From contig OU015568.1 of the NCBI GenBank assembly GCA_907165135.1, positions 14,705,208 to 14,769,207 of the forward strand: a DNA stretch of 64,000 nt, given 5' to 3'. Every line of letters begins with the position of its first letter. Positions within the stretch are counted from its first letter, which is position 1. This document shows positions 1 to 64,000 of the stretch, in pieces. Made by a program: the position numbers and the translations under genes. The notes under the pieces were generated by a model. The model saw only the letters and a list, made by a program, of their open reading frames with translations. It did not search any database and had not been told where the DNA came from. Source of the stretch: Oikopleura dioica. Taxonomy: Eukaryota; Animalia; Chordata.

Positions 1-1595
1 AAAAATCTCAAGATGATGAGATTGGTGATGGCACCACTGGCGTCGTCGTCCTCGCTGGTGCTCTTTGGAACAAGCCGAGCCACTCTTGGACAGAGGAATT
101 CACCCTATCCGAATTGCTGATGGTTATGATAAGGCCTGTCAAGTTGCCCTCAAAACTCTCGACAGAATTGCCGAGGATTTTCCTATCTCTGACAAGGTAA
201 AAGACAACATTTGCAAACAGTCGTTTAGATTGTTTTAGGATATGCTCAAGCGAACAGCCAGAACTACTCTTGGCTCTAAAATTGTCAACCGATGCCATGA
301 TCAGTTCGCCGACATCGCTGTTGAGTCCGTTCTTGCCGTCGCTGATTTCGAAAAGAAAGATGTTAATTTTGAACTCATCAAAATGCTCACCAAGGTACAT
401 CTTTACTTACTTGTTCTTTTCAAACTACCAATATATTTTCAAGGTCGGAGGAAAGCTCGATGATACTCAGTTGATCAAGGGTGTTGTCATCGACAAGGAC
501 TTTAGTCACCCTCAGATGCCCAAGCAAGTTGAAAACGCTAAACTCGCAATTTTGACTTGCCCATTCGAACCTCCAAAGCCAAAGACCAACCACAAGCTTG
601 ATGTCACCTGTGTAGAAGACTACAAAGTAAGATCTTTTCTTAAAACTATCTATAGCATTATTTGTAGCAATTACAAACTTACGAGCGGGAAAAATTCGAG
701 GAAATGATCAAACAAGTGAAGGATACTGGAGCTAACCTCGCCATTTGCCAGTGGGGTTTCGACGACGAAGCCAACCATCTCCTCCTCCAGAACAACTTAC
801 CAGCTGTCCGATGGGTCGGTGGTCCCGAAATTGAGCTTATCGCTATCGCCACTGGCGGTCGTATCGTCCCCCGATTCCAGGTACTCATCGTTGATATCAA
901 TCTTGAACCAAGCGCGTTTTCCTTAGGAGCTCACCAAAGAAAAACTCGGCGAAGCTGGTATTGTCCGAGAAATCGACCTTGGTACCACTAAAGAGCGAAT
1001 GTTGGTTGTCGAACAGTGCAAGAACAGCAAGGCTGTCACAGTTTTCATCCGAGGCTCCAACAGAATGGTCATTGCCGAGGCCGAGCGATCCCTCCACGAC
1101 GCTATCTGCGTCGTCCGAAATCTCATCCGAGATTCAAGAATCGTCTACGGTGGTGGCGCTCCTGAAGTTGCTTGTGCTCTTGATGTTGCTGAAGAAGCTG
1201 ACAATACTTCTGGACTCGACCAGTGGGGCATGCGGTAAGTCTGATAAGTTCCCATCACCCGATAATTATTTTTAGAGCATTCGCTTCAGCTCTTGAAAGC
1301 GTACCCATGGCCTTGGCCGAGAACTCCGGTTTGAATCCAGTTGAGACTTTGACTGATCTCCGATCTGACCAAAAGACCACTGGAAACCCCCGACTTGGTG
1401 TTGATGCTCTTTATACCGGAGATCGAGATATGAAGGTATCATCGAAAATGGATGTTTTGGCGTTACTAACTATTTTTAAAGGTCCAAAATGTTGTGGAGA
1501 CCCTCGTTGGAAAGAAACAGCAGCTCTCGCTAGCAACACAGCTCGTTCGAATGATCTTAAAAATCGACGACGTCAGAACGGTCGGCGCTCAATAA
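1..1595 (+). CDS. CCT5: T-complex protein 1 subunit epsilon (chaperonin CCT5), 5' end outside window, multi-exon
   Basis: Spliced exons give [83 protein letters not shown] and end [13 protein letters not shown] (TAA 1593-1595); GT-AG introns of ~45-60 nt. Confidence 0.95.
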
Positions 1596-1950
1596 TTCAC
1601 AGACAAACTACTGTATCCCTTTCTAGTATTTTAGCCTTTTTAGGATCAATTATTCCTGAGATCAGTGTCACAACCTCACTCTCTTCAAACCTTGTTTTTT
1701 GAATGCTTGAAGCTGAGCACCACATATTTGTTTTTATTTGATTCCGCCAACTCAACGATTATTTTACACTTCGTAAAGAACAAAACTGACCGATTTTAGC
1801 AACTGAAAATACCACCATTATAGTTCATACTTCCTGTGTCTTTCACCTATACTTTCAATACATGTTTTATTTGATAAAAGAACCCTCCAGTGTCTTTCTC
1901 AATTTTTTGCAGAAGTGTGATCAGGTTTAGTTAAGAAAAAACATGCGGCT

Positions 1951-4900
1951 ATGGTGTTGACAGTTCCAATCGGACTGTGGTCAGGTCGGAATGTCAACTG
2001 TAAATGTACCTGCTTCGGTCGAATCGAGTCCAACCTTGACAATGTCGAGTACTGGATTTATGCTACCTTTGAGAGCGGCCAGATCTTCATTTGGAAGGTT
2101 TCCGATCAGAACATCATCCACAAAAGCGTCCTAATACAGGACTCTGATGCATCTCCGATAGTGAGCACATCATCTTACGGGAAGAATCATCTAGCAACGC
2201 TTTCCCTCTCCGGGTTAATTCAGTTTTGGCATGTTCCTTCTGGCCGCGTAGTATTCTCAATTCAAGCGTCTGATCGTCTTGGAGGTCTTGTTACTCTCTC
2301 TGAAACATTGATAGCTGCTTTCGGCGAACTCAGTGAAGTCCTTGTTTTCAGCACAAAAACTGGAAAGCGCGAGTTCTCACTTTGCTGCCGTTTGTACCCG
2401 GACTGGATAACTTGCGGGGTCTCAATAAATGTCCCCGATCTATCAGTTTTGCTCGGCATAACGGCAGGTGGAACTTTGAAAGTATGGCGCGTCTCAACAG
2501 AGCCTCAACAATCGCTAGAAGAGCCACTTTGGGAGGAAGAGTCGAAGCAAATCCGATCATGCGAGCATCCGATTGTTCTGAAATTAAGGAGCGAATACGC
2601 CCTTGTCGTCTGTAAGAAGTCCTTCTTCATCTTGGACTCATCGGATTTTTCAAGCATATCTTATCAGTCGATTGATAGCGATTGCCTCGTCGATGGATTT
2701 TTCCTTCAAGCAAGTTCAAACTTCGCCATCGTGTCGGAGAACAAAGCTCTGAACTTGTCATATTTCACGATCTACTCAACAGCGAACCTTAAGCCTCAAA
2801 GTGCGGATGACCAATCTCCGCAGCTCATTTGGCGAACGTCTGCTCCCCTGCACTCGAACTTTCAACTTTCTGGAAAACGTCTTCATTCAATTGCTCCTTC
2901 TCTTGAGATCTCTACATATGTAGCGCAGGAAGATTCACTAATTGAGATAGCTAAAACTGCTTCTTGCAGTGGAGTTGAAGGCGAACTTGATGTATTTTGC
3001 ACGAATGACTCCTACATCACTGCGGTTTGCTTTGTTGAAGAGAAGGATACCCTCATATTTGGTCGTTCTGATGGACATCTTGTTATCGCTCCTGCAATTC
3101 CTTCTTTTGCAAAATGTGTTTTTGATATTAACGAAGACGTAGATGTCTTTACATCTGCAGTAGCCAATTACGCCGAGATCACTTGTCTCATGTACCCATA
3201 CCAGCATAACACCGCTTCATATGACGACGATGTCTTTTTTGTTGGTAGCGCCGACTTCTCTGTCTCAGCATGGTCACTAACACATAAACAAAAGTTGGTA
3301 GAATTCCACAATCACATGGCTCCACTGCTGAGTCTCACAATTTGCCCGATAAAAGTCGGAAAATCAGCTGGCACGGCCGTTTCGATCGATGTCGATGGCG
3401 GAATCTGCGTATTGCATCCGAAGACGCACCAATGTCTCCTTTCTGATCCTGGCTTTGGTCAAGCGATAATTGATGTCGCTTGGACAAATGATGGGTACCT
3501 TATTGTCACTCGTGAAGACGGATCATGCAAGACATGGGATGCATATTCGATGGCTCTTGAACGGGAAACTTCTTCCTCTCAAGCGAATGAAATTCAGTCA
3601 ACAGCTGAGCTATATCCCCACGATAAACCTCCGGCAAGGAGGCAGCAGCTCATTTTTGTCCAACCAATGTTTCTTGATCAGCTTGATTCTCCACCAATTC
3701 TCAAGTGTTTATCGTTTCACTTCGATGTCGAAAAAATGGTTCAAAATATCATCCAGCACTATCGACTGAATCAAACAAGTATCAAGAAAATGCCATCGCG
3801 TCAAGCCTCTGAAGACAAATCACAGCCAAATTTAACCAATACTCTCAAGATAACAGGAATGCAGTTATTTTCTAGCGTCCAGTCAAAAATTAAAGAATCG
3901 CGCTCAGGTCGCCAATCTCCAGCAACTCCGACCTCACCAAAGTCTCCTCAACAACAAGCTACATCGCCATCGAAACTATCCTTATCAAGCGCACCATCAC
4001 TAGATACTTCTGAAAGTGCCATCTTGGGACCTCAATCGTTAGCATTCGGACGTATTCTTATCATGACCTTGCATGCATGGGGACTTCAGCCATCTCTTGA
4101 TGAGCTTCTAGTGACGATGATATCCTTTGCGCGACCGAAAAAGTCACTGATCTTTGGAGTCCGTCGTCAGAGCTGCTGTGTTTTCTTTTTCCCTGAAGAA
4201 CCAGACAATTTTAACGAACACTGGAACATTTCAAAAGACTTGACGAATCTCCATCTCATGTCGATAGGTTCTCTTTGCAACAGTTTGATGAATTTGTCCG
4301 AAGAAATCCTCGGTGATGGTAGACAGTGTTGGTCTGGACTAGTCACTCTCCACTGCGCCTTGCTAAGCGATCTATTAGAAAAGTACACTCCTCCCGCTCT
4401 GGAAACACTGGCGATTCGCTGGTCTGATCGTGTGCAAGAGATTCGCGAAACGGGACAAAGCCTTCTTCTTGATCAACTAAGACGTAATGACGAAAAGACC
4501 CGTGGACGCATTATCCAACACTTCCTCAATCAACTTTCATCATCCAACATGCAAACAAGTAATACTGCGGTTGTCATCCTAGGCGTGCTTGGTGCTGAAC
4601 TCAACTGCCTCGGTCAATCAACAACAAGAATCATTGCTCAGAAGCTGCTCTCTTCTTGATGCCAACGATAACTCAATTTCAAAGAGGACAGCTGTTGAAC
4701 TTCTTGGTCGTGGCTTCCATATCTGGGAGCCTTTCGTTGAGCCTGCAACTGTTCTCTTGGCTCTTATGGAAATGACGATCAACTATGAAATGGTGGAGCC
4801 ACTATTTAACAAGAAGGTGATGGTTTCGCCAAGCGCGGAGCTATGCCGTGCTTCGCATAGAGCTCTCTGTCAAATCGCCCGATCAAAACCCAGCGTCTTC

Positions 4901-5753
4901 ATCACGACAATAGGTAACGCAATGAATTAATAACTGATAAAACATTTCTGTTCGTAGGACGAGAAGTAGCCCGCCATACTGCCGCAATTGCTAATCCAGC
5001 TACCTCCCAGAAATTTCAGCAGTCAACGCTTGTCAAAGCCAAAAATGAAGTGTTGCGGATAATAGAGTTTTTGGCAGAAATGCTGCCCAACGAGCTGTCT
5101 CTGCTTATATCTGAGGTATTGATATCGACAAAATTGAGAAGTCTAATATTTTTAAAGGTCGTTGACATCGTTCTGTTTTGCTTGGACTCTCAAGCATTCA
5201 AGAAAACGAGGTTATCTGACGCTTTTCCTCCACTGCAAAGGTACATTGATACTGCCCCTTATTTGTTATAAATTGCTGTTAGATTTCATATGCTGTCATT
5301 CTGCAATAACACCAGAAGAATAGCGGCCGGGACGAAGAATGGGCAGATAATTGTTTATGACTTGAAGACTCTGAAAAGTCAGGTGGTTTCCGCTCATCGA
5401 GGCGCAGTATCTGCGCTTTGTTTTTCACCGGATGGAAAATACTTGGCTACGTATTCAAATGGTCTATTAGAAGATTATTTGCATCGTTGTAAATCATTTA
5501 TTCTAGTTGAAAATCAATTGAGTTTCTGGGTGATGGTATCGTCTATTTTTGGAATGGTTACTTCGCATGTGAAATGCGTCAAATCTGTTGGAACTGTGCC
5601 GCTGAGAGTATGGTGTGTCTCAAATTTCTAGTTACAATAATTTTATAGGTTTCGTCGAGCAATATTTCGGAAAACCCGAAGCTCGTCTGGGTCAATAAAG
5701 AAGTCGCAGTTCTGCTGAATTCGGACGGCTCAGAATATCGCTTTACGATATAG
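1951..5753 (+). CDS. WDR7: WD repeat protein 7 / rabconnectin-3 beta
   Basis: N-term MVLTVPIGLW; RTAVELLGRGFHIWEPF, AHRGAVSALCFSPDGKYLATYS and the end LNSDGSEYRFTI* match the WDR7 pattern; apparent 1-nt frameshift near 4650. Confidence 0.88.
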
Positions 5754-5975
5754 AAATTATATTCAAGGACGTTTCATTTATTTATACTTGTGTACTTTAT
5801 ATCATCCTGATTTCTTCATTGCTTCTTCAACTCGCTATCTGCTCGTTCTGTCTGTCAATCCACTAGACTGTACTGTTTATCGAAGTTACTGCATGTGCAA
5901 TAAACTGAATCGAGAGGAATCCTCTCGTACCATATTTATTTAACTTATAGCTAAGATCTCTTGTTTAGTATAAAA

Positions 5976-7478
5976 ATGGTGCAAATCAATTACGAGGTCA
6001 GGCTAAAAAGCAACGCAAAATATCAAATGACAGAAATAGAGGATAGTCTTCGGAGCATCTTCGAACTATTCGACGATGGAGTTAAAAGCTTAATTCCGAA
6101 ACAAGACAAGGAAAAGATCATGAACGCGATTAACGAGATTATGGACGAAACTGAGACGAAAGATCTGCTGGAAGCGTTGAACGTCGTGGAAGAGTGCGTT
6201 TCTGAGGTTATGATTTGCGAAGAGAGCGAAAAGTACAGTGATATTCCTAATACTGCCCTCGGGAAGTTCTATTTGTACACCATGGACAAAGCTGAGGGAG
6301 AAGAAGAGCACATTGATGAGGAAGAAGGTAACATACTCTCGCCTTATTTCAAAACTAATTTATCTTCTGAAGATGGCGAAATCGCTGCTTGCCAGACATG
6401 GATGTTACCGAACAAGGCGTTTTACGGACTGTGGGAGTCGCTGCACTACTCATCATCGCTCAAAACCGATCTCATTCAATACGCGGAAACATCTTTTCGG
6501 CTATCGCAACTAGGAGTCAGCAACACGCTCATTAGCTGGAACAAAGTCATTCTTTTTCATGGCCCTCCAGGCACTGGAAAGACTTCCATCGCTCAGGTAC
6601 AAACCTTTAATTGCTCAAAAACAATCATTTCTTTAGGCATTTGCTCAAAAATTAGCGATTCGACAAATAGGCGGCTATCAAAATACGGCACTTGTGGAGA
6701 TCAACTCACATTCTCTCTTCTCAAAGTGGTTTTCGGAGTCAGGCAAACTTGTTCAGAAAATGTTTTCTAAAATAAGAGACTATGCGGGTTAGTTGACGCT
6801 TTCAGATCACGACTACAACTATTTTAAGATGACAAGTCGATCATGACGATCATCCTCATCGACGAAGTAGAGAGCTTAACCTCTGCTAGATCGGGTTCCG
6901 CGAATGAGCCAGCAGATGCCGTTAGAGTAGTCAATGCTGTTCTTACGCAACTGGACTCGCTGAAAAAGTACCCGAACGTTCTCGTTGTTTGCACATCGAA
7001 CATCACTGGCAAAATTGATCTGGCATTCATCGATCGCGCCGACATGAAGATTTTCGTTGGACCACCAGAGCCAAAAGCTATCTACACTATCCTCGAGTCT
7101 GCGTTCAACGAATTATATCATAAAGGCATGATTACAGGCAAATATTCCTTACGATCAGAAGGATACGACCTGCCAAAGTAAGAGCGGTTTTCATGCTCGG
7201 TGAATATTTTTAAGTCCAACTGACAGCGAGAGAAGCCTTATTGCGATCGCCGACAGTGCTCAAGGAATCAGCGGACGCACGCTTCGAAAGATACCATTCC
7301 TGGCCTTGATGAAGTACTGCGCTGGAGCTCAACAGGTCACTCTTGACAACTATCTTAACGCTGTCGAAAAAGCCATCGAAAGCGACAAGGTTGAGAGAAA
7401 GCATCTTTCTGGTAAAAATAGCTCTCTTTTCTTTCAATCACTATTTATTTAGATGAAAACCCGAAGATGGAAGCCTAG
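5976..7478 (+). CDS. TRIP13: Pachytene checkpoint AAA+ ATPase (pch2/TRIP13)
   Basis: [34 protein letters not shown] (Walker A), [13 protein letters not shown] (Walker B), [24 protein letters not shown]. Confidence 0.93.
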
Positions 7479-7603
7479 CCGTTCACCTACATTTTACTTT
7501 TCACATTCCCTTTATCAACTTTTCACATCACAACTGCCACGTGCCATCGAGTTCAAATAAAAGGCATATCACGATTCCCAATAAAAATATTTTTTCATTA
7601 AGA

Positions 7604-8941
7604 ATGGACCTTTTGCTTCCGAGCAATCTGTCTCTTCCATCGAATGGAAATGGTCTTATTGTAGGCGCCCTGTATTCGCCTGGTAATAATAACAATTAAA
7701 AACAATCTGGTTATTTCTCTCTAGGAAAATTGTTAATACAAAATTTTGTGGAAACTCCTTCTCAAGATAAAGAATCTGAGTGTGCCTTGTATGAGCATAT
7801 TTACAACCACACAAGAGAAGTCATCGCTCGGCTTAGCGGTGGAATAAACGTTCTTGGAGGCTTCTTTGTTGATGAGAAAGAAAATAGTGACTGGCTAAAA
7901 AGTACGAAGAAATTAAGACGGGAGGGACATATAGCAAACGAGACAATCTTTGCGTACATCGAAGGTAAAAAATCTGTAGTTTATTGAAAATAACCCGGCA
8001 TGTTAGATGGAAGTATTCGGGCCAAACGTATTCGAGACTCTGGAGATGTTCAAAAAGTAGAAGTAAAGACTGTATCTTCCTCAAAATTCCCCCTGACACA
8101 GATCCGCTCCCAAGCATCCTTTCAATTTTCGCTTCCCATCGTTTCCAAATCGCAGAAAATCTACGCCTCAGAAGTCGGGAAGCAAATAACGAACTTCGCA
8201 GTCGAAAAATTATCCAGTTTCGAACTCTTCGTCAATAATAGATTCAGCGAAAATGGCGAGCTTGTTATTCCAAAAAATGCGTCAACAGTTCCTGAATTCC
8301 TGATGGCTGATATCTATCATGAAGGTCATGATGTGCCGATTCAATTAGCCGATAGCCCCTCTATGAATGTACAAATCTCTATTGCCGTAAGAGCTGCTAT
8401 CACTAGAAAATCTTCCATAAGTGATTTGAAAGAACTGATCAGGTAATCCTTCGTTTTATCTTCAATCCTAAAACTCAACTAGAGTGGATGTACAGCGCTC
8501 GTTATCAAAAAGATTTGAGATTTTCACCGAGGATCTCATCCTCGAGCTCGATGAAGACAACCCTCTCATGACAAATGGAATACTGGCTAGACGAGTATTC
8601 ACATCAATCAATGGTGGCTTTCCAATCTCGTTGTACGAGAATTTTCAAACAAAAGCAGGCGACGACCTCGAGTTTATCTTCAACATATCAGAATCCACGG
8701 AACCCTTCGAGGTTAATGCTGGAGAATCTTTATCTTTTATTATGTTTCTATTTAGTATGCGGAACCAGAAGTAAAAAATACGACCGTTATAGACAGAATT
8801 CGCGATGAAGAACAGGCATCAACTAAAATTTCTAAGAGCAACCCCTCGAGTAACAACTCGGCCAACAAAAATTTAATAATGGCGCTCTTGGTCGCTATCT
8901 TAGCTGTAATTCTTTCACTGTTACTTTCAAGGTCTTCGTAA
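7604..8941 (+). CDS. ODR4: ODR-4 homolog (ER membrane adaptor)
   Basis: EHIYNHTREVIARLSGGINVLGGFFV resembles ODR4 EHACQVSRMLPGGLLVLGVF; DVQRSLSKRFEIF; C-terminal TM LIMALLVAILAVILSLLL. Confidence 0.7.
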
Positions 8942-9000
8942 ACATGTGCAATAATAATAAATAAACATCACTCCTCTTATTATTTTTTTTAGACTTGATC

Positions 9001-9627
9001 ATGTTGCGAAGCTCTCGATCATTGATCAACCGATTTGCCTCTACCAAAGTCTTCTTTGACATCAACGCTGGTGGAGAAGGTACCCAGCGTATCACCTTCA
9101 AGGTTTTTCATAGTCGATTCTATTTCTTATATATTGAGTAGCTTTATGATGATGTTGTGCCAAAAACTGCCGAGAATTTCCGTCAGCTGTGTACTGGAGA
9201 AGCTGGCTTTGGATACAAAGGATCCAGCTTCCACAGAATCATCAACGATTTTATGGCTCAGGGCGGGGACTTTACTGCTGGCAATGGCACTGGCGGAAAG
9301 GTACCCAAACAATCACATGCTTGCTCTTATAGTTGATTCAAGAGTATCTACGGCCGAACCTTTGCCGACGAAAACTTTAACATCCGGCACGAGCAGCCCT
9401 ACCTCCTTTCGATGGCCAATGCCGGTCCAAACACTAACGGTTCGCAGTTCTTCATCACTTTTATTCCCTGCCCATGGCTCGACGGCAAGCATACCGTCTT
9501 CGGTGAAGTTGTAGATGGCAAAGAAATCGTTGATATCATGAATAAGTACGGCAGCCAAAGTGGCCGACCTAGAGCGAACTTCACTATTGCCGACTGTGGC
9601 GAGCTCAAGGAAGACGAACTTGACTAA
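9001..9627 (+). CDS. PPIF: Cyclophilin peptidyl-prolyl isomerase with an Arg/Ser-rich presequence (PPIF/cyclophilin D-like)
   Basis: [59 protein letters not shown]; N-term [14 protein letters not shown] looks like a mitochondrial presequence (paralog assignment is inference). Confidence 0.8.
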
Positions 9628-9749
9628 ATTATTTATTTCTGTTGTTCAAAATTGCCTTCGCTGGCCATCTGCCTGACGACTTTAGAATAAATTACCACTC
9701 AAAACTTGAATTTCACGAAGATCGCCATGTAAATCATTGTGATTTAGAC

Positions 9750-11331
9750 ATGTCTCGAGCAGTGGGATGGGTTTCGTCGCCCTCGGATATCACGAAGGCG
9801 GCATTACAAAAGGCGGACCAAAGTTCATTTTTCATCCTAAGAACTCATGGCCCAACCTCTTTCACTTTGAAAGACGGCTCATCTGTACGAGAGCAGCAAG
9901 CTGACGGAAACGGTGGTTCAAGCGCGAAGGTATGCTACCGTATAAACTCTGGTTAACCAAAACCTAAATCAATGATTTTAGCGAGTCTATAAAGTCACTC
10001 TTGGCGCAATTCATAGTTGCAGTTGTATAGCTTTCAAGCGCGAGCGCACTATCTGCAAGCATATTTGTTGGGTGCTGCTGAAGCGCTTTCGAATGGCTAA
10101 ATCAAATCCACTGATCTGGCAAGGAGGGTTTGTCCCCCGCGAATTCGATGAGCTTCTCCGCGGGGATCATGCTCGAAAAGAAACGAAGCCGGTGGAGCAA
10201 TCTGGCGATTCTGAACAACCATCTGAAAGTGGCCCTACTCCTGGGAGAGCACTCAATGCTGACGATGTTTGCCCTATTTGCCAAGAAGAGCTTCTTGAAG
10301 TCCGCATGCCTATCACTTGGTGTCGATGCTGCAATAACGCTGCTCATATTCGGTGTATGAAGGTCTGGGCAGAGCATCAAGACACAATGCAACGCGGCGA
10401 TGGTGGTGACATTCAATGCCCTTATTGCAGGCAAACATTTGCACCAAAAGAGCAGCTACGACGTGAATTCACCAACACTTGGGAGAGGAAAAAGCACAAG
10501 GATGTCATTCATAGCGGCAGCGTTTGTGCCGATTGTTCGATGACGCCGATAAAGGGAAAACTCTACATAGGAATCGGAGATGCTGTGAATTTATGCGGTC
10601 AATGCTATCGTAATGGAGCAAGGCCACATGTTCGATTCAATGTCCGTGAGCGACCGGGACAGAGTCTAAAACCAGCAAAACGAAACTTGGCGAATCACCA
10701 ACTAACGCTTGAGCTCCAAGGCCGCGAAATCCAAGAAGAAGACTACGAACGACTCCTTGAGCTAGACCGACCCGCTTCTCCTGATAGACCTGGGGTTCCA
10801 GATCATGTTTTGAACTTACTGCCTTGCCACAAAGTGGGTGCTAATCAGCGGCTACTCAAAGATGGTATGCAGTGCCGAATATGTTTACAAGCGTTCGACC
10901 CGGCGCATTATGTCAAACGATTGGACTCTTGTAGTCACTACTTTCACCGTGATTGTATCGATACTTGGTGTCAAAATCATACAGGTTTTTATTATAAGAC
11001 GGAATTTTATCTAATTATTCTTTCAGAGTGTCCAATTGATGGCAAGAAGATCAGACTACGACAAAAGAAGCCCAGAAGAACAAAAACCAATATCGACATT
11101 CTTGAGACCCGACAACGCTCTGCCTTCGCTCCACGTCGGCCAGCTGCTAAGCTTTTGGAACGACGAAGAAAATCAGAAGCAAACTTGATCTCGCCAAACA
11201 TGTCGGATCTGCTCGTTACAACACCTATTCGTGTCGCTGGATCCTCTTCGCAGTTGCCAATTACCGACGATATCGAGGAAATCAACCCGATTCCCTTGAT
11301 AAATTTCCGTGTTCGCAATATGCGACTTTAA
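9750..11331 (+). CDS. ZSWIM2: SWIM-RING-ZZ-RING E3 ubiquitin ligase
   Basis: SWIM HSCSC..CKHICWVLLKRF, RING CPICQEEL..CPYC, ZZ CADCSMTPIKG..LCGQCY, second RING CRICLQAF..HYFHRDCID. Confidence 0.88.
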
Positions 11332-11429
11332 GTATTTACCCCAAGTGCCCATTGATGCTTGCTTTCTTATATTTCTTTATATTTAATAAAATATATTTTT
11401 GTAGAAATGATTGAATCGCTCTTTTTAGA

Positions 11430-12525
11430 ATGTCAGATTGGGGTGGGTTTTCGGACGCAGAACTTCGCCACCTCCGAAGTGGCGGCGATTCAACAGCGAC
11501 CAAAGCTAAACCAGCCTCGTCCAAATCGCCGAAAAAGGCACTCGCCGCTAAAAAGACCTCAAAGCCAAAACCGCCGAAAAAATTACCTGATGAAGCCCTC
11601 CTTCCTACTAGTACAAACGCTGAACCAGCTAAACAGGAACCCAAAGAAGAAATCCAAGTGAACAAAGTTGACACCTCATCAAATCAACCTGAAGTAGTAA
11701 GTTTGCGAATCAGCTGACTGTTTTTGATTGAATTTAGCCGGATTTTATTGAAGAAGAAGTGGCCGAGCAAAAGAAAAAGATGGAGATCCAAGAAGTCGAG
11801 AAGATCCAAAAAGAGATGGAGGAGAAGAATAAAAGGCGAAGAGCCGCTCTAGCTCAAGAGGTCATCTCTCGCCAAAAGAAAGCTGCATTGGAAAGCAAAA
11901 TGCTCGCGACGATTCAGGATGAATTAGGTTTGATTCAATGTGCTTTCGTTTTGGAAATTTGTATTTAGTTAAATTGGATAACCTGCTTAATGCGGACGTT
12001 GCCGTAATCCGCGATCAAATCGACAAGGCTTGCGTAGAATTTAGCGAAGCAAATCGTCGATTTCAAACAGCAGAGAAAGAGTACGTCGATGCTAAGTTCG
12101 ACCTCCAGCAAAAACTGAGACAAAGGTAGGGGAAAATTATGGAGTGAGTCAAGTCATCATTGAAGGACAACCTGACCGAGCATCTCATGGATCTGATCCA
12201 GATGAACGAAGAGCGGAAACAGAAAAAGCTCGAGGAGTTGACATTCAAGCTGAGCATGGACCCAGAAATCGTGGCGAAACGAGAGGCAGAAGCTGCGGAG
12301 AAACTCCGACTGGAACAAGAGGCGAAGGAAAAGGCAATCGCTGAAGCAAAGAAAAAAGCAGCTGAAGAAGCTGAGAAAAATTCACAGAGCACTGAAGCAC
12401 CTGAAAACACCACTGAAAACACTGATGAGGCGGCACCTGCTGCCTCTCCGACGCCCCAAGAAATCTCAAGAGATCAACCTGCTCAAGACCTATCAAAGCC
12501 TGCTGCTGAAACTCCATCGAGCTAA
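11430..12525 (+). CDS. GORAB: RAB6-interacting golgin
   Basis: MSDWGGFSDAELRHL, MEEKNKRRRAALAQEV, LDNLLNADVAVIRDQIDKA, LTEHLMDLIQMNEERKQKKLEEL follow the GORAB consensus. Confidence 0.88.
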
Positions 12526-12797
12526 ACACTATCGAATCGATTTTACTATCTCCTTTAAGTTAACAATTACGCTTTCCTTTAAAACTTGACACCTTCGCCT
12601 TTTTATGGGATTTCTGCAATATACACCTTCTTCTTTCAATCCTCCCTTGAATATCAAACAGCATATTCACGGTTTAAATTTCTGTTTCTTTTCTGTGCCT
12701 TCCTTTAAATATATATAATCTGTTGATTCACAGTGCTCAAATTATACCCAGAAATCATTTGAGCGTATTTTTGATAGTTTATTTGCATGTTAGTTGA

Positions 12798-13865
12798 TCA
12801 GGGTTTGGTACTTAGTCCGCCTCGAGCGACGGTACCGAATCGTTTATCGGGGCGTTGCATTTCGTAATAGCAGTAAATCAGGATTATAGCACTTGCACCG
12901 AAGAAGAAAAATACATGATGAGCATGTATCTGACGAAAAAGTGAGGCAGGAAGAGATCCGAATATGTTGCGCTAAATAAGGAAAATAAAGTTCCTGATGA
13001 GAAAGGACTTTGAGCTGTTAGCAGGGTAGGTGTTGTTAAGCAAACCTGACGACAGATTCTTTTCTTTTTCGGCAACTGCATTAATTCCATTCTGAGCGTA
13101 GCAGACAATCACTTGATCCCATTTTGTTTCTTTAGGGATGATTGCGATTCCGTCGGTAACATCCAAACTCTCGCCCTTGTAGCTTTTGGAGATTTCCTTT
13201 TGCACCAAGCTATTGACCCCAATTATCGGCGTCGGATACCCAGATGCAGTACAGTTAAGCACATTCTCGTCTTTGAACATTCTCTTTAGTCGGGCTTTAC
13301 TACGATTAGTCGATATAATTTTTTAATTTGTGGCCCTTTCCTGATCTCCAATCATTGAAACTGTTGGAGGATGAAGAACATTCAATTTTGCCGTCGATTC
13401 TGAAAAGAATTATTGTAGCTGGTGAATCTAGCTCTTCGGAGCTAGCCTTACCTCTTTCAATGTCGTCCCGCTCGTCTGCATAGACACATTTTACTTCTGA
13501 TTGATGCATGTCCCGGGTAATTGGCTCAGTCAAAGTCAATGAAACTTCGCATACAGTTTGATTATTGATATTTTCACAGACCATATCAGCGGCGCTGTTT
13601 CTTCGTTGTCCATCGAAATAAAACGTCAAGTCAGTGGATTCTTCGTGAGGAACATTCGCTTTACATATTGCTACTCTCTGTGGATGTTTAGGGTCTATCG
13701 GATTGAGTTTAAAAAGCAAGTGGTTAATTCATTACCATTTTCGGGATCGCAGCCTTCTGTCGCTTCACAATTAACATCGCTGGAGAAGATTTTGTCCACT
13801 ACAGTTATTTCTTGTGCATACGAAAAAATTAACAGAAAAAGCGATGTTGTTGAGATTCCTCTCAT
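12798..13865 (-). CDS. Signal-peptide Ig-like domain type I membrane protein
   Basis: MRGISTTSLFLLIFSYAQ signal; Cys-paired beta segments (AICKAN..SEVKCVY; VLNCTASGYPTP..VIVCYAQN); TM FFFFGASAIILIYCYY and short tail. Confidence 0.55.
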
Positions 13866-14197
13866 TGTTCCTTTGTTTCACGAGTGAGCCGAAGGAGTCG
13901 GATTATCATCGCACTAGTATAATAAAAGAACTTTTATGATGACGATCACCTTGCCCTGGAGTCAGTTGATTGACTCATGATCATATTTCTATATGTTAAG
14001 AATGGTTTGACATATTTTAGTCTAGAAGAAGTTCAATTCAGAATAAATATTCTCAGTTCATATATTCAGAAAATAAATTTGCCCATAAAACAGCCATTCT
14101 TTTCATCGGTCTCTCCGTCAAATTTGCTCAAGTGAAAGTACCAAAATGTTCTTCATTCTTCCCGAAGATTACCGAAAAAGATTCAAGAGAAAGAGTC

Positions 14198-16470
14198 ATG
14201 TCTTGTGATAGTCGCAATCCGACTATCCAAGAGTACTGCGATTTCCGGCTACGAAATATCCCCTATGGAAGCGATGTTAAACCACAGTCTTGCTACGATC
14301 GACCAGTCGACGACGCAGGAAATGCTAGACTTGTTCTTGAGTGGGGAGACTGGCTTGTTATTGGCGTTTATTTTGTGATCGTACTTGGAGCAGGTCTTGG
14401 CATTTCTCTCGTCGGAAAGAAGAAGGCTTCTTCGTCAGCTGCAACAGACTTTCTTCTCGCAGGCCGATCCATGTGGTTTCTACCTGTCGCGTTCTCTCTA
14501 TACAGCTCGAATATTGGAAGCTCTTCCTTTATTGGCTTGGCTGGATCAGGAGCCGCTGCTGGCATCGCAGTTGGTGTGTTTGAGTGGAATGCGATGATTT
14601 GCTTACTGATGCTTGGCTGGCTTTTCGTTCCAGTCTATCTTGCATCTGGAATCAAAACGATGCCAGAGTTTCTCCAACGTCGATTTCCAGGAGAGCGAAT
14701 TCAGCTTTATTTAGCAGTTTTGTCTCTCTTCATTTATATTTTTACGAAGATTAGCGCAGATTTATTCTCTGGCTCTTTATTCATTTCTCTTGCGATTCCA
14801 TCATTGAATTTATATGTGGCTATCATCATCCTCCTTGCTATCACTGCTGCGTATTCTGTCGCCGGTGGATTGAAGGCTGTCATTTACGTTGAAGCTCTTC
14901 AAACTGTCATCATGGTTATCGGTTCAGTCATTATGGCGGTTTATGCGTTCAATGAGATTGGAAGCGAGAATGAGTCTGCATGGGACAGTCTCTGGGCCAA
15001 GTACAACTGCTCGATTCCTTCTGACTACCTTTCGCCTCTAGAAACGCAGAATGGCGATGCATGTGGTGCCGTTAGAGATGATTTCGATCATGTTCTGCGA
15101 GCACCCGACGCAGATCTACCCTGGCCAGGTGCAATTTTCGGCTTGACTGTCATTGCAACATGGTATTGGTGTACTGATCAAGTGCTTGTTCAACGCTGTT
15201 TAGCTGCGAAAAACTTGTCCCATGTGAAGTTAGGATGTGTTATTGCTGGACTTATCAAAGTAACACCAGTGTTTTTGATGGTGTTTCCAGGAATGATTTC
15301 TCGCATCTTATTTACCGATGAAGGAATCAGTTATTAAATCAAAGCATAATCCAATTTGTATATTTATAAATAGAAAAATTTGACATTGAAAACATAAAAT
15401 AACTTTTCAAAGTTGCTTGCGTTGATCCTGACAATTGCAAGTCTTACTGCAATTCTAACATTGGCTGCTCAAATATCGCTTATCCTACACTAATTCTTCG
15501 TCTTTTACCAGCAGGATTACGAGGAATGCTCATGGCGGTCATGCTCGCCGCTCTCATGAGTTCTCTCACCTCAACGTTCAATTCTGGTGCTACGTTATTT
15601 ACTCTAGGTGCTTCTATTCATTCGATCTTTTTGTGATTTTGTTGTAGACATCTATGCAAAAATTCGCAAAAATGCCTCACAAGCAGAACTGCTAATTATC
15701 TCAAGGCTTACAATGCTTGCACTCTGCGGTATTTCAATTCTTTGGCTTCCTATCGTTCAAAATTCATCTGACGGACAGCTTTTTGACTACATTCAAGCAA
15801 TCACATCGTATCTCGGCCCACCAGTTGTAACAATTTTCGTTCTTGGCATATTCTGGCCGCGTTGCAACGAGCCAGGCGCTTTTTGGGGGCTTTTATGTGG
15901 ACTAATTATTGGTCTGACTAAAATGCTACTTGAATTCACGCAACCAACAGGGCTATGTGGCGATACGCTTCCAAACCCTTTGGTCTTGTCGAAGATGCAT
16001 TATTTACATTTTGCGATTTTATTGGCATTTTTAACGGTGATCATCGCAGTTGTCGTATCACTTTTGACTCCGCCGCTCGACCCAAGGTAAGGAAGTAGAC
16101 AAAGCTGGTGATAAAAATTCTAAGATATCTACCACGAATGACATACTGGACTAGGTTTTCTAATAAAAGGCGCAAATCTATTAGCGACTTGAAACCTAAG
16201 GAGGAAATCTCTCAAGCAGGTAAAAACTCAAAATTAACGAATTCATGTTTTGTTCAAGAAGTGCCAAAATGGCTGAAATGCCTTGTTCGTGAAAATAAAA
16301 CTTCCTCTGAAGAAATTTCCATCGCAGAAGAACAACCGAACGAGGAACATGATGTCGAAGTGGATCCCTGTGAAATTCTCAAGGAGGAAAAGTCGTGGAA
16401 CATTGCAGCGAACGTTGCTGCTGTTTTTCTAGCTGTTTCATGTGTGTTTTTGCACGCATATTTCGCATAG
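14198..16470 (+). CDS. Sodium:solute symporter, SGLT-type SLC5
   Basis: [70 protein letters not shown]-terminal TM. Confidence 0.93.
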
Positions 16471-16675
16471 ATTTCATTTGAATAAAAGGTAGTTTTTTCA
16501 CAACAGTAACGTTTATATCGCACATCGTTTCCGTTTGATGTACTAGTTCGTTTTTCGGGTGTTTTCTTTTGGGACATAAAAATACTCAGGTTCTTCAAGG
16601 CTTGAGTTTGAGAAAATGAAGCCATCATTATTCATCGGATAAACTCTTTTGAAAAATCTAAAAGCCGGGAAAATA

Positions 16676-19217
16676 CAGTTGGTATCCATCTTAAGAGGCC
16701 TTTTGAGATGACAAGGGCTGAGAGAAAGTCCTCTTAAGTTGGAACATTTCGAGTCAATTTAGGAATACATATTTTAAAATTCTTTTCTCACTAATGTCGA
16801 AGCTAAGCAGCATTACTGAAGTCAAAATTTGGACATTTGATGGAAAAATTGATCATGATTATTGTTTCCAGAACAAGGCGCGCACTTATGTTTTTAATTT
16901 TAAGGACCCCCATCAAGAATCGCGAAAATAGGGCATCTTAGTGAAAGTTTTCTCTAAAACTATCTTAGCCAGACCCTTAATTTTAATTGCATCCTTTAGA
17001 TCGAACCCTCTACTGCAACCGTTCCCTTTAAGATGATCTCTCGATGCCAAATTTAAGGTTATACAGGCCGTTAAAGGTAAAGTTGCTTAGTGAACGTTTT
17101 TTGGGGTTTTCGTTGGGGTATACCCTTAATATTTTTCATGGTAAAGTTAACGCCCTTAGCTACGACCGTTTGCTTTTTGAGAGTTTTTGTCGACGAACTT
17201 AAGGAAGACAGCCCCTTTAAAATTTTATAAGTCGAATCTTAGTCGAATTTCCAGATTTTAATTTTCAGTAATTATTGCCTAAATTGCCCTGAATAACGTT
17301 TTTATACTCGTGTTTATGATAGAAATAGTTTTTATGGTTGGTATACCCTTAATTACCATTAAAAAATAGCGAACTAAAGATTTTTAGGAAATGGACAATG
17401 TTAATTTTCAATTTTTGAAGGCATTTTCTGCCAAAATTTTCTATAAGATCAAAAAATTTTCTGAATTAAAGTTGTTCCTCGTGGTCTAAACAACCCAAAA
17501 AGCAAAAAAATTTGAAAATTTTGACTTTTTCATCTTGATGGGGGTCCTTAACTTGTTCATTCCTCGAAAAATATTTTGCTGGAAACATGTCCGAAAAGAG
17601 AATTCGCATGACGATGGCCGAGAAAAAAGTATGCAGAGATTTTGGTGAAAGGTGCAAACAAAAGAAATGCTAAAAGGCTGTAAATGAGCTCTATCGAAAA
17701 GAGCATGGACAAGATATTCCGAAATGTACATTTACAAACCTTTATAACAAAAGGTTTACGATCCTGTCATCGAAAACGAAGCACAAATACCAACTCACGC
17801 AGAAGAAATCTGCATCAATGCAAAAGCTCGAAGAAAAAATCAAGCAACTATACCCGAAACGCCAATATAAAATGAGACTTCGTGGAGTCGCGAGATGGTT
17901 ACGAAAAATGATCGATGAAAACTTCCCCGATGACAAAGAGATACAGGATCTATGTATTTCCAAACGCTTTGTCAAAAGAATAATACGTGACTATGGAAGA
18001 AAAACCTCCAAGAAAACTGATGTTATATTTCTCAGTGAAGAAGAGAAAAATTTCGAAATTCAGCGTTTACGATCCTGTCGTTCGAATTATCCATTGAGGT
18101 GAGGATTTGATAATTTATTTTTGAAATCATTAAATTATAGTGCTATTCTGAACTGTGACAAGACAGGCGTCAGCCGAGAGATTGACACGCGAAATCGTAT
18201 CCTGCTTGGATCAGATGATCAACTCTCGAAAATTGCTCATCAAAAAGAGCGGTTTACATATATCCCGACAATCTCTGCGTTTGGGCCGCTAAAAGATTAC
18301 CGCCCCGCAATCATAATAAGAAATCAAGGAAGTAAATGGAAAGGCGCACCAAGAAAGCAGATAGAACGAGTGGCCAACCCAAACTTCGACAACTCCAAGC
18401 CCTCCTCCTCTAAAAATCTCAAATTTCATGAAATAGAATTTCGAGATTTTAAAGGTAAAAATTGAAAAAAACAAAGCTTATTAATTTTAAGATTTTCGAC
18501 TATACTGGAATTCCTCCGCCTGGTGTACAAGAGCGATATTTATTCTGGAGCTGACTCGTCTTTCGGCGTTTTTGAAAGAAAAAAATCCATCGCAGCGTTA
18601 TTTGATGTATATCGATAACTGTCCGGCTTACAAGCTTCTTCCACAATTTAAAAATCTGCTACTACCTCGATGATTTTATCGTCGATCACGATCATCTTAA
18701 TATCACAGAGGAAGAGCTCGTGAGAAAAGCCAACGAAATCTTCACTTACATGAATCCAGCAATCTTCAAGCGAAATTGGATCAATACTGGACTGATTAAA
18801 GAAGAAGAATACGAGGAGAATGTTGAAGACGTCGAGGGCTTGGACGTTTTCGAAAGTATCTTGGAGAAAGAAGACGAAGAAGAATTGATCGAGCATTTCC
18901 TGGCGCTTCAGATCGATGATACACAAGCTGCGACCCCGATGGATATTGAGGAAGAACCTCAAATTCCAGGTTCAGATGAAGCCGACATTGCAAAGCCATC
19001 GCCTTCAAAATGGCCAGAAAAGCAGTCAAAGATTTCGAGTTTCTTTACTGTAAAAAAAAAATGCTTAATGACTCACTGTTTGCCAAGATATTTCCCGAAA
19101 TTTAATAAAAATCATCAAGAAAGTCCTCTTAAGTTGGAACTTTTTAGGATGACAAAATTAGCCAAATTGACGCAAAAGTCCTCTTAAGTTAGGGCCTCTT
19201 AAGATGGGTAACCACTG
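16676..19217 (+). mobile_element. pogo/Tigger-like DNA transposon, decayed, ~2.5 kb
   Basis: TA|CAGTTGGTATCCATCTTAAGAGGCC at 16676 and its near inverse GGCCTCTTAAGATGGGTAACCACTG|TA ending 19217; internal repeats AAAGTCCTCTTAAGTT at both ends. Confidence 0.85.
17588..18960 (+). pseudogene. Broken pogo-type transposase (HTH, CENP-B-like HTH, DDE_1 remnants)
   Basis: MSEKRIRMT.., KLEEKIKQLYPKRQ..SKRFVKRI, ILNCDKTGVSRE (NxDETG motif), IFKRNWINTGLI then acidic tail; in-frame stops and missing centre. Confidence 0.7.
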
Positions 19218-19435
19218 TACTCCAAGATTTTCAATATTTACCTTAGATATGGCGAGTCCGGTGACAACACTGTTTCATTGTCCGATTCTTCTATTATTTC
19301 AACTAAATTTTTGTTAGCGATGATTTATCTTTATTATTATTTTTACCGAACGTGTCTTTTTTTGCTTCTATTAATTTCCGAGTTCTCAGGCAAAGTCCTT
19401 TTTGAAGGACAGTCTTCAGGTATTAAAGTACGCAA

Positions 19436-21034
19436 TTAAAGTATCTCATTACCTCTCGCATCCGAGTTTGCAATAATACCAACGGAGCCTTTCATCGAGT
19501 TTGCAAGACCAACCATTGCGGGTCCTATTTGTTGGAAGCTACTTCTTGACTTGGCGGCGATTATTTTTCTGTTCAACCAGCCCATTCGCGATCCAATGCA
19601 GAAGAGCTCACAAAGCTCGAGAAGGGAAACAAGAGATATCCCAAGAATGAGGCTCATTGCTCCACCCACATCTAAAGTCAAAATTCAATGTCTAAATGAA
19701 AACAGTTTAGACCTGAGAAAAGCTGGCTTATTTCGTAGTCTGCTTGTTCTTCGTGTTGCATTTCGTAGTTTTCTGGAAGCGAGATTCGTACTGAAGCCAA
19801 TGCAATATCTGGGAATCGTTTGAGCATCTCCGCTGTTTTATTCCGGAAGTTCTGATGCATCTCAGTGTAATAAACTGTTTTCTTATAAAAGAGCTCCGAG
19901 CAGGGGACCGGGCAAGTGCAGTTTGAATACATGAACTCCTTGAGAATGTGAGCGACGCATCTCGTGTGCTCGTGGTACATACAAACAGGGTAGTCAGTTG
20001 TCTTCGGAAAATATGGGACCCAACATCTGCACTTTTTGTATACTTCTTTGATCAAGCATTCGTAGTTGCAATTGTACTTGCTGTAGTGGTCGAAATAGGC
20101 AAGAGATCCGTTTTTGATGCACTCGGTGTAGGGCTGCCCAAGTTTGATGTTACGATGTTGCTGGAGAAACATGATTGGAACGATTCGGGAATTGACAGTA
20201 ATGCTAGTAAATTGAGTAGCTCAAACGTTCTAATCAAGATTCACCTTCTCATGGGGTCGAGAACAGTCTCTCCTTCGGGGTTGTAAAATATTGAGAATCC
20301 ATCCATGAACGAGTTCCAGCCGTATGTCCAGTCGCTTTGATTGTACGCCAGCACCATCTGCAATGACCGAAATCCATCGGGCGACTTGGACTTTATGTCC
20401 GGCACGGCAGCAAGATCCAATACTTGGCAGTTTCCATACAGAGTCAATGTGCGCTAGAAATGAATTTTAAAAAATGATCAAATGCTTCGTTTACCTTCCA
20501 CCACTTGGTACAGTCGTCTTTTTTGTACTTGCATGAGATCATAAGAAACGCAGAATACGTTTCGTTGTAGAAAGTTTCAAGATCGATGTGGTCAAAAAGC
20601 GACAGATCATGTTTGTACCCGTCGTGGTTGTGCCCGTAAAAATCCCACAGGGAGCAATTGTCTTTGATCTCATTACCACGATGTTGAATTCCCAACTCTG
20701 GGTGAAGTTTCATCAGTTTTTTTCGCGAGTGCATCGAGTTTAGACAAACAGTTATCACGGGAAAAGAGTCGACCTCATACTTCGCTCGATCCTTTATTGA
20801 ATGCGGGTACTGAACATTTACTAGAACTTTGAGCAGTATCAACAATAGTCGAACCTGATAGTATTTGACTCCGATTCGCCAGATGTGATAGAAAGCGACA
20901 TAATTGCCACTAATGAAAACCATCGCCCACATAAGCCTTCTCGGAATACTGATCTTGTTCGCAAAAATATACTTTAACCAGCCGCAAGAGCTCCCGCTAA
21001 TATCAAAAAAGTCTTCTTTTTTATCCTCACCCAT
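19436..21034 (-). CDS. DEG/ENaC (ASIC-like) channel subunit
   Basis: TM1, FPVITVCLNS, TLYGNC, YSKYNCNYEC..CRCWVPY, CTCPVPCSE, GGAMSLILGISLVSLLE in TM2. Confidence 0.9.
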
Positions 21035-21397
21035 GGCGAAAAAGACTCTTTTCTATTCTGCAGTGGAGAATAGCGTTAATGGTTCTTTTATGCAGCGATT
21101 CAAAGGAAAATAAGGTTGCGACCGCATTTGACGTTTTGGGGTCTGATTAAAACGAAATAAAATTGCATAACAAGACACCAAGTGAAGTTCAATTACAGTG
21201 ATTTAATAGGATCCTGCACGCGATTTTTTCACTGAGCTTTTCAATTGCATCTTAATTTTGCTTATGCCAAAGCTCGTTTATTCTGCAATGTTGGAGAGTC
21301 TTCTGGATGATCAAGTCTGGATCACAGCTGACGCGTGTGAACCCGTGTAGGTGTGCTGCCTATTTTGGGGAAAATCTATTCTTGAGAAAAAAATAGC

Positions 21398-23427
21398 ATG
21401 AATGATATTATTTCAAAAATTGCTGAGAGAAATCTCGATCACATCATAGAAGAAATATTTTGGACGTTAAAACCAAAGGATATCTTGAGCTTAGCACACA
21501 CATCTCGTCATCATCGAAGTCTCGTCGAAAACTTCGAACTTCTCCCGTTTTCCCTTTCGCAAGAAGAAGATGAGTCAATCGTCAACGATGATTTCGAGGA
21601 TCAAATCGACAAAGGTTCCAATTTTATGAAATTCGCCGATTAAAAAATATTTAAAAAGAATTACGATTTTGCTCAAACAAGTTTATGACCGTCACAGACT
21701 CTATTTCACGTTTCCTCTACCGACAACAGGAACAGATTTTACCTTTTTTCCTCATGTTTTTATTTGAAAAGAACTGCTTTAAAATTTCATTTTCATTAAT
21801 TCTCGGAAGAGACAGCTCGCGTTAGGGCGTAATAACATCTGAGAAAAGCGAAAAGCTGGAATAAAAACAAAGAAAGGCAATTTTCAGCGGAAAATTCACA
21901 GAATCAAGGATATTACCAGCATTGATGAGCAATTAGGTTTGGCTTTCTTAGTCTTGCGAAAAAACCTGTTTCGGCTTTTATAAAAATTTATATGTTTTGA
22001 AAGCCTCGATGAAGAAATGCCTGTAAAATATCATTATCAGCACTACACAATTTTCGAAGATAAACTTGTCGTTCTGGAGCCTTATGGTTGGATCTCTGTA
22101 ATTGACACCGGAACGTGGACCCTTAGGAAATTATGCAAGATCTTCTTTTCGACAAACGTGTTCAAGTTTAAAAACTTGCGTCTGAAGAGAGCAGTTTTGT
22201 GCTTATGAGAGGGCGACTTTCACGGTTTGGCTCGGCTTGGTCGCTACTGAGTCTTTCATCATTTGAAAAGGGGATTATTTGAAACAAACGTTTAGTAACG
22301 ATAGAAATTATATGAGACTGATGTTAATTCTCGTGTAGTTCTATTTGGTCAGGGAACACCTGGAGCACCAAGATCTTTAACTATGACGGCGAGCTTCAGG
22401 AAAAGACTTTTTGATATTTTTTTCTTATTGAGCATATCACATGGAAACTCTTTCAAAGCAAATTCTTCCTTCAGGCGAACTTCATCTCAACCCGTCTAAT
22501 CCCAATCAACTTTTCATCAGGTAAAAATTATCTCAAAGCGATCATAAAATTTCATCTTAGCGCGAACTCGAATGACCAAATCGTCAGTTACAATCTCTCT
22601 GACGCTCTGGAACGGCCCCTCTTTGACGCTGAGTTTGGATTCGAGCCGATGAACTTTGGCATGTTCACTTGGAAGCCGAATATAAACGTGCTTGGAGAAT
22701 ACGCAGTTGTCGAATGGAACACCGTCGGTAACAACTTGCGTGACCGGAATAGAGAGCTGTGGGTTTATTCCACAAAAACAGGCGCTGAAATATCAGAAAT
22801 CCAGATCGAAGATAATGACCCAAAAGTTCCAGTTTGGTCAAAATGGTTTATGTTCAATGAAGAGCAGTTTCTCATCGTAGTGCACAAAATTATCGAAGTT
22901 CACCGCGTCGTCAAGTTCTTCTGCGAAGTCGAATTCGAAAAAGTCTACTTTTGTAACCGCATACGCCCGATAGACAGCCAGGGCGAAAAACTTGAAATTT
23001 CCGACGTTAGAGGACATGTGACTAACGTAAGGCCTTCTCTTTAGCATCATGGAAAATCTTTAAGCGCAGGATAGCGTCATTCTCGGCTTCTCTGCAAAAG
23101 ATGAGCCAGTTCGCCTGGTTTCGCTCTCTTTCAAAGAACTTCTACATTACCGAAACGAGGACAAGCTGAATATCGAAAGCATCGCATTTTTGGAGGATGT
23201 TCGAACCCCGAACCTGACGTGTATTGACAATTCCCTTCTTCTTTTCAAGTAAGCTGGCCATTTCTAACGGCTTCTGACGCCAAAAAATTAAGCACTGAAA
23301 AGGGACTGATCGAAGAAATGGACTTTCTTCACTTAGAAAAGAAGGATCAACTAAAGCTATTCGAAAAGATGGGTCTGTCAACAAGATCGGCCAGTATGTT
23401 CAGAACAAGGCAGAGAAAAAATTAAGC
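21398..23427 (+). CDS. F-box-like protein with beta-rich C-terminal region, multi-exon
   Basis: IIEEIFWTLKPKDILSLAHTSRHHRSLV fits the F-box pattern; downstream exons are beta-propeller-like; 3' end ambiguous. Confidence 0.55.
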
Positions 23428-23918
23428 GAAAGGCTGAAAGAAATTGATGAAAAGTGTGCAGAATCTGAGAAAAGAGCAAAAGATGTGCGAGAATCGTTAG
23501 TGAAAAGCAGGTTTTTGCAACGCCGATTTTATGCGTTCTAACTATTTTGAAGGGATGAAAGTGTCAGTTATCGACCTAGATCTTCATTCACCGACCAAGA
23601 CAGATTTTCTACATATACAACCAAGTATAGAAGCACTGCGAGTTCTTCGACTTCTGGTGCTTATTCTCGAGGTTACACAAGCTCGATTGGGCGGAGCAAC
23701 AACACGTTTGATAGTCCCAGCTCCAGTTCCTCACGATACAGTTCATCCTACACTCCTTCTTCGTATTCGAGCTATTCATCATACAAAAGCCAGACGCCTT
23801 TTTCATCCTCTTCAACTGGATCCTACTCTTCGAGGCCATATTCGTCATCTACAACCAGCAGTTATACACCGTCTTCTTCCTTTTCTTCTTCAAGAAGATA
23901 CACTTCTTATCGTTAGAG
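23300..23918 (+). CDS. Coiled-coil plus Ser/Tyr/Arg-rich low-complexity tail, possibly an extension of the F-box gene
   Basis: KKLSERLKEIDEKCAESEKRAKDVRESLVKSR splices (GT-AG) in frame to DESVSYRPRSSFTDQ..SSYSSYSSYKS..RRYTSYR*; no in-frame ATG. Confidence 0.45.
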
Positions 23919-24372
23919 TCAAAATAAATGACCTTCTTTTCAAAACTTGAAGTTCTGGGCTTTAAATAATTCTTCTGTTTTGACAAGTTTCCACAAAAAC
24001 GTGTTCGATGACACGATAAATTTCGAAGTCTGCGTTGATCAAAGTCGTGAAATCTCTGATTCAAGAAGTCTACGAATTAGAAATGATTTTCGTTCACTTT
24101 CCCCTGCGCGTCGTCTTCGCTTATTTGTCCGAGCGTTCCTCGCGCTACTATATTTTTCTTCGTCAGCGACGGCGATCCTGCCACGCAGATTATATTATTG
24201 CGCTGATTTAGAACTAGCTATCAACTTCTAGGTGGCGTAATACTCTTAAATACCTTATCAGATCCAGAACGAGCAATTATCACAGATCACATTTTTTCAA
24301 AAACCCCTTTTCTCGAAAAGTCGGAGACTACTTCAAGAACAAGAGGAGGAATAAAGAGATCAAAAGAGGAGA

Positions 24373-26249
24373 ATGAAAAAGTTCCCGCTTGTCGCTACTG
24401 TACTTGGGAAGGCATCTGCTATCTCAGGAAAAGGTTCACTATTCACTACGCAAAAATTGAGCTACGTGATTTGATTGAACCCGACAAAGGCGAGTATGCA
24501 GCGTCGAGTACTTACATTCAAAGATCGCCGACAACAATCTGCCCTGCTTTCTCACATGTTGAAAATGCCGAGTACAAATGCGACGACACAGAAGACAAAC
24601 TAGAGCACAACTCTGTTTGCACCTTGAGTTGCCTTGAAAACTACGAGAACTCAGTCGGTGAGGTCTCGCGGAAATGCAATTGCTTCACAACATTTGGCCC
24701 AATCGAATTTCCAAAGCAGTGTACTTGGGATGGCGAAGCTTTTGATGCGTGCACAATAAAGTCGGGCCTTACTGTTCCGATTTGCCCGACTTTGCCAGAC
24801 ATTGAAAATGGAAAGTGGGTCTGTGAACGGACTCGCGCTGACTCCCAAGACGGCGATGTTTGCTATAGCACCTGCAATGACGGTTACGCTTTGACGGAAA
24901 CCAATTTGCGTGCCATTCAATACGACTGCGACTGCCAGGGCGAGGATTGCCTTTGGAGTCAGCGAGGAGCAGTGCTAGAGCTCGCCCTTCGTCAGCGATC
25001 GGCATTCGTCCTCGGACGTCAGCCAGTCGGAATCGCTCCAAGATCGTTCACTCAGTCTTCCACCGGTTGGAGCACGAATATCTTCAGAGATGCTTCAGCG
25101 ATCTTCCCACAATGCGTCCCGATTCAAAGGGAAACATACAACGCGTTTGACAACACGGTTACTGAGTTCAATTTCTGTCCAGATCTGGTTCAACCTGAAA
25201 ATGGAAACTTCCTCTGCACTCAAGGAACCAGAGAGGACACAATTTGCAAATTGACCTGTTCTGAGGGATTTTTAGAGGCTGGATACGGCGATAAAAATGT
25301 AAGTTTTTTTGCAAAAGTAAATGAATCTGAGCGTTATTACTAATAACTTATTAGCGACTAAAATGCGGAGAAGTATCACGCGGAGTGTACCAATGGCGCA
25401 AGAACCCACTTGATTTTGTGTGCCTGGATCTTTCAGCGGATTTCGAAGAGCACCAAGCTGGCTACGACATTGGCACTTGTTCCGATCCAAGAGGCTCCGC
25501 TATCGACAGCTATCCAGGTTTTTTTACTTGCGACATGGCGATCACTGTTGATGGGGTAAGTATTTTCTTGAAAGAAGAAGTATGTGATCTCACATGTTTT
25601 CCCGGTTACAGGAAGGGTTCGATGAGTTGTTCTCTGACAGATTTTATTCGATAAGAAAGAATTAAAGAACCCGCAAAGATTAACAACTGGGCGTTCGGAG
25701 AAAGAGTGCTTCTGCCGAAAAGACAACTGCTTCTGGCGAAATGATGACAAAGTCAACTGCGAGCCTGACGAGGGAGTTTTACGCGCGTTCGGCGTTTACG
25801 ATACATGGGCGAATATAGGCGATCCTCGCCGTCAAATTGAGTTTGCTAGACAGGCACTTGGAGGAAAAGAACAAGAAATCACCCTTTACAGGTTTTTCTA
25901 CTGCCATTACCACACACTTCTAAAATGTTTTAAGGATGCGACAGAGTGAGTCTCTCATCACGGCTCGCTCGGGGAGACCTAACAGAAAGAACAAAGCAGG
26001 TACTGGATTACTACAAGCACGGAGCTTGAGTATGCCTGGCCGACCCCAAAAAGTGACGTCTTGCGATGCGATTGAACGATCCGCCGGGCTCGAAAGTGCC
26101 AACTGCACAGGACAAAACGCGGGCGCTAGTTGCCGTTTTAGGTGCAAAAGGGACTTAAACTCGATGGCGCTAGTTCCATCTATTGCTCTTGCAACAAAAG
26201 AGGGAACAAATGCAAGTGGTCGAGTCCTGTTCCGACCTGCGAGTCTTAA
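24373..26249 (+). CDS. Secreted sushi/CCP-repeat protein
   Basis: Repeated C-P-x-L/F..ENG.W/Y.C..C..GY/F..C..W..C modules (ICPAFSHVENAEYKC, ICPTLPDIENGKWVC, FCPDLVQPENGNFLC); ends KCKWSSPVPTCES*. Confidence 0.75.
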
Positions 26250-26399
26250 CTTTTTAAAGTATTTTATGCCGGTTAACTTCAACAAATGAGTTTTTAAATT
26301 TAAAAAAGGATAATATTCCCAGAAGATTGCAAATGGCCTGCCGTCAATGGACTTGATATTATCCCTTATTTAAATTTAACATAACCACAATTTTGAGCT

Positions 26400-27640
26400 T
26401 TTTTTTTATAAATATATCGCCCTGTATATAGGAATTCCATTGGAGACCAACGAAGAGGACAACTTGTGAAAATGTCCTGGAAAAAACAACGATTTGATAA
26501 AAATCGACTTCTATTTCTGTAAATATGACGAATTTGACTGTTTTAATTGACAAAATAAACGATTTATTACCATTTTAGTCACAGTTTTGCTGTCTCCCGA
26601 ATAAATTTAGCACCAAACGCAGTTTCAGAAAAACGTTTCGTTTCCTTAGCCTTTTCATGCATCGTCTGCGCCACTTCGCCGTTGATGATAACTGTCAAAT
26701 TCTCCAACGTGCCAAAAGCAGCGCCCATATCAAGATAGCAAGATGGAAAAACTAGCGCTAGTCCTCCATTGTCTCCGATTGCAGAGCTGCTTATCTGAAA
26801 GTAGTTTAGAATCGTCATGACTCACGAGCTTTAAAACGGCACCTTGTTGTTTGGAATAAGTTTTTGCAAAATCTTATCAACTGTATTTTCTGGCTCTTGC
26901 CTCAGAGCAGGAATATTTTGGATCTCATTGAGGTCGGCAGTGATGACGAAATCGGTCGAACTGGGAGGGACGTTGATGTAAGTTGGTGCGTTGCCAGCGA
27001 TGGATACTGATTGAACTCGAACTGTGGTCACTCCCGTTTTTCCACTAAGAGAATAACTTGAAAACTGCTTTATAAATTTTAGGTCTACCAGAACCAGGCT
27101 TGCTTAGCAATTGTGAAGCGCCTGAGAGCAGCAAGACGAAAGAAAACAAGAGCAGTAAAGCAAGTTCCAAAATAAAGATCCAAAATGCTTCGGTAGAAAG
27201 TGTAATTTTCATCTGTTTCGAATAAAGATCGTTTCTCGTCATCTTTAAATTAGGTAAAGATACGGAATTAATTCGTTTCAAAACCTGTCAGTGCATTAAA
27301 TTCTTGATTTTCTTGTTCGAGTCTGCTTAGATGTTTGAGTTGTTGAATTCTGACAGCAAATAGATAAAACAGGACAGCGAACATCAGCGGCTGAAGAAAT
27401 TGAAGTTTTGGGCGAATAATCGGCTCAGCTTCGAGTTGATCCGCCACCTTCTCAGGGGTCATTTTTGGGTTGGATTCGACGGCGCGTTCAAGCGTTCGGT
27501 CGATAGGAACGGCGGTCTTTTCGAATGGAAGGAAAGTTGAGGCCCAAATTGAAGAGTGGTGGCATTCCGCAAAATCAGTCTAAGAATATCGTAAATTTTA
27601 TTATTTTCAAATTTTCTAATTGAAAATATGATAATGGTCA
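26400..27640 (-). CDS. Unidentified multi-exon coding region(s) with hydrophobic segments
   Basis: Short ORFs separated by intron-sized gaps (FWIFILELALLLLFSFVLLL; SSAIGDNGGLALVFPSCYLDMG); no family recognised. Confidence 0.3.
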
Positions 27641-27976
27641 ATATGATATATTGACAATATCGAAATGATTATTTCTGATTATTAGGTTTAAAAATCGTTT
27701 ACCTTCGCAAGCTTCGAAGAAAATTGAACTGAACACGTTGAAATTCTTCGGTAAGAAAGAGTTACAATATCTCTCTGAAAAATCGCCCTAGAAAGCATTT
27801 TTACCCTTTTTTCTCGTTTTGATTCTACGAGAGCTCCTATTGGCTGCTTTCTCCGTTCCCAATTGCCAGAAAGATTCAGTCTATCAAAAGATCACAAATT
27901 TATTGATTTATTCATTATCAAAGTATCATAAAGGGAGACAATTTGAAACGCACAGTACAGTAAAATTACGTCCAGC

Positions 27977-29191
27977 CTATTCAAAGGTCTGGTAGAAGAA
28001 GTTTCGGACAGAGTATACAGAAGCTGGTTCATAGTAATCGTCAGAAATGAAAACTTTAAGATCGCTGTCAGTGAAAACATCGCTAGTGCTGTAGGATCCA
28101 GCAATGACTTCCTCGCCGTCGACTGTTACAGAATACTCGGTTACGGATGGATCTGATTCGCGCTGATTGACTTCGACAGAATACGTGTTCCACTCTCCGT
28201 CGGTGCAGGCGAACGTAGTAACATGTTCATGATGGCTCGTTGTTGGGTTGTCCACAGAGATGTAAATCCTGTTTTGGTTTGGTCGTCGCCAAAGTGCGAA
28301 TACTCGATTGCCAGATTGGCCGAGATCGCCACTGCCATTACCAACACGAAGAATGTTTCTCCACTGACCATCGGTAGAAAGGTCCTTATTGCAAAGAACA
28401 TCTGCAGATAATTTGTAGCTGATAGCAGGGGTGACAGTGGAAACCTGGTTATTTCTTGATGGGCGGACTGCACAGCTATCAACGAAAGTGTTACAATTCT
28501 CGAGTCCATCGCAAGGATCAGTGCCATCTGTGCAAGCGACTTCCGCAACTTCATCAAAAGTTTGGTAGTAGAAATTTCGAACGGCATAGGTTGAAGCTGA
28601 CTCGTAGAAATCATCTGAAGCCGAAACTTGAAGAGCGCCCTCGGACAAGGTGCCTGATTTATCGTAAGATCCTTCAAAGATCTCTTCATCATCAAAGGTG
28701 AGAACGTATTTGAGAATTGATGGGTTTGCTTCGACTTGGCGAACTTCAACAGAATAGGTGTTCCATTCACCCTGAATGCACTCGGCAGTAGTTACTCGCT
28801 CCTTGTGACTCGTTGTAGGATCGTTGACGGAGATGTAAAGCCTGTTTTGATTCGGTCTTCGCCAGATAGCGAATACTCGATCTCCGATTTGGCCGAGATC
28901 GCCACCACCACCGATGCGGAGAACATTTTTCCATCGACCATCGAGAGGCATGGCATGATCACAGTAAACTTCAGCGGAAGCTTTGAAATTCAAAGCGGCT
29001 TCAACTGTTGCTAACTGCTGATTTCGTGCAGGGAAGACTTCGCATTCATTGACAAAAGTCTCGCAATTGGCTTTACCATCGCATGGACTAGGGCAGGTAA
29101 GGTCTTGGTAGTAGAAATTTCGGACAGAGTAAGGAGTAGCAGCGCCGTACCACTCGTCAGCAACGAAAGCTTGAAGATTTCCTTCACTCAG
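27977..29191 (-). CDS. Protein of tandem ~150-170 aa LamG/ConA-like repeats with Cys-rich linkers; 5' part lost in gap
   Basis: Two full units and part of a third: PC..C.TFV..C...P.RN.Q..TV, W.N.LR.G.G.GDLGQ.G.RVFA.WRRPNQNR.YISV, V..SDD.YE.AS.Y.VRNF.YQTF. Confidence 0.7.
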   Translation of the reverse strand: MSEGNLQAFVADEWYGAATPYSVRNFYYQDLTCPSPCDGKANCETFVNECEVFPARNQQLATVEAALNFKASAEVYCDHAMPLDGRWKNVLRIGGGGDLGQIGDRVFAIWRRPNQNRLYISVNDPTTSHKERVTTAECIQGEWNTYSVEVRQVEANPSILKYVLTFDDEEIFEGSYDKSGTLSEGALQVSASDDFYESASTYAVRNFYYQTFDEVAEVACTDGTDPCDGLENCNTFVDSCAVRPSRNNQVSTVTPAISYKLSADVLCNKDLSTDGQWRNILRVGNGSGDLGQSGNRVFALWRRPNQNRIYISVDNPTTSHHEHVTTFACTDGEWNTYSVEVNQRESDPSVTEYSVTVDGEEVIAGSYSTSDVFTDSDLKVFISDDYYEPASVYSVRNFFYQTFE

Positions 29192-29691
29192 NNNNNNNNN
29201 NNNNNNNNNNNNNNNNNNNNNNNNNNNNNNNNNNNNNNNNNNNNNNNNNNNNNNNNNNNNNNNNNNNNNNNNNNNNNNNNNNNNNNNNNNNNNNNNNNNN
29301 NNNNNNNNNNNNNNNNNNNNNNNNNNNNNNNNNNNNNNNNNNNNNNNNNNNNNNNNNNNNNNNNNNNNNNNNNNNNNNNNNNNNNNNNNNNNNNNNNNNN
29401 NNNNNNNNNNNNNNNNNNNNNNNNNNNNNNNNNNNNNNNNNNNNNNNNNNNNNNNNNNNNNNNNNNNNNNNNNNNNNNNNNNNNNNNNNNNNNNNNNNNN
29501 NNNNNNNNNNNNNNNNNNNNNNNNNNNNNNNNNNNNNNNNNNNNNNNNNNNNNNNNNNNNNNNNNNNNNNNNNNNNNNNNNNNNNNNNNNNNNNNNNNNN
29601 NNNNNNNNNNNNNNNNNNNNNNNNNNNNNNNNNNNNNNNNNNNNNNNNNNNNNNNNNNNNNNNNNNNNNNNNNNNNNNNNNNNNNNNNNNN
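29192..29691. other. Assembly gap (500 N)
   Basis: Run of N. Confidence 1.
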
Positions 29692-29838
29692 TAGATATGG
29701 GAAAGGAGACTCGAGTTGAAGAATTCATGTTTGCATTTGTCTCCGTGCAAACGTGTAAAAAGGGAAAACGTGGCTCTACAAATAAGAAAATAAAGACAGA
29801 AGAAAACTTATTTTCGATTTTCTTCACATTTTTCAAAA

Positions 29839-31860
29839 ATGGAGATATCTACTCATCCAAAAGAACTCAGCGAAGAGAACGTTGAAAAATGGCTCGAAGA
29901 TTTCTTGCCGAAAATCAAGAGAGAAACAACGAGGAATGATAAGGATCGTCTACTTTTATCAGTCAACGAGATCGATTTCAGAACACAGAAGCATAAAGAA
30001 ATAAAAGATAAGGGAGGCAACTGGACGCATGTTTCTTTCAAGGACAAGTATGCATACATCTTCTACTTAGATAGATATGAAGAGGAAAAAAAGGAAAAAT
30101 TTATCCAAACACAGTTTCAGCGAGATATTATCATTTCAAATCGGGATCTTAGAAGAGTGAAAATCGCACGATCTGAGCTGAACGACGAACGAGGAGCATG
30201 GTTTTTGGAAAAATCGATATCAAAAGACCTGATTTCTTTTGGTGGGGAAGCGATCGTATTGAGCCAAAAAATCGGGGATCTACCAGTTGCGGTTAGAATT
30301 CAGGCAATATATTATGAAAAGATTAATTGATTAAATCTGATTTCAGGTCTATGATCCCGCATTGTTTTGCAATCAACGGTCTTTTTTTCAAAAAATATAC
30401 TATTCTAAAGGTAAATTTCTTGAAAAAAAAAAGAATTTATATATGAGTCAAGATTATCAAATTGCCGAGCATTTGAACCATGAAAAACTAATTCCCTTTC
30501 ATGAAAATGTCATCAAAAACTTTGTGAATATTGAGCTCTACGACGAATCATTTTCATCTTGTCTTGGCTCAATCACAATTATGGAGAAGGGTGATCAATG
30601 TTTGAGACCTTTGCTAAAAGAAAACTCATTGTCGCTAGAAGAGCGAAAAATCATTTCGATCGGAGTTAAAAAAGGGGCCGAATATCTTGCAAAAATTGGC
30701 ATTTATCACCGTGATCTGAAGCCCGAAAACATTATCCTGATAAAAGGGGTAGCTAAAATAATTGATTTTGGTGTTAGTGAAGAGCGATCTGGGCGGTCAA
30801 GTTTCCGAGAAATGGGCTATTCACGAGTTGGACTGAGAATAAGAAGTAGAAAAAACTTCTGTAAGCTTCCAATAAGACTATTCTAACTAAGTTTAATTTA
30901 GATTCTGGATCACCTGGATTTTGTACCTCGGAGCAACTTTTATCTGATTATGATTATGGTTACTTCGATGGTGAGAAAACCTTGATTACACTTATTCTAT
31001 GCGAATGGAAAACAGCTTGGACTTTATTGTATCAACCTATTGAAAGCGATGAAAGTTTGAAGATGTTCAGATCAAGCGATACATACATATTACTAAACGA
31101 CCCCAAGGAAGAAGAAATAATGAAATTAACTGCTATAATTAAAGTTACAGAAGCATCCGGCTATCTTTGCTTGAATGACGGAAACTTGACAAAATCGATT
31201 AATGTGCACTATCTGAAAAATTCCCTCACGAAAACGATGAAAGCAGGTTTTCGGAACTTGACGAAAAATGTTATGAAGCAGAAGGAATCAAATTTATGTG
31301 TGCCAATTGCGGTCACAAGTCTTATTCGATGGGCAATACAAAATGATGTTAAGGACGACCTCTCGCAATATCGTTTGGAAAGGTTGTCATTTGACAAAAT
31401 ATTTGTCATTTTGACAATGGTTCTTTACCCTCGAAGTTTGGCCGGACTAAACTTGAATCCGAATCTGAATGAAACTGATTATCAAAAGAATGAAATTGAA
31501 TTGCTTCTCAAAAGAGTTCAGTATCCAACATTTCTTTCAGATAGCGGATGGGATATTATATCACCGCCATTGTTTTCATGGAAATTTGGGTACAAAAAAA
31601 TTCTTCTTCATGAAAATGGTAGTATGTGGTAATTCGTCGGGGTCGCCCCGACAAATGAAAGATGAAATAACAGTCATTCGTCGGGGTCGATCCCGACACA
31701 TTGAAGATCAAAAATACACCAATTCGTCGGGGTCGAACAATTGAAATACGACGAATATGAGTATTTCTAAGCAGTGATTCGCCGGGTTTTATTTTAAAAA
31801 TCATTGAAAAAGGTCGAAGAGTCCTAGCGCCCTACTATTTGGCAGGAACTTATAGAATCT
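29839..31860 (+). CDS. Divergent protein kinase with an extra C-terminal domain, multi-exon
   Basis: FGGEAIV, PVAVRIQ, YHRDLKPENI, KIIDFG, GSPGFCTSEQ; followed by KQKESNLCVPIAV domain; 3' end uncertain. Confidence 0.7.
31632..31756. repeat. Three ~45-bp units starting ATTCGTCGGGGTCG, with hairpins, inside a kinase intron
   Basis: Units at 31632, 31676, 31722; GTCGGGG-TCG-CCCCGAC stem; outer ends ATTCGTCG..CGACGAAT inverted. Confidence 0.8.
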
Positions 31861-31872
31861 AAGTATCCCTTA

Positions 31873-32022
31873 CCTGGGGGCTCCGCCCCCTAGGTCCTAA
31901 AATGCCGGGGTCTAGTCTAGGGTTACTTAGGGTTACCTTCAGTAACCCTAACTAACCCTAGCCTATCCCCCTCGGGCGAGTTTGTTCTGTCATTTTGCCC
32001 AGTGCCCCCTAACCCTAACCTA
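31873..32022. repeat. Telomere-motif hairpin element
   Basis: GGGGGCTCCGCCCCC hairpin; CTAGGGTTACTTAGGGTTAC (31917-31936) / loop CTTCA / GTAACCCTAACTAACCCTAG (31942-31961); CCCTAACCCTAACC. Confidence 0.7.
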
Positions 32023-32932
32023 AAATTATAGAAAGTACTTTTAGCTAAAATCAGTCTTACTTTGGCAGCAGTAAAGAATATATAACATACCCCCCCCCCA
32101 AGTTTTCGCGCATTCCTCGGTACATTTTCCGTAATTTACTCTTCCTGATTTGTTCAAAACCCCCCAAATTTACGCCGCTTAACTTTTCCGCGCGCCCCGA
32201 AAATTTCTTCTCCTAACTTTTCTGCGTGCGCCCAAATTTACTCTCGCGGCGCTGATTCGCCTCATCGATTAATTTTCTGAGTGCGCAAAAGTCTTGTTTA
32301 GCTCGCTCCGGGCAATGAAAGGATTATCTTTTATAAAAAGCCAGATGCCTTAATAGGTCAGCCCTATTTTATGTTATTTTTGATAAAATTATTGTTTATT
32401 ATTTCAATGAAGTTAATAAATATTTGATAGAACGTTTTTCTAGTGCGAAAGATGAAAACGACATCTGTGGAGCAAAATCCTGACCTCAATATTTTAAGTT
32501 ACTCGAATGGTACGATTTTTATGTGTCCAAGCCACGAAAAAGTTCCAATTCTAGCGCCTCAAGTACCTGAAAACCAACTGTATTCGACTGCTTTTCTGTT
32601 AATACAACTTTGAAAACATGCACTAATAAATAAGTATTACTAGAAATAATGATATTCTGTCATAACTTAGTATTTGTTTGTTGATTGCAATTAACTGAAA
32701 GGAAAATTTTATTAAACAATGATTAAACATACAATGTCGCATTACTTTGAGGAAGTTTATCCATCATATTTACGTATGATTATCTCTTCCGGCTATTTTT
32801 GAACCGGTTGAGGCACACACGGGTGGCGCCCGAGCGCTCCGTCCCCGTCGGGCAATATCTTGCTCTTCAAATTTCGCTATAATTTTTAATAATTTATGAC
32901 TATTTATTTTTAAATTATGGCCTTTGTATTTA

Positions 32933-35900
32933 ATGGCAAGAAACCGGACAAAAAAAACCGGTAAAGAAAAGAAGCCGAGAAAGAAAAGAGGGCCCTACGG
33001 AAGTTCGTCGACTTTGAAAGAGAGAGCGGATGCATTGAAAATCATCGTCGCAAGAAAGGATGCAGGAGAATCGTAAGTTGTTAGATTTTTTAATATTTTC
33101 TTTAATCTTGCACTATTTTTACTAATGAAAGATTATCATAAAATGAAACTAAAGTCGTAATCGTAAGTTACAAATACCTGCCCAATGCCCTTTTAAACAA
33201 TCATCAAAAAATCACAAAAATTCCATCAAGGAAATTAATGGTGATGAGTCGACACCCTTAAATGCCTTCTTCAAAATAATCTTTATCGGTTTTTAACAAA
33301 ATTTATTAACAAAGTTTATAATGGAAACAGTTTCATAATCGATCTTTATATACGGCTTTCCTCGGCGCATGCTTTCCAAATCCGATTCTACAACTTCAAG
33401 GCGTTCTGATTAAGAATTGCGCGAATTTGTTTGATCCTCTGAGGCCGTAATGGTGGGCGCTTACGTGGACGAGTGGTGCTTGAAGGTTGTGTCGGAGGGG
33501 CCCCAGGGATCAAGATCGCCGTTAGAGAAGATCGTGTTCGAAGTAGCTTCCAGGTTGTCGGCCCAGTATTTGATTCTAAACCGATGTTAGGGACGAATAG
33601 TAAAGAAAACAAATATCCGCCGTTTCTATTGCGTGAAAATACACGACTCGCGGATTCTTTTAAAATTTCAAACTTTTACACTTTAGCTCAACATTGCGGA
33701 ATAGCTTCTTTGGATCATAGTCAAGCTCGTCCGCTGGTGGAAGGCTTGTTTTGCTTTTTATACAAGCTCGAAAATAAACAGGGAAAAGATTGTTTCTTTT
33801 AAAACTCTTTCCTGTCAGTTTTGTAGATTGGAAGAAGAGAGCTTAAGGAGGTGCTTTGTTAGAATTTCGTTAAGCTTTTACCAAAGGGGGAGGACTTACG
33901 GCTTATCTTCAAGTTCTTCTTCGAGCCCCTGCTCAAGAATTTGGCGCGGATTAGGTAACGATGATTTGGACTGGGGAATGAAGACTTTGTTTTTCAGGAA
34001 ATCTTGGAATCGCTCAGCGTATAAGCCAGGCCGCACCACTAGAATTGACGTTTTTTGAATTGATTTTTTTTATGAAAAGAAGACCTGAAATCCCGTCGCC
34101 ATTTGTGTAAAGATTTTTGATGAAATATTCCGTTTTCTTGAGAATTTTGTGGCACTGGAGGATGTCGATAATTCCACAATAAATATGAACTTGTGTGCCG
34201 TCGGGAAGTAGTGCAGGCAAGCCCTAGTTCTGGTCGACTTTGTGCTGAGAGAGTTGAAGATTCACTTGCGAGTCAGTGAAGACCTGCTCCATTGGCGACG
34301 AGTATAAGGCAGAGCGCTATAACGAAAATGAGGATGGGTCAATAAGAATGCTCAAATAAGTCCTCCGACTAATAAGGAACCCGGATTTCAAAGCCAAGGC
34401 ATGAAAAAGATTGAAATTCATAGATTAAATACAATCGGGGTTCTGATGGGCTGGAGGCTTTTTTTGAGCATTTTTATTCGTCCAAAAAGAACTGTCTGAA
34501 CGAAGTTTTAGGAAGATAGACTTACTTTGTGAAAGGATTTCTTGTTTCGTTTTCTTTTGACCAGAGAGCTCTTGCCTGAGTTGCCTCTGGAATTACTCGC
34601 GCTCAAGCTCATCGACTCCATACTAGCAATCTCCGTTGTAGAAGTTCTTGAGGATAATTTAGTTTCTCGCCTCGATTAATTGGTTTACCTTAATAGCAGC
34701 TCCAGAAGCAGTTTCGAGCTGGATGTCATTTGTTCCATTGGAAAGTGATTTCTCGTTGATGATGATTTCCATGTCTTCAGAGTCGGTCAACAGCGTCAAG
34801 TCTCATCCAAAAGTTATTAGTGTTGAAAATCTAATGGAGGATAGAGTGAATGTTTATCGGAAGAATTGATCCTACCTTGAACTTGGAGACAGATTTGAAT
34901 TTGTCAACGTGCTCTTTTGGGACTTGGGCGATTTCCAAAAGTCTTCGTAGTCAATCAAGGTACCTCGCTAAAGATTTTCATGCAGTGCTTGTTGTCTGGG
35001 TTGACATGTGGGCGAGGATGTTCATGTCGACGGTTGCGCCAAGATTGTCGATGCTGGAAAGGAAGATTTAAAAGTGACGATTAGTCCTGAGACTTAAACC
35101 AAATTCGCTTATTATTACTTTGCCCTGCTTTATGAGCTCTTCAATCAAACCAGAGTCGTAAAGGGCCATGTAGATGTCACCGTGGGTACCATCCTTGAGG
35201 TTGTAGAGATCCTTGGTGGGGACGGGGAGAAGGGTTTCTTTGTTGATTCGTTGGAAGCTGGTTGAACATTTTGATGTCGACCTGGCAGTTGTTGTTCTTT
35301 CGGAGGATCTTTCGGGTGTCTTCTTCGGTGTTGAAGGAGTTCATCAAAACCAAGGGGACGTTGGTCTCGTAGGTCTTGTTCAAGTGCTCGATTTGCTGAA
35401 CAGTCAAGTCCAAAAAGTTCAATCCAGATCTGACGGAAATGATCGACTTGGGACAAGTGAAGCCCGTGGAAGTACCGCGACCACCATTGAGCTTGATGAC
35501 GACCACTTTCGTTTTTCCAACGATCAGAGCCTTAAAATTACGTTAAGATATGTCCAGATTGGCAATGACCTTGGTATACACAAAGACAAAGTACGATATT
35601 GGTATGATCACAAGGACAAGACATACGCGAGCCTCGAAGTGCATGGAACTGAAGACAATCGACAAGTTTATAACGCTGGAAGAATTGATTTCGAGAAGTA
35701 GTAGCCTAATAACAATTCTCTAATTAATTCTTATAACTTTAGAACCATCCATTTCTCTCTTGCTGACAAAGAGGATGACATCATCGAAGAAGCTGAACTC
35801 ACGAACATTTCCCGCAGAGCCTTAGATGCTGACAATGGAAAAGTTTTACGTCCATTAGACTGTTTCAGAGCTAGAGTAAACAACCATGCAATTCAATATG

Positions 35901-38900
35901 GAAAAACCTGTCCTGAGGAGTACAAAAACAACAGTCGAACATATTCAAGTACTTATTTAGTTGGTAATAAGTGACCTACCTTTTAAATATTAACCAAAAT
36001 TAAGGCAATACCGGAAAAAACCGAAGAGGAAGTACTGTTTCATTAGTCAAACGACTTGGCTTTGGGATGGAAAAACAAACGGAGCAAAAGAAACCAATCG
36101 AATTTTCTAAACTTGCCGGTCATACAGCTGAACTTGTCGATAAAATTAATAATCGTAACCCGTCAGGAACGGCTTCATTTACTCTTATTGTAATGTTAAA
36201 AATACAAAATGAAACCTTTAAAAGATGTTATGAATATAGACGAGAAGAAAGTAGAGCTACAACGTGCACATTCCAAAGGATGGGGCTCCAAGAAGGTGAA
36301 TTGGAATAGAAAGCAGCTCGGAAACAAGCGTATCGGAGCGACGAGCCTTACTGCGATTGCTGCTGATGGTTCAAGAAGATGGTCAACAGGAAATTTTATA
36401 AATATTAATCTTAAAGATAAACCTTTTTAGTAGCTTCGGCAGTTCTAGTTTTCTCCAACCAGTCGTTGAATTCTTTTTTGTCGTCTTCAGCTTTTTGCAT
36501 CGCTCTCTCCGAGTAGTTGTTGATTTTGATCAGATTTTCCTTCTTCTCGGCTGCTTTTAACGACTTTTTCCATTCATACCGGATCATCTAAAATTTTTCT
36601 TTTATAAAATTTATAAAAAATATCAAGTAATCGTGGCGAATATCCCGAAGGAGCTCACTAAAGTCGCCAAAAAACAGCTGATCTACAAGACGGAGAATTT
36701 TTCATATTATTATATGAATATCGTTACGATGACGTGTGATGGCCCGAAGGATCTACATCTATACACAAGTAGCAAGGCTTCGATGACCAATGTGATTTGG
36801 ACGCACATGATCACGAGATGGAATGCTGAACTGGTGGAAGATAATCAGCACATTTTACTTTTATTGGGTTCTTTATCTTATTAAAAAAATAATGAATTAT
36901 TAAAACTATTTAAGACAACGCGTCCCAGCACGGCTTCTTGAAAGGAATGGACGCTGAGCATTCCAACATCGAAATGGCCTTTCTGCTGGCTAATTCCACT
37001 GATCTCTGTCAGGTAATTTTTCCGAAGATGAGTGGTAAGAGATTGAGTGAGCTTTGGTACTGACGTGAATGGAGCTAAATCTAAATGACAAATTGCCTAA
37101 TTTATGAAATGAACAATTTTCTAACTCGAAATTCAAAACTTCAATTTTAATTAATGGCTTCGAAAAATAGAAATTGGAAAAACCGGAGCTGAGATAAAAT
37201 GAGACTAAAACTGGAGCCAGCCGAAGGTACTGTATTCGAAGATAGGCCGGAAAAAAGGAAAATAGGTTTTGGAAAACAACAAGACGGATATTCATAAAGA
37301 GACGAGTAAATCTGTAAATGTTTGGTTATTTTTGTATGTATTAATTGTATCGTTCCTTTTTCAGCGATCGTGAGTTAGGCTTTATGGGGAATAATGAAGA
37401 TAGTGATGGGTTCAATAAATGTCTTAATTTGTCGATAAACAAGATTCAAGCGCACAAAGGAACAAAGGATTTTGTACAAAAATGCAAAGAGAGTAAGCTT
37501 TTAGTTGATAAAAGTTGCAAACAAATTGAAATTGAAAATTGGTAAAATAAGAAAAAGAATCTTCGCTTGAAAATGGAGCTGAATTCGAAGGTTTCCGAAG
37601 AATGGTCGTGCGGGCGGAGCAGCGGGTGGTCATCTCGAGCTTTTTTGAGAACGAGAGTGTTAACTTGTTGCAGCTTCGAGGATCTGGCAGTCGGAGCAGA
37701 CGAACTTCGGGTCGTCGCGGACGTCTTTCGGGTTAACGTTGAGGCAGAACATGTGGTACCATTTTGCGCAGCGCTCGAAATAGACCCGCTCGAATTTGTT
37801 GCCGTCTGGACGCTTGCATTGGCCTAAAAATGCGTGAAAACACAAAAACTTTATCCATCTTACCAGCAACGCAAGGTCCATCATCGTCAACATCCTCGTC
37901 GTCGTCCTCGTTTTCACTCGTTTCTTGTTGAAATTGAGTCCGAGCTCCTTTGTTTTTCTTCCGCGGATTCTGCGAGCGTCGTGGGAGATCGGAATCCTTA
38001 TCGCGTCGTTTACGATTCGGCGCCTTGTTTTAGAGATAAGAACATTTCAAATTTTCAAAAAAAAAACGCTTACGTCGCAGCTCATGGTGTAAGTTCCAGA
38101 AGTAGCATTTGGGAAAAGGAAGGAGTTGAACTAGAACTGAATCGCTGCAGCATCTGACTGGCCAGAAGAGCCGAACTGGAAGTCAACGATTGCATTGGGG
38201 CAGACGTTGAGGACTTCGAGGGTCGAACTTTTTCGCCTTCAATAGTGTTCAATTAAACCATATTTCATAGAAACTTACGATTATGACTAGGAAGTTGAGG
38301 GCGTAAAATGCATCCAGCAAATAGTCCAGCTAGGAATTCACTTGTACATCAATTGATGCTACCATGCTTGAGAACCTCTTTCAGGAACATTATCTAACCA
38401 AAGTTGTTCGTTGAATGATGAGATTTGGAGACTTACTAAATATTGAAAGTTGTTTTGCGATCTGAGGTCGAGCTTTTCAACGAGATTTTTACAAAGCCTC
38501 ACGTGGTCCACGATGACAAGGCAAATTTCAAAATGCGAACATAAGATTATTGGGAAGGGATTCGAATTGTGGAAGAGCAACAATACTTCTGCCACGGAAG
38601 CAACTGAACCTGGAAGTGTCTCGATCTAAAAGTAGTTTTCTGTAAATCCATGGTTGACGATGTGATTCAGTAAAACGTAGAAAGCAGGTTGAAATTCTGC
38701 TCCCTCATCGAAGCATCGTTTGAGGCATTCTTTTCTGAGAAAAAATGTTGAGGGTCTCGAATTTATCTTGAAAGTACCTAATTGATTGAGAACTAGAGAA
38801 GTCGCAGGATATAAAGGAAGCTTTTTTGAAGAATGAATGTGTAAGAGCAATGAATGGCATTCCAAACGCCGAGTATGTTCAGTTTCCGGAAAGAGTTATG

Positions 38901-41300
38901 TAATGATCAGGCCCGTTTTTCAACTTGAGGATGAGAATGAGATCGTCGACGGGATTCACGAACTTGTCTCCTTGCTTCACACCGAAGTTGAACTTTGAGA
39001 CGACTTCTTTATTGATGTTGAGATCGAATCCTATTGTATAAATTGAGGCATCTCCACTATCTGGCTGTAAGATTACCTGAAAATAACTTCAAATCATGGA
39101 TTTTCATTGCAATTTACCTTATTTGGATCGATCCACAAGCCGATGTTTGAATTAAAAGCTTCGTAGATGTCCTTGTCCGGCGAGAACACTTTCGAATCGA
39201 TGATCTGAAACTGCGCCAGCGTCTTTCCCGTATTCTGCGATCGCTCGTTCCAAAAATTTCAGCTTTCCAAAGTCGATTGCTTTGCTTGAAACAGCCTTTG
39301 CGGAATAAGCTCAATCTCGTGCTTGTCTAGCCAACTGGTAACTTCTTTGTACACGGAGTAGTAGATTTCTTTGTTGATCCTCTCGGTTCGGGCGATGAAA
39401 CTGGCAAGGATTGGTTTGTGGTCAGAAATGGTTATTGAAGGATGTGAAGAATAAGACAGACATTCTACGGATTGTTGTCATTGGCACATATTGATCGCTG
39501 GTTTCTGGGAAATCATCTTGAGTAGTTGAGCTCTCGAATTTTCTTCGTTGATTTTTTCTTTCTAAATAAATTTAAGCCGGCGGATCAGGGATATCACGCA
39601 ACTCTCGGCAAGTTGATGCGATCATGGGTGACAGAGCAGTACGCGAAAAATGATGAACCACCGAATCGAGCTGACGCAGTCCTCAAAGTCAATGAAGCGG
39701 TCTACTGTATTCACCCAGATTGCATCATTGGTTCTTATGCAAGAAGGAAAGTTAATTTTGCATTCAAAAGAATGTGAGAGCTATAACTTTTAGAAACAGT
39801 ACCTAGTGCATTTCTCCTGATCAGTTTTCTTTCGAAAGTTCTTTGTAAGAGCCGGCAGAGTTTGAACGCATATTCTTCTTGATACAGGCAGCACTCGTTC
39901 AATTTGATCCTAAAAATGAAATTAAAAGTAATAAAAAGTGAAATTAATGATAAAAGCGGACTTCTTCACGCTGATCTCGTCAACGAGGAGAAAAACCACG
40001 TCAATCGAGAACTTCCAAAGGCCCCAGAAGAAGAAAAGGCGCGAAAAAAACGAAGAGAAGGAAAAGAATCACTCTACAAGCTCTACAGCAAAGAAGTTTT
40101 GCAAGACTTTCTTTATAAGGACCCGATTATCGAAAGCGATCGCTTTTCTTATAAAACGCGAATAGAACTGAAGGTAATTAATTTGAGAGATATTTTCTGA
40201 TTTTAACTTTTTTTAGGAACCCGACATTGAATTGGAAGAGAGAGTGAAGAAGATTATTCAACTGAAAAACGCAGCAAAAGCTCGAAAATGCGCCGAAACG
40301 AAGAAAAAGAGGAAAATGGAAAGAAGTCAAACCAAGAAAAACCCGATCCCCGATGAGCCTGAAAAAGCACCAGAGGAGAAGGAAGAAGAAGTCGAATCCG
40401 AAGCCGAGGAACCAGAAAGAAAGATCCCAAGGGAGGAGCCACGGAACCGATATGTCCTGGGTCAATTGCTCACTCCAGCGGATTTCGAGAGCATCAGAGG
40501 CAATCGATGGTTTTTCAGCACAGCAGTCGACGCTTTTTTACCGTGTTCTTGAGCATGAACATCCTGAAATTGCGGCAATATCCGTGAATGTATCTGTAAG
40601 TCTATAAAATTTTTTAAAGAATAACTATTTTCTAAGATTTCTTTGGCCAGTCAATCACCGGAAATGGCGAAGAATTTTTTCAGTGGAAGATTGTTCGAGA
40701 CAAAGGAAAGAATCCTGATTCCAATCCATCAATCGTAAGTTAAATAAATATCTATTTTTATGCACTAATGGACTTCTTCCTAATTAAATTTCATTCTAGT
40801 GATCCTATTGGTCATTATTCTCTACTTCAACTCGATCTTGCTCTACAGGAATGTACCTACTTTGATAGCCTTGCAAATCTCTATGGAACTTCTCAAGAAA
40901 AATCCGATGCTAAAAAAAAGAAAAAAGAAATTTTGGACTTGCTTCTACCTTTCATTGGACAACGATTTGACGAACAATTTGCCCGTGGATTCATCAAAAA
41001 CACATTTCTGGACAAGAACATTGCGAGCCCGTCAACTGGAAAATGGCGATCGAAATGCGCAGAGCTACCGACAATGCAATTGGATGGACACTCCTGTGGT
41101 CCGTGGATTTGTCACTTTGCGGATTGTCTAGGAAAGCGATTTATAATTTACCTTGATTTCTTGTCGAATTCTTTTTTGATGAAAGCAGCAATGTTCTTTC
41201 GTTCCCGGAAAGTGCGTTTTTGGCCTTCGAGAGCTTGCTGAGAGTACTGATCCGTGAAGGTGTAGAAGCTGGATGTGTGGAACTCGCGGAAGATGAACGT
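32933..41300 (+). CDS. Intron-rich pogo (DDE_1) transposase fused to Ulp1/C48 SUMO-protease domain; near intact
   Basis: Exons 32933-33072, 35548-35697, 35743-35948, 36005-36166, 36225-36389, 36628-36867, 36915-37012, 39577-39746, 39957-40173, 40217-40589, 40637-40733, 40800-~41130 join in frame (one T-run slip near 40540): KRGPY..GES|YVQIGNDLGIHKDKVRYW (HTH), NIDEK, TSLTAIAADGS, KASMT..ILLLL|DNASQH, FLLANSTDLCQ|PADQG, SYAR|SGLL, PIHQS|DPIGHYSLL, FDSL, QLDGHSCG. Confidence 0.8.
33340..33760 (-). pseudogene. DPP7: Captured 3' fragment of DPP7/PRCP (peptidase S28)
   Basis: YWADNLEATSNTIFSNGDLDPW and SAHHYGLRGSN match S28 SNIIFSNG.LDPW..AHHLDLR; stops and frameshifts; DPP7 vs PRCP not resolved. 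Confidence 0.75.
33896..34625 (-). pseudogene. PIP5K1: Captured 3' fragment of type I PIP 5-kinase
   Basis: RSALYSSPME, GLPALLPDGTQVHIYCGIIDILQCHKILKKTE, then exon VRPGLYAERFQDFL (cf. LYIGIIDILQSY..HRPGFYAERF); internal TAG stop; introns retained. Confidence 0.85.
34625..35525 (-). pseudogene. UGP2: Captured central fragment of UDP-glucose pyrophosphorylase
   Basis: [47 protein letters not shown]..HGDIY (frameshift), IDNLGATVD, LEIAQVPKEHVDKFKSVSKFK, FNTNN, QLETASGAAIK; introns retained. Confidence 0.93.
36423..36587 (-). pseudogene. Orphan 165-nt antisense exon inside transposase intron 5
   Basis: TTTTAG|..|GTTTAT splice sites on minus strand; open 55-codon frame MIRYEWKKSLKAAEKKENLIKINNYSERAMQKAEDDKKEFNDWLEKTRTAEATKK. 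Confidence 0.5.
37640..38240 (-). pseudogene. Fragment ending in a PHD finger (resembles the KDM5 C-terminal PHD type)
   Basis: NKAPNRKRRDK..EDDDEDVDDDGPCVA|GQCKRPDGNKFERVYFERCAKWYHMFCLNV..FVCSDC; one Cys ligand replaced by F. Confidence 0.65.
38280..39480 (-). pseudogene. OCRL: Captured 3' half of OCRL/INPP5B (5-phosphatase end, ASH, RhoGAP-like)
   Basis: YSSHPSITISDHKP, LILILKLKNGPDHYITLSGN*TYSAFG, IETLPGSVASVAEVLLLF, LAGLFAGCILRP; stops and frameshifts; introns retained. Confidence 0.88.
39803..39909 (-). pseudogene. Orphan 107-nt antisense exon inside transposase intron 8
   Basis: TTTTAG|GATCAAATT..GCACTAG|GTACTG on minus strand; two open frames; unidentified. Confidence 0.35.
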
Positions 41301-41733
41301 CTTTTTTTTACAAATTTGCCGTCTAGATCTTTCAGTCAGATTAGACTTACTAAGCCAGTCTTTAATTGATTCAAAAATGAGCAGTTCTTGCTTTTATACC
41401 TCGCTGAATTGATAGCCCCGTTTTCTCGGAGATAGCGAGTGATGTTGTGCGAAGTCGCGTTTTGGGAGCTCTTCTTCAAGTGAATAAAGGGATTTGACAG
41501 GAAAAAGCTTAGAATGTTGATGTCATGCCACTAAAAAGGGTAAACAGACTAATAGATTAAGAGAAATGGCTGGAATATTTTTAGACAGTTGTTTGAGTTT
41601 TCAGAATATCACGCGGAAACATTCCTACAGAAAGACAAATCAATAACGAGCGAAATAAATATAGTGGTCGATGATTAACGGAGAATATCTATTGCGAGAC
41701 AAAGGTGCGGCAGAACGAGTCGTAAATAAAATA

Positions 41734-42121
41734 GGTGGTGGTCTAAACTTTGAAGTTCGTATGTGCGATAAGAACTTCGGGTGGCCTAAACTTTGATCGT
41801 TCCCATGTGTGGCTCTTTGAGAAAGTGGCCTAAACTTTGAATTTCCCCGGAGGCGCTTCTGCCATCGGTGACTAGAGCTCTGCCTGCTAAGGCCACTACG
41901 CTTTAATCAGACCAATTAGGTTTACGGTTTTCATTCAGGGTGATGACACATGGAACTAGTCAGAGCGCCTCAGGGGAAATTCAAAGTTTAGACCACTTTC
42001 ACACATGGAAAGAATCAAAGATTAGGCCACTTTCTCATAGAATCACACATGGGAAGAATCAAAGTTTAGGCCACACAAAGTTCTTATCGCACGTAAGAAC
42101 TTCAAAGTTTAGACCACCACC
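41734..42121. mobile_element. 388-bp MITE nested in the large element
   Basis: TA|GGTGGTGGTCTAAACTTTGAAGTTC .. GAACTTCAAAGTTTAGACCACCACC|TA; subterminal GTGG(T/C)CTAAACTTTGA repeats on both arms. Confidence 0.88.
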
Positions 42122-42169
42122 TATTTTAGTACAAGCAGCAGTGTTTTAAACAAGACTGAGTTTACATGA

Positions 42170-42735
42170 AGTATCCGGCATTTTTGTATAAATGATTGCT
42201 GAAGATGTGAAGAGCATTGCCCCATTCCTTATCCTCTGCAATCTTCCGCGTTTCGAGGGAATTCTCGCGCTTTGGAAACGAGTTTCGCCAGTTGTTTGCT
42301 TTTCGATGTTGCCACTCGACATGGGCGGGATGTCGATAGAAGACGGAGTAGTTTTTGCTCTTCAAAAGATTTGGGACGCAGAACCACCTCGCTCTATAAA
42401 CCAAAAGTAAAAGAAGACAAACGGAAATTTTAACTTACTGTTGCGGGTGGCGTAGAGGTACTTGAAGATCGAAGCACGTCAATATTGATCGCATTCATCT
42501 TGCGCGAAATATTCTCGACTGACATTGAACGCTTCGCGACTGGGAGAACGTCTCGCCGTGTGTTCAAGTTTCTACGAAGGATTAACAATGAAGGAATTGC
42601 AAAAATTGTCATTACTTTTTGGCGAATCTTTTGGGACGCTGATATTTCCGGGAATAGCTTGGTAAGCTCCAGACGCAGTGGACAATGCGCTCATCCATCG
42701 ACGTTGCTTCTCGTAGCTTTCCGCTGCAAGCAGGA
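42170..42735 (-). pseudogene. Captured fragment with a PH-domain-like C-terminal helix and Ser-rich region
   Basis: VLLAAESYEKQRRWMSALSTASG fits the PH terminal helix pattern (AES..E...W..AL); gene not identified. Confidence 0.45.
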
Positions 42736-43110
42736 CATTGTCAATGATTTTATACATTCGTAGTCGATAAATTCCATAGTTTAATTGTTAGATTAGCGGG
42801 ACATGAAGCTATCAATTAATTATTTAGCAAATGATCCTAGTTGGCGATTTTTACCGAGTTATTTTCCCGTGGAATCAAATGCGCAGTCTTGAACGGTGTC
42901 TGTTTGTCCTTTTAGCGTCCTCTCAAATTCGCCACTTTTAAATTCCTAAATCTAGATCGCTTTAAAATGGAGTAAAAGAGAGAAGTCGTTACTTGATTTG
43001 CGAGTCTTCGAAAGCAGTGACGAGTAGACTGAATTGAGGATGGAAAATGGTTCTGCTGAACAAGGTAGAATTCGTGGTGCGGCTGTCTGTATTCTTTTGT
43101 CGGCACAATA
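42735..43110 (-). pseudogene. PAFAH1B1: Captured fragment of LIS1 WD40 repeats
   Basis: RTIFHPQFSLLVTAFEDSQIK | [30 protein letters not shown] | ASCPANLTIKLW vs LIS1 [55 protein letters not shown]. Confidence 0.88.
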
Positions 43111-43977
43111 AAGTGAAGTGGAATCTGCTCTCTGTTCGTGTCCATTATTTCCTGAAACGGTTAATTGTTAAAAGGATAGTAAGCATCTGTTCACTTTTTT
43201 TGATTAATGAACAGAGTATTCTTTTAAAATCGCTAATTAGCTTCCAAAAGGATCTCTCCAGCCGACAGCACAGAGATATGCCAGAGTGGAGAAAAACGAT
43301 TGAAGAAAGGGTAAGAATCAATAATATTTACGCTATTCTGAATAACTTATTCAATTTCTTTTAAAGATTCTCAAATACTGCCGTTGATTTACCTGCTAAG
43401 AAAACTCGCGATTTTATGTCGATTCACGCCGCAAACTCGATGTACAGCTATTGATGACGTCATTACTCCACCACCATAAACCACTGAAAATCATAAATTT
43501 TACTGTCATTCTTATCGCTTCAATAAAACAGACAATATTTAAAAATTAAAAAATAACAATGTTTAAAAAGGTAAAGGTGTATCAAAGGTCAGTGTCAGAA
43601 TATATTCCAAAATGTAATTTCTCTAACTAAGTTCTGGACTTAAACTTCTACAATTGATCTTCCTCTGGAAAAAAAAAGACTGAAATCCCTTGGCTTAATT
43701 TGGCGCTATGATTGGATAACGCGCCCGTTAATGAATCATTAGCGTTGACGCGCATTTCAGCGGCGCGCGAGTAAATTTTGGCGCACGCGGAAAAGTTAGG
43801 AAAGAAATTTGGAAACGCGGGGAACGCGAGGAAGCGTAAATTTTGGGTGTTTTAGAAAAGTTAGGAAACGGAAACTTGGGCGAAATACCACGAATTGCGC
43901 GGAAATTTAGGGGGGGGGTATGTTAGTTAATAAAAATTTCGATATTTTTCGAAAAGGGATTTTCTGAAAATCATTAC

Positions 43978-46305
43978 CTAAGAGTGATGCGAAGGTATTA
44001 GCCATAGCTAGGGAAACTCGATGAAAATTGAGCTTTTTTCTGGGCTTAGTATACCGGGAGTAGAATACCTTTTTAGAAAGCTCAGAAGCTGTGGATCATT
44101 TTGACTATTGACAGTTTTGGGTTTAGATCATGCCTTGGGGGCATTTGGAGCCTCTAAAGTGCTGAAATTCGAGTACTTTCTGAATAGGGGATGAAAAAAG
44201 TGCCCGTTGGGACCTTTCAGAGAAGGCAACCTATCTAGGATTGTAGAGCAGACTCTGACGGTTCAGAATATGTGTTAAAAACCACCGGGACCCCCCCATT
44301 CCAGAGGCTCTAGAAGCCCTTGAAGTTGAGTAAGTCACGCGAAAATCGGTACTTTTTTCATAATAAGTGCCAAATTTTTATTTTCTCTATCTGCAATTGA
44401 TTTAAAAACGTTTAAATGGACTTAATGATGTTCAAAAATGCATTACTGGTCGTTCTAGCTCACTTTGGGAAGCTTTTTAAACAATTTTATTTTTTCTTAT
44501 AATTTGACACCAAGTGACCTCAAATGACCCCGAATGCATTTTTGAACATCATAAAGTCCATTTTAACGTTTTTAAATCAATTGCAGATAGAGAAAATAAA
44601 AATATGGCACTTATTATGAAGAAAGTACCGATTTTCGCTTGACTTCCTCAACTTCAAGGGCTTCTAGAGCCTCTGGAATCGGGGGGTCCCGGTGGTTTTC
44701 TACACATATTCTGAACCGTCAGAGCCTGTTCTACAATCCTAGATAGGTTGCCTTTTCTGAAAGGTCCCAACGGGCACTTTTTTCATCCCCTATTCAGAAA
44801 GTACCCGAATCTTAGCACTTTAGAGGCTCCAAATGCCCCCAGGGCATGACCTCAACCCCTACCTATCAATAGTCAAAATGATCCCCAGCTTCTGAGCTTT
44901 CTTAAAAGGTATTATACTCCCGGTTTACTTACCCCAGAAAAAAGCTCAATTTTCATCGAGTTTCCCTAGCCATAGCGAAGGTTAATCCGGAAAGACCTAA
45001 ATCGAATGTCAACGAAAATCAACTCGAAGCCAGAAGTCCTACCCGGCGCAATTTCCACGTGATTCGCCTTAAAACCGCTGCAAGTGACTCCATTGAACGA
45101 CAACGAAAAAGAAAGGAAGAAAACTATCATCGGTGCATTGCAGCCAACATGACCAGCAAGAGCGATCGAACTGCCAGCCACGCAAAGCCCACTCGTAGAC
45201 ATTATTTTTCTAACCGTTGTAGTCTTCATTTGCCGCTGGCCGACAAGGAAATCGGACACTATTCCGGAAAGAAGCGTCATGACGGGATTCAAAAGCGCTG
45301 GAATGGCAGCTAGAAACATTTTATACAAATCTGTTTAGTATTTATTCACTTACTTAGAATCGCAGCAGATTCGATGTTAAAATGAATTTGCTCGTGCAAG
45401 TAACTCGGCATGTAGCTTGACATGACAAAAATTCCATAATTTCCGGCGCCATGAGCGAGAATAATTGCCCAAACTGGAACGCTCGTCATAATACTTGCCC
45501 ACGGAATTGTTAATCGTTCATTTTTCGTTCCATTTCTTTCGGAAGTTATCAGAGTGAGCTCTTCTTGTGAGATTTTTTTATGCTCTGCTGGCGTGTCGAA
45601 GCAAAAGTACCCGAGAGCTGCTGCAAATAACATCGAAACAGCACCTGTAAAGTAGAAAATGGATTGCCATCCGAGTTCTTTCGCCAGCCAGCCATCAATT
45701 GGGTAGGTCACGGCCATTCCGATTCCCGCTCCCGCAAATTGAATCGACACAAGTCGGCTAAGCTCCTTTGAAGGCGCCCAGCTCCCCCACAGACCCATGA
45801 AAACAGGGTAGATGCAGCCCTGTAAGAAACCGATGAGCACTCGAACGAAGATGAAAAATTTGACTGCAAGCGCGTCTTCCAGCTGGAGAATGACACAGGG
45901 AATAAGAGAGGTCAAGAATCCAGTGGCGAAAAATGATATCGTCAGTGTTTTAACATGTCCGTATTTTTGGCCCGCCCAGGCGCCTGGAATCTGCATAATC
46001 GTGTAACCGATGTAGTACGCGCCAAGAATCTGGCCTTTTGATTTTTCATCCCAGGCGTATCGGACTTGCTCTTCTTCGTTCTCGTGAACATCTATTGATA
46101 TATTTCCGCTTATTGGTTTATATGGACAAACTGTCTTTTCTTCGATCGTAGAAGAGTTTAGAAAATTTGATCTCTCTTGAACATGGTTTATCTCGACCAT
46201 CTGAACGATCGCAATCGAGACATTTCCTCGAAGAGAATAGACATTGAAGGTTGAGAAGAATGCGAAGATTGCTTTTGAAGACTTTTTTGACTGACAACTT
46301 ATCAA
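43978..46305 (-). pseudogene. SLC17 (sialin/VGLUT-like) MFS anion transporter, interrupted near its 3' end
   Basis: IFAFFSTFNVYSLRGNVSIAIV, WDEKSKGQILGAYYIGY, RVLIGFLQGCIYP, WAPSKELSRL, ANHVEIAP; exon GLSGLTFAM|ANTFASL split by the hAT element; last TM helices not found. Confidence 0.8.
44009..44968. mobile_element. 960-bp foldback non-autonomous hAT-type element
   Basis: Termini TAGGGAAACTCG..CGAGTTTCCCTA; 8-bp TSD GCCATAGC at 44001-44008 and 44969-44976; ~436-bp inverted arms around an 88-bp spacer. Confidence 0.92.
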
Positions 46306-46743
46306 ATAAGATGAGGTTTTTTTTCAATATTTATTGCTAAAAAATGTGAAGTAACTGATCTGATTCTAACCCTAACCCTAACTATCTCATATTGAATTGT
46401 GAAGCCTCTGTTCCTAGAATATATCTCTTTGGCAAGGATCCCATTGTCTCTACTGGAAGGATTCGCGTTTCAAAAGTACGTTTACGAAGGTAGTTGCTCC
46501 CTCTAACAAGGTATGTCGAAGCAGATCTTATCAAGATAATGACAGAGGCATTGATCAATGGCAAATTCCCGTGGAGGGAACTTTTGGTGTGCCTTCAAGT
46601 CAATCCGCTGTCCTATCAATCCGAAAAGGCTAAGAACCACATGAGTTGTTCTTTTTGTTGAGATATACAACAGTTTTGATTAAGAGATTTTGACATCGAA
46701 CCTTGTTCAAGTCTCGAGTCGTCAAAAGCGAGCTGACAAAAAT

Positions 46744-48328
46744 ATGCTTTGTAATTTTAAAAGAGAAAAGTTGGCGAAGAACGCGAGTTTATTAGTCTAC
46801 TACTTGGTTTTTTTCTTTATTGGGTTCGATCTGACTATACACTTACCAGGACTGTATAGCTATCTTATTTTCATCGGCTCAGATGGAGCTTATTTTTCGG
46901 AAAGGTTAAAAAACTTTAAGCGTTTAGCGTTAATCCAGTTACCTTTTTTAACTTATAAAAAGTACACAATCGCCATGTTCGCATTTGGAACACTTATTGG
47001 TGGCCCCTTGTTCGGCTACTGTTTTGATCGATACTGGAAATTTCAAAAATTAATAACTGCTTTTGGATTATTCTGCATATTTATTGGTAGCTTCTTATTT
47101 ATCTTGCAGAACGACATTGCGATTCTTTTTGGAAGATTTTTAGCAGGAATCGGCGCTGGGATAGAAGGAGGCATTGTTGGATTGATTTCAAAATCAAGCA
47201 AACCCGCTTCGAGGTCCAAGAAGATAAGTATTCTATATGGCCAAGGCGCTCAAAAAGACATTTGACGCTAATATCAGATATTTTCTAAAAGATTTTTTTT
47301 GTTGGGAGCCTTTGAAAAGACTTAAACAACTGGGAATTCTCCTTGGTCCCTTGACTTTCTCGATTTTTCTCAGCGGAATCGAAAATAAATGCTTGAAGAG
47401 AAAGTCAAAAGATAGTGAGCTTTGCATAATTGGGATCAATAATCACAATTCAACCGGATATTTTGAAATGATTTTCTCTGGAATACTCCTTCTAAGTGCT
47501 TTATTATTCGCTCAAACTCACGAAACGAAGCAAATTCAGCTGAAAACAGAAGAAACGTCGGTTTCAGAGATGAAATTTCGTCAAGTCAAACCTTTTCAAG
47601 TCATCAATGAAATTTCCGTCGTTTGTTGGTTCTCCACTATGACACTCTTTTTATTACAGTCATCGACAGAAGCGATTCTGCCTCAGTTTACAAAGTACTT
47701 TCTTGCCTTTGGTCCTGTGGAAAACTCTTATGTTTATGCAATTGCTGGAGGGAGTTCGATTTTCGGATTTGTAGGAAGATATTAAAATATTAATCCCTCC
47801 AAAGTTTTGGGGTAGGGTTATGGTTGGTTAGGGTTAGGGCTAGGGTTAGGGTTGGCCATAAAAGTTTGGACTCAAATTTTTTGAGTCAAAAGAGTTGAAT
47901 TTCTAATATCTTATAAAGTTCTTGCGATGATAGTGAAATGCCTCAAACCTCGCCAAATCCTGCTAATTGGACTTTTCTCCGAGCTCTTTGTCTCGATTAC
48001 TTTTATTTTCCTCCTTTTCTGGGTCGATTTTCAAGCTCCTTGGTTTATTCCAATCGCCCCAATTATTGGAAATCTCTTCAGCGGCCAAATCTTCGCAGCA
48101 TGCAAATCATTTGCCCCGATTTATACTCTCAATGCTTCCCTATTCACTCTGGCCGGTAGTTTTGTCCTTATTAGTTGGAGAATTCTGAATATCGATACTG
48201 TTCAATTTCATCATCAAAAAAACGAGGGACTTGAAAACTCGGCTTACGAAGAGGAGGTTTCGATGAAGCCTTCTTCAGTCGTCACGAAAAAGAAAGTTTG
48301 TAATGATATCTGCGAAGAAAAAGTGTGA
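46744..48328 (+). CDS. MFS transporter, MFSD8/CLN7-like
   Basis: FFIGFDLTIHLPGLYSYL, GGPLFGYCFD, GRFLAGIGAG, TEAILPQFTKYFL; multiple TM segments over several exons. Confidence 0.6.
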
Positions 48329-48424
48329 GCTGTAAACAGTGTTAGAGATACCCTGTCCTATTGATTGTCTCAAACCTGACAAGCTATTTATTCAATTATC
48401 AAAAACTAGCTCTAAAAATTAAGA

Positions 48425-50458
48425 ATGTCGACTTATTTAGACATTCCGAACATGATCGCGAAAATGATCGTCCAAAAGACCGAAATCATTAGTGGACTTG
48501 AGTTGGAACACGTTTTGGCGGCAGTGATGAACTGGAAAGTCGGGATTGGCCTTGGCGCCACCTGGTTTTTGTTTCGCAGAATGAGAAATCGGAAAGAATA
48601 TCACCATTTGAGCGAATATGAATATGGGCAGTACAAGAAGGTTCCTGAATGGCTTCCTTCAATCAACGGACGAGTTCTTCATTTCCTTGCATGGATTTGT
48701 AATACACAGGTATCGATAGATATTTAGGGATCCAGAGAACCCAATTTCGTTAAGTTTGGTGATCTTTTCATCAATGAGATCATAATGGCAGTCGTTGGCC
48801 TTCCTAAATTCAGAACGCTAAAGCTTGATGAAGCCCCAACATACTTCCCGTTTGCGCCGCATAATCTTCCCGTGGCGAGTTCTGGAGAGCCTGTCGACAT
48901 TTCCGGCCTGATAAAAGCCCATCGAGAGTTAGCCCAAGACCCGAGCGAGTTTCGTTATCGATCCGCGCTCGAGTACGTGCAAGCGTATCAAAATCGCAAG
49001 TTTACGCCGACAGATATTGCTGAGCGAATCGTCGAGACGATCAAGAGAACGAATTCGAAGCTGAGAATTCTTGTTGACTGGCATCCAGAAATGATTCTTG
49101 AGCAAGCGCGAAACTCAACGACGCGATACATGTCTGGAAAAGTATTGTCCCCGCTTGATGGAACCTTTTGCGTAGTCAAGGACCTTTTTTCTGTGGTCAG
49201 CTATTGCAGAAGAGGCGGGCTTGGTTTCATCGACACAACTGAAGATACGGACGATATTATTATCAAAAAAATTCGCGAGGCTGGAATCATCATCGTCGGA
49301 ATATCAAACATGACAGAGCTTGGCATGTCCGTTTTTGGTGCGAATCCTTCGCCTCATCATGGAACTTGCAGGAATCCGATCAACACCGACTACTATCCAG
49401 GAGGCAGCTCAAGTGGAACTGCAGCGGCTGTTTGCTCTGGCCTTGTCCCATTCGGAATCGGTTCCGACGGCGGAGGATCGATCAGAATGCCTTGTTGCCA
49501 TACTGGCATTATTGGCCTGAAGACAACTTTTTCCAGAATCTCCTCTAATTTGTATTCAAAATCGAAGACGTGCTGTAGCACAGTTTGTACCATCGGACCC
49601 GTTGCCTCGAACATTATCGATCTTGCGCTCCTTTACCAAGTTCTAGCTGGCCCTGTCCGAGGCGACGCCTTTTCAATGGCCCAGCCAAAAGTAGAAGTGC
49701 CCCAAGAACTGACTCCTAATCTCGACGGCATCAAGATCGGCGTGGATTGGAAATGGGCCGGGCTTTCTCGCGCAGAAGTGTTCAAGAATTTCAAGCAAAA
49801 AATCGACTTTTGGCTGAGCGCGGCGCCGAAATTATTGCGATCGAAGTTCCAGAACTAAATTACATTAATACTGGTCATTTGATCTCCATTCTCTCAGAAG
49901 GATGCGACAAGGCGGCCGAGCTTATAAACAAGCAGCGGAAAATTTCTCCAGACAATGCCGTCATTTTGAATGCCGGAAGCGCGAAAGTCACAGCTACCGA
50001 CTTTCTCCTAGCTGCAAAATATCGGACGAGACTGATGACCTACTTGAAGGGCTTGTTCAAGACCATCGATGTTATTGCCAATCCTACTTGCGCTCAGACT
50101 GCGGAACGAATTCTTGAAAGTGATGAATCGGGCTGCTGGAAGTTTGGAGCTACCCTCAGGTTTTCTAAGTTTTTCGGCTGCTTTATTTACATAATTTTAT
50201 ATTTCTCAGGTACATGATGTATGTGAAACTGGCGAATTACTCGGGTATTCCATCAATAACGGTTCCATCTGGATTTGCGCCCAACGGATTGCCAACTGGA
50301 ATCATGCTTTCGGTAAATATCGAAATCATCTCTGTAAAATTAACCCTGAGTTTTAGGGAAACTGGTATTCTGAAGAAGTACTTTTCAAAATCGGCCATGT
50401 TCTTGATCTTGACCACAAACGCGAAAAACCAGAAGTTTTTACCGACCTGTTGCAGTGA
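48425..50458 (+). CDS. Amidase-signature family protein (FAAH-like)
   Basis: PLDGTFCVVKD, RNP..YYPGGSSSGTAAAV, GSDGGGSIRMP, GLKTT, GLPTGIMLS|GNWYSEE; stop supplied by LTR TGA at 50456-50458; apparent 1-nt slip near 49810. Confidence 0.88.
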
Positions 50459-50682
50459 TATACTTGGCTCTTGCGTATATATATTTCTTGATTCAACTGG
50501 TGAAAAAGTCGTCCAACTTATACAAGCTCACTTTATTGAATGATCCTAAATGGATCTTGCACAGGGAAGAGCGCGGGAAAAGCAGCTGATTAAGGTGCGC
50601 ACAGTTGATAAAGAGCGGAAGTGTGCTAATTAATCTAGGTTGCCCGGGAGATTAATTGAGGACTTTATGTCAACACACATCA
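50456..50682 (-). repeat. 3' LTR
   Basis: Direct repeat of 59272-59498; AATAAA on minus strand at 50532-50537. Confidence 0.95.
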
Positions 50683-50691
50683 CCCACCCCC
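50683..50691 (-). other. Polypurine tract
   Basis: GGGGGTGGG on minus strand directly before the 3' LTR. Confidence 0.75.
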
Positions 50692-51433
50692 AGCTTTTTA
50701 GAGCTGTAGAAAGGTTAAGAAATACACACACACATTGACTGGATATATTTTGACTGGCACGAGCGGTAAAGTTTTACAGGGTAGTATAAGAGTAAAAGTT
50801 GAAGAACAGATTTCTTTGATACAGTAATATTTCGTCGTTTTCTTGTCTAAGGAGTAGTTTTCTCGTTGAAGAATTGTTCGAGGAAGTTTGCATCGTTGAA
50901 AAGGCACACACACACACAATAGAAGAACAAAGAGATTTTAAGGAAAAGTGGGTTGAGTATAAGATGTCTAGAGCTATTGATAAAAGTGATTATGATATTG
51001 AAGATTGCAATAATCAAAGCGGAGTACAGGGTTGACCAAGCGATTTACTTAACATTCTTTATCCAACATACATAAGTTGAACTGTAAAACGCTAGACCTG
51101 GCTAATTTCTAATTCTAGTGTCCGATCAGAGCAATTAACCCCCGCCTTTACCCAAAGGCCGCTCATATGGGTCGGTCAGCGTGGAGTTATTTTCCGCGAT
51201 AAAAATAAGGAGTGTTAAGTGGTATCGAGGAAAGTCCGTTCTGCAACCGTTACGTATACAGAGCCAGACTTGCCGTCAACCAAGTCTCTCCCGCCCCCCT
51301 CTTTAATAAAATCGGACAAAAAAAAACTCTATTTATAACTAGTTAACCAGGCTCTCCAGAGGTAGGACTCGAAGTGGCTTGACTCCATCAAAAAAAAGAA
51401 GTTGGACGTGGGTGTGAACTTAACGGTGCTAGC

Positions 51434-53164
51434 TTACACAAGTGGTTGAAGATGTTTATTAATCGCTTTGTCAAGTCCGCGTACTCGCCTGCAGAACATG
51501 CAAGTGAAGAGGGTCAGGGTTAAGAAAGTAAAAAGAATAAGGATACCGTTGGAGATTAGAGATATGGATTTTGATCGAGTAAAGTTGTCGTCCACCACAT
51601 CCTCCAAGTCATCGAGACGGTCCTCGACGTCATCAGCGAAGTCGTTGTGGTCAAGGTCAACGGCGCTGAAGGTGAAGTTGTTCCTTGCACCTCTAAAGTC
51701 GATCTTGGTGTTGTCAGACGTCACAATGCTTGTTTTTGGGATCTTGATGAGCTGCTGCGATCCGGAACAAAAGACTTCCTGGTCCAAGCTTGTTTCAGGG
51801 AAATATTTGAAGCCAGTGAAAGTATCGTGGGCCGATCCGATGTCGGACAAGACTGTTCTGTTTCTCAGGATTGCTTTCTCTGCCGCGTAAACGATGAGTC
51901 CATTCTTGTCGAAGGCGAATGAGCAGGTTGCTTTTGTAGCAGTTCTCCGGATGTTGCAATTCTGGACATCGCGGAGACAGGAAGCGCTTGAGATTGCTGA
52001 GTGCCGGCAGATCATGTTTTTGCGAGCGCTTAAACAGCTAAAGCGGTCAACTTCGTAAAACTCGTTCTGGATCAATGTTGCAAACGGGGCAATGTCCGGG
52101 GCGATCAGGAAGTTCTCGTCAGTTGAAGGGTCCATTGTGATGATTCCAAAGGAGTTCGCATGATACAGTCGTGTTGGCGCGGACTCGATGACTGGGAAAG
52201 AGAGCTGGATGTGGATGTCGAGAGAGTTTTCAGTGATGTTCAGCCCGTAGAGTTCAGGCTTTAATTCCTGTGGGAATTCTCTCAGCATGTTCTCACAGTA
52301 TCGCTCGCACATTTCCGGTTCCAGAGCAATGCATGATCCCCAACACGCAGACGTAAAGAGTCTGTTCCATTCCACACGGCTCGGAATCAATCCTTGCTCC
52401 AGACTTGCGACTTGATAATCCATCTCCTCCATGAATTTGTCCACGGTGATCCGGGCCCAGTCCTCGAATCGAGCTTCCAACATCCGGTTATTGAGTCGGC
52501 AAATATCGTTGTCGATTCTCGCAAGCTGGTCCTGTGTTGCATTGAGATTGACTTGGACGGCGCTCTGGAGCTTCGCGAAGTTTCGTGTGAGTTTATCCAA
52601 GTTCTTTCCTTGATGAAGAGATACAGATCGAAGCTTGGCGATGTCGTTCGTATTTTTCAATTTAAGACCCAGGTTGGCTGCTGCCAGAACAAGAGCAGGA
52701 GCGCCGGCGAATCTTTTTCCCAGATGCGATTCGTGAGATCTTGCATATGCTGCTTGTGCTTTTAGCGACTGCAGTTCCAATCGAAATTTCCGTTCAATCA
52801 CATCCAGTAGGGCAAAAGTTCGCTTATCGGCGAGGTTTTCCGTGCATTCCCTCCTGTCCCAACGGTTGGCTTTGTAGTGTTTGATGCAGCGGTCGACGTC
52901 GCATTGTCCGGCGTCGACTCCAGGTTCCATTCTCAGGACGTCCAGCGGAAGGGGCCGACTGATGATGATATGATGATGGCTGCGTTGTCGCGACAGGAAG
53001 AGTCTGCCAGTCTCCTCGAGGAGAATTCCCCGCTCAGCACAGTAGATTCGGCAGAGCATCGGACCAGCGCGACGGCAAGGGTGAAGAAAAGCATTTCGTA
53101 AAGGTGCACTGTCTGAAAATCGGCGAGTTAACGTTGAGTCACGGCAAAACATCTGTATGTACAT
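51434..53164 (-). CDS. env: Env-like class I fusion glycoprotein, 576 aa
   Basis: Basic site and hydrophobic peptide GKR|FAGAPALVLAAANLG, heptad region LDKLTRNFAKLQSAVQVNL, Cys-rich ectodomain, TM ILILFTFLTLTLFTCMF. Confidence 0.85.
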   Translation of the reverse strand: MYIQMFCRDSTLTRRFSDSAPLRNAFLHPCRRAGPMLCRIYCAERGILLEETGRLFLSRQRSHHHIIISRPLPLDVLRMEPGVDAGQCDVDRCIKHYKANRWDRRECTENLADKRTFALLDVIERKFRLELQSLKAQAAYARSHESHLGKRFAGAPALVLAAANLGLKLKNTNDIAKLRSVSLHQGKNLDKLTRNFAKLQSAVQVNLNATQDQLARIDNDICRLNNRMLEARFEDWARITVDKFMEEMDYQVASLEQGLIPSRVEWNRLFTSACWGSCIALEPEMCERYCENMLREFPQELKPELYGLNITENSLDIHIQLSFPVIESAPTRLYHANSFGIITMDPSTDENFLIAPDIAPFATLIQNEFYEVDRFSCLSARKNMICRHSAISSASCLRDVQNCNIRRTATKATCSFAFDKNGLIVYAAEKAILRNRTVLSDIGSAHDTFTGFKYFPETSLDQEVFCSGSQQLIKIPKTSIVTSDNTKIDFRGARNNFTFSAVDLDHNDFADDVEDRLDDLEDVVDDNFTRSKSISLISNGILILFTFLTLTLFTCMFCRRVRGLDKAINKHLQPLV

Positions 53165-53174
53165 GGAGAATAAA

Positions 53175-56100
53175 TCATTTGGAACTGGGCAAGGGCAAAG
53201 GTCTCAGAAAACGGATGTTCCTTTTCAGAACGCTCCCACTTGATTCGTCTCTGATCTCATAGACATCAGGGCTGAGCTTCTTTGTGATGACGGCGGTGTT
53301 GCGGAAGGAGACATGTAACTTCTTGCACTTTCCGATCCGCATGGGTGCCCAATAGGCGACTCGCTGATCCACTTCGAGCGAGGTTCCATGAAACGGCTTG
53401 ACGTGATGTGCAGCTTGTTCTTGGTACTTTCCGGCGAGAAACTGGCCAACTTGACGCAGCCATCCAGACATGTAGCCACTCCAGAGAAAGGGGTCGTCGT
53501 TGTTGTCGGGCTCAGGCCGGAGGTGAAAGAGCGGGAGTTCCATAGGGCGCCCTGTGAGTGCTTCAGAGGGACTTAACCCGCTCAGTGCTTCCGTTGGCGT
53601 ATTGTTGATTGTGTGAAGGACAAAGCAGACTTGGCGGCTCCAGTCATCGCGGCTGACATTTGCCAGTCGAGCCTTCAATCCCAAGGATCTAAATTTTCTT
53701 TCGATGCGGTTGCTCTGAGCGTGAAAAGGGCTGATGTAGGCGACGCGGATGTTGAAGGCTTCCATGACGCGATCGAAAACGGCATTTCGAAACTCTTTTC
53801 CATTGTCGCAACGGAGCATGGCCCCTTGCGCGTTGTTGCTCAGCAAAACGTCGGCCAACGCAAATGCCACCGTCTCAGCCTTCTTATCCGGTAGGCATCT
53901 TCCCACAAGGTAGCGCGTGCAATCGTCCATAACTCCCAAGAAGAACCGATTTCCAAGAATATCTACTGAGCCGAAATCGGACAAATCGACATACAATTTC
54001 TGCCAAGGCTTTGTGCTTACTTCCGGCCTAGGCGGGTGGAGAGCCTTAAGTTTTGGCCGTGGCTTGGTGCGCCAACAGGTGTGGCAATCGTTGCAGACTT
54101 CATTGCATACCCGTTGAAGGCCATTGATGAAGAACTTCCGTTTCAGGATCCTCTGAAGGGCAAGTGTTCCAGGATGACCCATTTTGCAGTGGACGAAGGA
54201 GGCAATCTCGATGTGAAGCTGCTCAGGAAGGGTGATGATGTCCTTGTCGCGTGACAGAACCCATACACCCTGCTCATCAGTGGCAATTTCTCCTCTTTTC
54301 TGCATTCTTATCAGCACTGGATCGATTTCTTGGAGTCTGATGATGTCGCAGGCTCTGTAGGGCACGTCGCCGCTGATCATAACGACCTTTTGACCGGCTT
54401 CTTCCTTTGCTTTTTCTTCCTCTTTCGCCAATCGTTTCGCCCGACGCGTCTGCATCGCAAGAATTTCGAAGATTTCTGGTCCCTTTGGTCGCAGCTCGAT
54501 CTTGTTGAGAAATCCCCGATCGATGTGTCCATCGGATTCGTCATGGTCGTCGTCGTTGGCGATTTCGTATGCGCGCGATAAGGCGTCGCTAGAGACGATA
54601 ACAGGCTCGTTATTGGGAACATACGTTATTCCCTTAACCCTGAACCTACTCAGCCTTGCGTACAGGTTCGTTACACGCACTGGCACATCTTGCCGGAGGC
54701 GACGTTCATTCAGAACTAACTGCAGCGACTTGTGGTCAGTCAGCGCGTAGACTTGGCTCATGTAAATTTCATACTCGAAATTTTCCAAAGAGCAGACCAA
54801 TCCCAGTAGTTCGAGATATCGGGACGGTAGCTTCCGCTCGCCATCAGTCAGCGCGCGCGAATAGAAACCCAACGGAAAAAGCCGCCCATTTTCGTCCCTC
54901 TGGTACAGACAAGCGCCGATTCCAGTGGTGCTGGCATCAGTTGCGATCACGAGGTCCATTGACTCGTCGCGGTGCTTGAAGGAGACAACTTGAGCGAGTG
55001 CTTCTTTGTAGCTGGAGAAGGCTTCTTCATGCTGGGATTTCCACACGAATTTTTCTTTTGAAGGCGCAGCTAACTTGAACAACGGAGACAGCAAGCGGTG
55101 GCCATCCTTGACAAAGTGGGAGTAAAAGTTGCAAAGCCCAAGAAAGCGCCTGAGAAGCTTTCGGTTCCCTGGGCGTGGAAAACGTCGGATTGGGTCAAGC
55201 TTGTCATCCAAAGGCCGTATTCCGTCTTGACTTACTTGAAATCCCAGGTACTGGAAGTCTTTCACGCCAAAGTGGCTTTTGGAGATTTTAAGCAGAAGAC
55301 CGTTCTCGAGCATTATTTTCAAAAACTCGTCGACTGCCGAAAGATGCTCCTTGAAGTCCCCATGAACCAATATGATATCATCCATCAATACCGACAGTCC
55401 AGGAATGTGCGAACAGAGTCGGTCGATCACGTGAGCAAAGACGGAGGGCGAATTCATCAGACCAAAGGCCATTCGTCGGCAGATGTACTGTCGGCCAAGG
55501 AAAGAGAACGCACACTTGTGCATGTCCTGTGGGGCCGTTCGGATCTGTGAAAAGGCGGAGGCGATATCGACGGAAGTCACATAGAGCTTGCCTTTCGTGT
55601 TTGAAATGTCACGTGACAATTTGGACATCAATTCTTGGAGGGAGGGGATCGGCCAACGCGTGGGGATCGTCAACTGGTTGAGCCGCCTTGCGTCTAATAC
55701 AGGGCGGACGTCGTCTTTGCCCTTCTTCACAAAAAAGAGAGGGAGGTTAAAGTCGCTCGCTCCCCTCTTGACGACGCCCGCCTTGCACCAATTTTCGATG
55801 ACCACTGTAGCCTTCTCTCTGCATCCAGGGCGCACAGGAATAGGCTTCTCGTAAACTCGGGCTGTCTCATCTTTCAGTCGGATTCTGAAGGCCAGAGACT
55901 TCGCCATGCCGAGATCCTGCGGTCCAGTCGAGAAAACCTTCCAATACTTGTCCAGCTTCTCCGTCATTGCTTTCTTCTCTTCGAACGTGAGGTCAGGGCC
56001 GATTTCCACTTCCTTGTACTTATAGCGGTCTGGACCCTTAAGTCGAATTTCGCGATTTCGTTGATGCTCCTCCCACTCACGGTCGAATTCACTGCTTGAA

Positions 56101-56837
56101 ACACTGACCAGCTCATTGAACTCAAACTGCCCCCTTTTCGTTCTTTTCATGAGGCTAGCGGTCGCCACCTGCGCGCCCTCTGGAATGGTAAGCGCCACGT
56201 TCGTTGAGTTGTATACGAGGATTGTTTGGCATTTCGCAGCACTGTAAATCGCTTCACAAGTCTCGATACCTTGTTCCTTGCAGAATCCATCTGGTGAAGG
56301 CTCAACCAGGATCACATCCTCGAGCTCGTCTTCACCGACAGGAACTTTCACTCTGATTGGCATTAAGGACTCAGGACCAATGGTAGCCGCGACCAAATTG
56401 TTTAGTGCAAGGTGTCGGCCAGTTTGAACCATATCGTAGGTCTCTCCGTCAATCTGGATCGTTTCTGTGTCTCGGTTGATCCTCAATTCTTTCCAGCTGT
56501 TCATTCCAAGGATACATTCGTGGTTGAGGCCAGGGACGATGAGGAAACTCTGGTAACGAACTCTTCCGTTCAGGCACAATGGTAGAATGATCTTTTCCTT
56601 GCAGCGCATCTTGTCAGAATTCGCAACGACAATGCTCGCTTCCACAGGCTCACGGCGCGCGTTAGGGAATTTAGCAGCGAGTTCTTGGGCCAAAATCGAG
56701 CAGTTGGCTCCCGAATCAACGAGAGTAAGAAGTTCAGTGTCGAGAATTTGTAGTCTGATTTTCGGAAGCAGGGAAGGCAGCGAGATTTCATGACAGGCGA
56801 GTTTTTGGCTTTCTGAGCCTGGAGAATCCCCGCCTAG
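53175..56837 (-). CDS. pol: Pol (PR-RT-RNaseH-IN), in frame with gag after a single UGA
   Basis: LVDSGA protease, VDIASAF and LMDD in RT, ATDAS RNase H, H..GHPG..C..C and VD..DNG..E integrase motifs. Confidence 0.95.
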   Translation of the reverse strand, partial: LGGDSPGSESQKLACHEISLPSLLPKIRLQILDTELLTLVDSGANCSILAQELAAKFPNARREPVEASIVVANSDKMRCKEKIILPLCLNGRVRYQSFLIVPGLNHECILGMNSWKELRINRDTETIQIDGETYDMVQTGRHLALNNLVAATIGPESLMPIRVKVPVGEDELEDVILVEPSPDGFCKEQGIETCEAIYSAAKCQTILVYNSTNVALTIPEGAQVATASLMKRTKRGQFEFNELVSVSSSEFDREWEEHQRNREIRLKGPDRYKYKEVEIGPDLTFEEKKAMTEKLDKYWKVFSTGPQDLGMAKSLAFRIRLKDETARVYEKPIPVRPGCREKATVVIENWCKAGVVKRGASDFNLPLFFVKKGKDDVRPVLDARRLNQLTIPTRWPIPSLQELMSKLSRDISNTKGKLYVTSVDIASAFSQIRTAPQDMHKCAFSFLGRQYICRRMAFGLMNSPSVFAHVIDRLCSHIPGLSVLMDDIILVHGDFKEHLSAVDEFLKIMLENGLLLKISKSHFGVKDFQYLGFQVSQDGIRPLDDKLDPIRRFPRPGNRKLLRRFLGLCNFYSHFVKDGHRLLSPLFKLAAPSKEKFVWKSQHEEAFSSYKEALAQVVSFKHRDESMDLVIATDASTTGIGACLYQRDENGRLFPLGFYSRALTDGERKLPSRYLELLGLVCSLENFEYEIYMSQVYALTDHKSLQLVLNERRLRQDVPVRVTNLYARLSRFRVKGITYVPNNEPVIVSSDALSRAYEIANDDDHDESDGHIDRGFLNKIELRPKGPEIFEILAMQTRRAKRLAKEEEKAKEEAGQKVVMISGDVPYRACDIIRLQEIDPVLIRMQKRGEIATDEQGVWVLSRDKDIITLPEQLHIEIASFVHCKMGHPGTLALQRILKRKFFINGLQRVCNEVCNDCHTCWRTKPRPKLKALHPPRPEVSTKPWQKLYVDLSDFGSVDILGNRFFLGVMDDCTRYLVGRCLPDKKAETVAFALADVLLSNNAQGAMLRCDNGKEFRNAVFDRVMEAFNIRVAYISPFHAQSNRIERKFRSLGLKARLANVSRDDWSRQVCFVLHTINNTPTEALSGLSPSEALTGRPMELPLFHLRPEPDNNDDPFLWSGYMSGWLRQVGQFLAGKYQEQAAHHVKPFHGTSLEVDQRVAYWAPMRIGKCKKLHVSFRNTAVITKKLSPDVYEIRDESSGSVLKRNIRFLRPLPLPSSK

Positions 56838-58418
56838 TCAATGCTGGGATTTTGTTGGGCACATTTGCTTGAAGTGACGAGGCGGGTAACCAGTTGGCAA
56901 AAGTGGGCACACCTCACAGTAAGGCTTCGTGTTGCGATGATTCTTGCTCCCACCCTGTCCTTGCTTCTGGCCTTGTGATTGCTGCTGCTGCTGCGTCGAG
57001 TTGTAAGCGGACTGGTTCTCAGCAATCATTTCTATTTTGTTCAGAAGCCGCTCAAAAGACGAGTCTTGCTTTATTGCGATCGCTTCCAACTGGTCCAGTC
57101 GCGACGTGATTGTTGAAATCTGCCTGATTCCAGTCATCAAGGAACAGTTTCTCATCACGTGCCCATTTTCGCCGCACAGGTGGCAGACGATTTCGCGATT
57201 TGCTGCATTCAAATCGTACTCGTCATTCTCGAGATCCACGGCTTCGGCTGGGCTAGCGAAAGTTCCCTCAAGAAGGCTGAGGATTTCTGCTACCGAGGAA
57301 AGATTGGTTGGCATCTGCTGGGCGATCCAAGCGAGATAGAAGGACTGAAATTCGCTTGGGCGGAGGATTCTTCGCAGTGCCTGGCGCAACACCGTTTGCT
57401 TGGCTTCTTCAGGCAGATTTGGGAAAACGGATCCAGCAGAAGAGAGAAGATTGATAAGTCGCGAAAAGGCAGCAGTCACGGTCTCTTGACGTCCACGAGA
57501 GAGCTTTTCGATCAACAACGTCAGCTTCTGATGACTGAATCCCAATCTTTTACGGAGGCGTTCCGCGGCATCTTCGAAGTTTCCAAGACCCGAAATTCCG
57601 ATTTCTCGCTGAATTTGCGGGCTGAGCTTAGTTCGAAGCACGATCATGCGCTGCGCGTCGCTCCACTCGTAGATACTTCCCAAATTCAGAATTTGGTCAA
57701 GCAGATTCTCGATCTCTTGCGGCTCTCGCGAAACAACGAGTTTGATGTCGGAACTTTCCTTTCTTAAGTTGTCTCTGGCTTTTCCAGTGCTTGCACCAGC
57801 AGAGTTGACTGCGAATTGATTCATCGGCGGCGTCAGAGGAGGCGAAGTTTTCGCAAATTGCGCTGATTGACCAATCACGTTCCTATTCGAGGCCAATCCA
57901 GAATTTAGGCGATTTCCGAAAAGACCATATTGACCACCAAATGCTGCCGATGTAGTAGTAGTAGATCCACCAAGGATGCGGGAGACCGAATCGGCTCTGG
58001 AATTGCTCTCCTGAGGAGTAAACATCGAGGACGCAGTCATTGAATCAAGACTTGTCGTCGAGATCGGCACCGTTGAGCAAGGCTGCGGAAATGCAAAGGA
58101 CGATGATGAAACAGGCGCTGGACTTGTTACCGATGGCAACTCCGTCGTGGGTACTGAAATGATCGAGGACGACAGTAATAGAGCAGGATCAGCGCTACTG
58201 ACAGTCGTTACTGGTGCATCCTGGTTCTCAGTATCGATGTTATCTGTATTGATAACAAAGTCTTTAAGATCGTCCGTTCGGCGATATCCAATTTTCTTAG
58301 CATGAGCCCGAAGTGTTTGTTGTAATTCAGCCTTTAGGCCTTTAGTGTCCAACTTGAGGCGTTTGCAGACTGCTCGAAGTTCGGCAACAGTGAGTTCAGC
58401 AACAGGTTTGAGGCCCAT
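56838..58418 (-). CDS. gag: Gag with N-terminal SAP-like domain and CCHC knuckle
   Basis: LTVAELRAVCKRLKLDTKGLKAELQQTL (SAP pattern); CHLCGENGHVMRNC. Confidence 0.88.
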   Translation of the reverse strand: MGLKPVAELTVAELRAVCKRLKLDTKGLKAELQQTLRAHAKKIGYRRTDDLKDFVINTDNIDTENQDAPVTTVSSADPALLLSSSIISVPTTELPSVTSPAPVSSSSFAFPQPCSTVPISTTSLDSMTASSMFTPQESNSRADSVSRILGGSTTTTSAAFGGQYGLFGNRLNSGLASNRNVIGQSAQFAKTSPPLTPPMNQFAVNSAGASTGKARDNLRKESSDIKLVVSREPQEIENLLDQILNLGSIYEWSDAQRMIVLRTKLSPQIQREIGISGLGNFEDAAERLRKRLGFSHQKLTLLIEKLSRGRQETVTAAFSRLINLLSSAGSVFPNLPEEAKQTVLRQALRRILRPSEFQSFYLAWIAQQMPTNLSSVAEILSLLEGTFASPAEAVDLENDEYDLNAANREIVCHLCGENGHVMRNCSLMTGIRQISTITSRLDQLEAIAIKQDSSFERLLNKIEMIAENQSAYNSTQQQQQSQGQKQGQGGSKNHRNTKPYCEVCPLLPTGYPPRHFKQMCPTKSQH

Positions 58419-59252
58419 GTTGACTTTAGGAGAGGCGCGCTTTTGCTTAGATGAGTGTCCGACGAATCGACAAGCTAGCGAGCGTTTTTTCGGGTAAACG
58501 AGTGATACCCTTAAGTTTCGACTGGGAGAAATGGTGTCAGTCGCAGCAGAAAGTTTGCGTGCGAGCTCAGCTCAGCGGGTTCCAGAAATGACAGGACGCT
58601 GCTAATGAAGAGTTCTGCGGGATACTTCGTTTGATTGCAACGAGAACAGCAGGAGACTGATAATGAGCAGCGGAATTCTGCGGGTAATCGACACGTGCGA
58701 CCGTCGTTGTGATCACTCAACGGGTTGCTGATGATCGAGGTTGATAGTCGTGATTTGTGTTAACGGAACCACGCGGGAGCTTGTTACCAAAATCAAAGCG
58801 CAGCGTATAGTTGACTACTTCTGTAACTGAGTAGATGTGTATCTGCGTGGCAGGAGAACAACGCAAGTTACGGTAGCGCAGTAGGAAATCAGTCGTGCGG
58901 CGATACGGTGCTAAAAATCGGCGCGGCTCGGTTGGAGACCACTCGCGGAAGTTTTTCCGGCGTCGCGGTAGGAAGTCACTCGTGCGGCGATGCGGCGCTC
59001 GGAATCGGCGCGGCTCGGTTGGAGACCACTAGCGCGTGTGAGATCGCAACGATAAAGAAGTCCAGGCAATCCAAAGATCCAATAAAGGCGTCCACCAAAA
59101 GATAAAACACTTTTCCCAAATTGCCTTTCTTCCCACTCCCAAGATTCACACTTTAACTTACAAGTTTCAGCAACAGGATCTGGATTCGGCACAATTGGAG
59201 AGTTCTCTTGATGTAGTTTTCAGTCTTCGTTCGGGGGAGGTCTCTGGGTTTT

Positions 59253-59270
59253 TTATCTGTGCAGTCGCCA
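59253..59270 (-). other. Primer-binding site
   Basis: TGGCGACTGCAC one base after the 5' LTR; tRNA not assigned. Confidence 0.65.
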
Positions 59271-59271
59271 G

Positions 59272-59498
59272 TGATATACTTGGCTCTTGCGTATATATAT
59301 TTCTTGATTCAACTGGTGAAAAAGTCGTCCAACTTATACAAGCTCACTTTATTGAATGATCCTAAATGGATCTTGCACAGGGAAGAGCGCGGGAAAAGCA
59401 GCTGATTAAGGTGCGCACAGTTGATAAAGAGCGGAAGTGTGCTAATTAATCTAGGTTGCCCGGGAGATTAATTGAGGACTTTATGTCAACACACATCA
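59272..59498 (-). repeat. 5' LTR
   Basis: Direct repeat of 50456-50682, followed by TSD GCAG and the original amidase stop TAG (59503-59505). Confidence 0.95.
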
Positions 59499-59804
59499 GC
59501 AGTAGTCTTTATTTGTTGCGAGTTCTTTACATGTATTTCTTAGTTCAATTCGGACTCATTTTCTTGAATAAATTTCCAATTAAACCCGATGAAATGTGTA
59601 GGAATCTCTCTTCCTGGGCGCTTGAATCACTATTTGAATGTTAATTTCACGATTTACCCGCTTCGTAATTCGCCTGTCATCTTGTAAGAGGCCATTATTA
59701 AGCTTTGTAAAGAGAAATTGAAGAATATATGACCGATCAGATATTCAATCTATTCAAATATGTTGCTTTATGAAGTAACAGAATCTTTTTTATATGATGG
59801 AAAG

Positions 59805-60592
59805 ATGGGTGAAACAACTTTTTATTCTTGTGATAGAGATGAAATCTTTGGAGCTTATGTTACTGCTTGGCTGTGGATTTGGTACAGTTTCTTACTACTA
59901 CCTGCTGCCGGAAATGACTCTGAACTCTTGTCCGGTATTTGCGGTTTATCGGGAATTTTCGCGTCTTCCTTTACACTACATACCTACATTAGCAGTAAAA
60001 GATCCGATATGGAGCTTGTTTACTTGAGGGCTTCGTTGGCATTGAGCTGTATAACTTATACAGTATAAGTGAGTATTTACGTCCTACGGCGAAAATACGG
60101 TGAATAAATTTAGGCTTTATTTTTTCTTTTTGCGCGTTTGCTAACGGAATCCGGAGATTATGTTTGATAAAGAATAAAGAAGTTTTGGAGTATTCAAATC
60201 AGCAAGTTGTGCCTCAAAATCACATTATCCTCCAACCCACGGTTCAAACGATTGTACCGGCTCAACCGGTTGTTCCGATTCAACCGGTTGTTCCGAACCC
60301 GTACGATGAAGACGCTCCTCCAGGTTCGTGTTTTTCAAGCGTTCATATGATTATTTTCCATAAAGCATACAATGATGTCGTTGAAGGACAAGTTCCCAGT
60401 TCACAGCAACCTCAAGTTTTCCCCATTTATGTTCAAGTTGCAGCACCTGGAAATGACGATAGTGCCGGAAAAAGCGATTGCTTTGATTGCTCACTCGTTA
60501 TGAGTGTTATTGTCACGATGATGCTGAACATCCTCTTCAGTGTGCTCTGCGTTGTGTATTTGTCCATTGGACTAGGAAGATGCAAGCATTAG
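59805..60592 (+). CDS. Small multi-TM protein with Pro/Gln-rich loop (paralog A)
   Basis: DEIFGAYVTAWLW, YLRASLALSCI, PVVPIQPVVP, APP|AYND, MMLNILFSVLCVVYLSIGLGRCKH*. Confidence 0.6.
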
Positions 60593-60720
60593 CGATTTCA
60601 TGCTTCTGAATTTCCTGTGACCGTTTGTCTTCAATAAAATTTATGAATCTCAATAGAGCACACACGATTCTGATCTCCGCAAATATAAAAATTTTTTGAT
60701 TCTGAGAGACGGCGAGAGAA

Positions 60721-61680
60721 ATGGAAAGCATTATTCCTGCTTATTCCTCAAGCTGCAGGTATTCAGACATTTTTGGAGCATTTGTTACTGCATGCATTTG
60801 GTTTGCATTCAATAAAGTGATTGTTGGAGTGTCTCTTTGCTTGGGAAGCTCTGTGACTCATAAAAATGTTTTCATGGAATACGTTCTTGTTTGGGTGATT
60901 TGCGCATTGAATATAACCGCCGCCGTTTTGATTATTGTTGTTTATGCTGATGGATACTACTCTCTTCATTTGCCGATATTGAGAGCATCAATGGCGATGT
61001 CCTGCATCGATCTCATTGTCTCTCTGATATTTACACTACAGATAATCAAACTGTTCTGCTCATTCAAAAATCGGCAAGTCAGGGAAAATGAGCAGCAAGG
61101 ACAAAATAATTGCGAGCCCGAGGAAATTGTCCCTTCCGCGCCCAACCGGTCGGCTTTTGCTACTACAACTGCGCCACCTAGACCACCACGTAAGGATTTT
61201 ACTTGTCCAAAATCATAAAAAATAAGCACCAAATACAACGACATTCGCCTCGCCACAAAGCCAAGCTGCTGTTCCAGTTTCATTACCCGTCACTGGGCCT
61301 GCACCCCAGACAATTCCAGGTTGCTTTCAAAGAATTCAAAATTTGAATTTCAAAAATATAACTTGATTTTTAGTCGCCAACAGCTTACCAACTTACGTTC
61401 AACTTCCGAATGGTCAACTGCAGATGGTGCAGCCAATTCAACAACCAACAGTCCAAACAATTTATGTTGCTCCACCACCACCTCGACCAGTCGTCCCTGT
61501 CCAAACAAGCGAGGATTTTCTCTATCGCTTTGTGATCGCTCAAATACTTCGTAAGATAAATTATATAATGAAAGGTTTCTATTTTCGATGTTTTAAGTGA
61601 TGCTGACGAACATTGCCTTTGCTGGAGTTTGTGTTGGATATCTCGCTCATGGAATTTTATCCTGCAAACATGCAACATGA
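60721..61680 (+). CDS. Small multi-TM protein with Pro/Gln-rich loop (paralog B)
   Basis: SDIFGAFVTACIW, ILRASMAMSCI, Pro-rich exons, VMLTNIAFAGVCVGYLAHGILSCKHAT*. Confidence 0.6.
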
Positions 61681-61912
61681 ATATAATAAAAAATATTTGA
61701 AAATGGGAATTTATTTAGAAATATACAGATAGAAAAGATCGCAAACTGGTGTCAGTTGCGTCAGGCAAGTAGAATGACAGAGAAGTGTTTTTTTTACAAG
61801 AAGGGTTTATACTTTTGAGTGTCCATTTGATTGTCTCGAATGAACATGATTCCACTTGAGGATTATTTAAAGAAAAGCCAAGCATAATTTTAAAATTGTG
61901 AAAATTATAATT

Positions 61913-63027
61913 TTACAAGGGGCATGTTCCGATCGCCTTTGTACTTCCATCTTTGCAGCATTCTTGACGCTCCGGGTTAAAGAGATTCACCTGAAGTCCC
62001 TTCCCGCAACAATTTTTCACCACTGGTTCTTTGGCGCCAACCGCTGGTCGAGGAGACGTTTCCTTTTGACCGGCACGAATGAGGTCCATTGCATCTGGGT
62101 GAGAATCTTCGTGATGAGGAGCACATTGAGTTGATCGATCAAACCCTCCTCGCTGCGTGTATTCTTCATTCCAGGTATCCTCGACTTCTGCGATTTCCTT
62201 GGCAAAGTCGGTGTCACACTCGCAAAGATCTCGGCCGCATCCGGTGTCGTTTTCGGCTAGAAATCAATGCTGTCTTAGAAGAGCAAAATATATCTTACAG
62301 CAAGCTCCGTGGAGACTGTATGGGCTCTGGGATGGGCAATCATGGTACGTCTTGTGGATGCATTTGTAGCAGTTGATTAGTTTTTGGCAAACTCTATCAA
62401 TGGCATCGACTGGCTTTCCTTTGCCGATTGTATCGTGCCACTGGAAATCTTTGTGGTACAACTCACTAGCGAAAAAATACCTTAAATGGCCGTGTCACTT
62501 TCTTTCTTACCTTGGAAGACAGTAGCATCCGTAGTATTTCAGCTTCCCACTATCCTGAAAACCAGCTTGCTCGATCATCGCATTGAGCGCAAGAGATTTT
62601 CCGACAGCTTTGTATTTGACTTTCAGATCATGGTCCTAAATTCAATCAGATTTCCGCTGCCGATATATTTGCTTACCGCTGATGGATGCTCGAAATACCC
62701 AGTCTGCTTTTGCCAATCGCCGATTTGGTTGAAAAGACTGAGGCCGATTCTTTCATCAGAGAGCTTGAACAAGTTCTTTGAAAGGATCGCGACGTTGGTC
62801 TTTGGATTAGAAAAGGTCGATTGAGGAGCGTTGGAGTCGATTTGCACCACGTGATTTCGATACGCTGCTTTTAGCTCGACGGTTTCTGGAGCAGTTGTAG
62901 TGTCATTTCGGTCTGGAGCAGCTGTTGATTCGTCAGCTCTGCAAAAAGCTAGAAAAAAAGGTTGATTAATTCTCTGTTGGAATCTCTTTTTGGGCAATTT
63001 ACCGAAAACAAACGGAAGCACGCGCAT
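61913..63027 (-). CDS. Secreted phospholipase A2-like domain protein, probably non-catalytic
   Basis: Signal MRVLPFVF|AFCRA; YYGCYC, GKGKPVDAIDRVCQKLINCYKC (catalytic His-Asp absent), CGRDLCECDTDFA, CCGKG..CCKDG. Confidence 0.75.
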
Positions 63028-63489
63028 TTTATTGTTCTAAAAAGCCTAAAAATTGAAAACCCTTCTTTTGCGGAATTATCATTATTTCTGTCCTTTTATT
63101 GCGCTATTGGTCTTATCTGACAATGTAAAACATAGTCCACGTTCTTGAGATGTAGCTTTTCGTTTTAGCGGATCACGTTCAATCGATATCATCAATTGAC
63201 ATCCTTTTTTTAGGCGATATACTTTCGCCCAAATTATCAATTTAGAACGGCATTTTTTTGATTTAGTAAATATTTTTCAAGCTTTTCGATTTCAAGAGCT
63301 TAAGGGTGTCGCCATAAAGATTCAAAACTTAAGCATTTGTAAATAACATCAAACAATCACGCCTCCCAGTTCTGAGCGTTGTCTCCAGCTTTAATATTAA
63401 CTTGGCATCTACTTAATATTTTGCGCAGAAGAACAAACTATTCTGACCTTTTCAGCGCATTACGCTTGCCCAGAACAATTTTCGTAAAA

Positions 63490-64000
63490 ATGCGAAAATG
63501 CGTGGAATATATTTTGATACTTTTTGGAGCATGTTCGATTTCGGTGGGAATCAGCATGGGTGTTTTGTACGGAGCATATGATGATGCGCTGCCAGAGAAA
63601 GTTTATGACATAATTGACGGCTTCACAACTCCTACTTCCCAACCAAGCTCTTCAACTTCTCAACCAGAAATAGAGTATTACGAAGTTGATTTTGGAGCGC
63701 TAGGAACGATCCGTGGTTACTTGAATCCAGACTATCCGGATGTTGTCGTTATGCGCGGTATCCCTTTTATGAAGCCTCCTGTCGGCGACCTCCGCTGGAA
63801 AGCCCCTGTCATCGAGCGCAGCCTTGAGGGATATCCAAGGTCGGAAATCATCGACGACGAATGGACCGGAGTTTACATTGCTGAAGAAGCTACTCCGAGC
63901 TGTCCGAATGCATTCAATGTCAATCCTTCAATAACGGAAGACTGCACGTACTTGGATATTTTCGTCCCTCGGAGAGCAATTGAGAACAAAGAAAAATTGA
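63490..64000 (+). CDS. Type-B carboxylesterase, N-terminally anchored, runs off window
   Basis: Hydrophobic N-term; RGIPFMKPPVGDLRWKAP; EDCTYLDIFVP. Confidence 0.88.
   Translation, partial: MRKCVEYILILFGACSISVGISMGVLYGAYDDALPEKVYDIIDGFTTPTSQPSSSTSQPEIEYYEVDFGALGTIRGYLNPDYPDVVVMRGIPFMKPPVGDLRWKAPVIERSLEGYPRSEIIDDEWTGVYIAEEATPSCPNAFNVNPSITEDCTYLDIFVPRRAIENKEKL

Follow-up and report, generated by a model that had tools for sequence, protein, structure and literature searches.

The 64-kb stretch of Oikopleura dioica DNA analysed here (the window) contains an element of 11,839 bp, located at 32085-43923 and bounded by terminal inverted repeats (TIRs; left, 32085-32275, plus strand; right, 43733-43923, minus strand). 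The two repeats align over about 190 nt with 81% identity, and their terminal 14 bases, ACATACCCCCCCCC, are identical. Each end is flanked by TA, the target-site duplication (32083-32084 on the left and 43924-43925 on the right). The terminal motif is found at two sites in the window, namely both ends of the element, with 0 expected. The TIRs of about 190 bp with TA flanks, as outlined in a preliminary description of this DNA, are supported by the alignment and by the occurrence of the terminal motif. Within each TIR, three to four copies of the motif CCCAA(A/G)TTT(A/T/C)C are present, and their distances from the tip match between the ends: the left TIR has three copies (CCCAA(A/G)TTTNC) at positions 16, 82, and 150 from the tip, and the right one has copies at 16, 47, 81, and 146. 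These repeated sequences are candidate binding motifs. The 3' arm of the element contains a nested foldback (41727-42128), whose arms are 114 nt long and which includes sub-repeats of 44 nt. An Rfam search of the window gave no match, and no sequence related to the element was detected elsewhere in the 64-kb window.

Between the TIRs, a gene of 12 exons was modelled on the plus strand. If only GT-AG introns are allowed, splicing yields an open frame of 847 codons; with the three GA-AG introns proposed before (58, 238, and 210 nt), the product has 858 codons, and three junctions of the model allow alternative GT or GA donors (36155/36167, 36369/36390, and 39747/39774). The open frame requires dropping an extra T at 40534 (T run 40529-40534), which makes one frameshift in the window's own sequence and is absent from a read-derived contig. 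Exon 1 (32933-33072) contains the ATG, a basic stretch, and the first half of a predicted helix-turn-helix (HTH). It is followed by intron 1 (33073-35547; 2475 nt, GTAAGT...TTAAG), carrying antisense cargo. Exons 2-5 (35548-36389) encode the second half of the HTH, a linker, and the NIDEK motif, and are placed at 35548-35697, 35743-35963, 36005-36154 (or -36166), and 36225-36368 (or -36389), respectively. A canonical 50-nt intron before NIDEK was also considered and rejected, as it breaks the frame. Intron 5 (36369-36627) measures 259 nt if the donor is GT and 238 nt if it is GA. Exons 6 and 7 (36628-36867 and 36915-37012) hold the core of the DDE_1 domain with the sequence LLLLDNASQH. Next comes intron 7 (37013-39576; 2564 nt, GTAATT...TTAAG), also filled with antisense cargo; it separates the second and third catalytic Asp, and read-derived contigs span both of its borders with the exons. 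The sizes and positions of introns 1 and 7 agree exactly with those given in the preliminary description. The last part of the gene, exons 8-12 (39577-41241), encodes the PADQG end of DDE_1, a K/E-rich linker, and an Ulp1/C48 core; these exons are located at 39577-39773, 39888-40173, 40217-40595, 40637-40734, and 40800 to about 41240.

In the spliced gene model, removal of the 2564-nt intron restores one uninterrupted transposase domain. Joined in this way, exons 6-8 match Pfam DDE_1 (PF03184) with an E-value of 1.9e-10 and 41 bits (cut-off 22 bits), and the profile runs unbroken from position 49 to 157. The upstream part matches profile positions 2-88 (E 0.003). These matches came from spliced segments of 81-155 residues, and single exons gave no Pfam match for the DDE part. 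Since the match begins at profile position 2 with RRWST, downstream of NIDEK, the first Asp lies outside it and NIDEK itself is uncovered; the NIDEK stretch in the GT-only gene model also gave no Pfam match. On the motif, NIDEK is a putative site of the first catalytic Asp. In the spliced model, LDNAS is separated from PADQG by 34 residues. In a protein language-model search, exon 6 grouped with DDE_1 clusters (0.95), exon 8 gave a weak Tc1-type lead only, and exon 3 was uninformative. The N-terminal HTH is indicated by weak matches across the exon 1/2 junction (HTH_23, 0.023; CENP-B_N, 0.052), and the second, CENP-B-like domain expected in exon 3 had no domain match. The Ulp1 core matches PF02902 with an E-value of 7.8e-6 and 26.3 bits (cut-off 20.7) over profile positions 96-182, and the match continues across a 65-nt intron (profile 74-119); no match to the N-terminal third of this domain was obtained. 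The catalytic residues of Ulp1/C48 peptidases, His, Asp, Gln, and Cys, can be read in GHYSLL, YFDSL, and QLDGHSCGPW. According to the gene model, the DDE and Ulp1 parts would belong to one protein. Of the proposed in-frame series of HTH, CENP-B-like, DD34D, and Ulp1 domains, the open frame, DDE_1, and Ulp1 were recovered, the HTH only weakly, and the CENP-B-like domain was not matched. When 1.84 billion representative proteins were searched by phmmer, the Ulp1 exon had no relative among them (the sole match, a repetitive junk protein, was dismissed), and for exon 6 a word-based search yielded no candidate homologue. Exact-product look-ups for three ORFs of the window returned no record.

Five host-gene fragments within the element were confirmed by Pfam: UDPGP, PIP5K, an OCRL-like phosphatase, a PHD finger, and, weakly, a dynein light chain. 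Their locations are introns 1 and 7 plus the 3' arm, and every one of them is antisense, i.e., on the minus strand, as had been claimed; ten plus-strand ORFs from the same cargo stretches have no Pfam match. Intron 1 contains the PIP5K fragment (33899-34223), the C-terminal part of the kinase domain in two pieces in different frames, and the UDP-glucose pyrophosphorylase fragment (34662-35542; Pfam profile 52-318), detected with an E-value of 1.5e-38 plus two further pieces. Mapped to human UGP2 residues about 209-345, the latter consists of pieces in three frames, with at least five frameshifts and two retained short introns of about 51 and 45 nt, the 45-nt one being GT-AG. A 46-nt intron in this cargo was rejected after the UGP2 mapping, its supposed acceptor tract coding for IFLSS; the corrected interruption is about 51 nt long and its AG is apparently changed. 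Intron 7 holds the PHD-finger gene fragment (37663-38046) and the OCRL/INPP5B-like fragment (38060-39478), which comprises the end of the 5-phosphatase, ASH, and a RhoGAP-like part. The OCRL-like fragment also retains introns (41 nt near 39100; GT at 38432) and has at least two frameshifts and an in-frame TGA. The LC8-like dynein light chain fragment (41151-41393; E 0.008) is the cargo piece of the 3' arm. Retention of introns and decay of the captured pieces, both noted in the preliminary description, are thus seen directly. About nine fragments had been counted there, of which five stand and four were not confirmed; DPP7-, LIS1-, and PH-like fragments gave no match, and neither did cargo in the 114-210-nt intron. 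Likewise, of the four enlarged introns said to hold cargo, introns 1 and 7 do so by Pfam, and the 210-nt intron gave no match. Statistically, the bias in orientation is modest, with p ranging from 0.03 to 0.125 for three to five independent captures. The large introns were found to have no repeats in common.

The cargo and the coding sequence differ in their state of preservation. At least eight frame breaks or stops were counted in about 2.1 kb of cargo, compared to none in 2.54 kb of transposase coding sequence (one in the window's own version). The Poisson probability of this contrast is 6e-5 with no break and 7e-4 with one, assuming that decay of the cargo followed its entry into the element. 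We read the contrast, which is drawn from sequence, as pointing to selection on the transposase while the element was carrying its cargo. The idea that cargo is tolerated since the transposase stays spliceable gains indirect support in this way; the splice joints themselves were not found in RNA. In three bulk oligo-dT RNA runs (approximately 18 million records), at most one read lies fully on the element and no splice joint is present, including the predicted junctions 33072/35548 and 37012/39577, and none of the listed RNA contig sets holds the element. The proposed pre-mRNA antisense to many host mRNAs is thus without a transcript in these three runs. In one DNA run, over positions 35500-41400 only, the copy search found no second transposase copy of at least 92% identity. 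With neither RNA joints nor a second copy in these runs, the view of the element as a potentially autonomous vehicle was not borne out. Expressed parent genes of the cargo do exist elsewhere, as parental mRNA reads and extra diverged contigs were seen. A 39-nt island in the LC8-like cargo (41156-41194) attracts more than 1000 parental mRNA reads per run. At 38433, parental mRNA reads leave the cargo, which goes on with GT on the minus strand. In intron 5, a few parental-type RNA reads with two mismatches were placed at about 36430-36484.

The explanation that we consider probable is that the locus holds a pogo-superfamily DNA transposon of low copy number, into which fragments of host genes were copied as DNA and in which they were kept antisense and outside the exons. 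The preliminary reading of a TIR/TA element of pogo type, with its own gene interrupted only in introns and after the coding part, is consistent with the anatomy described above. It is proposed that pieces of unrelated host genes would be copied in as genomic DNA, introns included, and that the likely route of capture would be break repair with template switching. Such a route would fit the genome of O. dioica, which is said to lack classical end joining. In a lineage that is still moving, the only surviving insertions would be those leaving the transposase message intact. Tolerated sites might then be introns or the region behind the gene, with host splice signals pointing the wrong way. The antisense position of the cargo, found in the 3' arm and in introns 1, 7, and possibly 5, could be explained in this manner. 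The cargo would be free to decay, and the transposase frame would stay open. Selection on the transposase, the mechanism of capture, and the reason for the orientation are all inferred here, as is any present or recent mobility of the element. A much broader generalization is that unrelated transposase-encoding transposons of this compact genome use their own introns as cargo bays. Pieces would enter by error-prone break repair, persist only when antisense and not disturbing splicing, and travel with a competent element that shuffles exons and makes pre-mRNA antisense to many host genes; we regard this extension as doubtful.

Three other explanations were weighed against the preferred one. The locus might be a dead single-copy relic, in which host filler DNA was pasted later and by chance into non-coding parts, the open frame being a matter of luck or youth. 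The single copy at the 92% threshold in one DNA run, the absence of transcripts in the three RNA runs, and the TIR identity of only 81% would be compatible with a relic. However, the 2.54-kb coding sequence has 0-1 breaks and the roughly 2.1 kb of cargo at the same locus at least eight, which is difficult to ascribe to luck. The exons are avoided by five of five confirmed fragments, and both TIRs have intact tips of 14 bases and intact motif positions, so we consider a relic unlikely. It could also be argued that the cargo blocks are not captures at all and represent nested insertions of other fragment-carrying elements, e.g., Helitron-like or other Pack-type ones. The blocks combine internal pieces of several genes, all in the same orientation, and resemble Helitron cargo in this, and one true nested foldback is present at 41727-42128. 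Nevertheless, a search for inverted or direct repeats at the borders of the cargo blocks found none. Moreover, where contigs from other loci match the cargo, they cover only short pieces of exon size, not multi-kb blocks, and their loose ends mark the borders of the OCRL-like fragment, stopping at 38060 and 39478. We therefore find nested insertion quite improbable.

The last of these explanations, and in our opinion the least likely, is a domesticated pogo-derived host gene, whose frame is kept by selection at the level of the host and whose long introns gather debris. The single copy, the intact long frame, and the extra Ulp1 domain could be accommodated by it, and POGK, POGZ, and CENPB are domesticated pogo genes with extra domains (PMC7386202). 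On the other hand, both TIRs and the TA duplication are kept, which is how transposons are separated from domesticated genes in the same survey (PMC7386202), and there is essentially no expression in the three RNA runs.

Cut-and-paste transposons that capture gene fragments are familiar from plants, and animal cases have been catalogued as well; almost always, the elements described have lost their own transposase. The intact transposase frame amid decayed cargo suggests that an element may take up fragments and still remain autonomous, provided that they come to lie in an intron and in a harmless orientation. If more copies confirm this, the element would provide a simple rule for where cargo can sit in an autonomous element, an exon-shuffling route in an animal genome that is very compact, and a test case tying unusual break repair to the capture of filler DNA. 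The combination of pogo with Ulp1 would also extend by one the superfamilies known with an Ulp1 protease domain.

Similarly to members of the pogo superfamily (Tigger/pogoR), the element shows a TA duplication, TIRs, and a DDE_1 transposase; an N-terminal HTH, weakly matched here, may be a further common trait. The spacing of 34 residues between the last two Asp falls within the 29-56 residues of pogo DDD triads and within the Tigger range of 29-36 (PMC7386202). In contrast to the surveyed pogo elements, which are 1.2-5.2 kb long (PMC7386202), it reaches 11.8 kb, the excess being cargo and introns, and it has at least 11 introns, an in-frame C-terminal Ulp1/C48 core, and host-gene cargo; the word "protease" is absent from that survey (PMC7386202). 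The cargo resembles that of Pack-TIR elements, known in animals (PMC8277862), and of Pack-MULE and Pack-CACTA elements: it is bounded by TIRs, acquired at the DNA level with introns retained, and derived from several unrelated host genes. The template-switch or gap-filling origin proposed for Pack-TIRs (PMC8277862) fits the chimeric cargo blocks observed here. However, Pack elements are by definition non-autonomous, with cargo replacing the transposase, whereas the present element has an intact transposase frame, with the cargo inside the introns of that gene. Closer to it in this respect are Turmoil-1 of C. elegans, a transposase-bearing element with captured fragments (PMC2572040), and grapevine CACTA, PIF, and hAT elements, which bear transposase, transduplicated fragments, and ULP domains (PMC2528002); in one of the grapevine elements, the cargo is antisense and downstream of the transposase (PMC2528002). 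All of them keep a transposase alongside captured pieces of exons plus introns. These elements belong to other superfamilies and mostly to plants, and their cargo is located within the terminal repeats or next to the gene, whereas here a pogo element of an animal carries it within the transposase introns. ULP domains recur in transposons, and in this element the Ulp1 core lies in frame.

The candidate pogo-type transposon is a real and unusual structure, and the best supported reading of its sequence is that it carries antisense host-gene fragments within the introns of its own transposase gene, with the transposase kept intact. The element is bounded by inverted repeats, the left one beginning at 32085 and the right one finishing at 43923, which align with each other over ~190 nt at 81% identity and have TA immediately outside each of them, as the preliminary description had proposed. 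The first 14 bases of both tips are identical (ACATACCCCCCCCC), and the terminal motif has two sites in the 64-kb window, one at each end of the element, where none would be expected by chance. Each end also contains three or four copies of the motif CCCAA(A/G)TTT(A/T/C)C at matching distances from the tip, so the 81% identity need not reflect age; this arrangement resembles that of long-ended Tc1-type elements, whose binding sites are repeated. A tandem repeat lies a short way to the left of the element (31631-31736; 45-nt unit, 2.3 copies), preceded by an ORF of 216 codons without a Pfam match (30982-31632), and 75 nt to the right there is a foldback (43998-44979) of two 468-nt arms, 92% complementary, with a 46-nt spacer. 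Further away, three consecutive long minus-strand ORFs (51434-58418; 576, 1172, and 526 codons) in a GC-richer stretch (0.50-0.515) are probably a retrotransposon.

When joined with GT-AG introns alone, the plus-strand exons of the transposase gene read open for 847 codons. Three junctions can alternatively be drawn as GA-AG introns of 58, 238, and 210 nt, the sizes given in the preliminary description (at 36167, 36390, and 39747), leaving the frame open for 858 codons, and the in-frame joining claimed earlier holds in either version. Both large introns (33073-35547, 2475 nt; 37013-39576, 2564 nt) were found exactly as first drawn. Mis-assembly, which would have undermined this structure, is contradicted by contigs derived from the DNA sequencing run X1, possibly the same sample that the assembly came from, which cross the borders of exon 7/intron 7 and intron 7/exon 8; these junctions are thus not assembly artefacts. 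The window has a frameshift near 40534, in the Ulp1 region, where the X1 contig has one T fewer in the T run at 40529-40534 and the frame is restored; the extra T is likely a homopolymer error and the frameshift false.

Because single exons were too short for Pfam, short spliced segments were queried instead. Spliced exons 6-7-8 match DDE_1 (PF03184; E 1.9e-10, 41 bits), with profile positions 49-157 covered unbroken across the 47-nt and 2564-nt introns, and the upstream part, in the exon model of the preliminary description, covers positions 2-88 (E 0.003). An independent language-model search also grouped exon 6 with DDE_1 clusters, and the spacing between the Asp residues of LDNAS and PADQG is 34 residues. 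The last exons contain a Ulp1/C48 core (Pfam, E 7.8e-6), the match carrying on over a 65-nt intron. Of the other domains claimed, HTH was weakly detected by Pfam across intron 1, but the CENP-B-like second DNA-binding domain was not detected. Whether the DDE and Ulp1 parts would form one protein depends on an ambiguous junction. No relative was found in the protein collections searched with the Ulp1 exon and exon 6.

Within the large introns and the 3′ arm, Pfam matches are confined to the minus strand, a bias that rests on 3-5 independent events, and none of ten plus-strand ORFs from the same stretches has a Pfam match. The fragments comprise UDP-glucose pyrophosphorylase (34662-35542; Pfam, 1.5e-38, and two further pieces), PIP5K (33899-34223; Pfam), a PHD finger (37663-38046; Pfam), an OCRL-like piece (phosphatase end and ASH domain by Pfam, RhoGAP-like part by eye), and, with a weak Pfam match, dynein light chain (41151-41393). 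The borders of the OCRL-like piece, 38060 and 39478, are revealed by contigs of other loci, whose loose ends fall there. No match was obtained for the DPP7-, LIS1-, and PH-like fragments described earlier, nor for cargo in the fourth enlarged intron. The 3′ arm also holds a nested foldback (41727-42128) with 114-nt arms at 91%, made up of 44-nt sub-repeats (GTGG(T/C)CTAAACTTTGA...).

RNA reads from three runs match the element in short islands alone and then continue into unlike sequence; these are messages of the parent genes. The island at 41156-41194 is matched by >1000 reads in each run; their flanks code for ALEKYNIEK and GPTWHCIVG, sequences typical of dynein light chain LC8. Where the cargo goes on with a minus-strand GT, at 38433, the parental message proceeds to its next exon, indicating that the intron was copied along; together with a 45-nt GT-AG stretch in the pyrophosphorylase cargo, this bears out the claimed intron retention. 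The retained host introns end in TTTTCAG or CCATTAG, those of the transposase mostly in TTAAG, TTTAG, or CTAAG. The cargo is also decayed. The pyrophosphorylase pieces map in succession to human UGP2 residues 209-265, 265-286, and 321-345, with interruptions of ~51 nt and of the 45-nt stretch, and two intermediate pieces occupy the other two frames, so that the frameshifts number five or more. The OCRL-like piece, partly read against the human protein, is broken by two or more frameshifts and by a TGA in frame.

At the rate of the cargo (at least eight disruptions in ~2.1 kb), ~10 would be expected in the 2.54 kb of transposase coding sequence; none is found, or one in the window version (Poisson probability 6e-5 and 7e-4, respectively). 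If the decay happened inside the element, this suggests that selection maintained the transposase frame meanwhile, in which case the cargo-laden introns must have been spliced out. This reasoning fails if the fragments came from already decayed pseudogenes. Splicing of the large introns, proposed as a check, was not seen in RNA: ~18 million records of three bulk oligo-dT runs contained no splice joint of the element and at most one read fully on it, and it appeared in none of ~18 listed RNA contig sets. In run X1, there was no second copy at ≥92%, the transposase parts being covered by a single contig path, and nothing related was found elsewhere in the 64-kb window. The stretch 39495-39843 (the last part of intron 7 plus some of exon 8/intron 8) is touched by one or two X1 contigs from another locus, which then continue into unlike sequence and may represent a fragment of a second copy. 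These RNA and copy-number data lend no support to mobility, expression, or the autonomy envisaged in the preliminary description.

The very short introns and the possible GA-AG introns fit Oikopleura dioica. This species has lost classical end joining and in its place depends on repair mediated by microhomology (PMC11067885, which cites Deng 2018), a plausible source of filler DNA. For the animal Pack-TIRs already catalogued, a template-switch origin was proposed (PMC8277862). The pogo elements of a published survey, in which the word “protease” is absent, measure 1.2-5.2 kb (PMC7386202), and ULP domains are recurrent in MULE and CACTA elements (PMC2528002). In C. elegans, Turmoil-1 retains a transposase and has captured pieces with introns inside its ends (PMC2572040). 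Transposases are likewise present in grapevine CACTA, PIF, and hAT elements with transduplicated exon-intron pieces, in one case antisense (PMC2528002).

Follow-up and report, generated by a model that had tools for sequence, protein, structure and literature searches.

How pieces of several host genes came to lie end to end inside the putative transposase gene of a transposon, and whether that gene can still be read across them, is the question raised by positions 33073-35547 of the window, a 64,000-nucleotide stretch of contig OU015568.1 of the tunicate Oikopleura dioica. This interval of ~2.5 kb lies within a transposon and carries, on its minus strand, decayed, intron-containing fragments of genes for UDP-glucose pyrophosphorylase (UGP), PIP5K and an S28 peptidase. 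An mTERF-like gene and a further, unnamed locus also contributed, bringing the number of host donors to at least five; the original prediction of a three-gene chimera therefore stands in that the block is a chimera of host pieces, but not in its count of donors. The explanation that we favor, with a probability of about 65%, is that a chain copied from at least five donors was written into intron 1 of a pogo-like transposon's gene at break repair. The block is composed as follows, with donor coordinates on contigs C1 and C4.

33073-33327: unassigned, 255 bp, found genome-wide only in two copies of the element
33328-33407, minus strand: F1, 80 bp, exon of an mTERF-like gene; parent C1:11776013-11776092, 96% identity, K2P 0.039
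33428-33613, minus strand: F2, last exon (truncated) of a DPP7/PRCP-type S28 peptidase gene; parent C1:1935046-1935250, 78% identity, K2P 0.156
33619-33875: F3, 257 bp, unnamed single-copy locus; parent C1:3716923-3717182, 90% identity, K2P 0.088
33888-34634, minus strand: F4, 3' exons and introns of PIP5K; parent C4:14176970-14177721, 90% identity, K2P 0.093
34636-35505, minus strand: F5, mid-section of UGP with introns; parent C1:15126809-15127792, 86-88% identity, K2P 0.092
35506-35547: no donor assigned, 42 bp with the acceptor TTAAG at its end; the match to the UGP parent breaks off in a UGP exon at ~35505

Donors were mapped by blastn of the block against the same genome, with E-values from 3e-29 to 0, well outside chance expectation, and Pfam searches of the minus-strand fragments returned UDPGP (1.5e-38, plus three extra exon pieces) and PIP5K (4e-6), while the Peptidase_S28 score was 0.021 for the fragment compared with 8.3e-11 for the parent exon. 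The two approaches together bear out the expectation of UGP, PIP5K and S28 fragments on the minus strand. The UGP fragment covers positions 52-318 of the UDPGP profile, compared with 33-413 for its parent, and has suffered seven deletions (17, 10, 66, 4, 8, 4 and 5 bp) and several frameshifts; the PIP5K fragment, which terminates just beyond the PIP5K stop codon, covers positions 201-270 of its profile compared with 7-270 for the parent, and a 179-bp deletion variant occurs within it at 34338-34516. The DPP7/PRCP component had been read as a 3' end, but it is confined to 186 bp, within which lies a 19-bp deletion, and the adjoining 257 bp come from a different locus, F3, which matches no Pfam family and is without recognizable coding content. 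The open reading frame of the F1 parent gives a weak match to mTERF (E 0.0013). No donor was found in this genome for 33073-33327 or for 35506-35547, and the former may be what is left of the original intron or may derive from a donor since lost. The parents themselves are intact genes or loci, with full-length genes for UGP, PIP5K and the S28 peptidase, and they are dispersed over two chromosomes, at 1.935, 3.717, 11.776 and 15.127 Mb on C1 and at 14.177 Mb on C4; the 1.5 kb around each of them contain neither the other donors nor the element ends.

The block is thus a DNA-level chimera of at least five unlinked host loci, joined end to end and later decayed. Capture at the DNA level, which had been proposed at the outset, follows from the retention of parental introns, from breaks that fall inside exons, from the absence of a poly(A) tract in the fragments, and from the lack of linkage between the parents; the pairing of intron loss with poly(A) that marks a retrocopy is not seen, as no intron is precisely removed in any fragment and the 66-bp deletion in UGP takes exon sequence too. 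The pieces meet in blunt joins with 1-20 bp of filler between them, and inspection of these junctions for the microhomology that had been suggested as a check revealed none that was clear, nor do the junction details carry a positive signature of any one repair pathway. The UGP/PIP5K join, which had been placed at ~34625, lies at 34634/34636, directly after the NFYN codons. Dating the pieces by divergence, also suggested beforehand, shows that the large pieces F3-F5 are equally diverged from their parents (K2P 0.088, 0.093 and 0.092), with the small pieces F1 (0.039) and F2 (0.156) each about two standard errors away from them, and that values for cargo in other parts of the element lie between 0.029 and 0.090. 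A search for a nested transposon found no terminal inverted repeats on the block itself; these belong instead to a much larger element that encloses it.

32083-32084: left TA target-site duplication
32085-43923, plus strand: carrier transposon of 11.8 kb with inverted ends, a second copy and short derivatives
43924-43925: right TA target-site duplication

The inverted ends of the carrier are ~173 bp long and 76% identical, and TA is present at both ends in all four family copies examined. An empty-site search with a neighboring repeat showed that the other copies of that repeat stop at the same TATATA and then diverge, so that they back the TA duplication only weakly. Just two full copies of the carrier are present in the genome, along with many derivatives of 0.7-0.8 kb that have only the ends in common with it. 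The second full copy, at C1:15504364-15516210 on the minus strand and 770 kb away, is 99.92% identical, differing solely by nine one-base indels, and bears the same mosaic next to a different right flank; because it adjoins a scaffold gap of 500 Ns, only that flank is known. The carrier has therefore made a second, near-identical copy after the capture, which implies very recent movement. Four more host parents were mapped for cargo in the rest of the element, where Pfam searches of the 3'-arm pieces were uninformative. The cargo is located in introns of a transposase-like gene and in its 3' part, with none in its exons, and each of the eight pieces whose direction can be read runs antisense to this gene, the relevant parts of which are given below with a slash for each exon boundary within a motif.

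32919-33072, plus strand: first exon of the pogo-like gene, encoding a basic N-terminus and putative helix 1; open frame up to GTAAGT
33073-35547, plus strand: putative intron 1, 2475 nt; GTAAGT donor, TTAAG acceptor, phase kept
35548-35697, plus strand: exon 2, encoding putative helix 2, turn and helix 3; in frame with exon 1, GT donor at 35698
36225-37012, plus strand: exons with the first two catalytic-Asp motifs (NIDE; LLLL/DNASQH), read from the sequence
39577-39774, plus strand: exon with the third Asp motif (CQ/PADQG), following a second cargo-filled intron at 37013-39576

As predicted, removal of 33073-35547 as a GT...AG interval restores the frame of the pogo-like gene, joining ...GE, S and YVQIGNDLG... 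without a shift, and the acceptor resembles those of the 41-70-nt introns of the same gene. The interval would accordingly be intron 1 of the transposase gene that the element carries, spliced at GTAAGT...TTAAG, and its removal from the messenger would leave the gene readable. The start of exon 1 is an ATG at 32934 in the window, where a run of eight A's is present, or an ATG at 32919 with seven A's, as in the second copy and in a contig from short-read run X1. The proposal that the block splits the helix-turn-helix proved overstated: the break would part helix 1 of a three-helix domain from the next helix, but helix 2, the turn and helix 3 all appear to reside in exon 2, which gave only weak homeodomain-like matches in the PDB (E 0.3-1.2). 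Exon 1 matched nothing in the PDB, neither exon matched Pfam when searched singly, and hhalign of the N-terminal region against the profile gave P 0.34.

The catalytic region is represented by the motifs NIDE, LLLL/DNASQH and CQ/PADQG, present in that order. The second is interrupted by a 45-nt intron (36869-36913), and at the third, pogo-like genes elsewhere in the genome are interrupted by an intron only one to two codons from this site (QPA/D). Against a profile of the genome's own pogo-like genes, the three motif exons were the top three colinear matches among 311 translated segments, although each is weak taken singly (E 0.09-0.6); hhalign placed consecutive exons at consecutive profile positions with P 0.051 and 0.00089, which combine arithmetically to ~5e-4. 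These searches scored the helix-turn-helix and the catalytic domain exon by exon, and a word search with the genome's own pogo-like ORF supplied two relatives only, too few for a strong profile. Ten plus-strand pieces searched in Pfam exon by exon contained no transposase domain. A genome scan with PF03184 picked up eight loci, all outside the element, and when every translated segment of the element was compared with five of these by tblastn, nothing scored below E 0.003; likewise, a word search with a 107-residue exon piece found no relative. A whole-library search with the first-Asp exon produced two matches, both to bacterial repeat proteins (SprB and a beta-propeller), which we regard as spurious. 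The gene, which has an Ulp1-type protease domain at its C-terminus, is thus recognizable as a probable pogo-like transposase only by its motifs and by weak profile matches. It may also be broken, since splicing exon 5 from its best GT donor (36430) to the following acceptor would shift the frame, and an in-frame join of exons 5 and 6 requires either a weak donor or a GA-AG intron, a type that is frequent in O. dioica (PMC7072748). The candidate sites for this join are GT 36430, or GA 36416 to 36650/36653.

The phase clash at the best GT-AG sites of exons 5 and 6 is one of several observations that would fit a dead cargo carrier, that is, a non-autonomous Pack-type element whose transposase gene was wrecked by the insertions and whose enzyme is supplied from elsewhere, such that the GT...AG ends and restored frame are relics of a disused exon-intron structure and the block is junk in a pseudogene. 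The absence of Pfam or database support for an intact transposase and the presence of just two copies in the genome point the same way. Three oligo-dT RNA runs, which may come from another O. dioica lineage, gave 0-1 reads on 32081-38080, which would also fit but is too little to serve as a test of splicing; the RNA contig runs contain none of the words sampled from the stretch. We nevertheless consider this reading unlikely, given that the three catalytic motifs and all exon frames have stayed open while the cargo diverged by 3-16% from its parents, that the cargo avoids every exon, that the GA-AG option is in frame, that the assembly holds no other copy of the gene as a source of enzyme, and that the copies are so nearly identical. 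The opposite extreme, in which a still autonomous transposon stows cargo in its own introns and the resulting antisense intronic RNA acts against host genes, is improbable. If it were true, transcription of the transposase would yield intronic antisense RNA against UGP, PIP5K, the S28 peptidase and other host genes, transposon expression would be coupled to host gene regulation or small-RNA defense, and the uniform orientation would reflect function or directional capture, beyond purifying selection.

That uniform orientation also bears on how the pieces were copied. Had they been templated by unspliced nascent host transcripts, through reverse transcription or RNA-templated repair with template jumps, they would all point the same way, as the eight readable pieces do; they are moreover joined head to tail, and every piece with an identifiable parent gene stems from a transcribed gene. 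This route is nonetheless very improbable, as it sits poorly with introns that were kept and never precisely removed, with a 66-bp loss in UGP that took exon sequence, with the missing poly(A) tract, and with F3 as a piece of no evident coding content, and the orientation would follow just as readily from selection against sense-oriented signals. The shared divergence of the three large pieces would fit the second half of the original prediction, the capture of one multi-gene locus later shrunk by deletions, for which the parental loci would have been neighbors. They are not: the lack of linkage across two contigs, with separations of megabases on C1 and no other donors or element ends close to any parent, refutes single-locus capture for this assembly, and we give it scarcely any credence. 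Finally, a chimeric long-read contig might be suspected, as the assembly is Nanopore-based (PMC8008620) and scaffold gaps lie near both copies. A separate short-read run, however, yields contigs that together cover the entire stretch and hardly differ from it, and single X1 contigs span 32613-33357 and 35327-36488, bridging the outer joins, which are therefore not artefacts of long-read assembly; with the identical mosaic also present in two copies that have different right-hand contexts, the probability of an artefact is negligible.

Under the favored reading, break-repair capture of several donors, the pieces would have been inserted when a double-strand break in the element was repaired, by abortive gap repair or by replication-based template switching that copied several ectopic templates. 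F3-F5 were probably acquired in one episode, with F1 and F2 possibly added at other times. In an element that was still mobile, only insertions within introns or past the coding region would have survived, and only those facing backward, as they add no sense splice or poly(A) signals; such selective survival would explain why all of the cargo is non-coding and antisense.

Comparable chains, in which several stretches of a few hundred bases from distant loci are linked in series at a single site and share hardly any microhomology or none, are known as templated insertions in cancer genomes. Those chains are somatic, whereas the one in Oikopleura is in the germline, is old (3-16% diverged) and resides on a mobile element. 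Among transposons, the closest animal counterparts are the Pack-TIR elements, inverted-end transposons with host copies whose parent lies elsewhere, for which an origin by gap filling or by fork stalling and template switching was proposed, with some becoming multicopy later (Tan et al. 2021, PMC8277862). Most of these are single-copy and have one short insert, and pogo, Tc1 and Oikopleura are absent from that study (PMC8277862). The Oikopleura element has the same kind of host-copy cargo, but it chains at least five donors in one interval, carries more elsewhere, and retains a transposase-like gene. The Pack-MULE, Pack-CACTA and Pack-Mariner elements of plants likewise hold host gene fragments, often from several genes, between inverted ends, and these are moved and duplicated with the element (PMC8903248, PMC6379663); here the host is an animal, and the transposase-like gene has not given way to the cargo, which lies in its introns and 3' part. 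Turmoil-1 of C. elegans is an animal DNA transposon with pieces of protein-coding host genes, but it has two coding pieces inside its terminal repeats and no multi-donor chain in an intron (PMC2572040). With the pogo/Tigger branch of Tc1/mariner the element shares the TA duplication, inverted ends, a putative N-terminal helix-turn-helix region, three acidic-residue motifs in typical order and wording, and short deletion derivatives; it differs in being too diverged for Pfam DDE_1 to match any single exon, in its many introns and C-terminal Ulp1-type protease domain, and in a length of 11.8 kb that is mostly cargo. Like Pack-TYPE and Pack-TIR elements, it has inverted ends with a TA duplication and host-derived cargo with parents elsewhere, mobile as seen from the two copies, but the Pack-TYPE definition as non-autonomous and without transposase coding sequence (PMC8903248) does not describe it, as a putative pogo-like gene is present.

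Gene-fragment capture by cut-and-paste transposons is well documented in plants, and in animals it is sparse and mostly of single inserts. Uncommon here is the chaining of at least five unlinked donors, in an animal genome that ranks among the most compact, on a carrier that moved recently and apparently keeps its own enzyme gene, with all cargo held in introns and the 3' part; Pack-type capture by an animal element that retains a transposase-like gene would be unusual. For annotation of this genome, the UGP, PIP5K and S28 matches at this locus should be treated as pseudogenic cargo and not as genes. The element also provides a natural system for studying how templated multi-donor insertions form in the germline, and for asking whether intron placement and backward orientation allow a transposon to carry cargo and yet stay autonomous.

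Translation of the minus strand of the block at 33073-35547, a mosaic of host-gene pieces in the putative first intron of a pogo-like transposase gene, contains recognizable but broken pieces of three enzymes. Pfam matches on that strand place UDPGP at 35180-35542 (1.5e-38) and on three more exon pieces (5e-7 to 8.5e-5), PIP5K at 34017-34223 (4e-6), and, as a weak match, Peptidase_S28 at 33464-33586 (0.021). Searched against the organism's own genome (64.28-Mb assembly, 19 contigs), the 2475 bases of the block returned one further full-length copy, at 100% identity, and five partial matches at other loci, and sensitive realignment to the parents set the boundaries of five donor pieces, F1 to F5, each of which was dated by its Kimura two-parameter (K2P) distance from its parent.

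Donor pieces within the block, with parent locus, identity, and K2P distance (standard error)
F1, 33328-33407, parent C1:11.776 Mb, 96% identity, K2P 0.039 (0.023)
F2, 33428-33613, parent C1:1.935 Mb, 78% identity, K2P 0.156 (0.032)
F3, 33619-33875, parent C1:3.717 Mb, 90% identity, K2P 0.088 (0.020)
F4, 33888-34634, parent C4:14.177 Mb, 90% identity, K2P 0.093 (0.012)
F5, 34636-35505, parent C1:15.127 Mb, 86-88% identity, K2P 0.092 (0.011)

The UGP, PIP5K, and S28 parents are genuine, full-length genes: the UGP locus spans UDPGP profile positions 33 to 413, the PIP5K locus spans positions 7-270 of its profile, and the S28 locus has exons at 5.3e-29 and 8.3e-11. The source of F1 is an exon adjoining a 411-residue ORF that matches mTERF weakly, and that of F3 is a single-copy stretch in which no domain was recognized. 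The original prediction had described a three-gene chimera of UGP2, PIP5K1, and DPP7; the chimera is real, but its donors number at least five, and the part ascribed to DPP7 is only 186 bp.

The alignments of piece to parent continue through the parental introns, and the pieces break off within exons; the UGP piece (F5) ends on one side just after the NFYN codons and on the other in mid-exon of the glycine-rich loop. No precise intron loss was found in the pieces relative to their parents, a 66-bp loss in the UGP piece taking exon and intron together, and there is no poly(A) in the block, so that the templates were genomic DNA or, with lower probability, unspliced RNA. The pieces are pseudogenic: the UGP piece has lost 114 bp in seven deletions, with no insertions and several frameshifts, a 19-bp deletion is present in the S28 piece, and small indels in the PIP5K piece. 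No open reading frame fuses them, so the chimera is one of DNA only. One contig of X1, a separate short-read run, skips the 179 bases at 34338-34516 at a depth of 36.8, versus 102.5 for the full form; the skipped bases coincide with an inverted repeat with 43-nt arms inherited from the PIP5K parent, and the skip probably reflects a deletion that is polymorphic among copies or haplotypes.

Both the mosaic and the mobile carrier around it are solid. The interval 32081-43926 recurs in reverse orientation at C1:15504364-15516210 (copy 2) with 99.92% identity, the sole differences being nine one-base indels; the two copies have different right flanks, and copy 2 is bordered on its left by a 500-N scaffold gap. 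At its ends the element has inverted repeats about 173 bp long (76% identity), and many 0.7-0.8-kb derivatives genome-wide consist only of the left 0.5 kb and the right 0.25 kb (85-93% identity). The sequence ACATACCCC...GGGGTATGT has TA on either side in 4/4 copies, which places the element proper at 32085-43923 with a TA target duplication, a hallmark of the Tc1/mariner/pogo superfamily, and the repeat adjoining its left end stops at TATATA in its other copies. A 420-bp repeat at 31665-32084 stops exactly at the start of the element; it has two 99%-identical copies on C4 (2.19 and 2.21 Mb). An assembly artefact is ruled out, because the separate X1 contigs cover the stretch with almost no differences and single contigs bridge 32613-33357 and 35327-36488. 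Farther left, the 5.2 kb at 24000-29192, to the left of a 500-N scaffold gap (29192-29691), recur in inverted orientation at C1:13931139-13936326 with 94% identity.

Capture of one multi-gene locus, which had been offered as a possible origin of the chimera, is refuted, since the parents are not neighbors: they lie on two contigs, with those on C1 at 1.9, 3.7, 11.8, and 15.1 Mb. At the joins, 20, 5, about 12, and 1 bases match neither parent, and the proposed search for microhomology found no shared stretch of 3 or more bases; these junctions, the fine detail of which is blurred by about 9% later divergence, fit end joining or template switching with minimal homology, without telling the two apart. 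The large pieces F3, F4, and F5 are indistinguishable in age, as one multi-template episode would give, and F1 and F2 are each off by about two standard errors, in opposite directions. Cargo elsewhere in the element has K2P distances from 0.029±0.007 to 0.090, so that the element taken as a whole collected cargo at different times. Between repair-associated template switching and its variants as possible capture mechanisms, we favor the former.

The gene that would house the block is, at roughly three chances in four, a diverged pogo-type transposase. Each exon was scored by itself in all transposase searches. No transposase domain was found in single exons with Pfam, the element was missed by a DDE_1 scan of the whole genome, and neither tblastn of the element against the genome's own pogo-like loci nor a word search for a transposase relative gave a match. 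A whole-library search returned bacterial repeat proteins only, which were judged spurious. On the plus strand, the motifs typical of a pogo-type catalytic core occur in order, in frames that are open between plausible splice sites.

Catalytic-core motifs of the putative transposase
NIDE, plus strand, read from the sequence
LLLL/DNASQH, plus strand, split by a 45-nt intron
CQ/PADQG, plus strand, split by a 2564-nt intron

With a pogo profile that combined two pogo-like ORFs from this genome with two relatives from databases, the three motif exons, colinear, were the top three of 311 translated segments, at weak E values of 0.09-0.6, and profile-profile comparison placed consecutive exons at consecutive profile positions with P of 0.051 and 0.00089 (combined about 5e-4). 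In other pogo-like genes of this genome, an intron lies one to two codons away from the site of the 2.5-kb intron (QPA/D versus Q/PAD). Another pogo-like gene, on C3 at about 206.5 kb (L022:2977-3200), also has an enlarged intron at the position of the third catalytic Asp, and that intron contains a long open frame. The element also encodes an Ulp1/SENP-type cysteine protease domain (Peptidase_C48, E 9.9e-6) at 40744-41238, on the same strand and downstream of the third-Asp exon. For the first-Asp exon, the best GT donor (36430) does not match the phase of the following acceptor (36627), and the frame would be preserved only with a weak donor or with GA-AG splicing (36416 to 36650 or 36653). 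Introns of the GA-AG type occur frequently in O. dioica (PMC7072748), and thus the phase conflict is no proof of a broken gene; the transposase may retain its integrity, but the conflict at 36430 bars calling the gene intact.

The introns of this sequence are very short, as expected of O. dioica. We infer that the block is an intron. Its 5' end is a consensus donor, GTAAGT, its 3' end is TTAAG, the short introns of the gene (41-70 nt) close in TTTAG, TTAAG, AAAAG, and TTAAG, and the frame is kept once the block is taken out. A homopolymer in exon 1 at 32950 has 8 A in the window, probably a long-read error, versus 7 A in copy 2 and in the short-read contig, and either length leaves an ATG-initiated exon 1, with a likely start at 32934 (8 A) or 32919 (7 A). 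Three oligo-dT RNA runs, which carry the species label only and perhaps come from another lineage, gave 0-1 reads. Exon 2 alone has weak homeodomain-type matches over residues 3-24 (E 0.3-1.2), and neither exon 1 nor exon 2 scores in Pfam, so that the helix-turn-helix assignment is a reading by eye. On this reading, helix 2 would be encoded by exon 2 together with the turn and the recognition helix, and helix 1 by exon 1, in which case the block would split a three-helix DNA-binding domain between helices 1 and 2 but not, as had been claimed, the helix-turn-helix motif itself. With these corrections the observation behind the original prediction stands, and its interpretation is supported in part.

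Cargo places in the element
Intron 1
Some of the 198-nt interval that follows the first-Asp exon, antisense 58-residue ORF at 36414-36587
The 2.5-kb intron preceding the third Asp motif, PHD-finger and OCRL-like pieces
The 3' arm, PH-domain and LIS1-like pieces and a nested 403-bp MITE

The ORF at 36414-36587 (minus strand, ATG-initiated, between two transposase exons) has no other match in the genome and no Pfam family, and is possibly another captured piece whose donor has been lost. The MITE at 41726-42128, which is palindromic with 114-bp inverted arms and has dozens of copies (85-99%) on all large contigs, interrupts the captured PH-domain-gene piece at a point where the parent is uninterrupted, and within the PHD-gene-derived cargo a short-read contig has a 3-base insertion (GAA) at 37271 relative to the window. 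None of the exons is interrupted by cargo, and all pieces with a readable gene direction (8/8, F3 excluded) are antisense to the transposase gene (two-sided binomial P about 0.008 if independent). The uniform orientation could alternatively come from a directional, transcript-templated mechanism; placement and orientation together find a simple explanation in two selective filters, in that insertion into an exon would disable the element, and a sense-oriented gene piece would add splice and poly(A) signals to its transcript.

Capture of host fragments by inverted-end elements is well known in plants, where Pack-TYPE elements are non-autonomous by definition (PMC8903248); in animals 370 Pack-TIRs, mostly single-copy, have been catalogued (PMC8277862), and Turmoil-1 of C. 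elegans holds two coding pieces inside its terminal repeats (PMC2572040). The present element works alike, though unlike Pack-TYPE elements, which by definition have no transposase, it appears to carry a transposase-like gene. Compared with these systems it is unusual in its five-donor chain, in the uniform antisense orientation of its cargo, in the seating of that cargo in putative introns, and in the extremely compact genome of its host.

Follow-up and report, generated by a model that had tools for sequence, protein, structure and literature searches.

Ulp1 (C48) proteases have been acquired independently by Mutator, CACTA, Ginger, Zisupton/KDZ and Crypton elements. The group to which pogo belongs comprises the most widespread cut-and-paste transposons. 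Among the described cases, Ginger1 transposases bear a C-terminal Ulp1 domain, and introns occur in some of them (Bao, Kapitonov and Jurka, 2010, PMC2836005). Mutator-like elements carrying Ulp1, the KI-MULEs, have also been described (Hoen 2006; van Leeuwen 2007, both as cited in PMC2836005), as well as oomycete CryptonF/S elements that carry C48 (PMC3212892). Pairing with Ulp1/C48 is known, therefore, from other transposon superfamilies. For pogo, in contrast, no such pairing is reported in the literature searched, and two large pogo surveys (PMC7386202, PMC7325037) nowhere mention protease, Ulp1 or SUMO, in agreement with the first-pass annotation of the present locus, which did not count Ulp1 among the standard parts of pogo transposases. 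The transposon of Oikopleura dioica described here has defined ends and TA flanks and contains both domains, transposase followed by protease, on the same strand, with in-phase canonical introns within each half.

The transposon, its copies and its family

The window, that is, the whole stretch of 64,000 nucleotides analysed, contains at 32083-43925 (plus strand, as are all features below unless otherwise indicated) a single TA-flanked DNA transposon bounded by terminal inverted repeats (TIRs), which measures 11.84 kb with the terminal TA at each end. Its limits are set by a second copy, the TIRs and the TA flanks. The left TIR (32083-32122) and the right TIR (43886-43925) form a 40-nt inverted repeat, I4, with 83% complementarity, and four further inverted repeats (I2, I6, I8 and I9) are subterminal. 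The second copy (G000:C1:15504364-15516210, minus strand) shows no substitutions and nine homopolymer indels with respect to the window copy. Identity between the copies extends precisely to the TIRs, beyond which the right flanks are different; copy 2 adjoins a scaffold gap of 500 N. A 141-nt repeat close to both copies was considered as a larger terminus and rejected, since the two copies have it on opposite sides and its partner is absent.

At least 15 short MITE-like elements share both transposon ends, with 75-96% identity. The seven family members inspected all read TA-ACATACCCC...GGGGTATGT-TA between unrelated flanks. The TIRs and the TA on both sides, in seven insertions, agree with the inverted repeats and TA target-site duplication of pogo elements; no empty site was available to tell the duplication from the element end. 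A genome search with the DDE and C48 exons returned these two copies only, so that no other source of this transposase is visible in the genome. Within this family, which comprises at least 15 MITEs, the element at 32083-43925 is the only coding, or master, member.

The transposase exons

The transposon gene, as predicted, comprises about 12 exons and would encode a pogo/DDE_1-type transposase in which a psq-like helix-turn-helix (HTH) precedes three catalytic Asp residues. Exon 1 (32933-33072) provides the start codon, a basic stretch and, by reading, the first half of a psq/CENP-B-type HTH, and ends at a GTAAGT donor at 33073; within this exon the copies differ by A8/A7 at 32950 and both keep the in-frame ATG. 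The second HTH half (YVQIGNDLGIHKDKVRYW...) is found by translation and reading in exon 2 (35548-35664), whose 3' end is uncertain. Together, exons 1 and 2 read as a psq HTH divided by intron 1, without a Pfam match. The exon junctions between 35664 and 36225, including an upstream GA-AG intron (36167-36224), are a tentative gene model.

The first catalytic Asp (GAC, 36239-36241, in MNIDE) lies in the exon at 36225-36368, which is collinear in the second of the local HMMs described below (positions 219-250). The last base of the following DDE_1 exon (36628-36867, KASMT ... HILLLL) opens the second Asp codon (36867/36915-16), which is split by a 47-nt GT-AG intron (36868-36914) and completed in the next DDE_1 exon (36915-37012, D-NASQH ... 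FLLANSTDLCQ). The third Asp (GAT, 39583-39585) appears in exon A (39577-39746), which runs from Q|PADQGY through ...SYAR. In this way the D, D, D of pogo is found, with 34 residues between the second and the third Asp by hand count over two exons, a spacing that depends on two canonical GT-AG junctions. The motifs HILLLL-D-NASQH and LCQ-PADQG are likewise rebuilt through canonical in-phase introns. The replacements in KASMT and FLLAN, formerly regarded as lesions, are better described as divergences, since neither is demonstrably a lesion.

Antisense pieces of host genes fill the kilobase introns of this gene. They are found in intron 1 (33073-35547), read as GT-AG and in phase, where the minus strand at 35177-35506 matches UDPGP (E 2.8e-37), and in the 2.56-kb GT-AG intron at 37013-39576, where the pieces were identified as captured and the minus strand at 37660-37917 encodes a PHD finger (E 2e-6). 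The interval 37020-38054 is 93-98% identical to a C4 locus, with the intron of that locus missing.

All profile and structure tests were run exon by exon. An HMM built from eight O. dioica DDE_1 ORFs matched 36561-36881 (E 0.007, HMM 83-141) and 36914-37060 (E 0.13, HMM 141-172); these two collinear pieces, contiguous along the model, ranked second and third among all six-frame pieces of the window. With a second DDE_1 HMM, the top three of 308 pieces were the three catalytic exons in the correct order. In addition, DDE_1 was present in 26 of the 30 atlas neighbours of the exon at 36633-36863 (score 0.95). Pfam yielded no match, including PF03184, on any DDE or HTH exon at E up to 10. When the other DDE_1 ORFs of the genome were compared by pairwise phmmer with every piece of the element, no match fell at the expected exons, and the sole tblastn match of those ORFs in the window was an unrelated pogo relic at about 17900-18650. 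A word search started from a different pogo ORF of O. dioica, intended to enlarge the profile, produced just three matches, and a metagenome scan with a DDE exon returned no relative. The DDE_1 assignment is thus based on collinear local HMM matches, atlas neighbours and catalytic motifs across in-phase canonical introns. Taken together, HMM, atlas and motifs make a convincing case for a putative DDE_1/pogo-like transposase, at a level below that of a curated-threshold match.

The junction and the protease module

Exon A is separated from the protease exons by 210 nt (39747-39956), which can be read as a GA-AG intron that keeps the frame or as a spacer between two cistrons. The first-pass annotation had placed the join at SYAR|SGLL; the intron there is GA-AG, not GT-AG, and an alternative in-frame GT-AG intron extends from GT(39751) to AG(39891). 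A captured fragment (39809-39887) lies within the junction. This is the sole non-canonical or ambiguous splice step in the protease-side model. Non-canonical introns account for 11% in this O. dioica assembly (PMC8008620), and an in-frame donor/acceptor pair is likely to occur by chance in such a gap. Base composition favours an intron, with 22-26% GC at 39747-39777 and 39892-39956, compared with 14-23% in the short introns and 40-52% in the exons. In addition, the joined ...SYAR + SGLL has a counterpart in the ...CWRK-TGL of L001, another pogo ORF of O. dioica, where the spacing from the preceding QPLD is the same. No transcript or annotated protein was found to span the locus, the protein search covering 1.8 billion sequences. 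In-frame joining through a GA-AG or a GT-AG intron is possible, and transposase and C48 could accordingly share one polypeptide. As for the fusion put forward in the first-pass annotation, the co-orientation of pogo transposase and Ulp1 in one TIR/TA element stands, as does the possibility of an in-frame join; the single protein is kept here as a prediction.

A reading with two proteins deserves attention, even if we regard it as rather unlikely. The transposase would end at the stop reached by uninterrupted reading past exon A (39775-39777, ...SYARRKVNFAFKRM), and the protease would start from the ATG at 39916 or form an operon cistron receiving a spliced leader at the AG at 39891 or 39956. 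O. dioica commonly uses operons and trans-splicing, which counts in favour of this arrangement. Both the stop and the ATG are in the right frames, a good acceptor-like site (ttcttcttgatacaggcag) is located 24 nt upstream of the ATG, and an AATAAA occurs at 39929-39934. The arrangement would resemble the Ulp1 ORFs that accompany the transposase, without being fused to it, in some MULE, CACTA and Crypton elements, and CryptonS elements have C48 as an additional protein (PMC3212892). However, the 13 codons past this ATG fall in intron-like sequence of 22% GC, termination at 39775 costs the pogo C-terminal motif its G-L part, which splicing brings back, and an exon B beginning at 39957 lacks an ATG of its own.

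In the spliced reading that we prefer, the protease module comprises exon B (39957-40173, SGLL... and a Lys/Glu-rich linker), exon C (40217-40595, linker and then the start of the C48 domain, LTPADFESIRGNRWF...), exon D (40637-40734, the middle part, ...NFFSGRL...ILIPIHQ) and exon E (40800-41241, the catalytic part, with the stop at 41239-41241). The GT-AG introns between these exons measure 43, 41 and 65 nt and are all in phase, as the canonical splicing previously suggested for this part required. The peptides quoted by the first-pass annotation are all present on the plus strand where it had placed them: KASMT and HILLLL in the ORF at 36561-36881, DNASQH and FLLAN at 36914-37060, PADQGY...SYAR at 39526-39774, SGLL at 39883-40197, LTPADFESIRGNRWF at 40217-40549, PIHQS at 40625-40735, and DPIGHYSLL, FDSL and QLDGHSCG at 40744-41238. 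A run of T6 in exon C (40534-40539), reported as a slip at about 40540, is real and shifts the frame in the window copy only; copy 2 (L031:4690-5076:-) has T5 and an open frame through ...AFYRVLEHEHPEIAAISVNVS, so that a homopolymer assembly difference looks more plausible than a lesion.

Exon E matches Peptidase_C48 (PF02902) with 26.0 bits (cut-off 20.7; E 9.9e-6; HMM 95-182 of 217), and 25 of its 30 atlas neighbours belong to C48 clusters. The Pfam check for DDE_1 plus Peptidase_C48 that had been recommended was, exon by exon, positive for its C48 part and negative for its DDE_1 part. In an alignment with other O. dioica C48 ORFs, the columns of His (40813-15) and Cys (41095-97) are invariant and Asp (40864-66) and Gln (41077-79) are aligned, which bears out the intact His-Asp-Cys triad with the oxyanion Gln. 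Exons C and D, in which the N-terminal half is readable by eye, gave no Pfam match and no significant match by local HMM; with a C48 HMM built on SENP exons of the host, the top-ranking pieces were exon D, the best match, and exon E, neither of them significant. A complete C48 domain was not recovered, the last 35 model positions being without match. Whole-library HMMER/phmmer searches with exon E (1.8 billion proteins) returned no relative and one repetitive junk match, and a metagenome scan with the same exon returned no relative. A weak match elsewhere in the genome (L037) was discarded as due to chance. The AF2 model of exon E, from a five-row alignment, had a pLDDT of 53.8 and was uninformative.

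An antisense dynein-light-chain (LC8) fragment, missed by the first-pass annotation, occupies 41148-41199 on the minus strand and overlaps the protease ORF over its last ~31 codons. It is 92% identical to L022, whose ORF is Dynein_light (E 1.3e-16); the minus strand of the window itself gives E 0.008. By this comparison, from 41148 onward the protease ORF reads antisense through a captured piece of dynein-light-chain sequence, which would have replaced the native C-terminal end. The captured host pieces of the element lie antisense, lack introns and match host loci at 84-98% identity. We considered whether C48 is one more such piece and rejected the idea: unlike them, it is in the sense orientation and contains introns, and the genome offers no source locus for it, which argues against a recent host capture.

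It is improbable, in our judgement, that the protease has ceased to be functional cargo, its C-terminal end destroyed by the LC8 acquisition, and that the element moves by its transposase alone. Such a loss would be in line with the arrest of the Pfam match at 182 of 217, the antisense Dynein_light sequence from 41148, the poor recognition of exons C and D and a divergence so large that the phmmer search of 1.8 billion proteins brought up no relative. Nonetheless, the module retains His, Asp, Gln and Cys as well as three in-phase canonical introns, the match of a different multi-copy C48 ORF of O. dioica likewise extends only to HMM position 180, and the two copies are too young for decay since the capture. 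That the transposase is a dead relic, its copies arising from segmental duplication, assembly artefact or mobilisation in trans with no need of a functional gene model, is very improbable: the scaffold gap beside copy 2, the weak per-exon DDE evidence and the replaced conserved Trp and Pro would suit it, whereas the identity that ends at the TIRs between differing right flanks, the MITE relatives with TA flanks, which indicate a mobile family, the lack of another transposase of the same kind in the genome and the intact splice sites and phases speak against it.

Proposed model and comparison with described systems

Our findings allow us to propose, with a probability that we place near even, that this TA/TIR master element has a pogo/DDE_1 transposase most likely spliced onward to a C48 protease in one polypeptide. 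The transposase gene would continue through one GA-AG, or alternatively GT-AG, intron, and a basic/acidic linker would then join the transposase to a diverged Ulp1/SENP (C48) cysteine-protease domain, yielding a single transposase-protease polypeptide as in Ginger1 transposases. We infer that the halves are spliced into a single mRNA and that the protease is active; this putative enzyme would deSUMOylate host or transposase targets while the element transposes. The anti-silencing role attributed to deSUMOylation by the first-pass annotation is pure inference. Less probable than the fusion itself is a currently active chordate pogo transposon with a single bifunctional transposase-deSUMOylase, whose targets would be SUMO-dependent silencing or else, where the element excises or inserts, factors of double-strand-break repair. 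To our knowledge, O. dioica is without canonical NHEJ.

A pogo-type case would extend the repeated capture of Ulp1 to the most widespread cut-and-paste group. If a bifunctional transposase-deSUMOylase exists, it would be the first Ulp1 acquisition in ITm/pogo, in a laboratory animal with a small genome. The material is favourable, given two identical copies, a MITE family as possible excision substrates and a compact, culturable chordate with existing RNA-seq. If the parts are separate genes or the protease is dead, the fusion claim falls and the element is still an unusual intron-rich, fragment-capturing pogo.

With Ginger1, the Oikopleura element shares a cut-and-paste transposase and a Ulp1/C48 at the C-terminal end. 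The Ginger1 core, however, is a Gypsy-integrase-like DDE with 4-bp target-site duplications, as opposed to DDE_1 and TA, and the Ginger1 fusion is seen in many copies, whereas that of Oikopleura rests on one predicted splice. The KI-MULEs and CryptonF/S elements resemble it in that the transposon carries a C48 peptidase, whether fused to another protein or separate from it; they differ in their MULE DDE or tyrosine recombinase and in their hosts, which are plants, hydra, lancelet and oomycetes. With pogo/Tigger elements (DDE_1, IS630-Tc1-mariner group), the Oikopleura transposon shares TA flanks, TIRs accompanied by subterminal repeats, related MITEs, what reads as a psq/CENP-B-like HTH at the N-terminus, and a DDE_1-like core with a GWMT-type motif, LLLDNxxxH, QPxDxG and 34 residues between the last two Asp. 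In contrast to them, the Oikopleura element is very diverged, without a per-exon Pfam match or sequence relative, is divided into about 12 exons with kilobase introns that hold antisense host-gene pieces, and has a C48 module downstream.

Mobile element and MITE family

The pogo-type transposase and the Peptidase_C48 (Ulp1/SENP) domains lie in one orientation within a mobile, TA-targeting element bounded by imperfect 40-nt TIRs (32083-32122 and 43886-43925), inside which lie several subterminal inverted repeats. Window positions 32081-43926 recur a single time in the genome, on the opposite strand of G000:C1:15504364-15516210 (copy 2). Across 11.85 kb the two copies differ by no substitution and by nine single bases, two of them exonic; all nine concern the length of a homopolymer run, as is typical of errors in long-read assemblies, and the copies are very young. 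Their identity ends at the TIRs. The right flanks are unlike, and on its left copy 2 borders a scaffold gap of 500 N; gaps of 500 bp are a feature of the OKI2018_I69 assembly, where the median intron is 49 bp (PMC8008620).

In addition, at least 15 shorter elements (0.45-2.4 kb) are 75-96% identical to the 11.8-kb element over the 220 nt at each end, forming a MITE family with TA flanks throughout. Members include C2:6332360-6333043, C2:10416837-10417590, C5:8646901-8647606, C2:5758594-5759302, C1:8138556-8139368 and C2:3225005-3225844. All seven insertions inspected read flank-TA-ACATACCCC...GGGGTATGT-TA-flank, the flanks being unrelated to one another; this TA duplication is that of the IS630-Tc1-mariner/pogo group. 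Genome searches placed the DDE and C48 coding exons solely in the two long copies, so that the 11.8-kb element is the only visible transposase source for the family.

Several smaller features accompany these elements. On C5, two left ends of the MITE family (13903081 and 13908133), separated by 5 kb, lack a partner right end. The 3' arm of the element carries a 114-nt inverted repeat (41727-41840 and 42015-42128, 91% complementary, 174 nt apart), composed of direct repeats of about 44 nt, which may be a nested small element. Some 330-370 nt outside the copies, on opposite sides of the element, a 141-nt repeat (31616-31756 and G000:C1:15503854-15503993, 96% identical) is probably unrelated.

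Predicted transposase and its possible junction with the protease

Every peptide quoted in the first-pass annotation was found by translation of the window. None of the single transposase exons matched Pfam, nor were they found by pairwise comparison of the element with the other DDE_1 ORFs of the genome. A local HMM derived from eight DDE_1 ORFs of O. dioica and scored against all stop-free window pieces in six frames ranked 36561-36881 second (E 0.007, HMM 83-141) and 36914-37060 third (E 0.13, HMM 141-172), adjacent pieces at contiguous model positions outscored only by 18491-18670 (E 3e-6). The latter belongs to an unrelated pogo/DDE_1 relic at 17900-18670, matched in tblastn by other O. 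dioica DDE_1 ORFs. With a second, narrower HMM, the three highest ranks among 308 pieces went to the catalytic exons 36198-36425, 36560-36880 and 36914-37060, which are collinear, and DDE_1 clusters make up 26 of the 30 protein-atlas neighbours of exon 36633-36863 (score 0.95). These three independent lines support a predicted DDE_1 transposase.

The splice geometry is itself evidence for this assignment. On the + strand, the second Asp codon is interrupted by a 47-nt GT-AG intron (36868-36914), and splicing rebuilds HILLLL-D-NASQH; a 2.56-kb GT-AG intron of phase 0 (37013-39576) separates ...STDLCQ from PADQGY, and a direct count puts 34 residues between the last two Asp. What reads as a psq-like HTH is divided by intron 1 (33073-35547, GT-AG, in phase). 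A GA-AG intron at 36167-36224 is a plausible solution within ~35664-36225. KASMT and FLLAN do depart from the usual GWMT and F-P-x-N; their listing as lesions was not upheld.

Whether this transposase continues into the protease depends on the gap between exon A (39577-39746) and exon B (39957-40173), and a single fused protein is a reading to which we assign an even chance. Two in-frame joins are available: 39747-39956 (210 nt, GA-AG) and GT(39751)...AG(39891) (141 nt, canonical). The proposed in-frame fusion by GT-AG splicing is thus possible as to frame, the SYAR-SGLL intron put forward for it being GA-AG. An in-frame donor/acceptor pair within this gap is likely to occur by chance. The gap edges are intron-like in base composition, unlike exons: GC is 26% at 39747-39777 and 22% at 39892-39956, against 14-23% in the short introns and 40-52% in exons, and it rises exactly at 39957. 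In line with a join there, SYAR-SGLL parallels ...CWRK-TGL of another O. dioica pogo ORF, where the motif lies equally far behind QPLD. The upstream part of the gene is also most simply solved with a GA-AG intron, and non-canonical introns make up 11% in OKI2018_I69 (PMC8008620). A two-cistron arrangement, with transposase and protease separate, is a weaker though possible reading: reading on from exon A yields ...SYARRKVNFAFKRM before a stop at 39775, and the protease frame is open from 39883 with an ATG at 39916.

All searches, scans and folding were run exon by exon. Among 1.8 billion representative proteins, the sole HMMER match of exon E (40800-41241) was a repetitive junk protein; exon E is therefore in no annotated or transcript-derived protein of the searched set. 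Metagenome scans with exon E and the DDE exon returned no match.

Protease module and its origin

Exon E matches Pfam Peptidase_C48 at 26.0 bits (cut-off 20.7; E 9.9e-6; model positions 95-182 of 217), and C48 clusters account for 25 of its 30 atlas neighbours. When aligned with four other O. dioica C48 ORFs, exon E has its His (40813-15) and Cys (41095-97) in invariant columns, and its Asp (40864-66) and Gln (41077-79) also align, so the triad and Gln described earlier are all in place. Canonical GT-AG introns, each of them in phase, connect exons B, C (40217-40595), D (40637-40734) and E; their lengths are 43, 41 and 65 nt. By eye, C and D resemble the N-terminal half of C48; neither was recognized by Pfam or matched significantly by a local HMM. 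The AF2 model of exon E (pLDDT 53.8) is too low for use.

That the protease is present but dead seems improbable to us. The suspected T6 slip does exist in the window (40534-40539); copy 2 has T5 and an open frame there, its exon C continuing through ...RWFFSTAVDAFYRVLEHEHPEIAAISVNVS up to a GTAAGT donor. The antisense of 41148-41199 shares 92% identity with a dynein light chain exon (locus L022; Dynein_light E 1.3e-16 for its ORF, 0.008 for the window minus strand), and the last ~31 protease codons are thus antisense LC8 sequence from a captured fragment. The Pfam match, which stops at 182 of 217, fits this, and the truncated or chimeric tail is probably a lesion that the first-pass annotation missed.

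The non-coding parts of the element contain many antisense host-gene pieces, including UDPGP (E 3e-37), a PHD finger (E 2e-6) and LC8; those with located sources are 84-98% identical to them and lack their introns. Pieces at 36419-36618, 37020-38054, 39809-39887 and 41218-41559, contiguous in the element, are interrupted by 115-580 nt at the source loci (L026/L027, L028, L023 and L020). Intron-less and all antisense to the transposase gene, the captured pieces look as if copied from spliced RNA. We rejected the idea that C48 is a further such fragment: the module runs in the sense direction, its three small introns are in phase, the catalytic residues are retained, and neither DNA nor protein search located a source for it elsewhere in the genome. 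Since it differs from the captured pieces in all these respects, we regard it as old cargo of the lineage. A dead transposase, or copies arising as a duplication artefact, is very unlikely beside the TA-flanked family.

We propose that the transposase would bind the TIRs and subterminal repeats, cutting and pasting the long element and the MITEs, and that basic clusters in the linker could promote nuclear import. C48, if active, might deSUMOylate chromatin-silencing factors, repair factors or the transposase itself. The first-pass observation is confirmed and its interpretation partly supported: co-oriented domains in a mobile TA element stand, and fusion into one protein is evenly balanced.

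Comparison with known C48-bearing transposons

O. dioica carries C48 ORFs elsewhere. A different repeated element has one (Pfam E 1.5e-7) at G000:C1:9125200-9135199 and G000:C2:2756300-2766299 (loci L038 and L039), preceded by same-strand ORFs of 351, 156, 176 and 180 aa without a Pfam match, with further copies at C3:2668188, C5:4907205, C2:5053236 and C1:1230010. L040:3554-5350 (G000:C3:1041053-1042849) is an uninterrupted ORF of 599 aa whose only clear domain is a C48 at the C-terminal end (E 4e-7); L041:4301-5221 holds a 307-aa relative.

Two large pogo surveys (PMC7386202; PMC7325037) mention neither protease, Ulp1 nor SUMO, which bears out the earlier remark that Ulp1 is not standard in pogo transposases. 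Literature searches on pogo/Tigger with Ulp1 and on DDE_1 with Peptidase_C48 gave nothing relevant, protein-database architectures lying outside their scope; isolated predicted pogo-C48 proteins may occur elsewhere. Beyond pogo, hydra, lancelet and plant Mutator elements contain Ulp1/C48 (PMC2836005), oomycete Cryptons encode C48 either within a fusion or as an additional protein (PMC3212892), and a survey of fungal cut-and-paste transposons treats C48 as a standard accessory domain (PMC5751038). Ginger1 transposases likewise carry Ulp1/C48, there as a fusion (PMC2836005). Pogo with C48 therefore adds a new superfamily to the known transposon-C48 theme rather than a new kind of thing.

Follow-up and report, generated by a model that had tools for sequence, protein, structure and literature searches.

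A pogo-like transposon of Oikopleura dioica with host-gene fragments in a probable intron of its transposase gene

A TA-Duplicating Element With Terminal Inverted Repeats

The window analysed here, 64,000 nucleotides of contig OU015568.1 of Oikopleura dioica (forward strand, positions 14,705,208 to 14,769,207), contains an 11.84-kb element on the plus strand (32085–43923) that is bounded by TA duplications (32083–32084 and 43924–43925) and carries a multi-intron transposase gene. Its ends are terminal inverted repeats of about 170 bp with 75–77% identity. The arrangement TA-ACATACCCC...GGGGTATGT-TA within unrelated flanks recurs in seven short relatives and in both long copies of the element, and the genome contains 70 termini of this family, compared with at most one for a control pattern. 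Apart from the two long copies, paired family termini lie no more than 1.7 kb apart. The second long copy is located 766 kb away on the minus strand (C1:~15504367–15516206), and over 11,851 bp the two copies show no mismatches and nine differences in homopolymer length, their identity ending at the element ends and TA duplications. Their right flanks differ, and the left flank of the second copy is a 500-N gap. The two copies are free of substitutions whereas the captured DNA inside them, described below, diverges from its parents by about 6%, which shows that the element moved after capture. Tc1-mariner/pogo elements are characterised by a target-site duplication of TA and by inverted repeats at their ends; the element has both, together with this evidence of mobility.

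Two of the nine homopolymer differences lie in coding parts, at 32950 (exon 1) and 40534 (the region of an Ulp1-type domain), and therefore indicate either a possible frameshift in each copy or Nanopore errors. A genome search for further copies of exon 6 or exon 8 found none and, as the family has no other long member either, the two copies are the only visible source of the enzyme. Capture of host DNA by the short relatives was considered and rejected: the internal insert of L029, the only one examined, is no host gene but a nested repeat of 685 bp that occurs dozens of times in the genome.

Transposase Exons and Their Kinship

The catalytic region of the transposase is spread over several exons. 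Exon 6 (36630–36867, plus strand) ends in ...QHILLLL followed by a G, the first base of the second catalytic Asp codon, which is interrupted (G/AC) by intron 6 (36868–36914), an ordinary-sized neighbour of 47 nt that, as read from the sequence, starts with GT and ends in TTTAAG. Exon 7 (36915–37012) encodes (D)NASQH...FLLANSTDLCQ, and exon 8 (39577–39750, its 3′ end lying at either 39746 or 39750) starts with P-A-D-Q-G, in which the third residue is the third catalytic Asp. Kinship with DDE_1 transposases was assessed exon by exon, each exon alone, using a local profile built from Pfam-verified Oikopleura DDE_1 genes and ranking among the 1977 ORF pieces of the window. Exons 5, 6 and 7 rank 6, 2 and 4, respectively, and match in collinear order, with per-exon profile scores of 3–9 bits. 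Exon 6 covers profile positions 300–351 (shuffle test 0/2000) and exon 7 the abutting positions 351–382 (shuffle test 1/2000). In hhalign comparisons exon 6 stops on LLLL directly before the invariant D-N, and the last residue of exon 7 falls on the invariant Q179 of L012, P180 being the next column. For exon 8, hhalign against the six-sequence alignment gave a misplaced and insignificant result because four of the six rows stop before this region; a C-terminal DDE_1 profile was therefore needed, with which exon 8 ranks 2 of 1977 (shuffle test 3/2000), its PAD falling on P-l-d and 62 residues aligning gap-free. Among the language-model (Atlas) features of exon 6, DDE_1 appears in 26 of 30 matches (top score 0.95), and the nearest clusters of exon 8 are Tc1-like DDE fragments (0.89), which serves as a lead only. 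The profile ranks, shuffle results and Atlas features point to the transposase as a probable, divergent relative of the DDE_1/pogo group.

This kinship is read from weak per-exon similarity because Pfam itself leaves the exons unscored. Pfam returned neither a DDE_1 nor an HTH match on single exon pieces, nor a CENP-B/psq-type DNA-binding domain on exons 1–4 taken singly, although the shortness of these pieces makes the latter weak evidence of absence. A genome-wide six-frame search with PF03184 found eight other loci and not this one, tblastn with six other Oikopleura DDE_1 ORFs detected no similarity in the element, and a word search with exon 6 produced zero candidates; further word searches, run for a broad profile with two of the other Oikopleura DDE_1 genes, gave 3 and 2 matches only. 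No credible relative of exon 6 emerged from phmmer against 1.84 billion protein representatives, the single match being a bacterial repeat adhesin that was scored across three repeats and judged spurious, and metagenome scans, one with exon 6 and one with the Ulp1 piece, did not retrieve relatives. The failure of Pfam, phmmer and word searches is attributed to the strong divergence of the transposase. As in pogo/Tigger elements (Tc1-mariner, Pfam DDE_1), there are a TA duplication, terminal inverted repeats, the motifs LLLLDNxxxH and NSTxxxQPxDQG and a 34-residue Asp spacing. Unlike them, the Oikopleura element has diverged beyond recognition by Pfam and phmmer, contains at least seven introns and encodes, downstream of the transposase exons, an Ulp1-type protease domain (Pfam Peptidase_C48).

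The Interval Between Exons 7 and 8

Exons 7 and 8 are separated by 2,564 bp (37013–39576) that start with GT and end with AG. Reading of the sequence places the donor, TGTCAG/GTAATT, at 37012/37013 and the acceptor, TTAAG/CCGGCG, at 39576/39577, and thereby agrees with an earlier note on this DNA, which had joined LCQ to PADQG across exactly these sites. The join of ...ANSTDLCQ to PADQGYH... is in phase 0, unites the two halves of the pogo-type motif NSTxxxQ/PxDQG that the interval splits, and sets the second and third Asp 34 residues apart. The collinear DDE_1 profile matches on either side, with Q and then P-x-D, bear out the note's placement of the insert between these two catalytic residues, and a count of the introns by sequence reading likewise arrives at number 7. 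In the unspliced reading a stop follows 16 codons past ...LCQ (ORF 36938–37063). A closer in-frame PxD exon, which would have spoken against the proposed junction, is rejected, as no P-x-D occurs in any plus-strand frame of 37013–39576. Bounded by GT and AG, and with flanking exons that meet in frame and give back the protein when joined, the interval is a probable spliceosomal intron. Its length is about 52 times that of the median intron of the assembly, which is 49 bp, and 11% of introns in this assembly are non-canonical (PMC8008620). At least two other introns of the transposase model require non-GT donors (GA, GG). An RNA gene inside intron 7 was rejected after an Rfam search without match.

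A Mosaic of Antisense Host-Gene Fragments

DNA comparison with the OKI2018_I69 genome resolves the insert into six mosaic blocks drawn from four unlinked host genes. The blocks are 89–98% identical to their intact parents (E = 0 for the two large blocks, all far past chance) and keep the parents' introns. All blocks are antisense to the transposase gene. The first two (37020–37064 and 37068–38054) derive from C4:9405668–9407110, with 98% and 93% identity, respectively, where the parent is a KDM5-like gene with a PLU-1 domain upstream in its locus. Most of this piece (37020–37662, in two blocks, 37020–37064 and 37068–37662) corresponds to the 3′ flank of the gene; at the joint 37064/37068 a 402-bp MITE is present in the parent and absent from the copy. 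The remainder (37660–38054) comprises the last two coding exons, one encoding an acidic stretch (37864–38029) and the other a PHD finger and the stop codon (37660–37823), with the 40-nt parental intron retained between them (37824–37863). The PHD finger is matched by Pfam on the minus strand (E 8.7e-7), with 29.3 bits in the copy compared with 38.4 bits in the parent. The KDM5-like piece is followed by a 170-bp exon piece (38060–38229; 95% identity to C1:1517099–1517268) of a gene whose ORF matches Zona_pellucida ZP-C. Two further blocks (38228–38638 and 38636–39478; 92% and 89% identity to C1:11124346–11125748) form the 3′ half of an OCRL/INPP5B-type gene (38228–39478) and run from the final ~25 residues of the 5-phosphatase domain through the ASH domain to sequence beyond it, again with parental introns. 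This piece begins mid-exon, and Pfam detects an ASH domain of OCRL-like type on its minus strand (E 1.8e-4). The copy keeps no more of the 5-phosphatase domain than Exo_endo_phos2 positions 264–287 of 288, with the last motif SDHKP, whereas the parent has the whole domain (Exo_endo_phos2, 172.8 + 70 bits on two exons) plus the OCRL-like ASH domain. The last block is a 59-bp exon piece (39495–39553; 97% identity to C5:8872378–8872436) of a gene whose ORFs match Pacs-1 and C2_PACS_N.

Joints between blocks are short, with 0–3 nt of overlap or 1–16 nt of filler. The longest filler (39479–39494, 16 nt) separates the OCRL and PACS-1 blocks; a templated origin was rejected for it, the lone 11-mer match in the element being expected by chance about 0.09 times. 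Because the parents are intact genes that reach beyond each block, copying occurred from the host to the element. An origin of the insert as a nested transposon was also rejected, as neither terminal repeats nor a target duplication of such an element were found in 37013–39576.

The earlier note had described the insert as OCRL-like exons followed by an acidic, PHD-ending fragment, both antisense and decayed. Pfam and genome DNA matches corroborate these contents, although the ZP and PACS-1 blocks had been overlooked, and the PHD end is real, although about 640 bp (37020–37662) of that fragment are noncoding 3′ flank of the PHD gene. The antisense orientation holds as well, both for the minus-strand Pfam matches and for all four parents, and the decay is strong in the OCRL piece and mild in the PHD piece. 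In the former, nine small indels, most of which break the frame, are accompanied by a 110-bp deletion at 38636–38638. In the KDM5-like block all eight indels fall in the 3′ flank and none in the coding part, where the PHD piece has 7 of 113 residues altered and a pN/pS of 0.34; the copy nevertheless lacks the full Cys4-His-Cys3 set of zinc ligands, its third Cys, present in the parent, being replaced by Phe.

The shared orientation of the pieces, together with the frame and splice sites kept in the two KDM5-like exons, could suggest that the minus strand carries a functional chimeric gene, nested in the intron and encoding OCRL-ASH, ZP and acidic/PHD parts. This is very improbable, since the OCRL part starts mid-exon, has no start codon and carries about ten mostly frame-disturbing changes, the ZP and PACS-1 pieces measure only 170 and 59 bp, a zinc ligand is missing from the PHD finger and no reading frame joins the blocks. 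Even less credence is given to an assembly artefact in which reads of several loci were chimerically joined. The assembly is based on Nanopore reads and has 500-N gaps nearby, but the mosaic and its joints are identical at two places with different right flanks and the blocks differ by 2–11% from their parents.

Origin of the Probable Intron

Parent identity begins at 37020, and for this reason the first seven nucleotides (37013–37019, GTAATTT), which include the donor, are set as parentless. The same applies at the other end to 23 nt (39554–39576) that end in TTTAAG and include the acceptor. Both are presumed to be the ends of the original small intron: the 7 + 23 nt resemble the ends of the neighbouring 41–47-nt introns of the same gene, the TTTAAG ending is identical to that of intron 6, and in their letters they have the appearance of the two ends of a usual ~50-nt intron of Oikopleura. 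The interval 37013–39576 is thus probably intron 7 of the pogo-like (TA-duplicating, DD34D) 11.84-kb transposon, once about 50 nt long and since filled with host DNA.

A different origin, in which a break in the exon was filled with DNA and the GT and AG were present by chance or arose later, is rather unlikely. Intron turnover in Oikopleura is very high, breaks are repaired by microhomology, and the Q/P position is free of introns in other Oikopleura DDE_1 genes, all of which would suit the birth of an intron by repair. Such a birth would not account for 30 border nucleotides that come from no parent and are shaped like the gene's other small-intron ends, and exon bases were neither lost nor duplicated. 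Moreover, intron 1 carries a similar mosaic, which is more easily explained if introns are the tolerated sites.

Slightly more weight, though still little, attaches to the idea that the transposase gene is dead, the 2.5 kb being a breaking insertion with incidental GT...AG borders and the copies having been moved by an outside enzyme or duplicated. The lack of relatives detectable by Pfam, phmmer and word search, the possible frameshifts at 32950 and 40534, the length of intron 7 well beyond normal size and the presence of other DDE_1 elements in the genome are in line with it. However, the break lies precisely between two codons of the best-conserved motif, with zero coding bases lost or gained; the parentless nucleotides shaped like mini-intron ends persist at its borders; and the cargo is entirely antisense. 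The transposase exons have stayed open while the OCRL cargo gained ten indels over 1.25 kb. As to an outside enzyme, the other DDE_1 genes have no similarity to the element and no other long member has its termini, and simple duplication agrees poorly with copy identity that stops exactly at the TA duplications.

Possible Capture Mechanism and Antisense Orientation

The pieces in intron 7 were copied from DNA with its introns still in place and may have been brought in by break repair with template switching. Mismatch rates are homogeneous across the six blocks (153/2511; chi-square ~4.8, 5 degrees of freedom), and the capture may have been a single event. A gap-filling and template-switching model has been proposed for Pack-TIRs, with a median microhomology of 2 bp (PMC8277862), and Oikopleura is described as having lost classical NHEJ while MMEJ is active (in the account of PMC11067885, citing Deng et al., 2018). 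The spliceosome would then excise the whole 2.56 kb and restore the catalytic core two residues ahead of the third Asp, and the cargo would probably have no function of its own.

Besides the four parents of intron 7, at least four further host parents supply the remainder of the element, the cargo of which, at least eight fragments, is located in the transposase introns and the 3′ arm. All seven parents with a fixable coding strand (UGP, PIP5K, KDM5-like, ZP, OCRL, PACS-1 and a WD40/LIS1-like gene) are antisense to the transposase, a bias with a one-sided probability of 0.008 if the pieces are independent, and one of less force should the blocks within an intron have entered jointly. Insertions in transcribed introns are tolerated mainly when the splice and poly(A) signals they carry face the opposite way. 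In the Oikopleura element the roles are swapped, the host pieces lying within the intron of a transposon. Presumably only antisense cargo has persisted, because splice and poly(A) signals on the sense strand would disrupt the transposase message, and the uniform orientation can accordingly be read as selection by RNA processing.

That the cargo is active is improbable; it might act through antisense RNA feeding a small-RNA pathway, or the oversized intron might be deliberately ill-spliced. The transposase pre-mRNA would hold kilobases of RNA in antisense orientation to seven or more host genes (OCRL, KDM5-like, PACS-1, UGP, PIP5K, LIS1-like and others), and small RNAs from it could silence the element through its host-derived tags or dampen the host genes. 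Transposition of the Drosophila P element is restrained through intron retention; by analogy, poor splicing of intron 7 may yield a truncated DNA-binding protein without the third Asp that restrains transposition.

Relation to Other Gene-Capturing Transposons

Gene capture by cut-and-paste elements is well known in plants, and the classical captors have lost the gene for their enzyme. As in Pack-TIR, Pack-MULE and Pack-TYPE elements (PMC8277862; PMC8903248; PMC6379663), fragments of unlinked host genes with their introns, whose intact parents lie elsewhere, are found here between terminal inverted repeats. Shared with Pack-TYPE elements are also the short joints with microhomology or filler, the decay of the cargo and the mobility of the chimera after capture. 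In contrast to Pack-TYPE elements, which are non-autonomous by definition, the Oikopleura element keeps a complete-looking transposase gene, with open collinear exons and a Peptidase_C48 domain, and its cargo lies within the introns of this very gene and in the 3′ arm. Gene capture in animals is rare, affecting about 2 per 10,000 TIR elements, which are mostly immobile single copies; the 370 animal Pack-TIRs reported from 100 genomes are mostly single-copy and formed without transposition, and Oikopleura is not mentioned among them (PMC8277862). The Oikopleura element is a case of Pack-type gene capture in an animal, unusual in that the transposase gene is retained and the cargo lies within its introns. 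The host is a chordate whose genome is among the smallest in animals, and in it the element retained its transposase gene, took up 2.5 kb of host DNA and later moved.

If intron 7 is spliced, the introns of a transposon can safely store captured DNA, and the element provides a natural example of a ~50-nt intron enlarged fifty-fold in one step. It would also open template-switch repair to study in an animal without classical end joining. An animal DNA transposon with captured host coding sequence is known in Turmoil-1 of Caenorhabditis elegans which, as portrayed in PMC2572040, carries two conserved coding sequences in its terminal repeats, whereas the Oikopleura element holds at least eight decaying fragments in its introns and 3′ arm.

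Host gene fragments in the probable intron 7

The putative intron 7 of the transposase gene (37013-39576; 2,564 bp), located between exons 7 (36915-37012) and 8 (39577-39750), is almost certainly a mosaic of transduplicated host fragments. Searches of the window's own genome combined with local BLAST divided this insert into six blocks that trace to four loci. Each block is collinear with its source contig's plus strand; the source contigs C1, C4 and C5 correspond to the pseudo-autosomal region, chromosome 1 and chromosome 2, respectively (coordinates in PMC8008620). Blocks 37020-37064 and 37068-38054 match C4:9405668-9407110 (98% and 93% identity), 38060-38229 matches C1:1517099-1517268 (95%), 38228-38638 and 38636-39478 match C1:11124346-11125748 (92% and 89%), and 39495-39553 matches C5:8872378-8872436 (97%). 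Pfam identifies the open frames of these parents as a KDM5-like gene with a PLU-1 domain and a C-terminal PHD, a ZP-domain gene, an OCRL/INPP5B-type 5-phosphatase (172.8 bits) with an ASH domain, and PACS-1, respectively. On the minus strand of the insert itself, Pfam recovers the final motif of an inositol 5-phosphatase domain, an OCRL-like ASH domain and a PHD finger with an acidic run before it, in agreement with the OCRL-like and acidic, PHD-ending fragments described in the earlier note. Terminal repeats of a nested element or a target duplication were not found around the insert, nor were Rfam families within it.

The parents are complete and extend past each block, so copying proceeded from gene to element. 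Small parental introns are kept in the copies (for instance, one at 37824-37863 and another in the ASH domain at about 39070-39110), and the template was thus DNA or unspliced RNA, not mRNA. At their joints, neighboring blocks either may overlap by 0-3 nt or are separated by 1-16 nt of filler; the two OCRL blocks meet at a 110-bp deletion with a TTT overlap. The two KDM5-like blocks meet at the site of a 402-bp MITE with ends TTAAGGGGGTAG...CTACCCCCTTAA, present in the 3' flank of the parent (L003:1099-1500; C4:~9405713-9406114) and absent from the copy. The copy has GTG in place of the TTA expected of an empty site, and the MITE either inserted later in the parent or left an excision footprint in the copy.

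The cargo is also decayed, as had been proposed. The OCRL copy starts in mid-exon and carries, besides the 110-bp deletion, nine small indels (3, 1, 10, 1, 10, 1, 4, 10 and 1 nt). The KDM5-like coding part has 0 indels, 7 of 113 residues differing from the parent and a pN/pS of 0.34, and in its PHD finger the third zinc-binding Cys has become Phe. Mismatch rates are alike across the six blocks (55/984, 9/170, 32/411, 54/842, 2/59 and 1/45; chi-square ~4.8, 5 degrees of freedom), a pattern consistent with a single capture or with several captures close in age.

Position of the insert in the transposase gene

The donor TGTCAG|GTAATT (37012/37013) and the acceptor TTAAG|CCGGCG (39576/39577) are both present as the earlier note read them, and its placement of the insert between the second and third catalytic Asp holds. 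The codon of the second Asp, G|AC, is interrupted by the 47-nt intron 6, exon 7 contributes 32 residues and exon 8 begins with P-A-D, which leaves 34 residues between the two Asp. A closer P-x-D exon inside the insert can be set aside, as P-x-D occurs in no plus-strand frame of 37013-39576.

The weak link of the case is the kinship of the flanking exons to pogo-type transposases, which was assessed exon by exon, each exon alone. Pfam gave no DDE_1 score for the transposase, either with exon pieces or genome-wide, and tblastn with other Oikopleura DDE_1 genes as queries found no similarity to the element. No relatives of exon 6 emerged from a word search, no credible one from phmmer against 1.84 billion proteins, and metagenome scans with exon 6 and the Ulp1 piece retrieved none. 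A DDE_1 profile built from six Pfam-verified Oikopleura-type sequences was run unfiltered on all 1977 open pieces of the window. Exons 5, 6 and 7 ranked sixth, second and fourth, at profile positions 208-245, 300-351 and 351-382, respectively, on a single strand and in collinear order, and the exon 8 piece ranked second with a C-terminal profile, its P-A-D falling on P-l-d in 62 gap-free residues. Among 2000 composition-matched shuffles per exon, the real score was equalled by 0 for exon 6, 1 for exon 7, 3 for exon 8 and 56 for exon 5. In hhalign, exon 6 terminates on LLLL directly before the invariant D-N, and exon 7 on the invariant Q, whose adjoining column is the invariant P. Language-model features place exon 6 with DDE_1 clusters in 26 of 30 matches (0.95); for exon 8 the nearest are Tc1-like DDE fragments (0.89), a lead only. 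The insert very probably lies in a DDE_1-like gene, at its Q|P junction.

Two further features were observed in the window. A Ulp1-type Peptidase_C48 domain (40744-41238, plus strand; E 9.9e-6) follows the transposase exons and shares their strand. The best match of both local DDE_1 profiles is 18491-18670 (E 4.4e-6 and 4.5e-7; no Pfam score), in another DDE_1-like remnant (17674-18670, plus strand) unrelated to the element.

Mobility of the element and probable splicing of the intron

Both long copies and seven short relatives read TA|ACATACCCC...GGGGTATGT|TA within unrelated flanks, and these common termini place the element at 32085-43923. Its TA duplication is what would be expected of a member of the Tc1-mariner/pogo superfamily. 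The full second copy, inverted and at a distance of 766 kb, shows 0 substitutions and nine single-base homopolymer differences over 11,851 bp. Identity ends at the element ends; the right flanks differ, and on its left copy 2 is bordered by a 500-N gap beginning two bases outside the TA duplication (C1:~15516209 onward). A second 500-N run lies inside the window at ~29190-29690; such runs are either scaffold gaps or withheld sequence. The genome contains 70 termini of this type, every other pair being at most 1.7 kb apart, and exons 6 and 8 occur only within the two long copies. Two of the nine homopolymer differences affect coding sequence. At 32950 (exon 1) the window copy has an open frame, and at 40534 (Ulp1 region) the shorter T-run of copy 2 gives the longer open frame; both differences may be real frameshifts or Nanopore errors.

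Identity between the copies, set against ~6% divergence between the cargo and its parents, dates the movement of the element to long after capture. No matching transposase from another source is visible in the genome, and the exons are still open while the cargo gathered ~8 indels per kb. Together, these observations argue that the gene worked with the cargo inside, which would imply removal of the intron; the argument is partly circular, since open frames guided the exon model. On this genomic evidence, the insert is probably a spliced, working intron.

Other repeats are associated with these elements. A 403-bp palindromic MITE with dozens of genomic copies (41726-42128) lies inside the captured PH-like block of the 3' arm and inserted after capture, since the parent (L025) runs through this site uninterrupted. 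Two 1.4-kb relatives of the element harbor a nested 685-bp repeat with ~30 genomic copies (L029:243-927; C1:11525542-11526226), and a separate family of 1.1-1.7-kb short elements (L031-L034, e.g., C1:6289133-6290556) has near-identical termini, TAACGTACCCC, and is otherwise dissimilar to the element.

Orientation and origin of the cargo

The coding strand of every intron-7 parent runs opposite to the transposase, as the antisense reading had it. Across the element, all seven parents with a fixed coding strand are antisense: the four of intron 7, UGP and PIP5K in intron 1, and a WD40/LIS1-like gene in the 3' arm; for an eighth, the PH-like gene, the strand is only suggested. Treating the pieces as independent gives a one-sided probability of 0.008 for this outcome; joint arrival of pieces would weaken the case. 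The bias is best explained if splice and poly(A) signals on the sense strand are selected against inside a transcribed unit; a mechanistic strand preference during capture is a possible alternative.

The cargo may have been acquired by break repair with template switching, which fits the shortness of the overlaps and fillers, the use of several unlinked templates and the retention of introns. This route corresponds to the gap-filling model put forward for animal Pack-TIRs, which have a median microhomology of 2 bp (PMC8277862), and O. dioica is described, in the part of PMC11067885 that cites Deng et al. 2018, as being without classical end joining and using microhomology-mediated joining. The element resembles Pack-type elements in its mode of working but departs from the Pack-TYPE definition on one tested point, as it keeps its own transposase gene. 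Pack-TIRs of animals are uncommon, most of them immobile and single-copy, in a survey whose text does not include Oikopleura (PMC8277862), and our literature search yielded no report of gene capture by Oikopleura pogo elements.

Next to the insert borders, the only parentless parts are 37013-37019 (GTAATTT) and 39554-39576 (ending TTTAAG). Neighboring introns of the same gene measure 41-47 nt, start with GTAAT, GTAGT or GTTCT and end with TTTAG or TTAAG, and the median intron of the OKI2018_I69 assembly is 49 bp (PMC8008620). The simplest reading is an ordinary small intron that was broken seven bases past the donor and then filled. Intron 5 (36385-36626; ~240 nt) contains an antisense 58-residue ORF starting with Met (36414-36587), for which neither a genomic parent nor a Pfam family was found and which may be an older captured piece.
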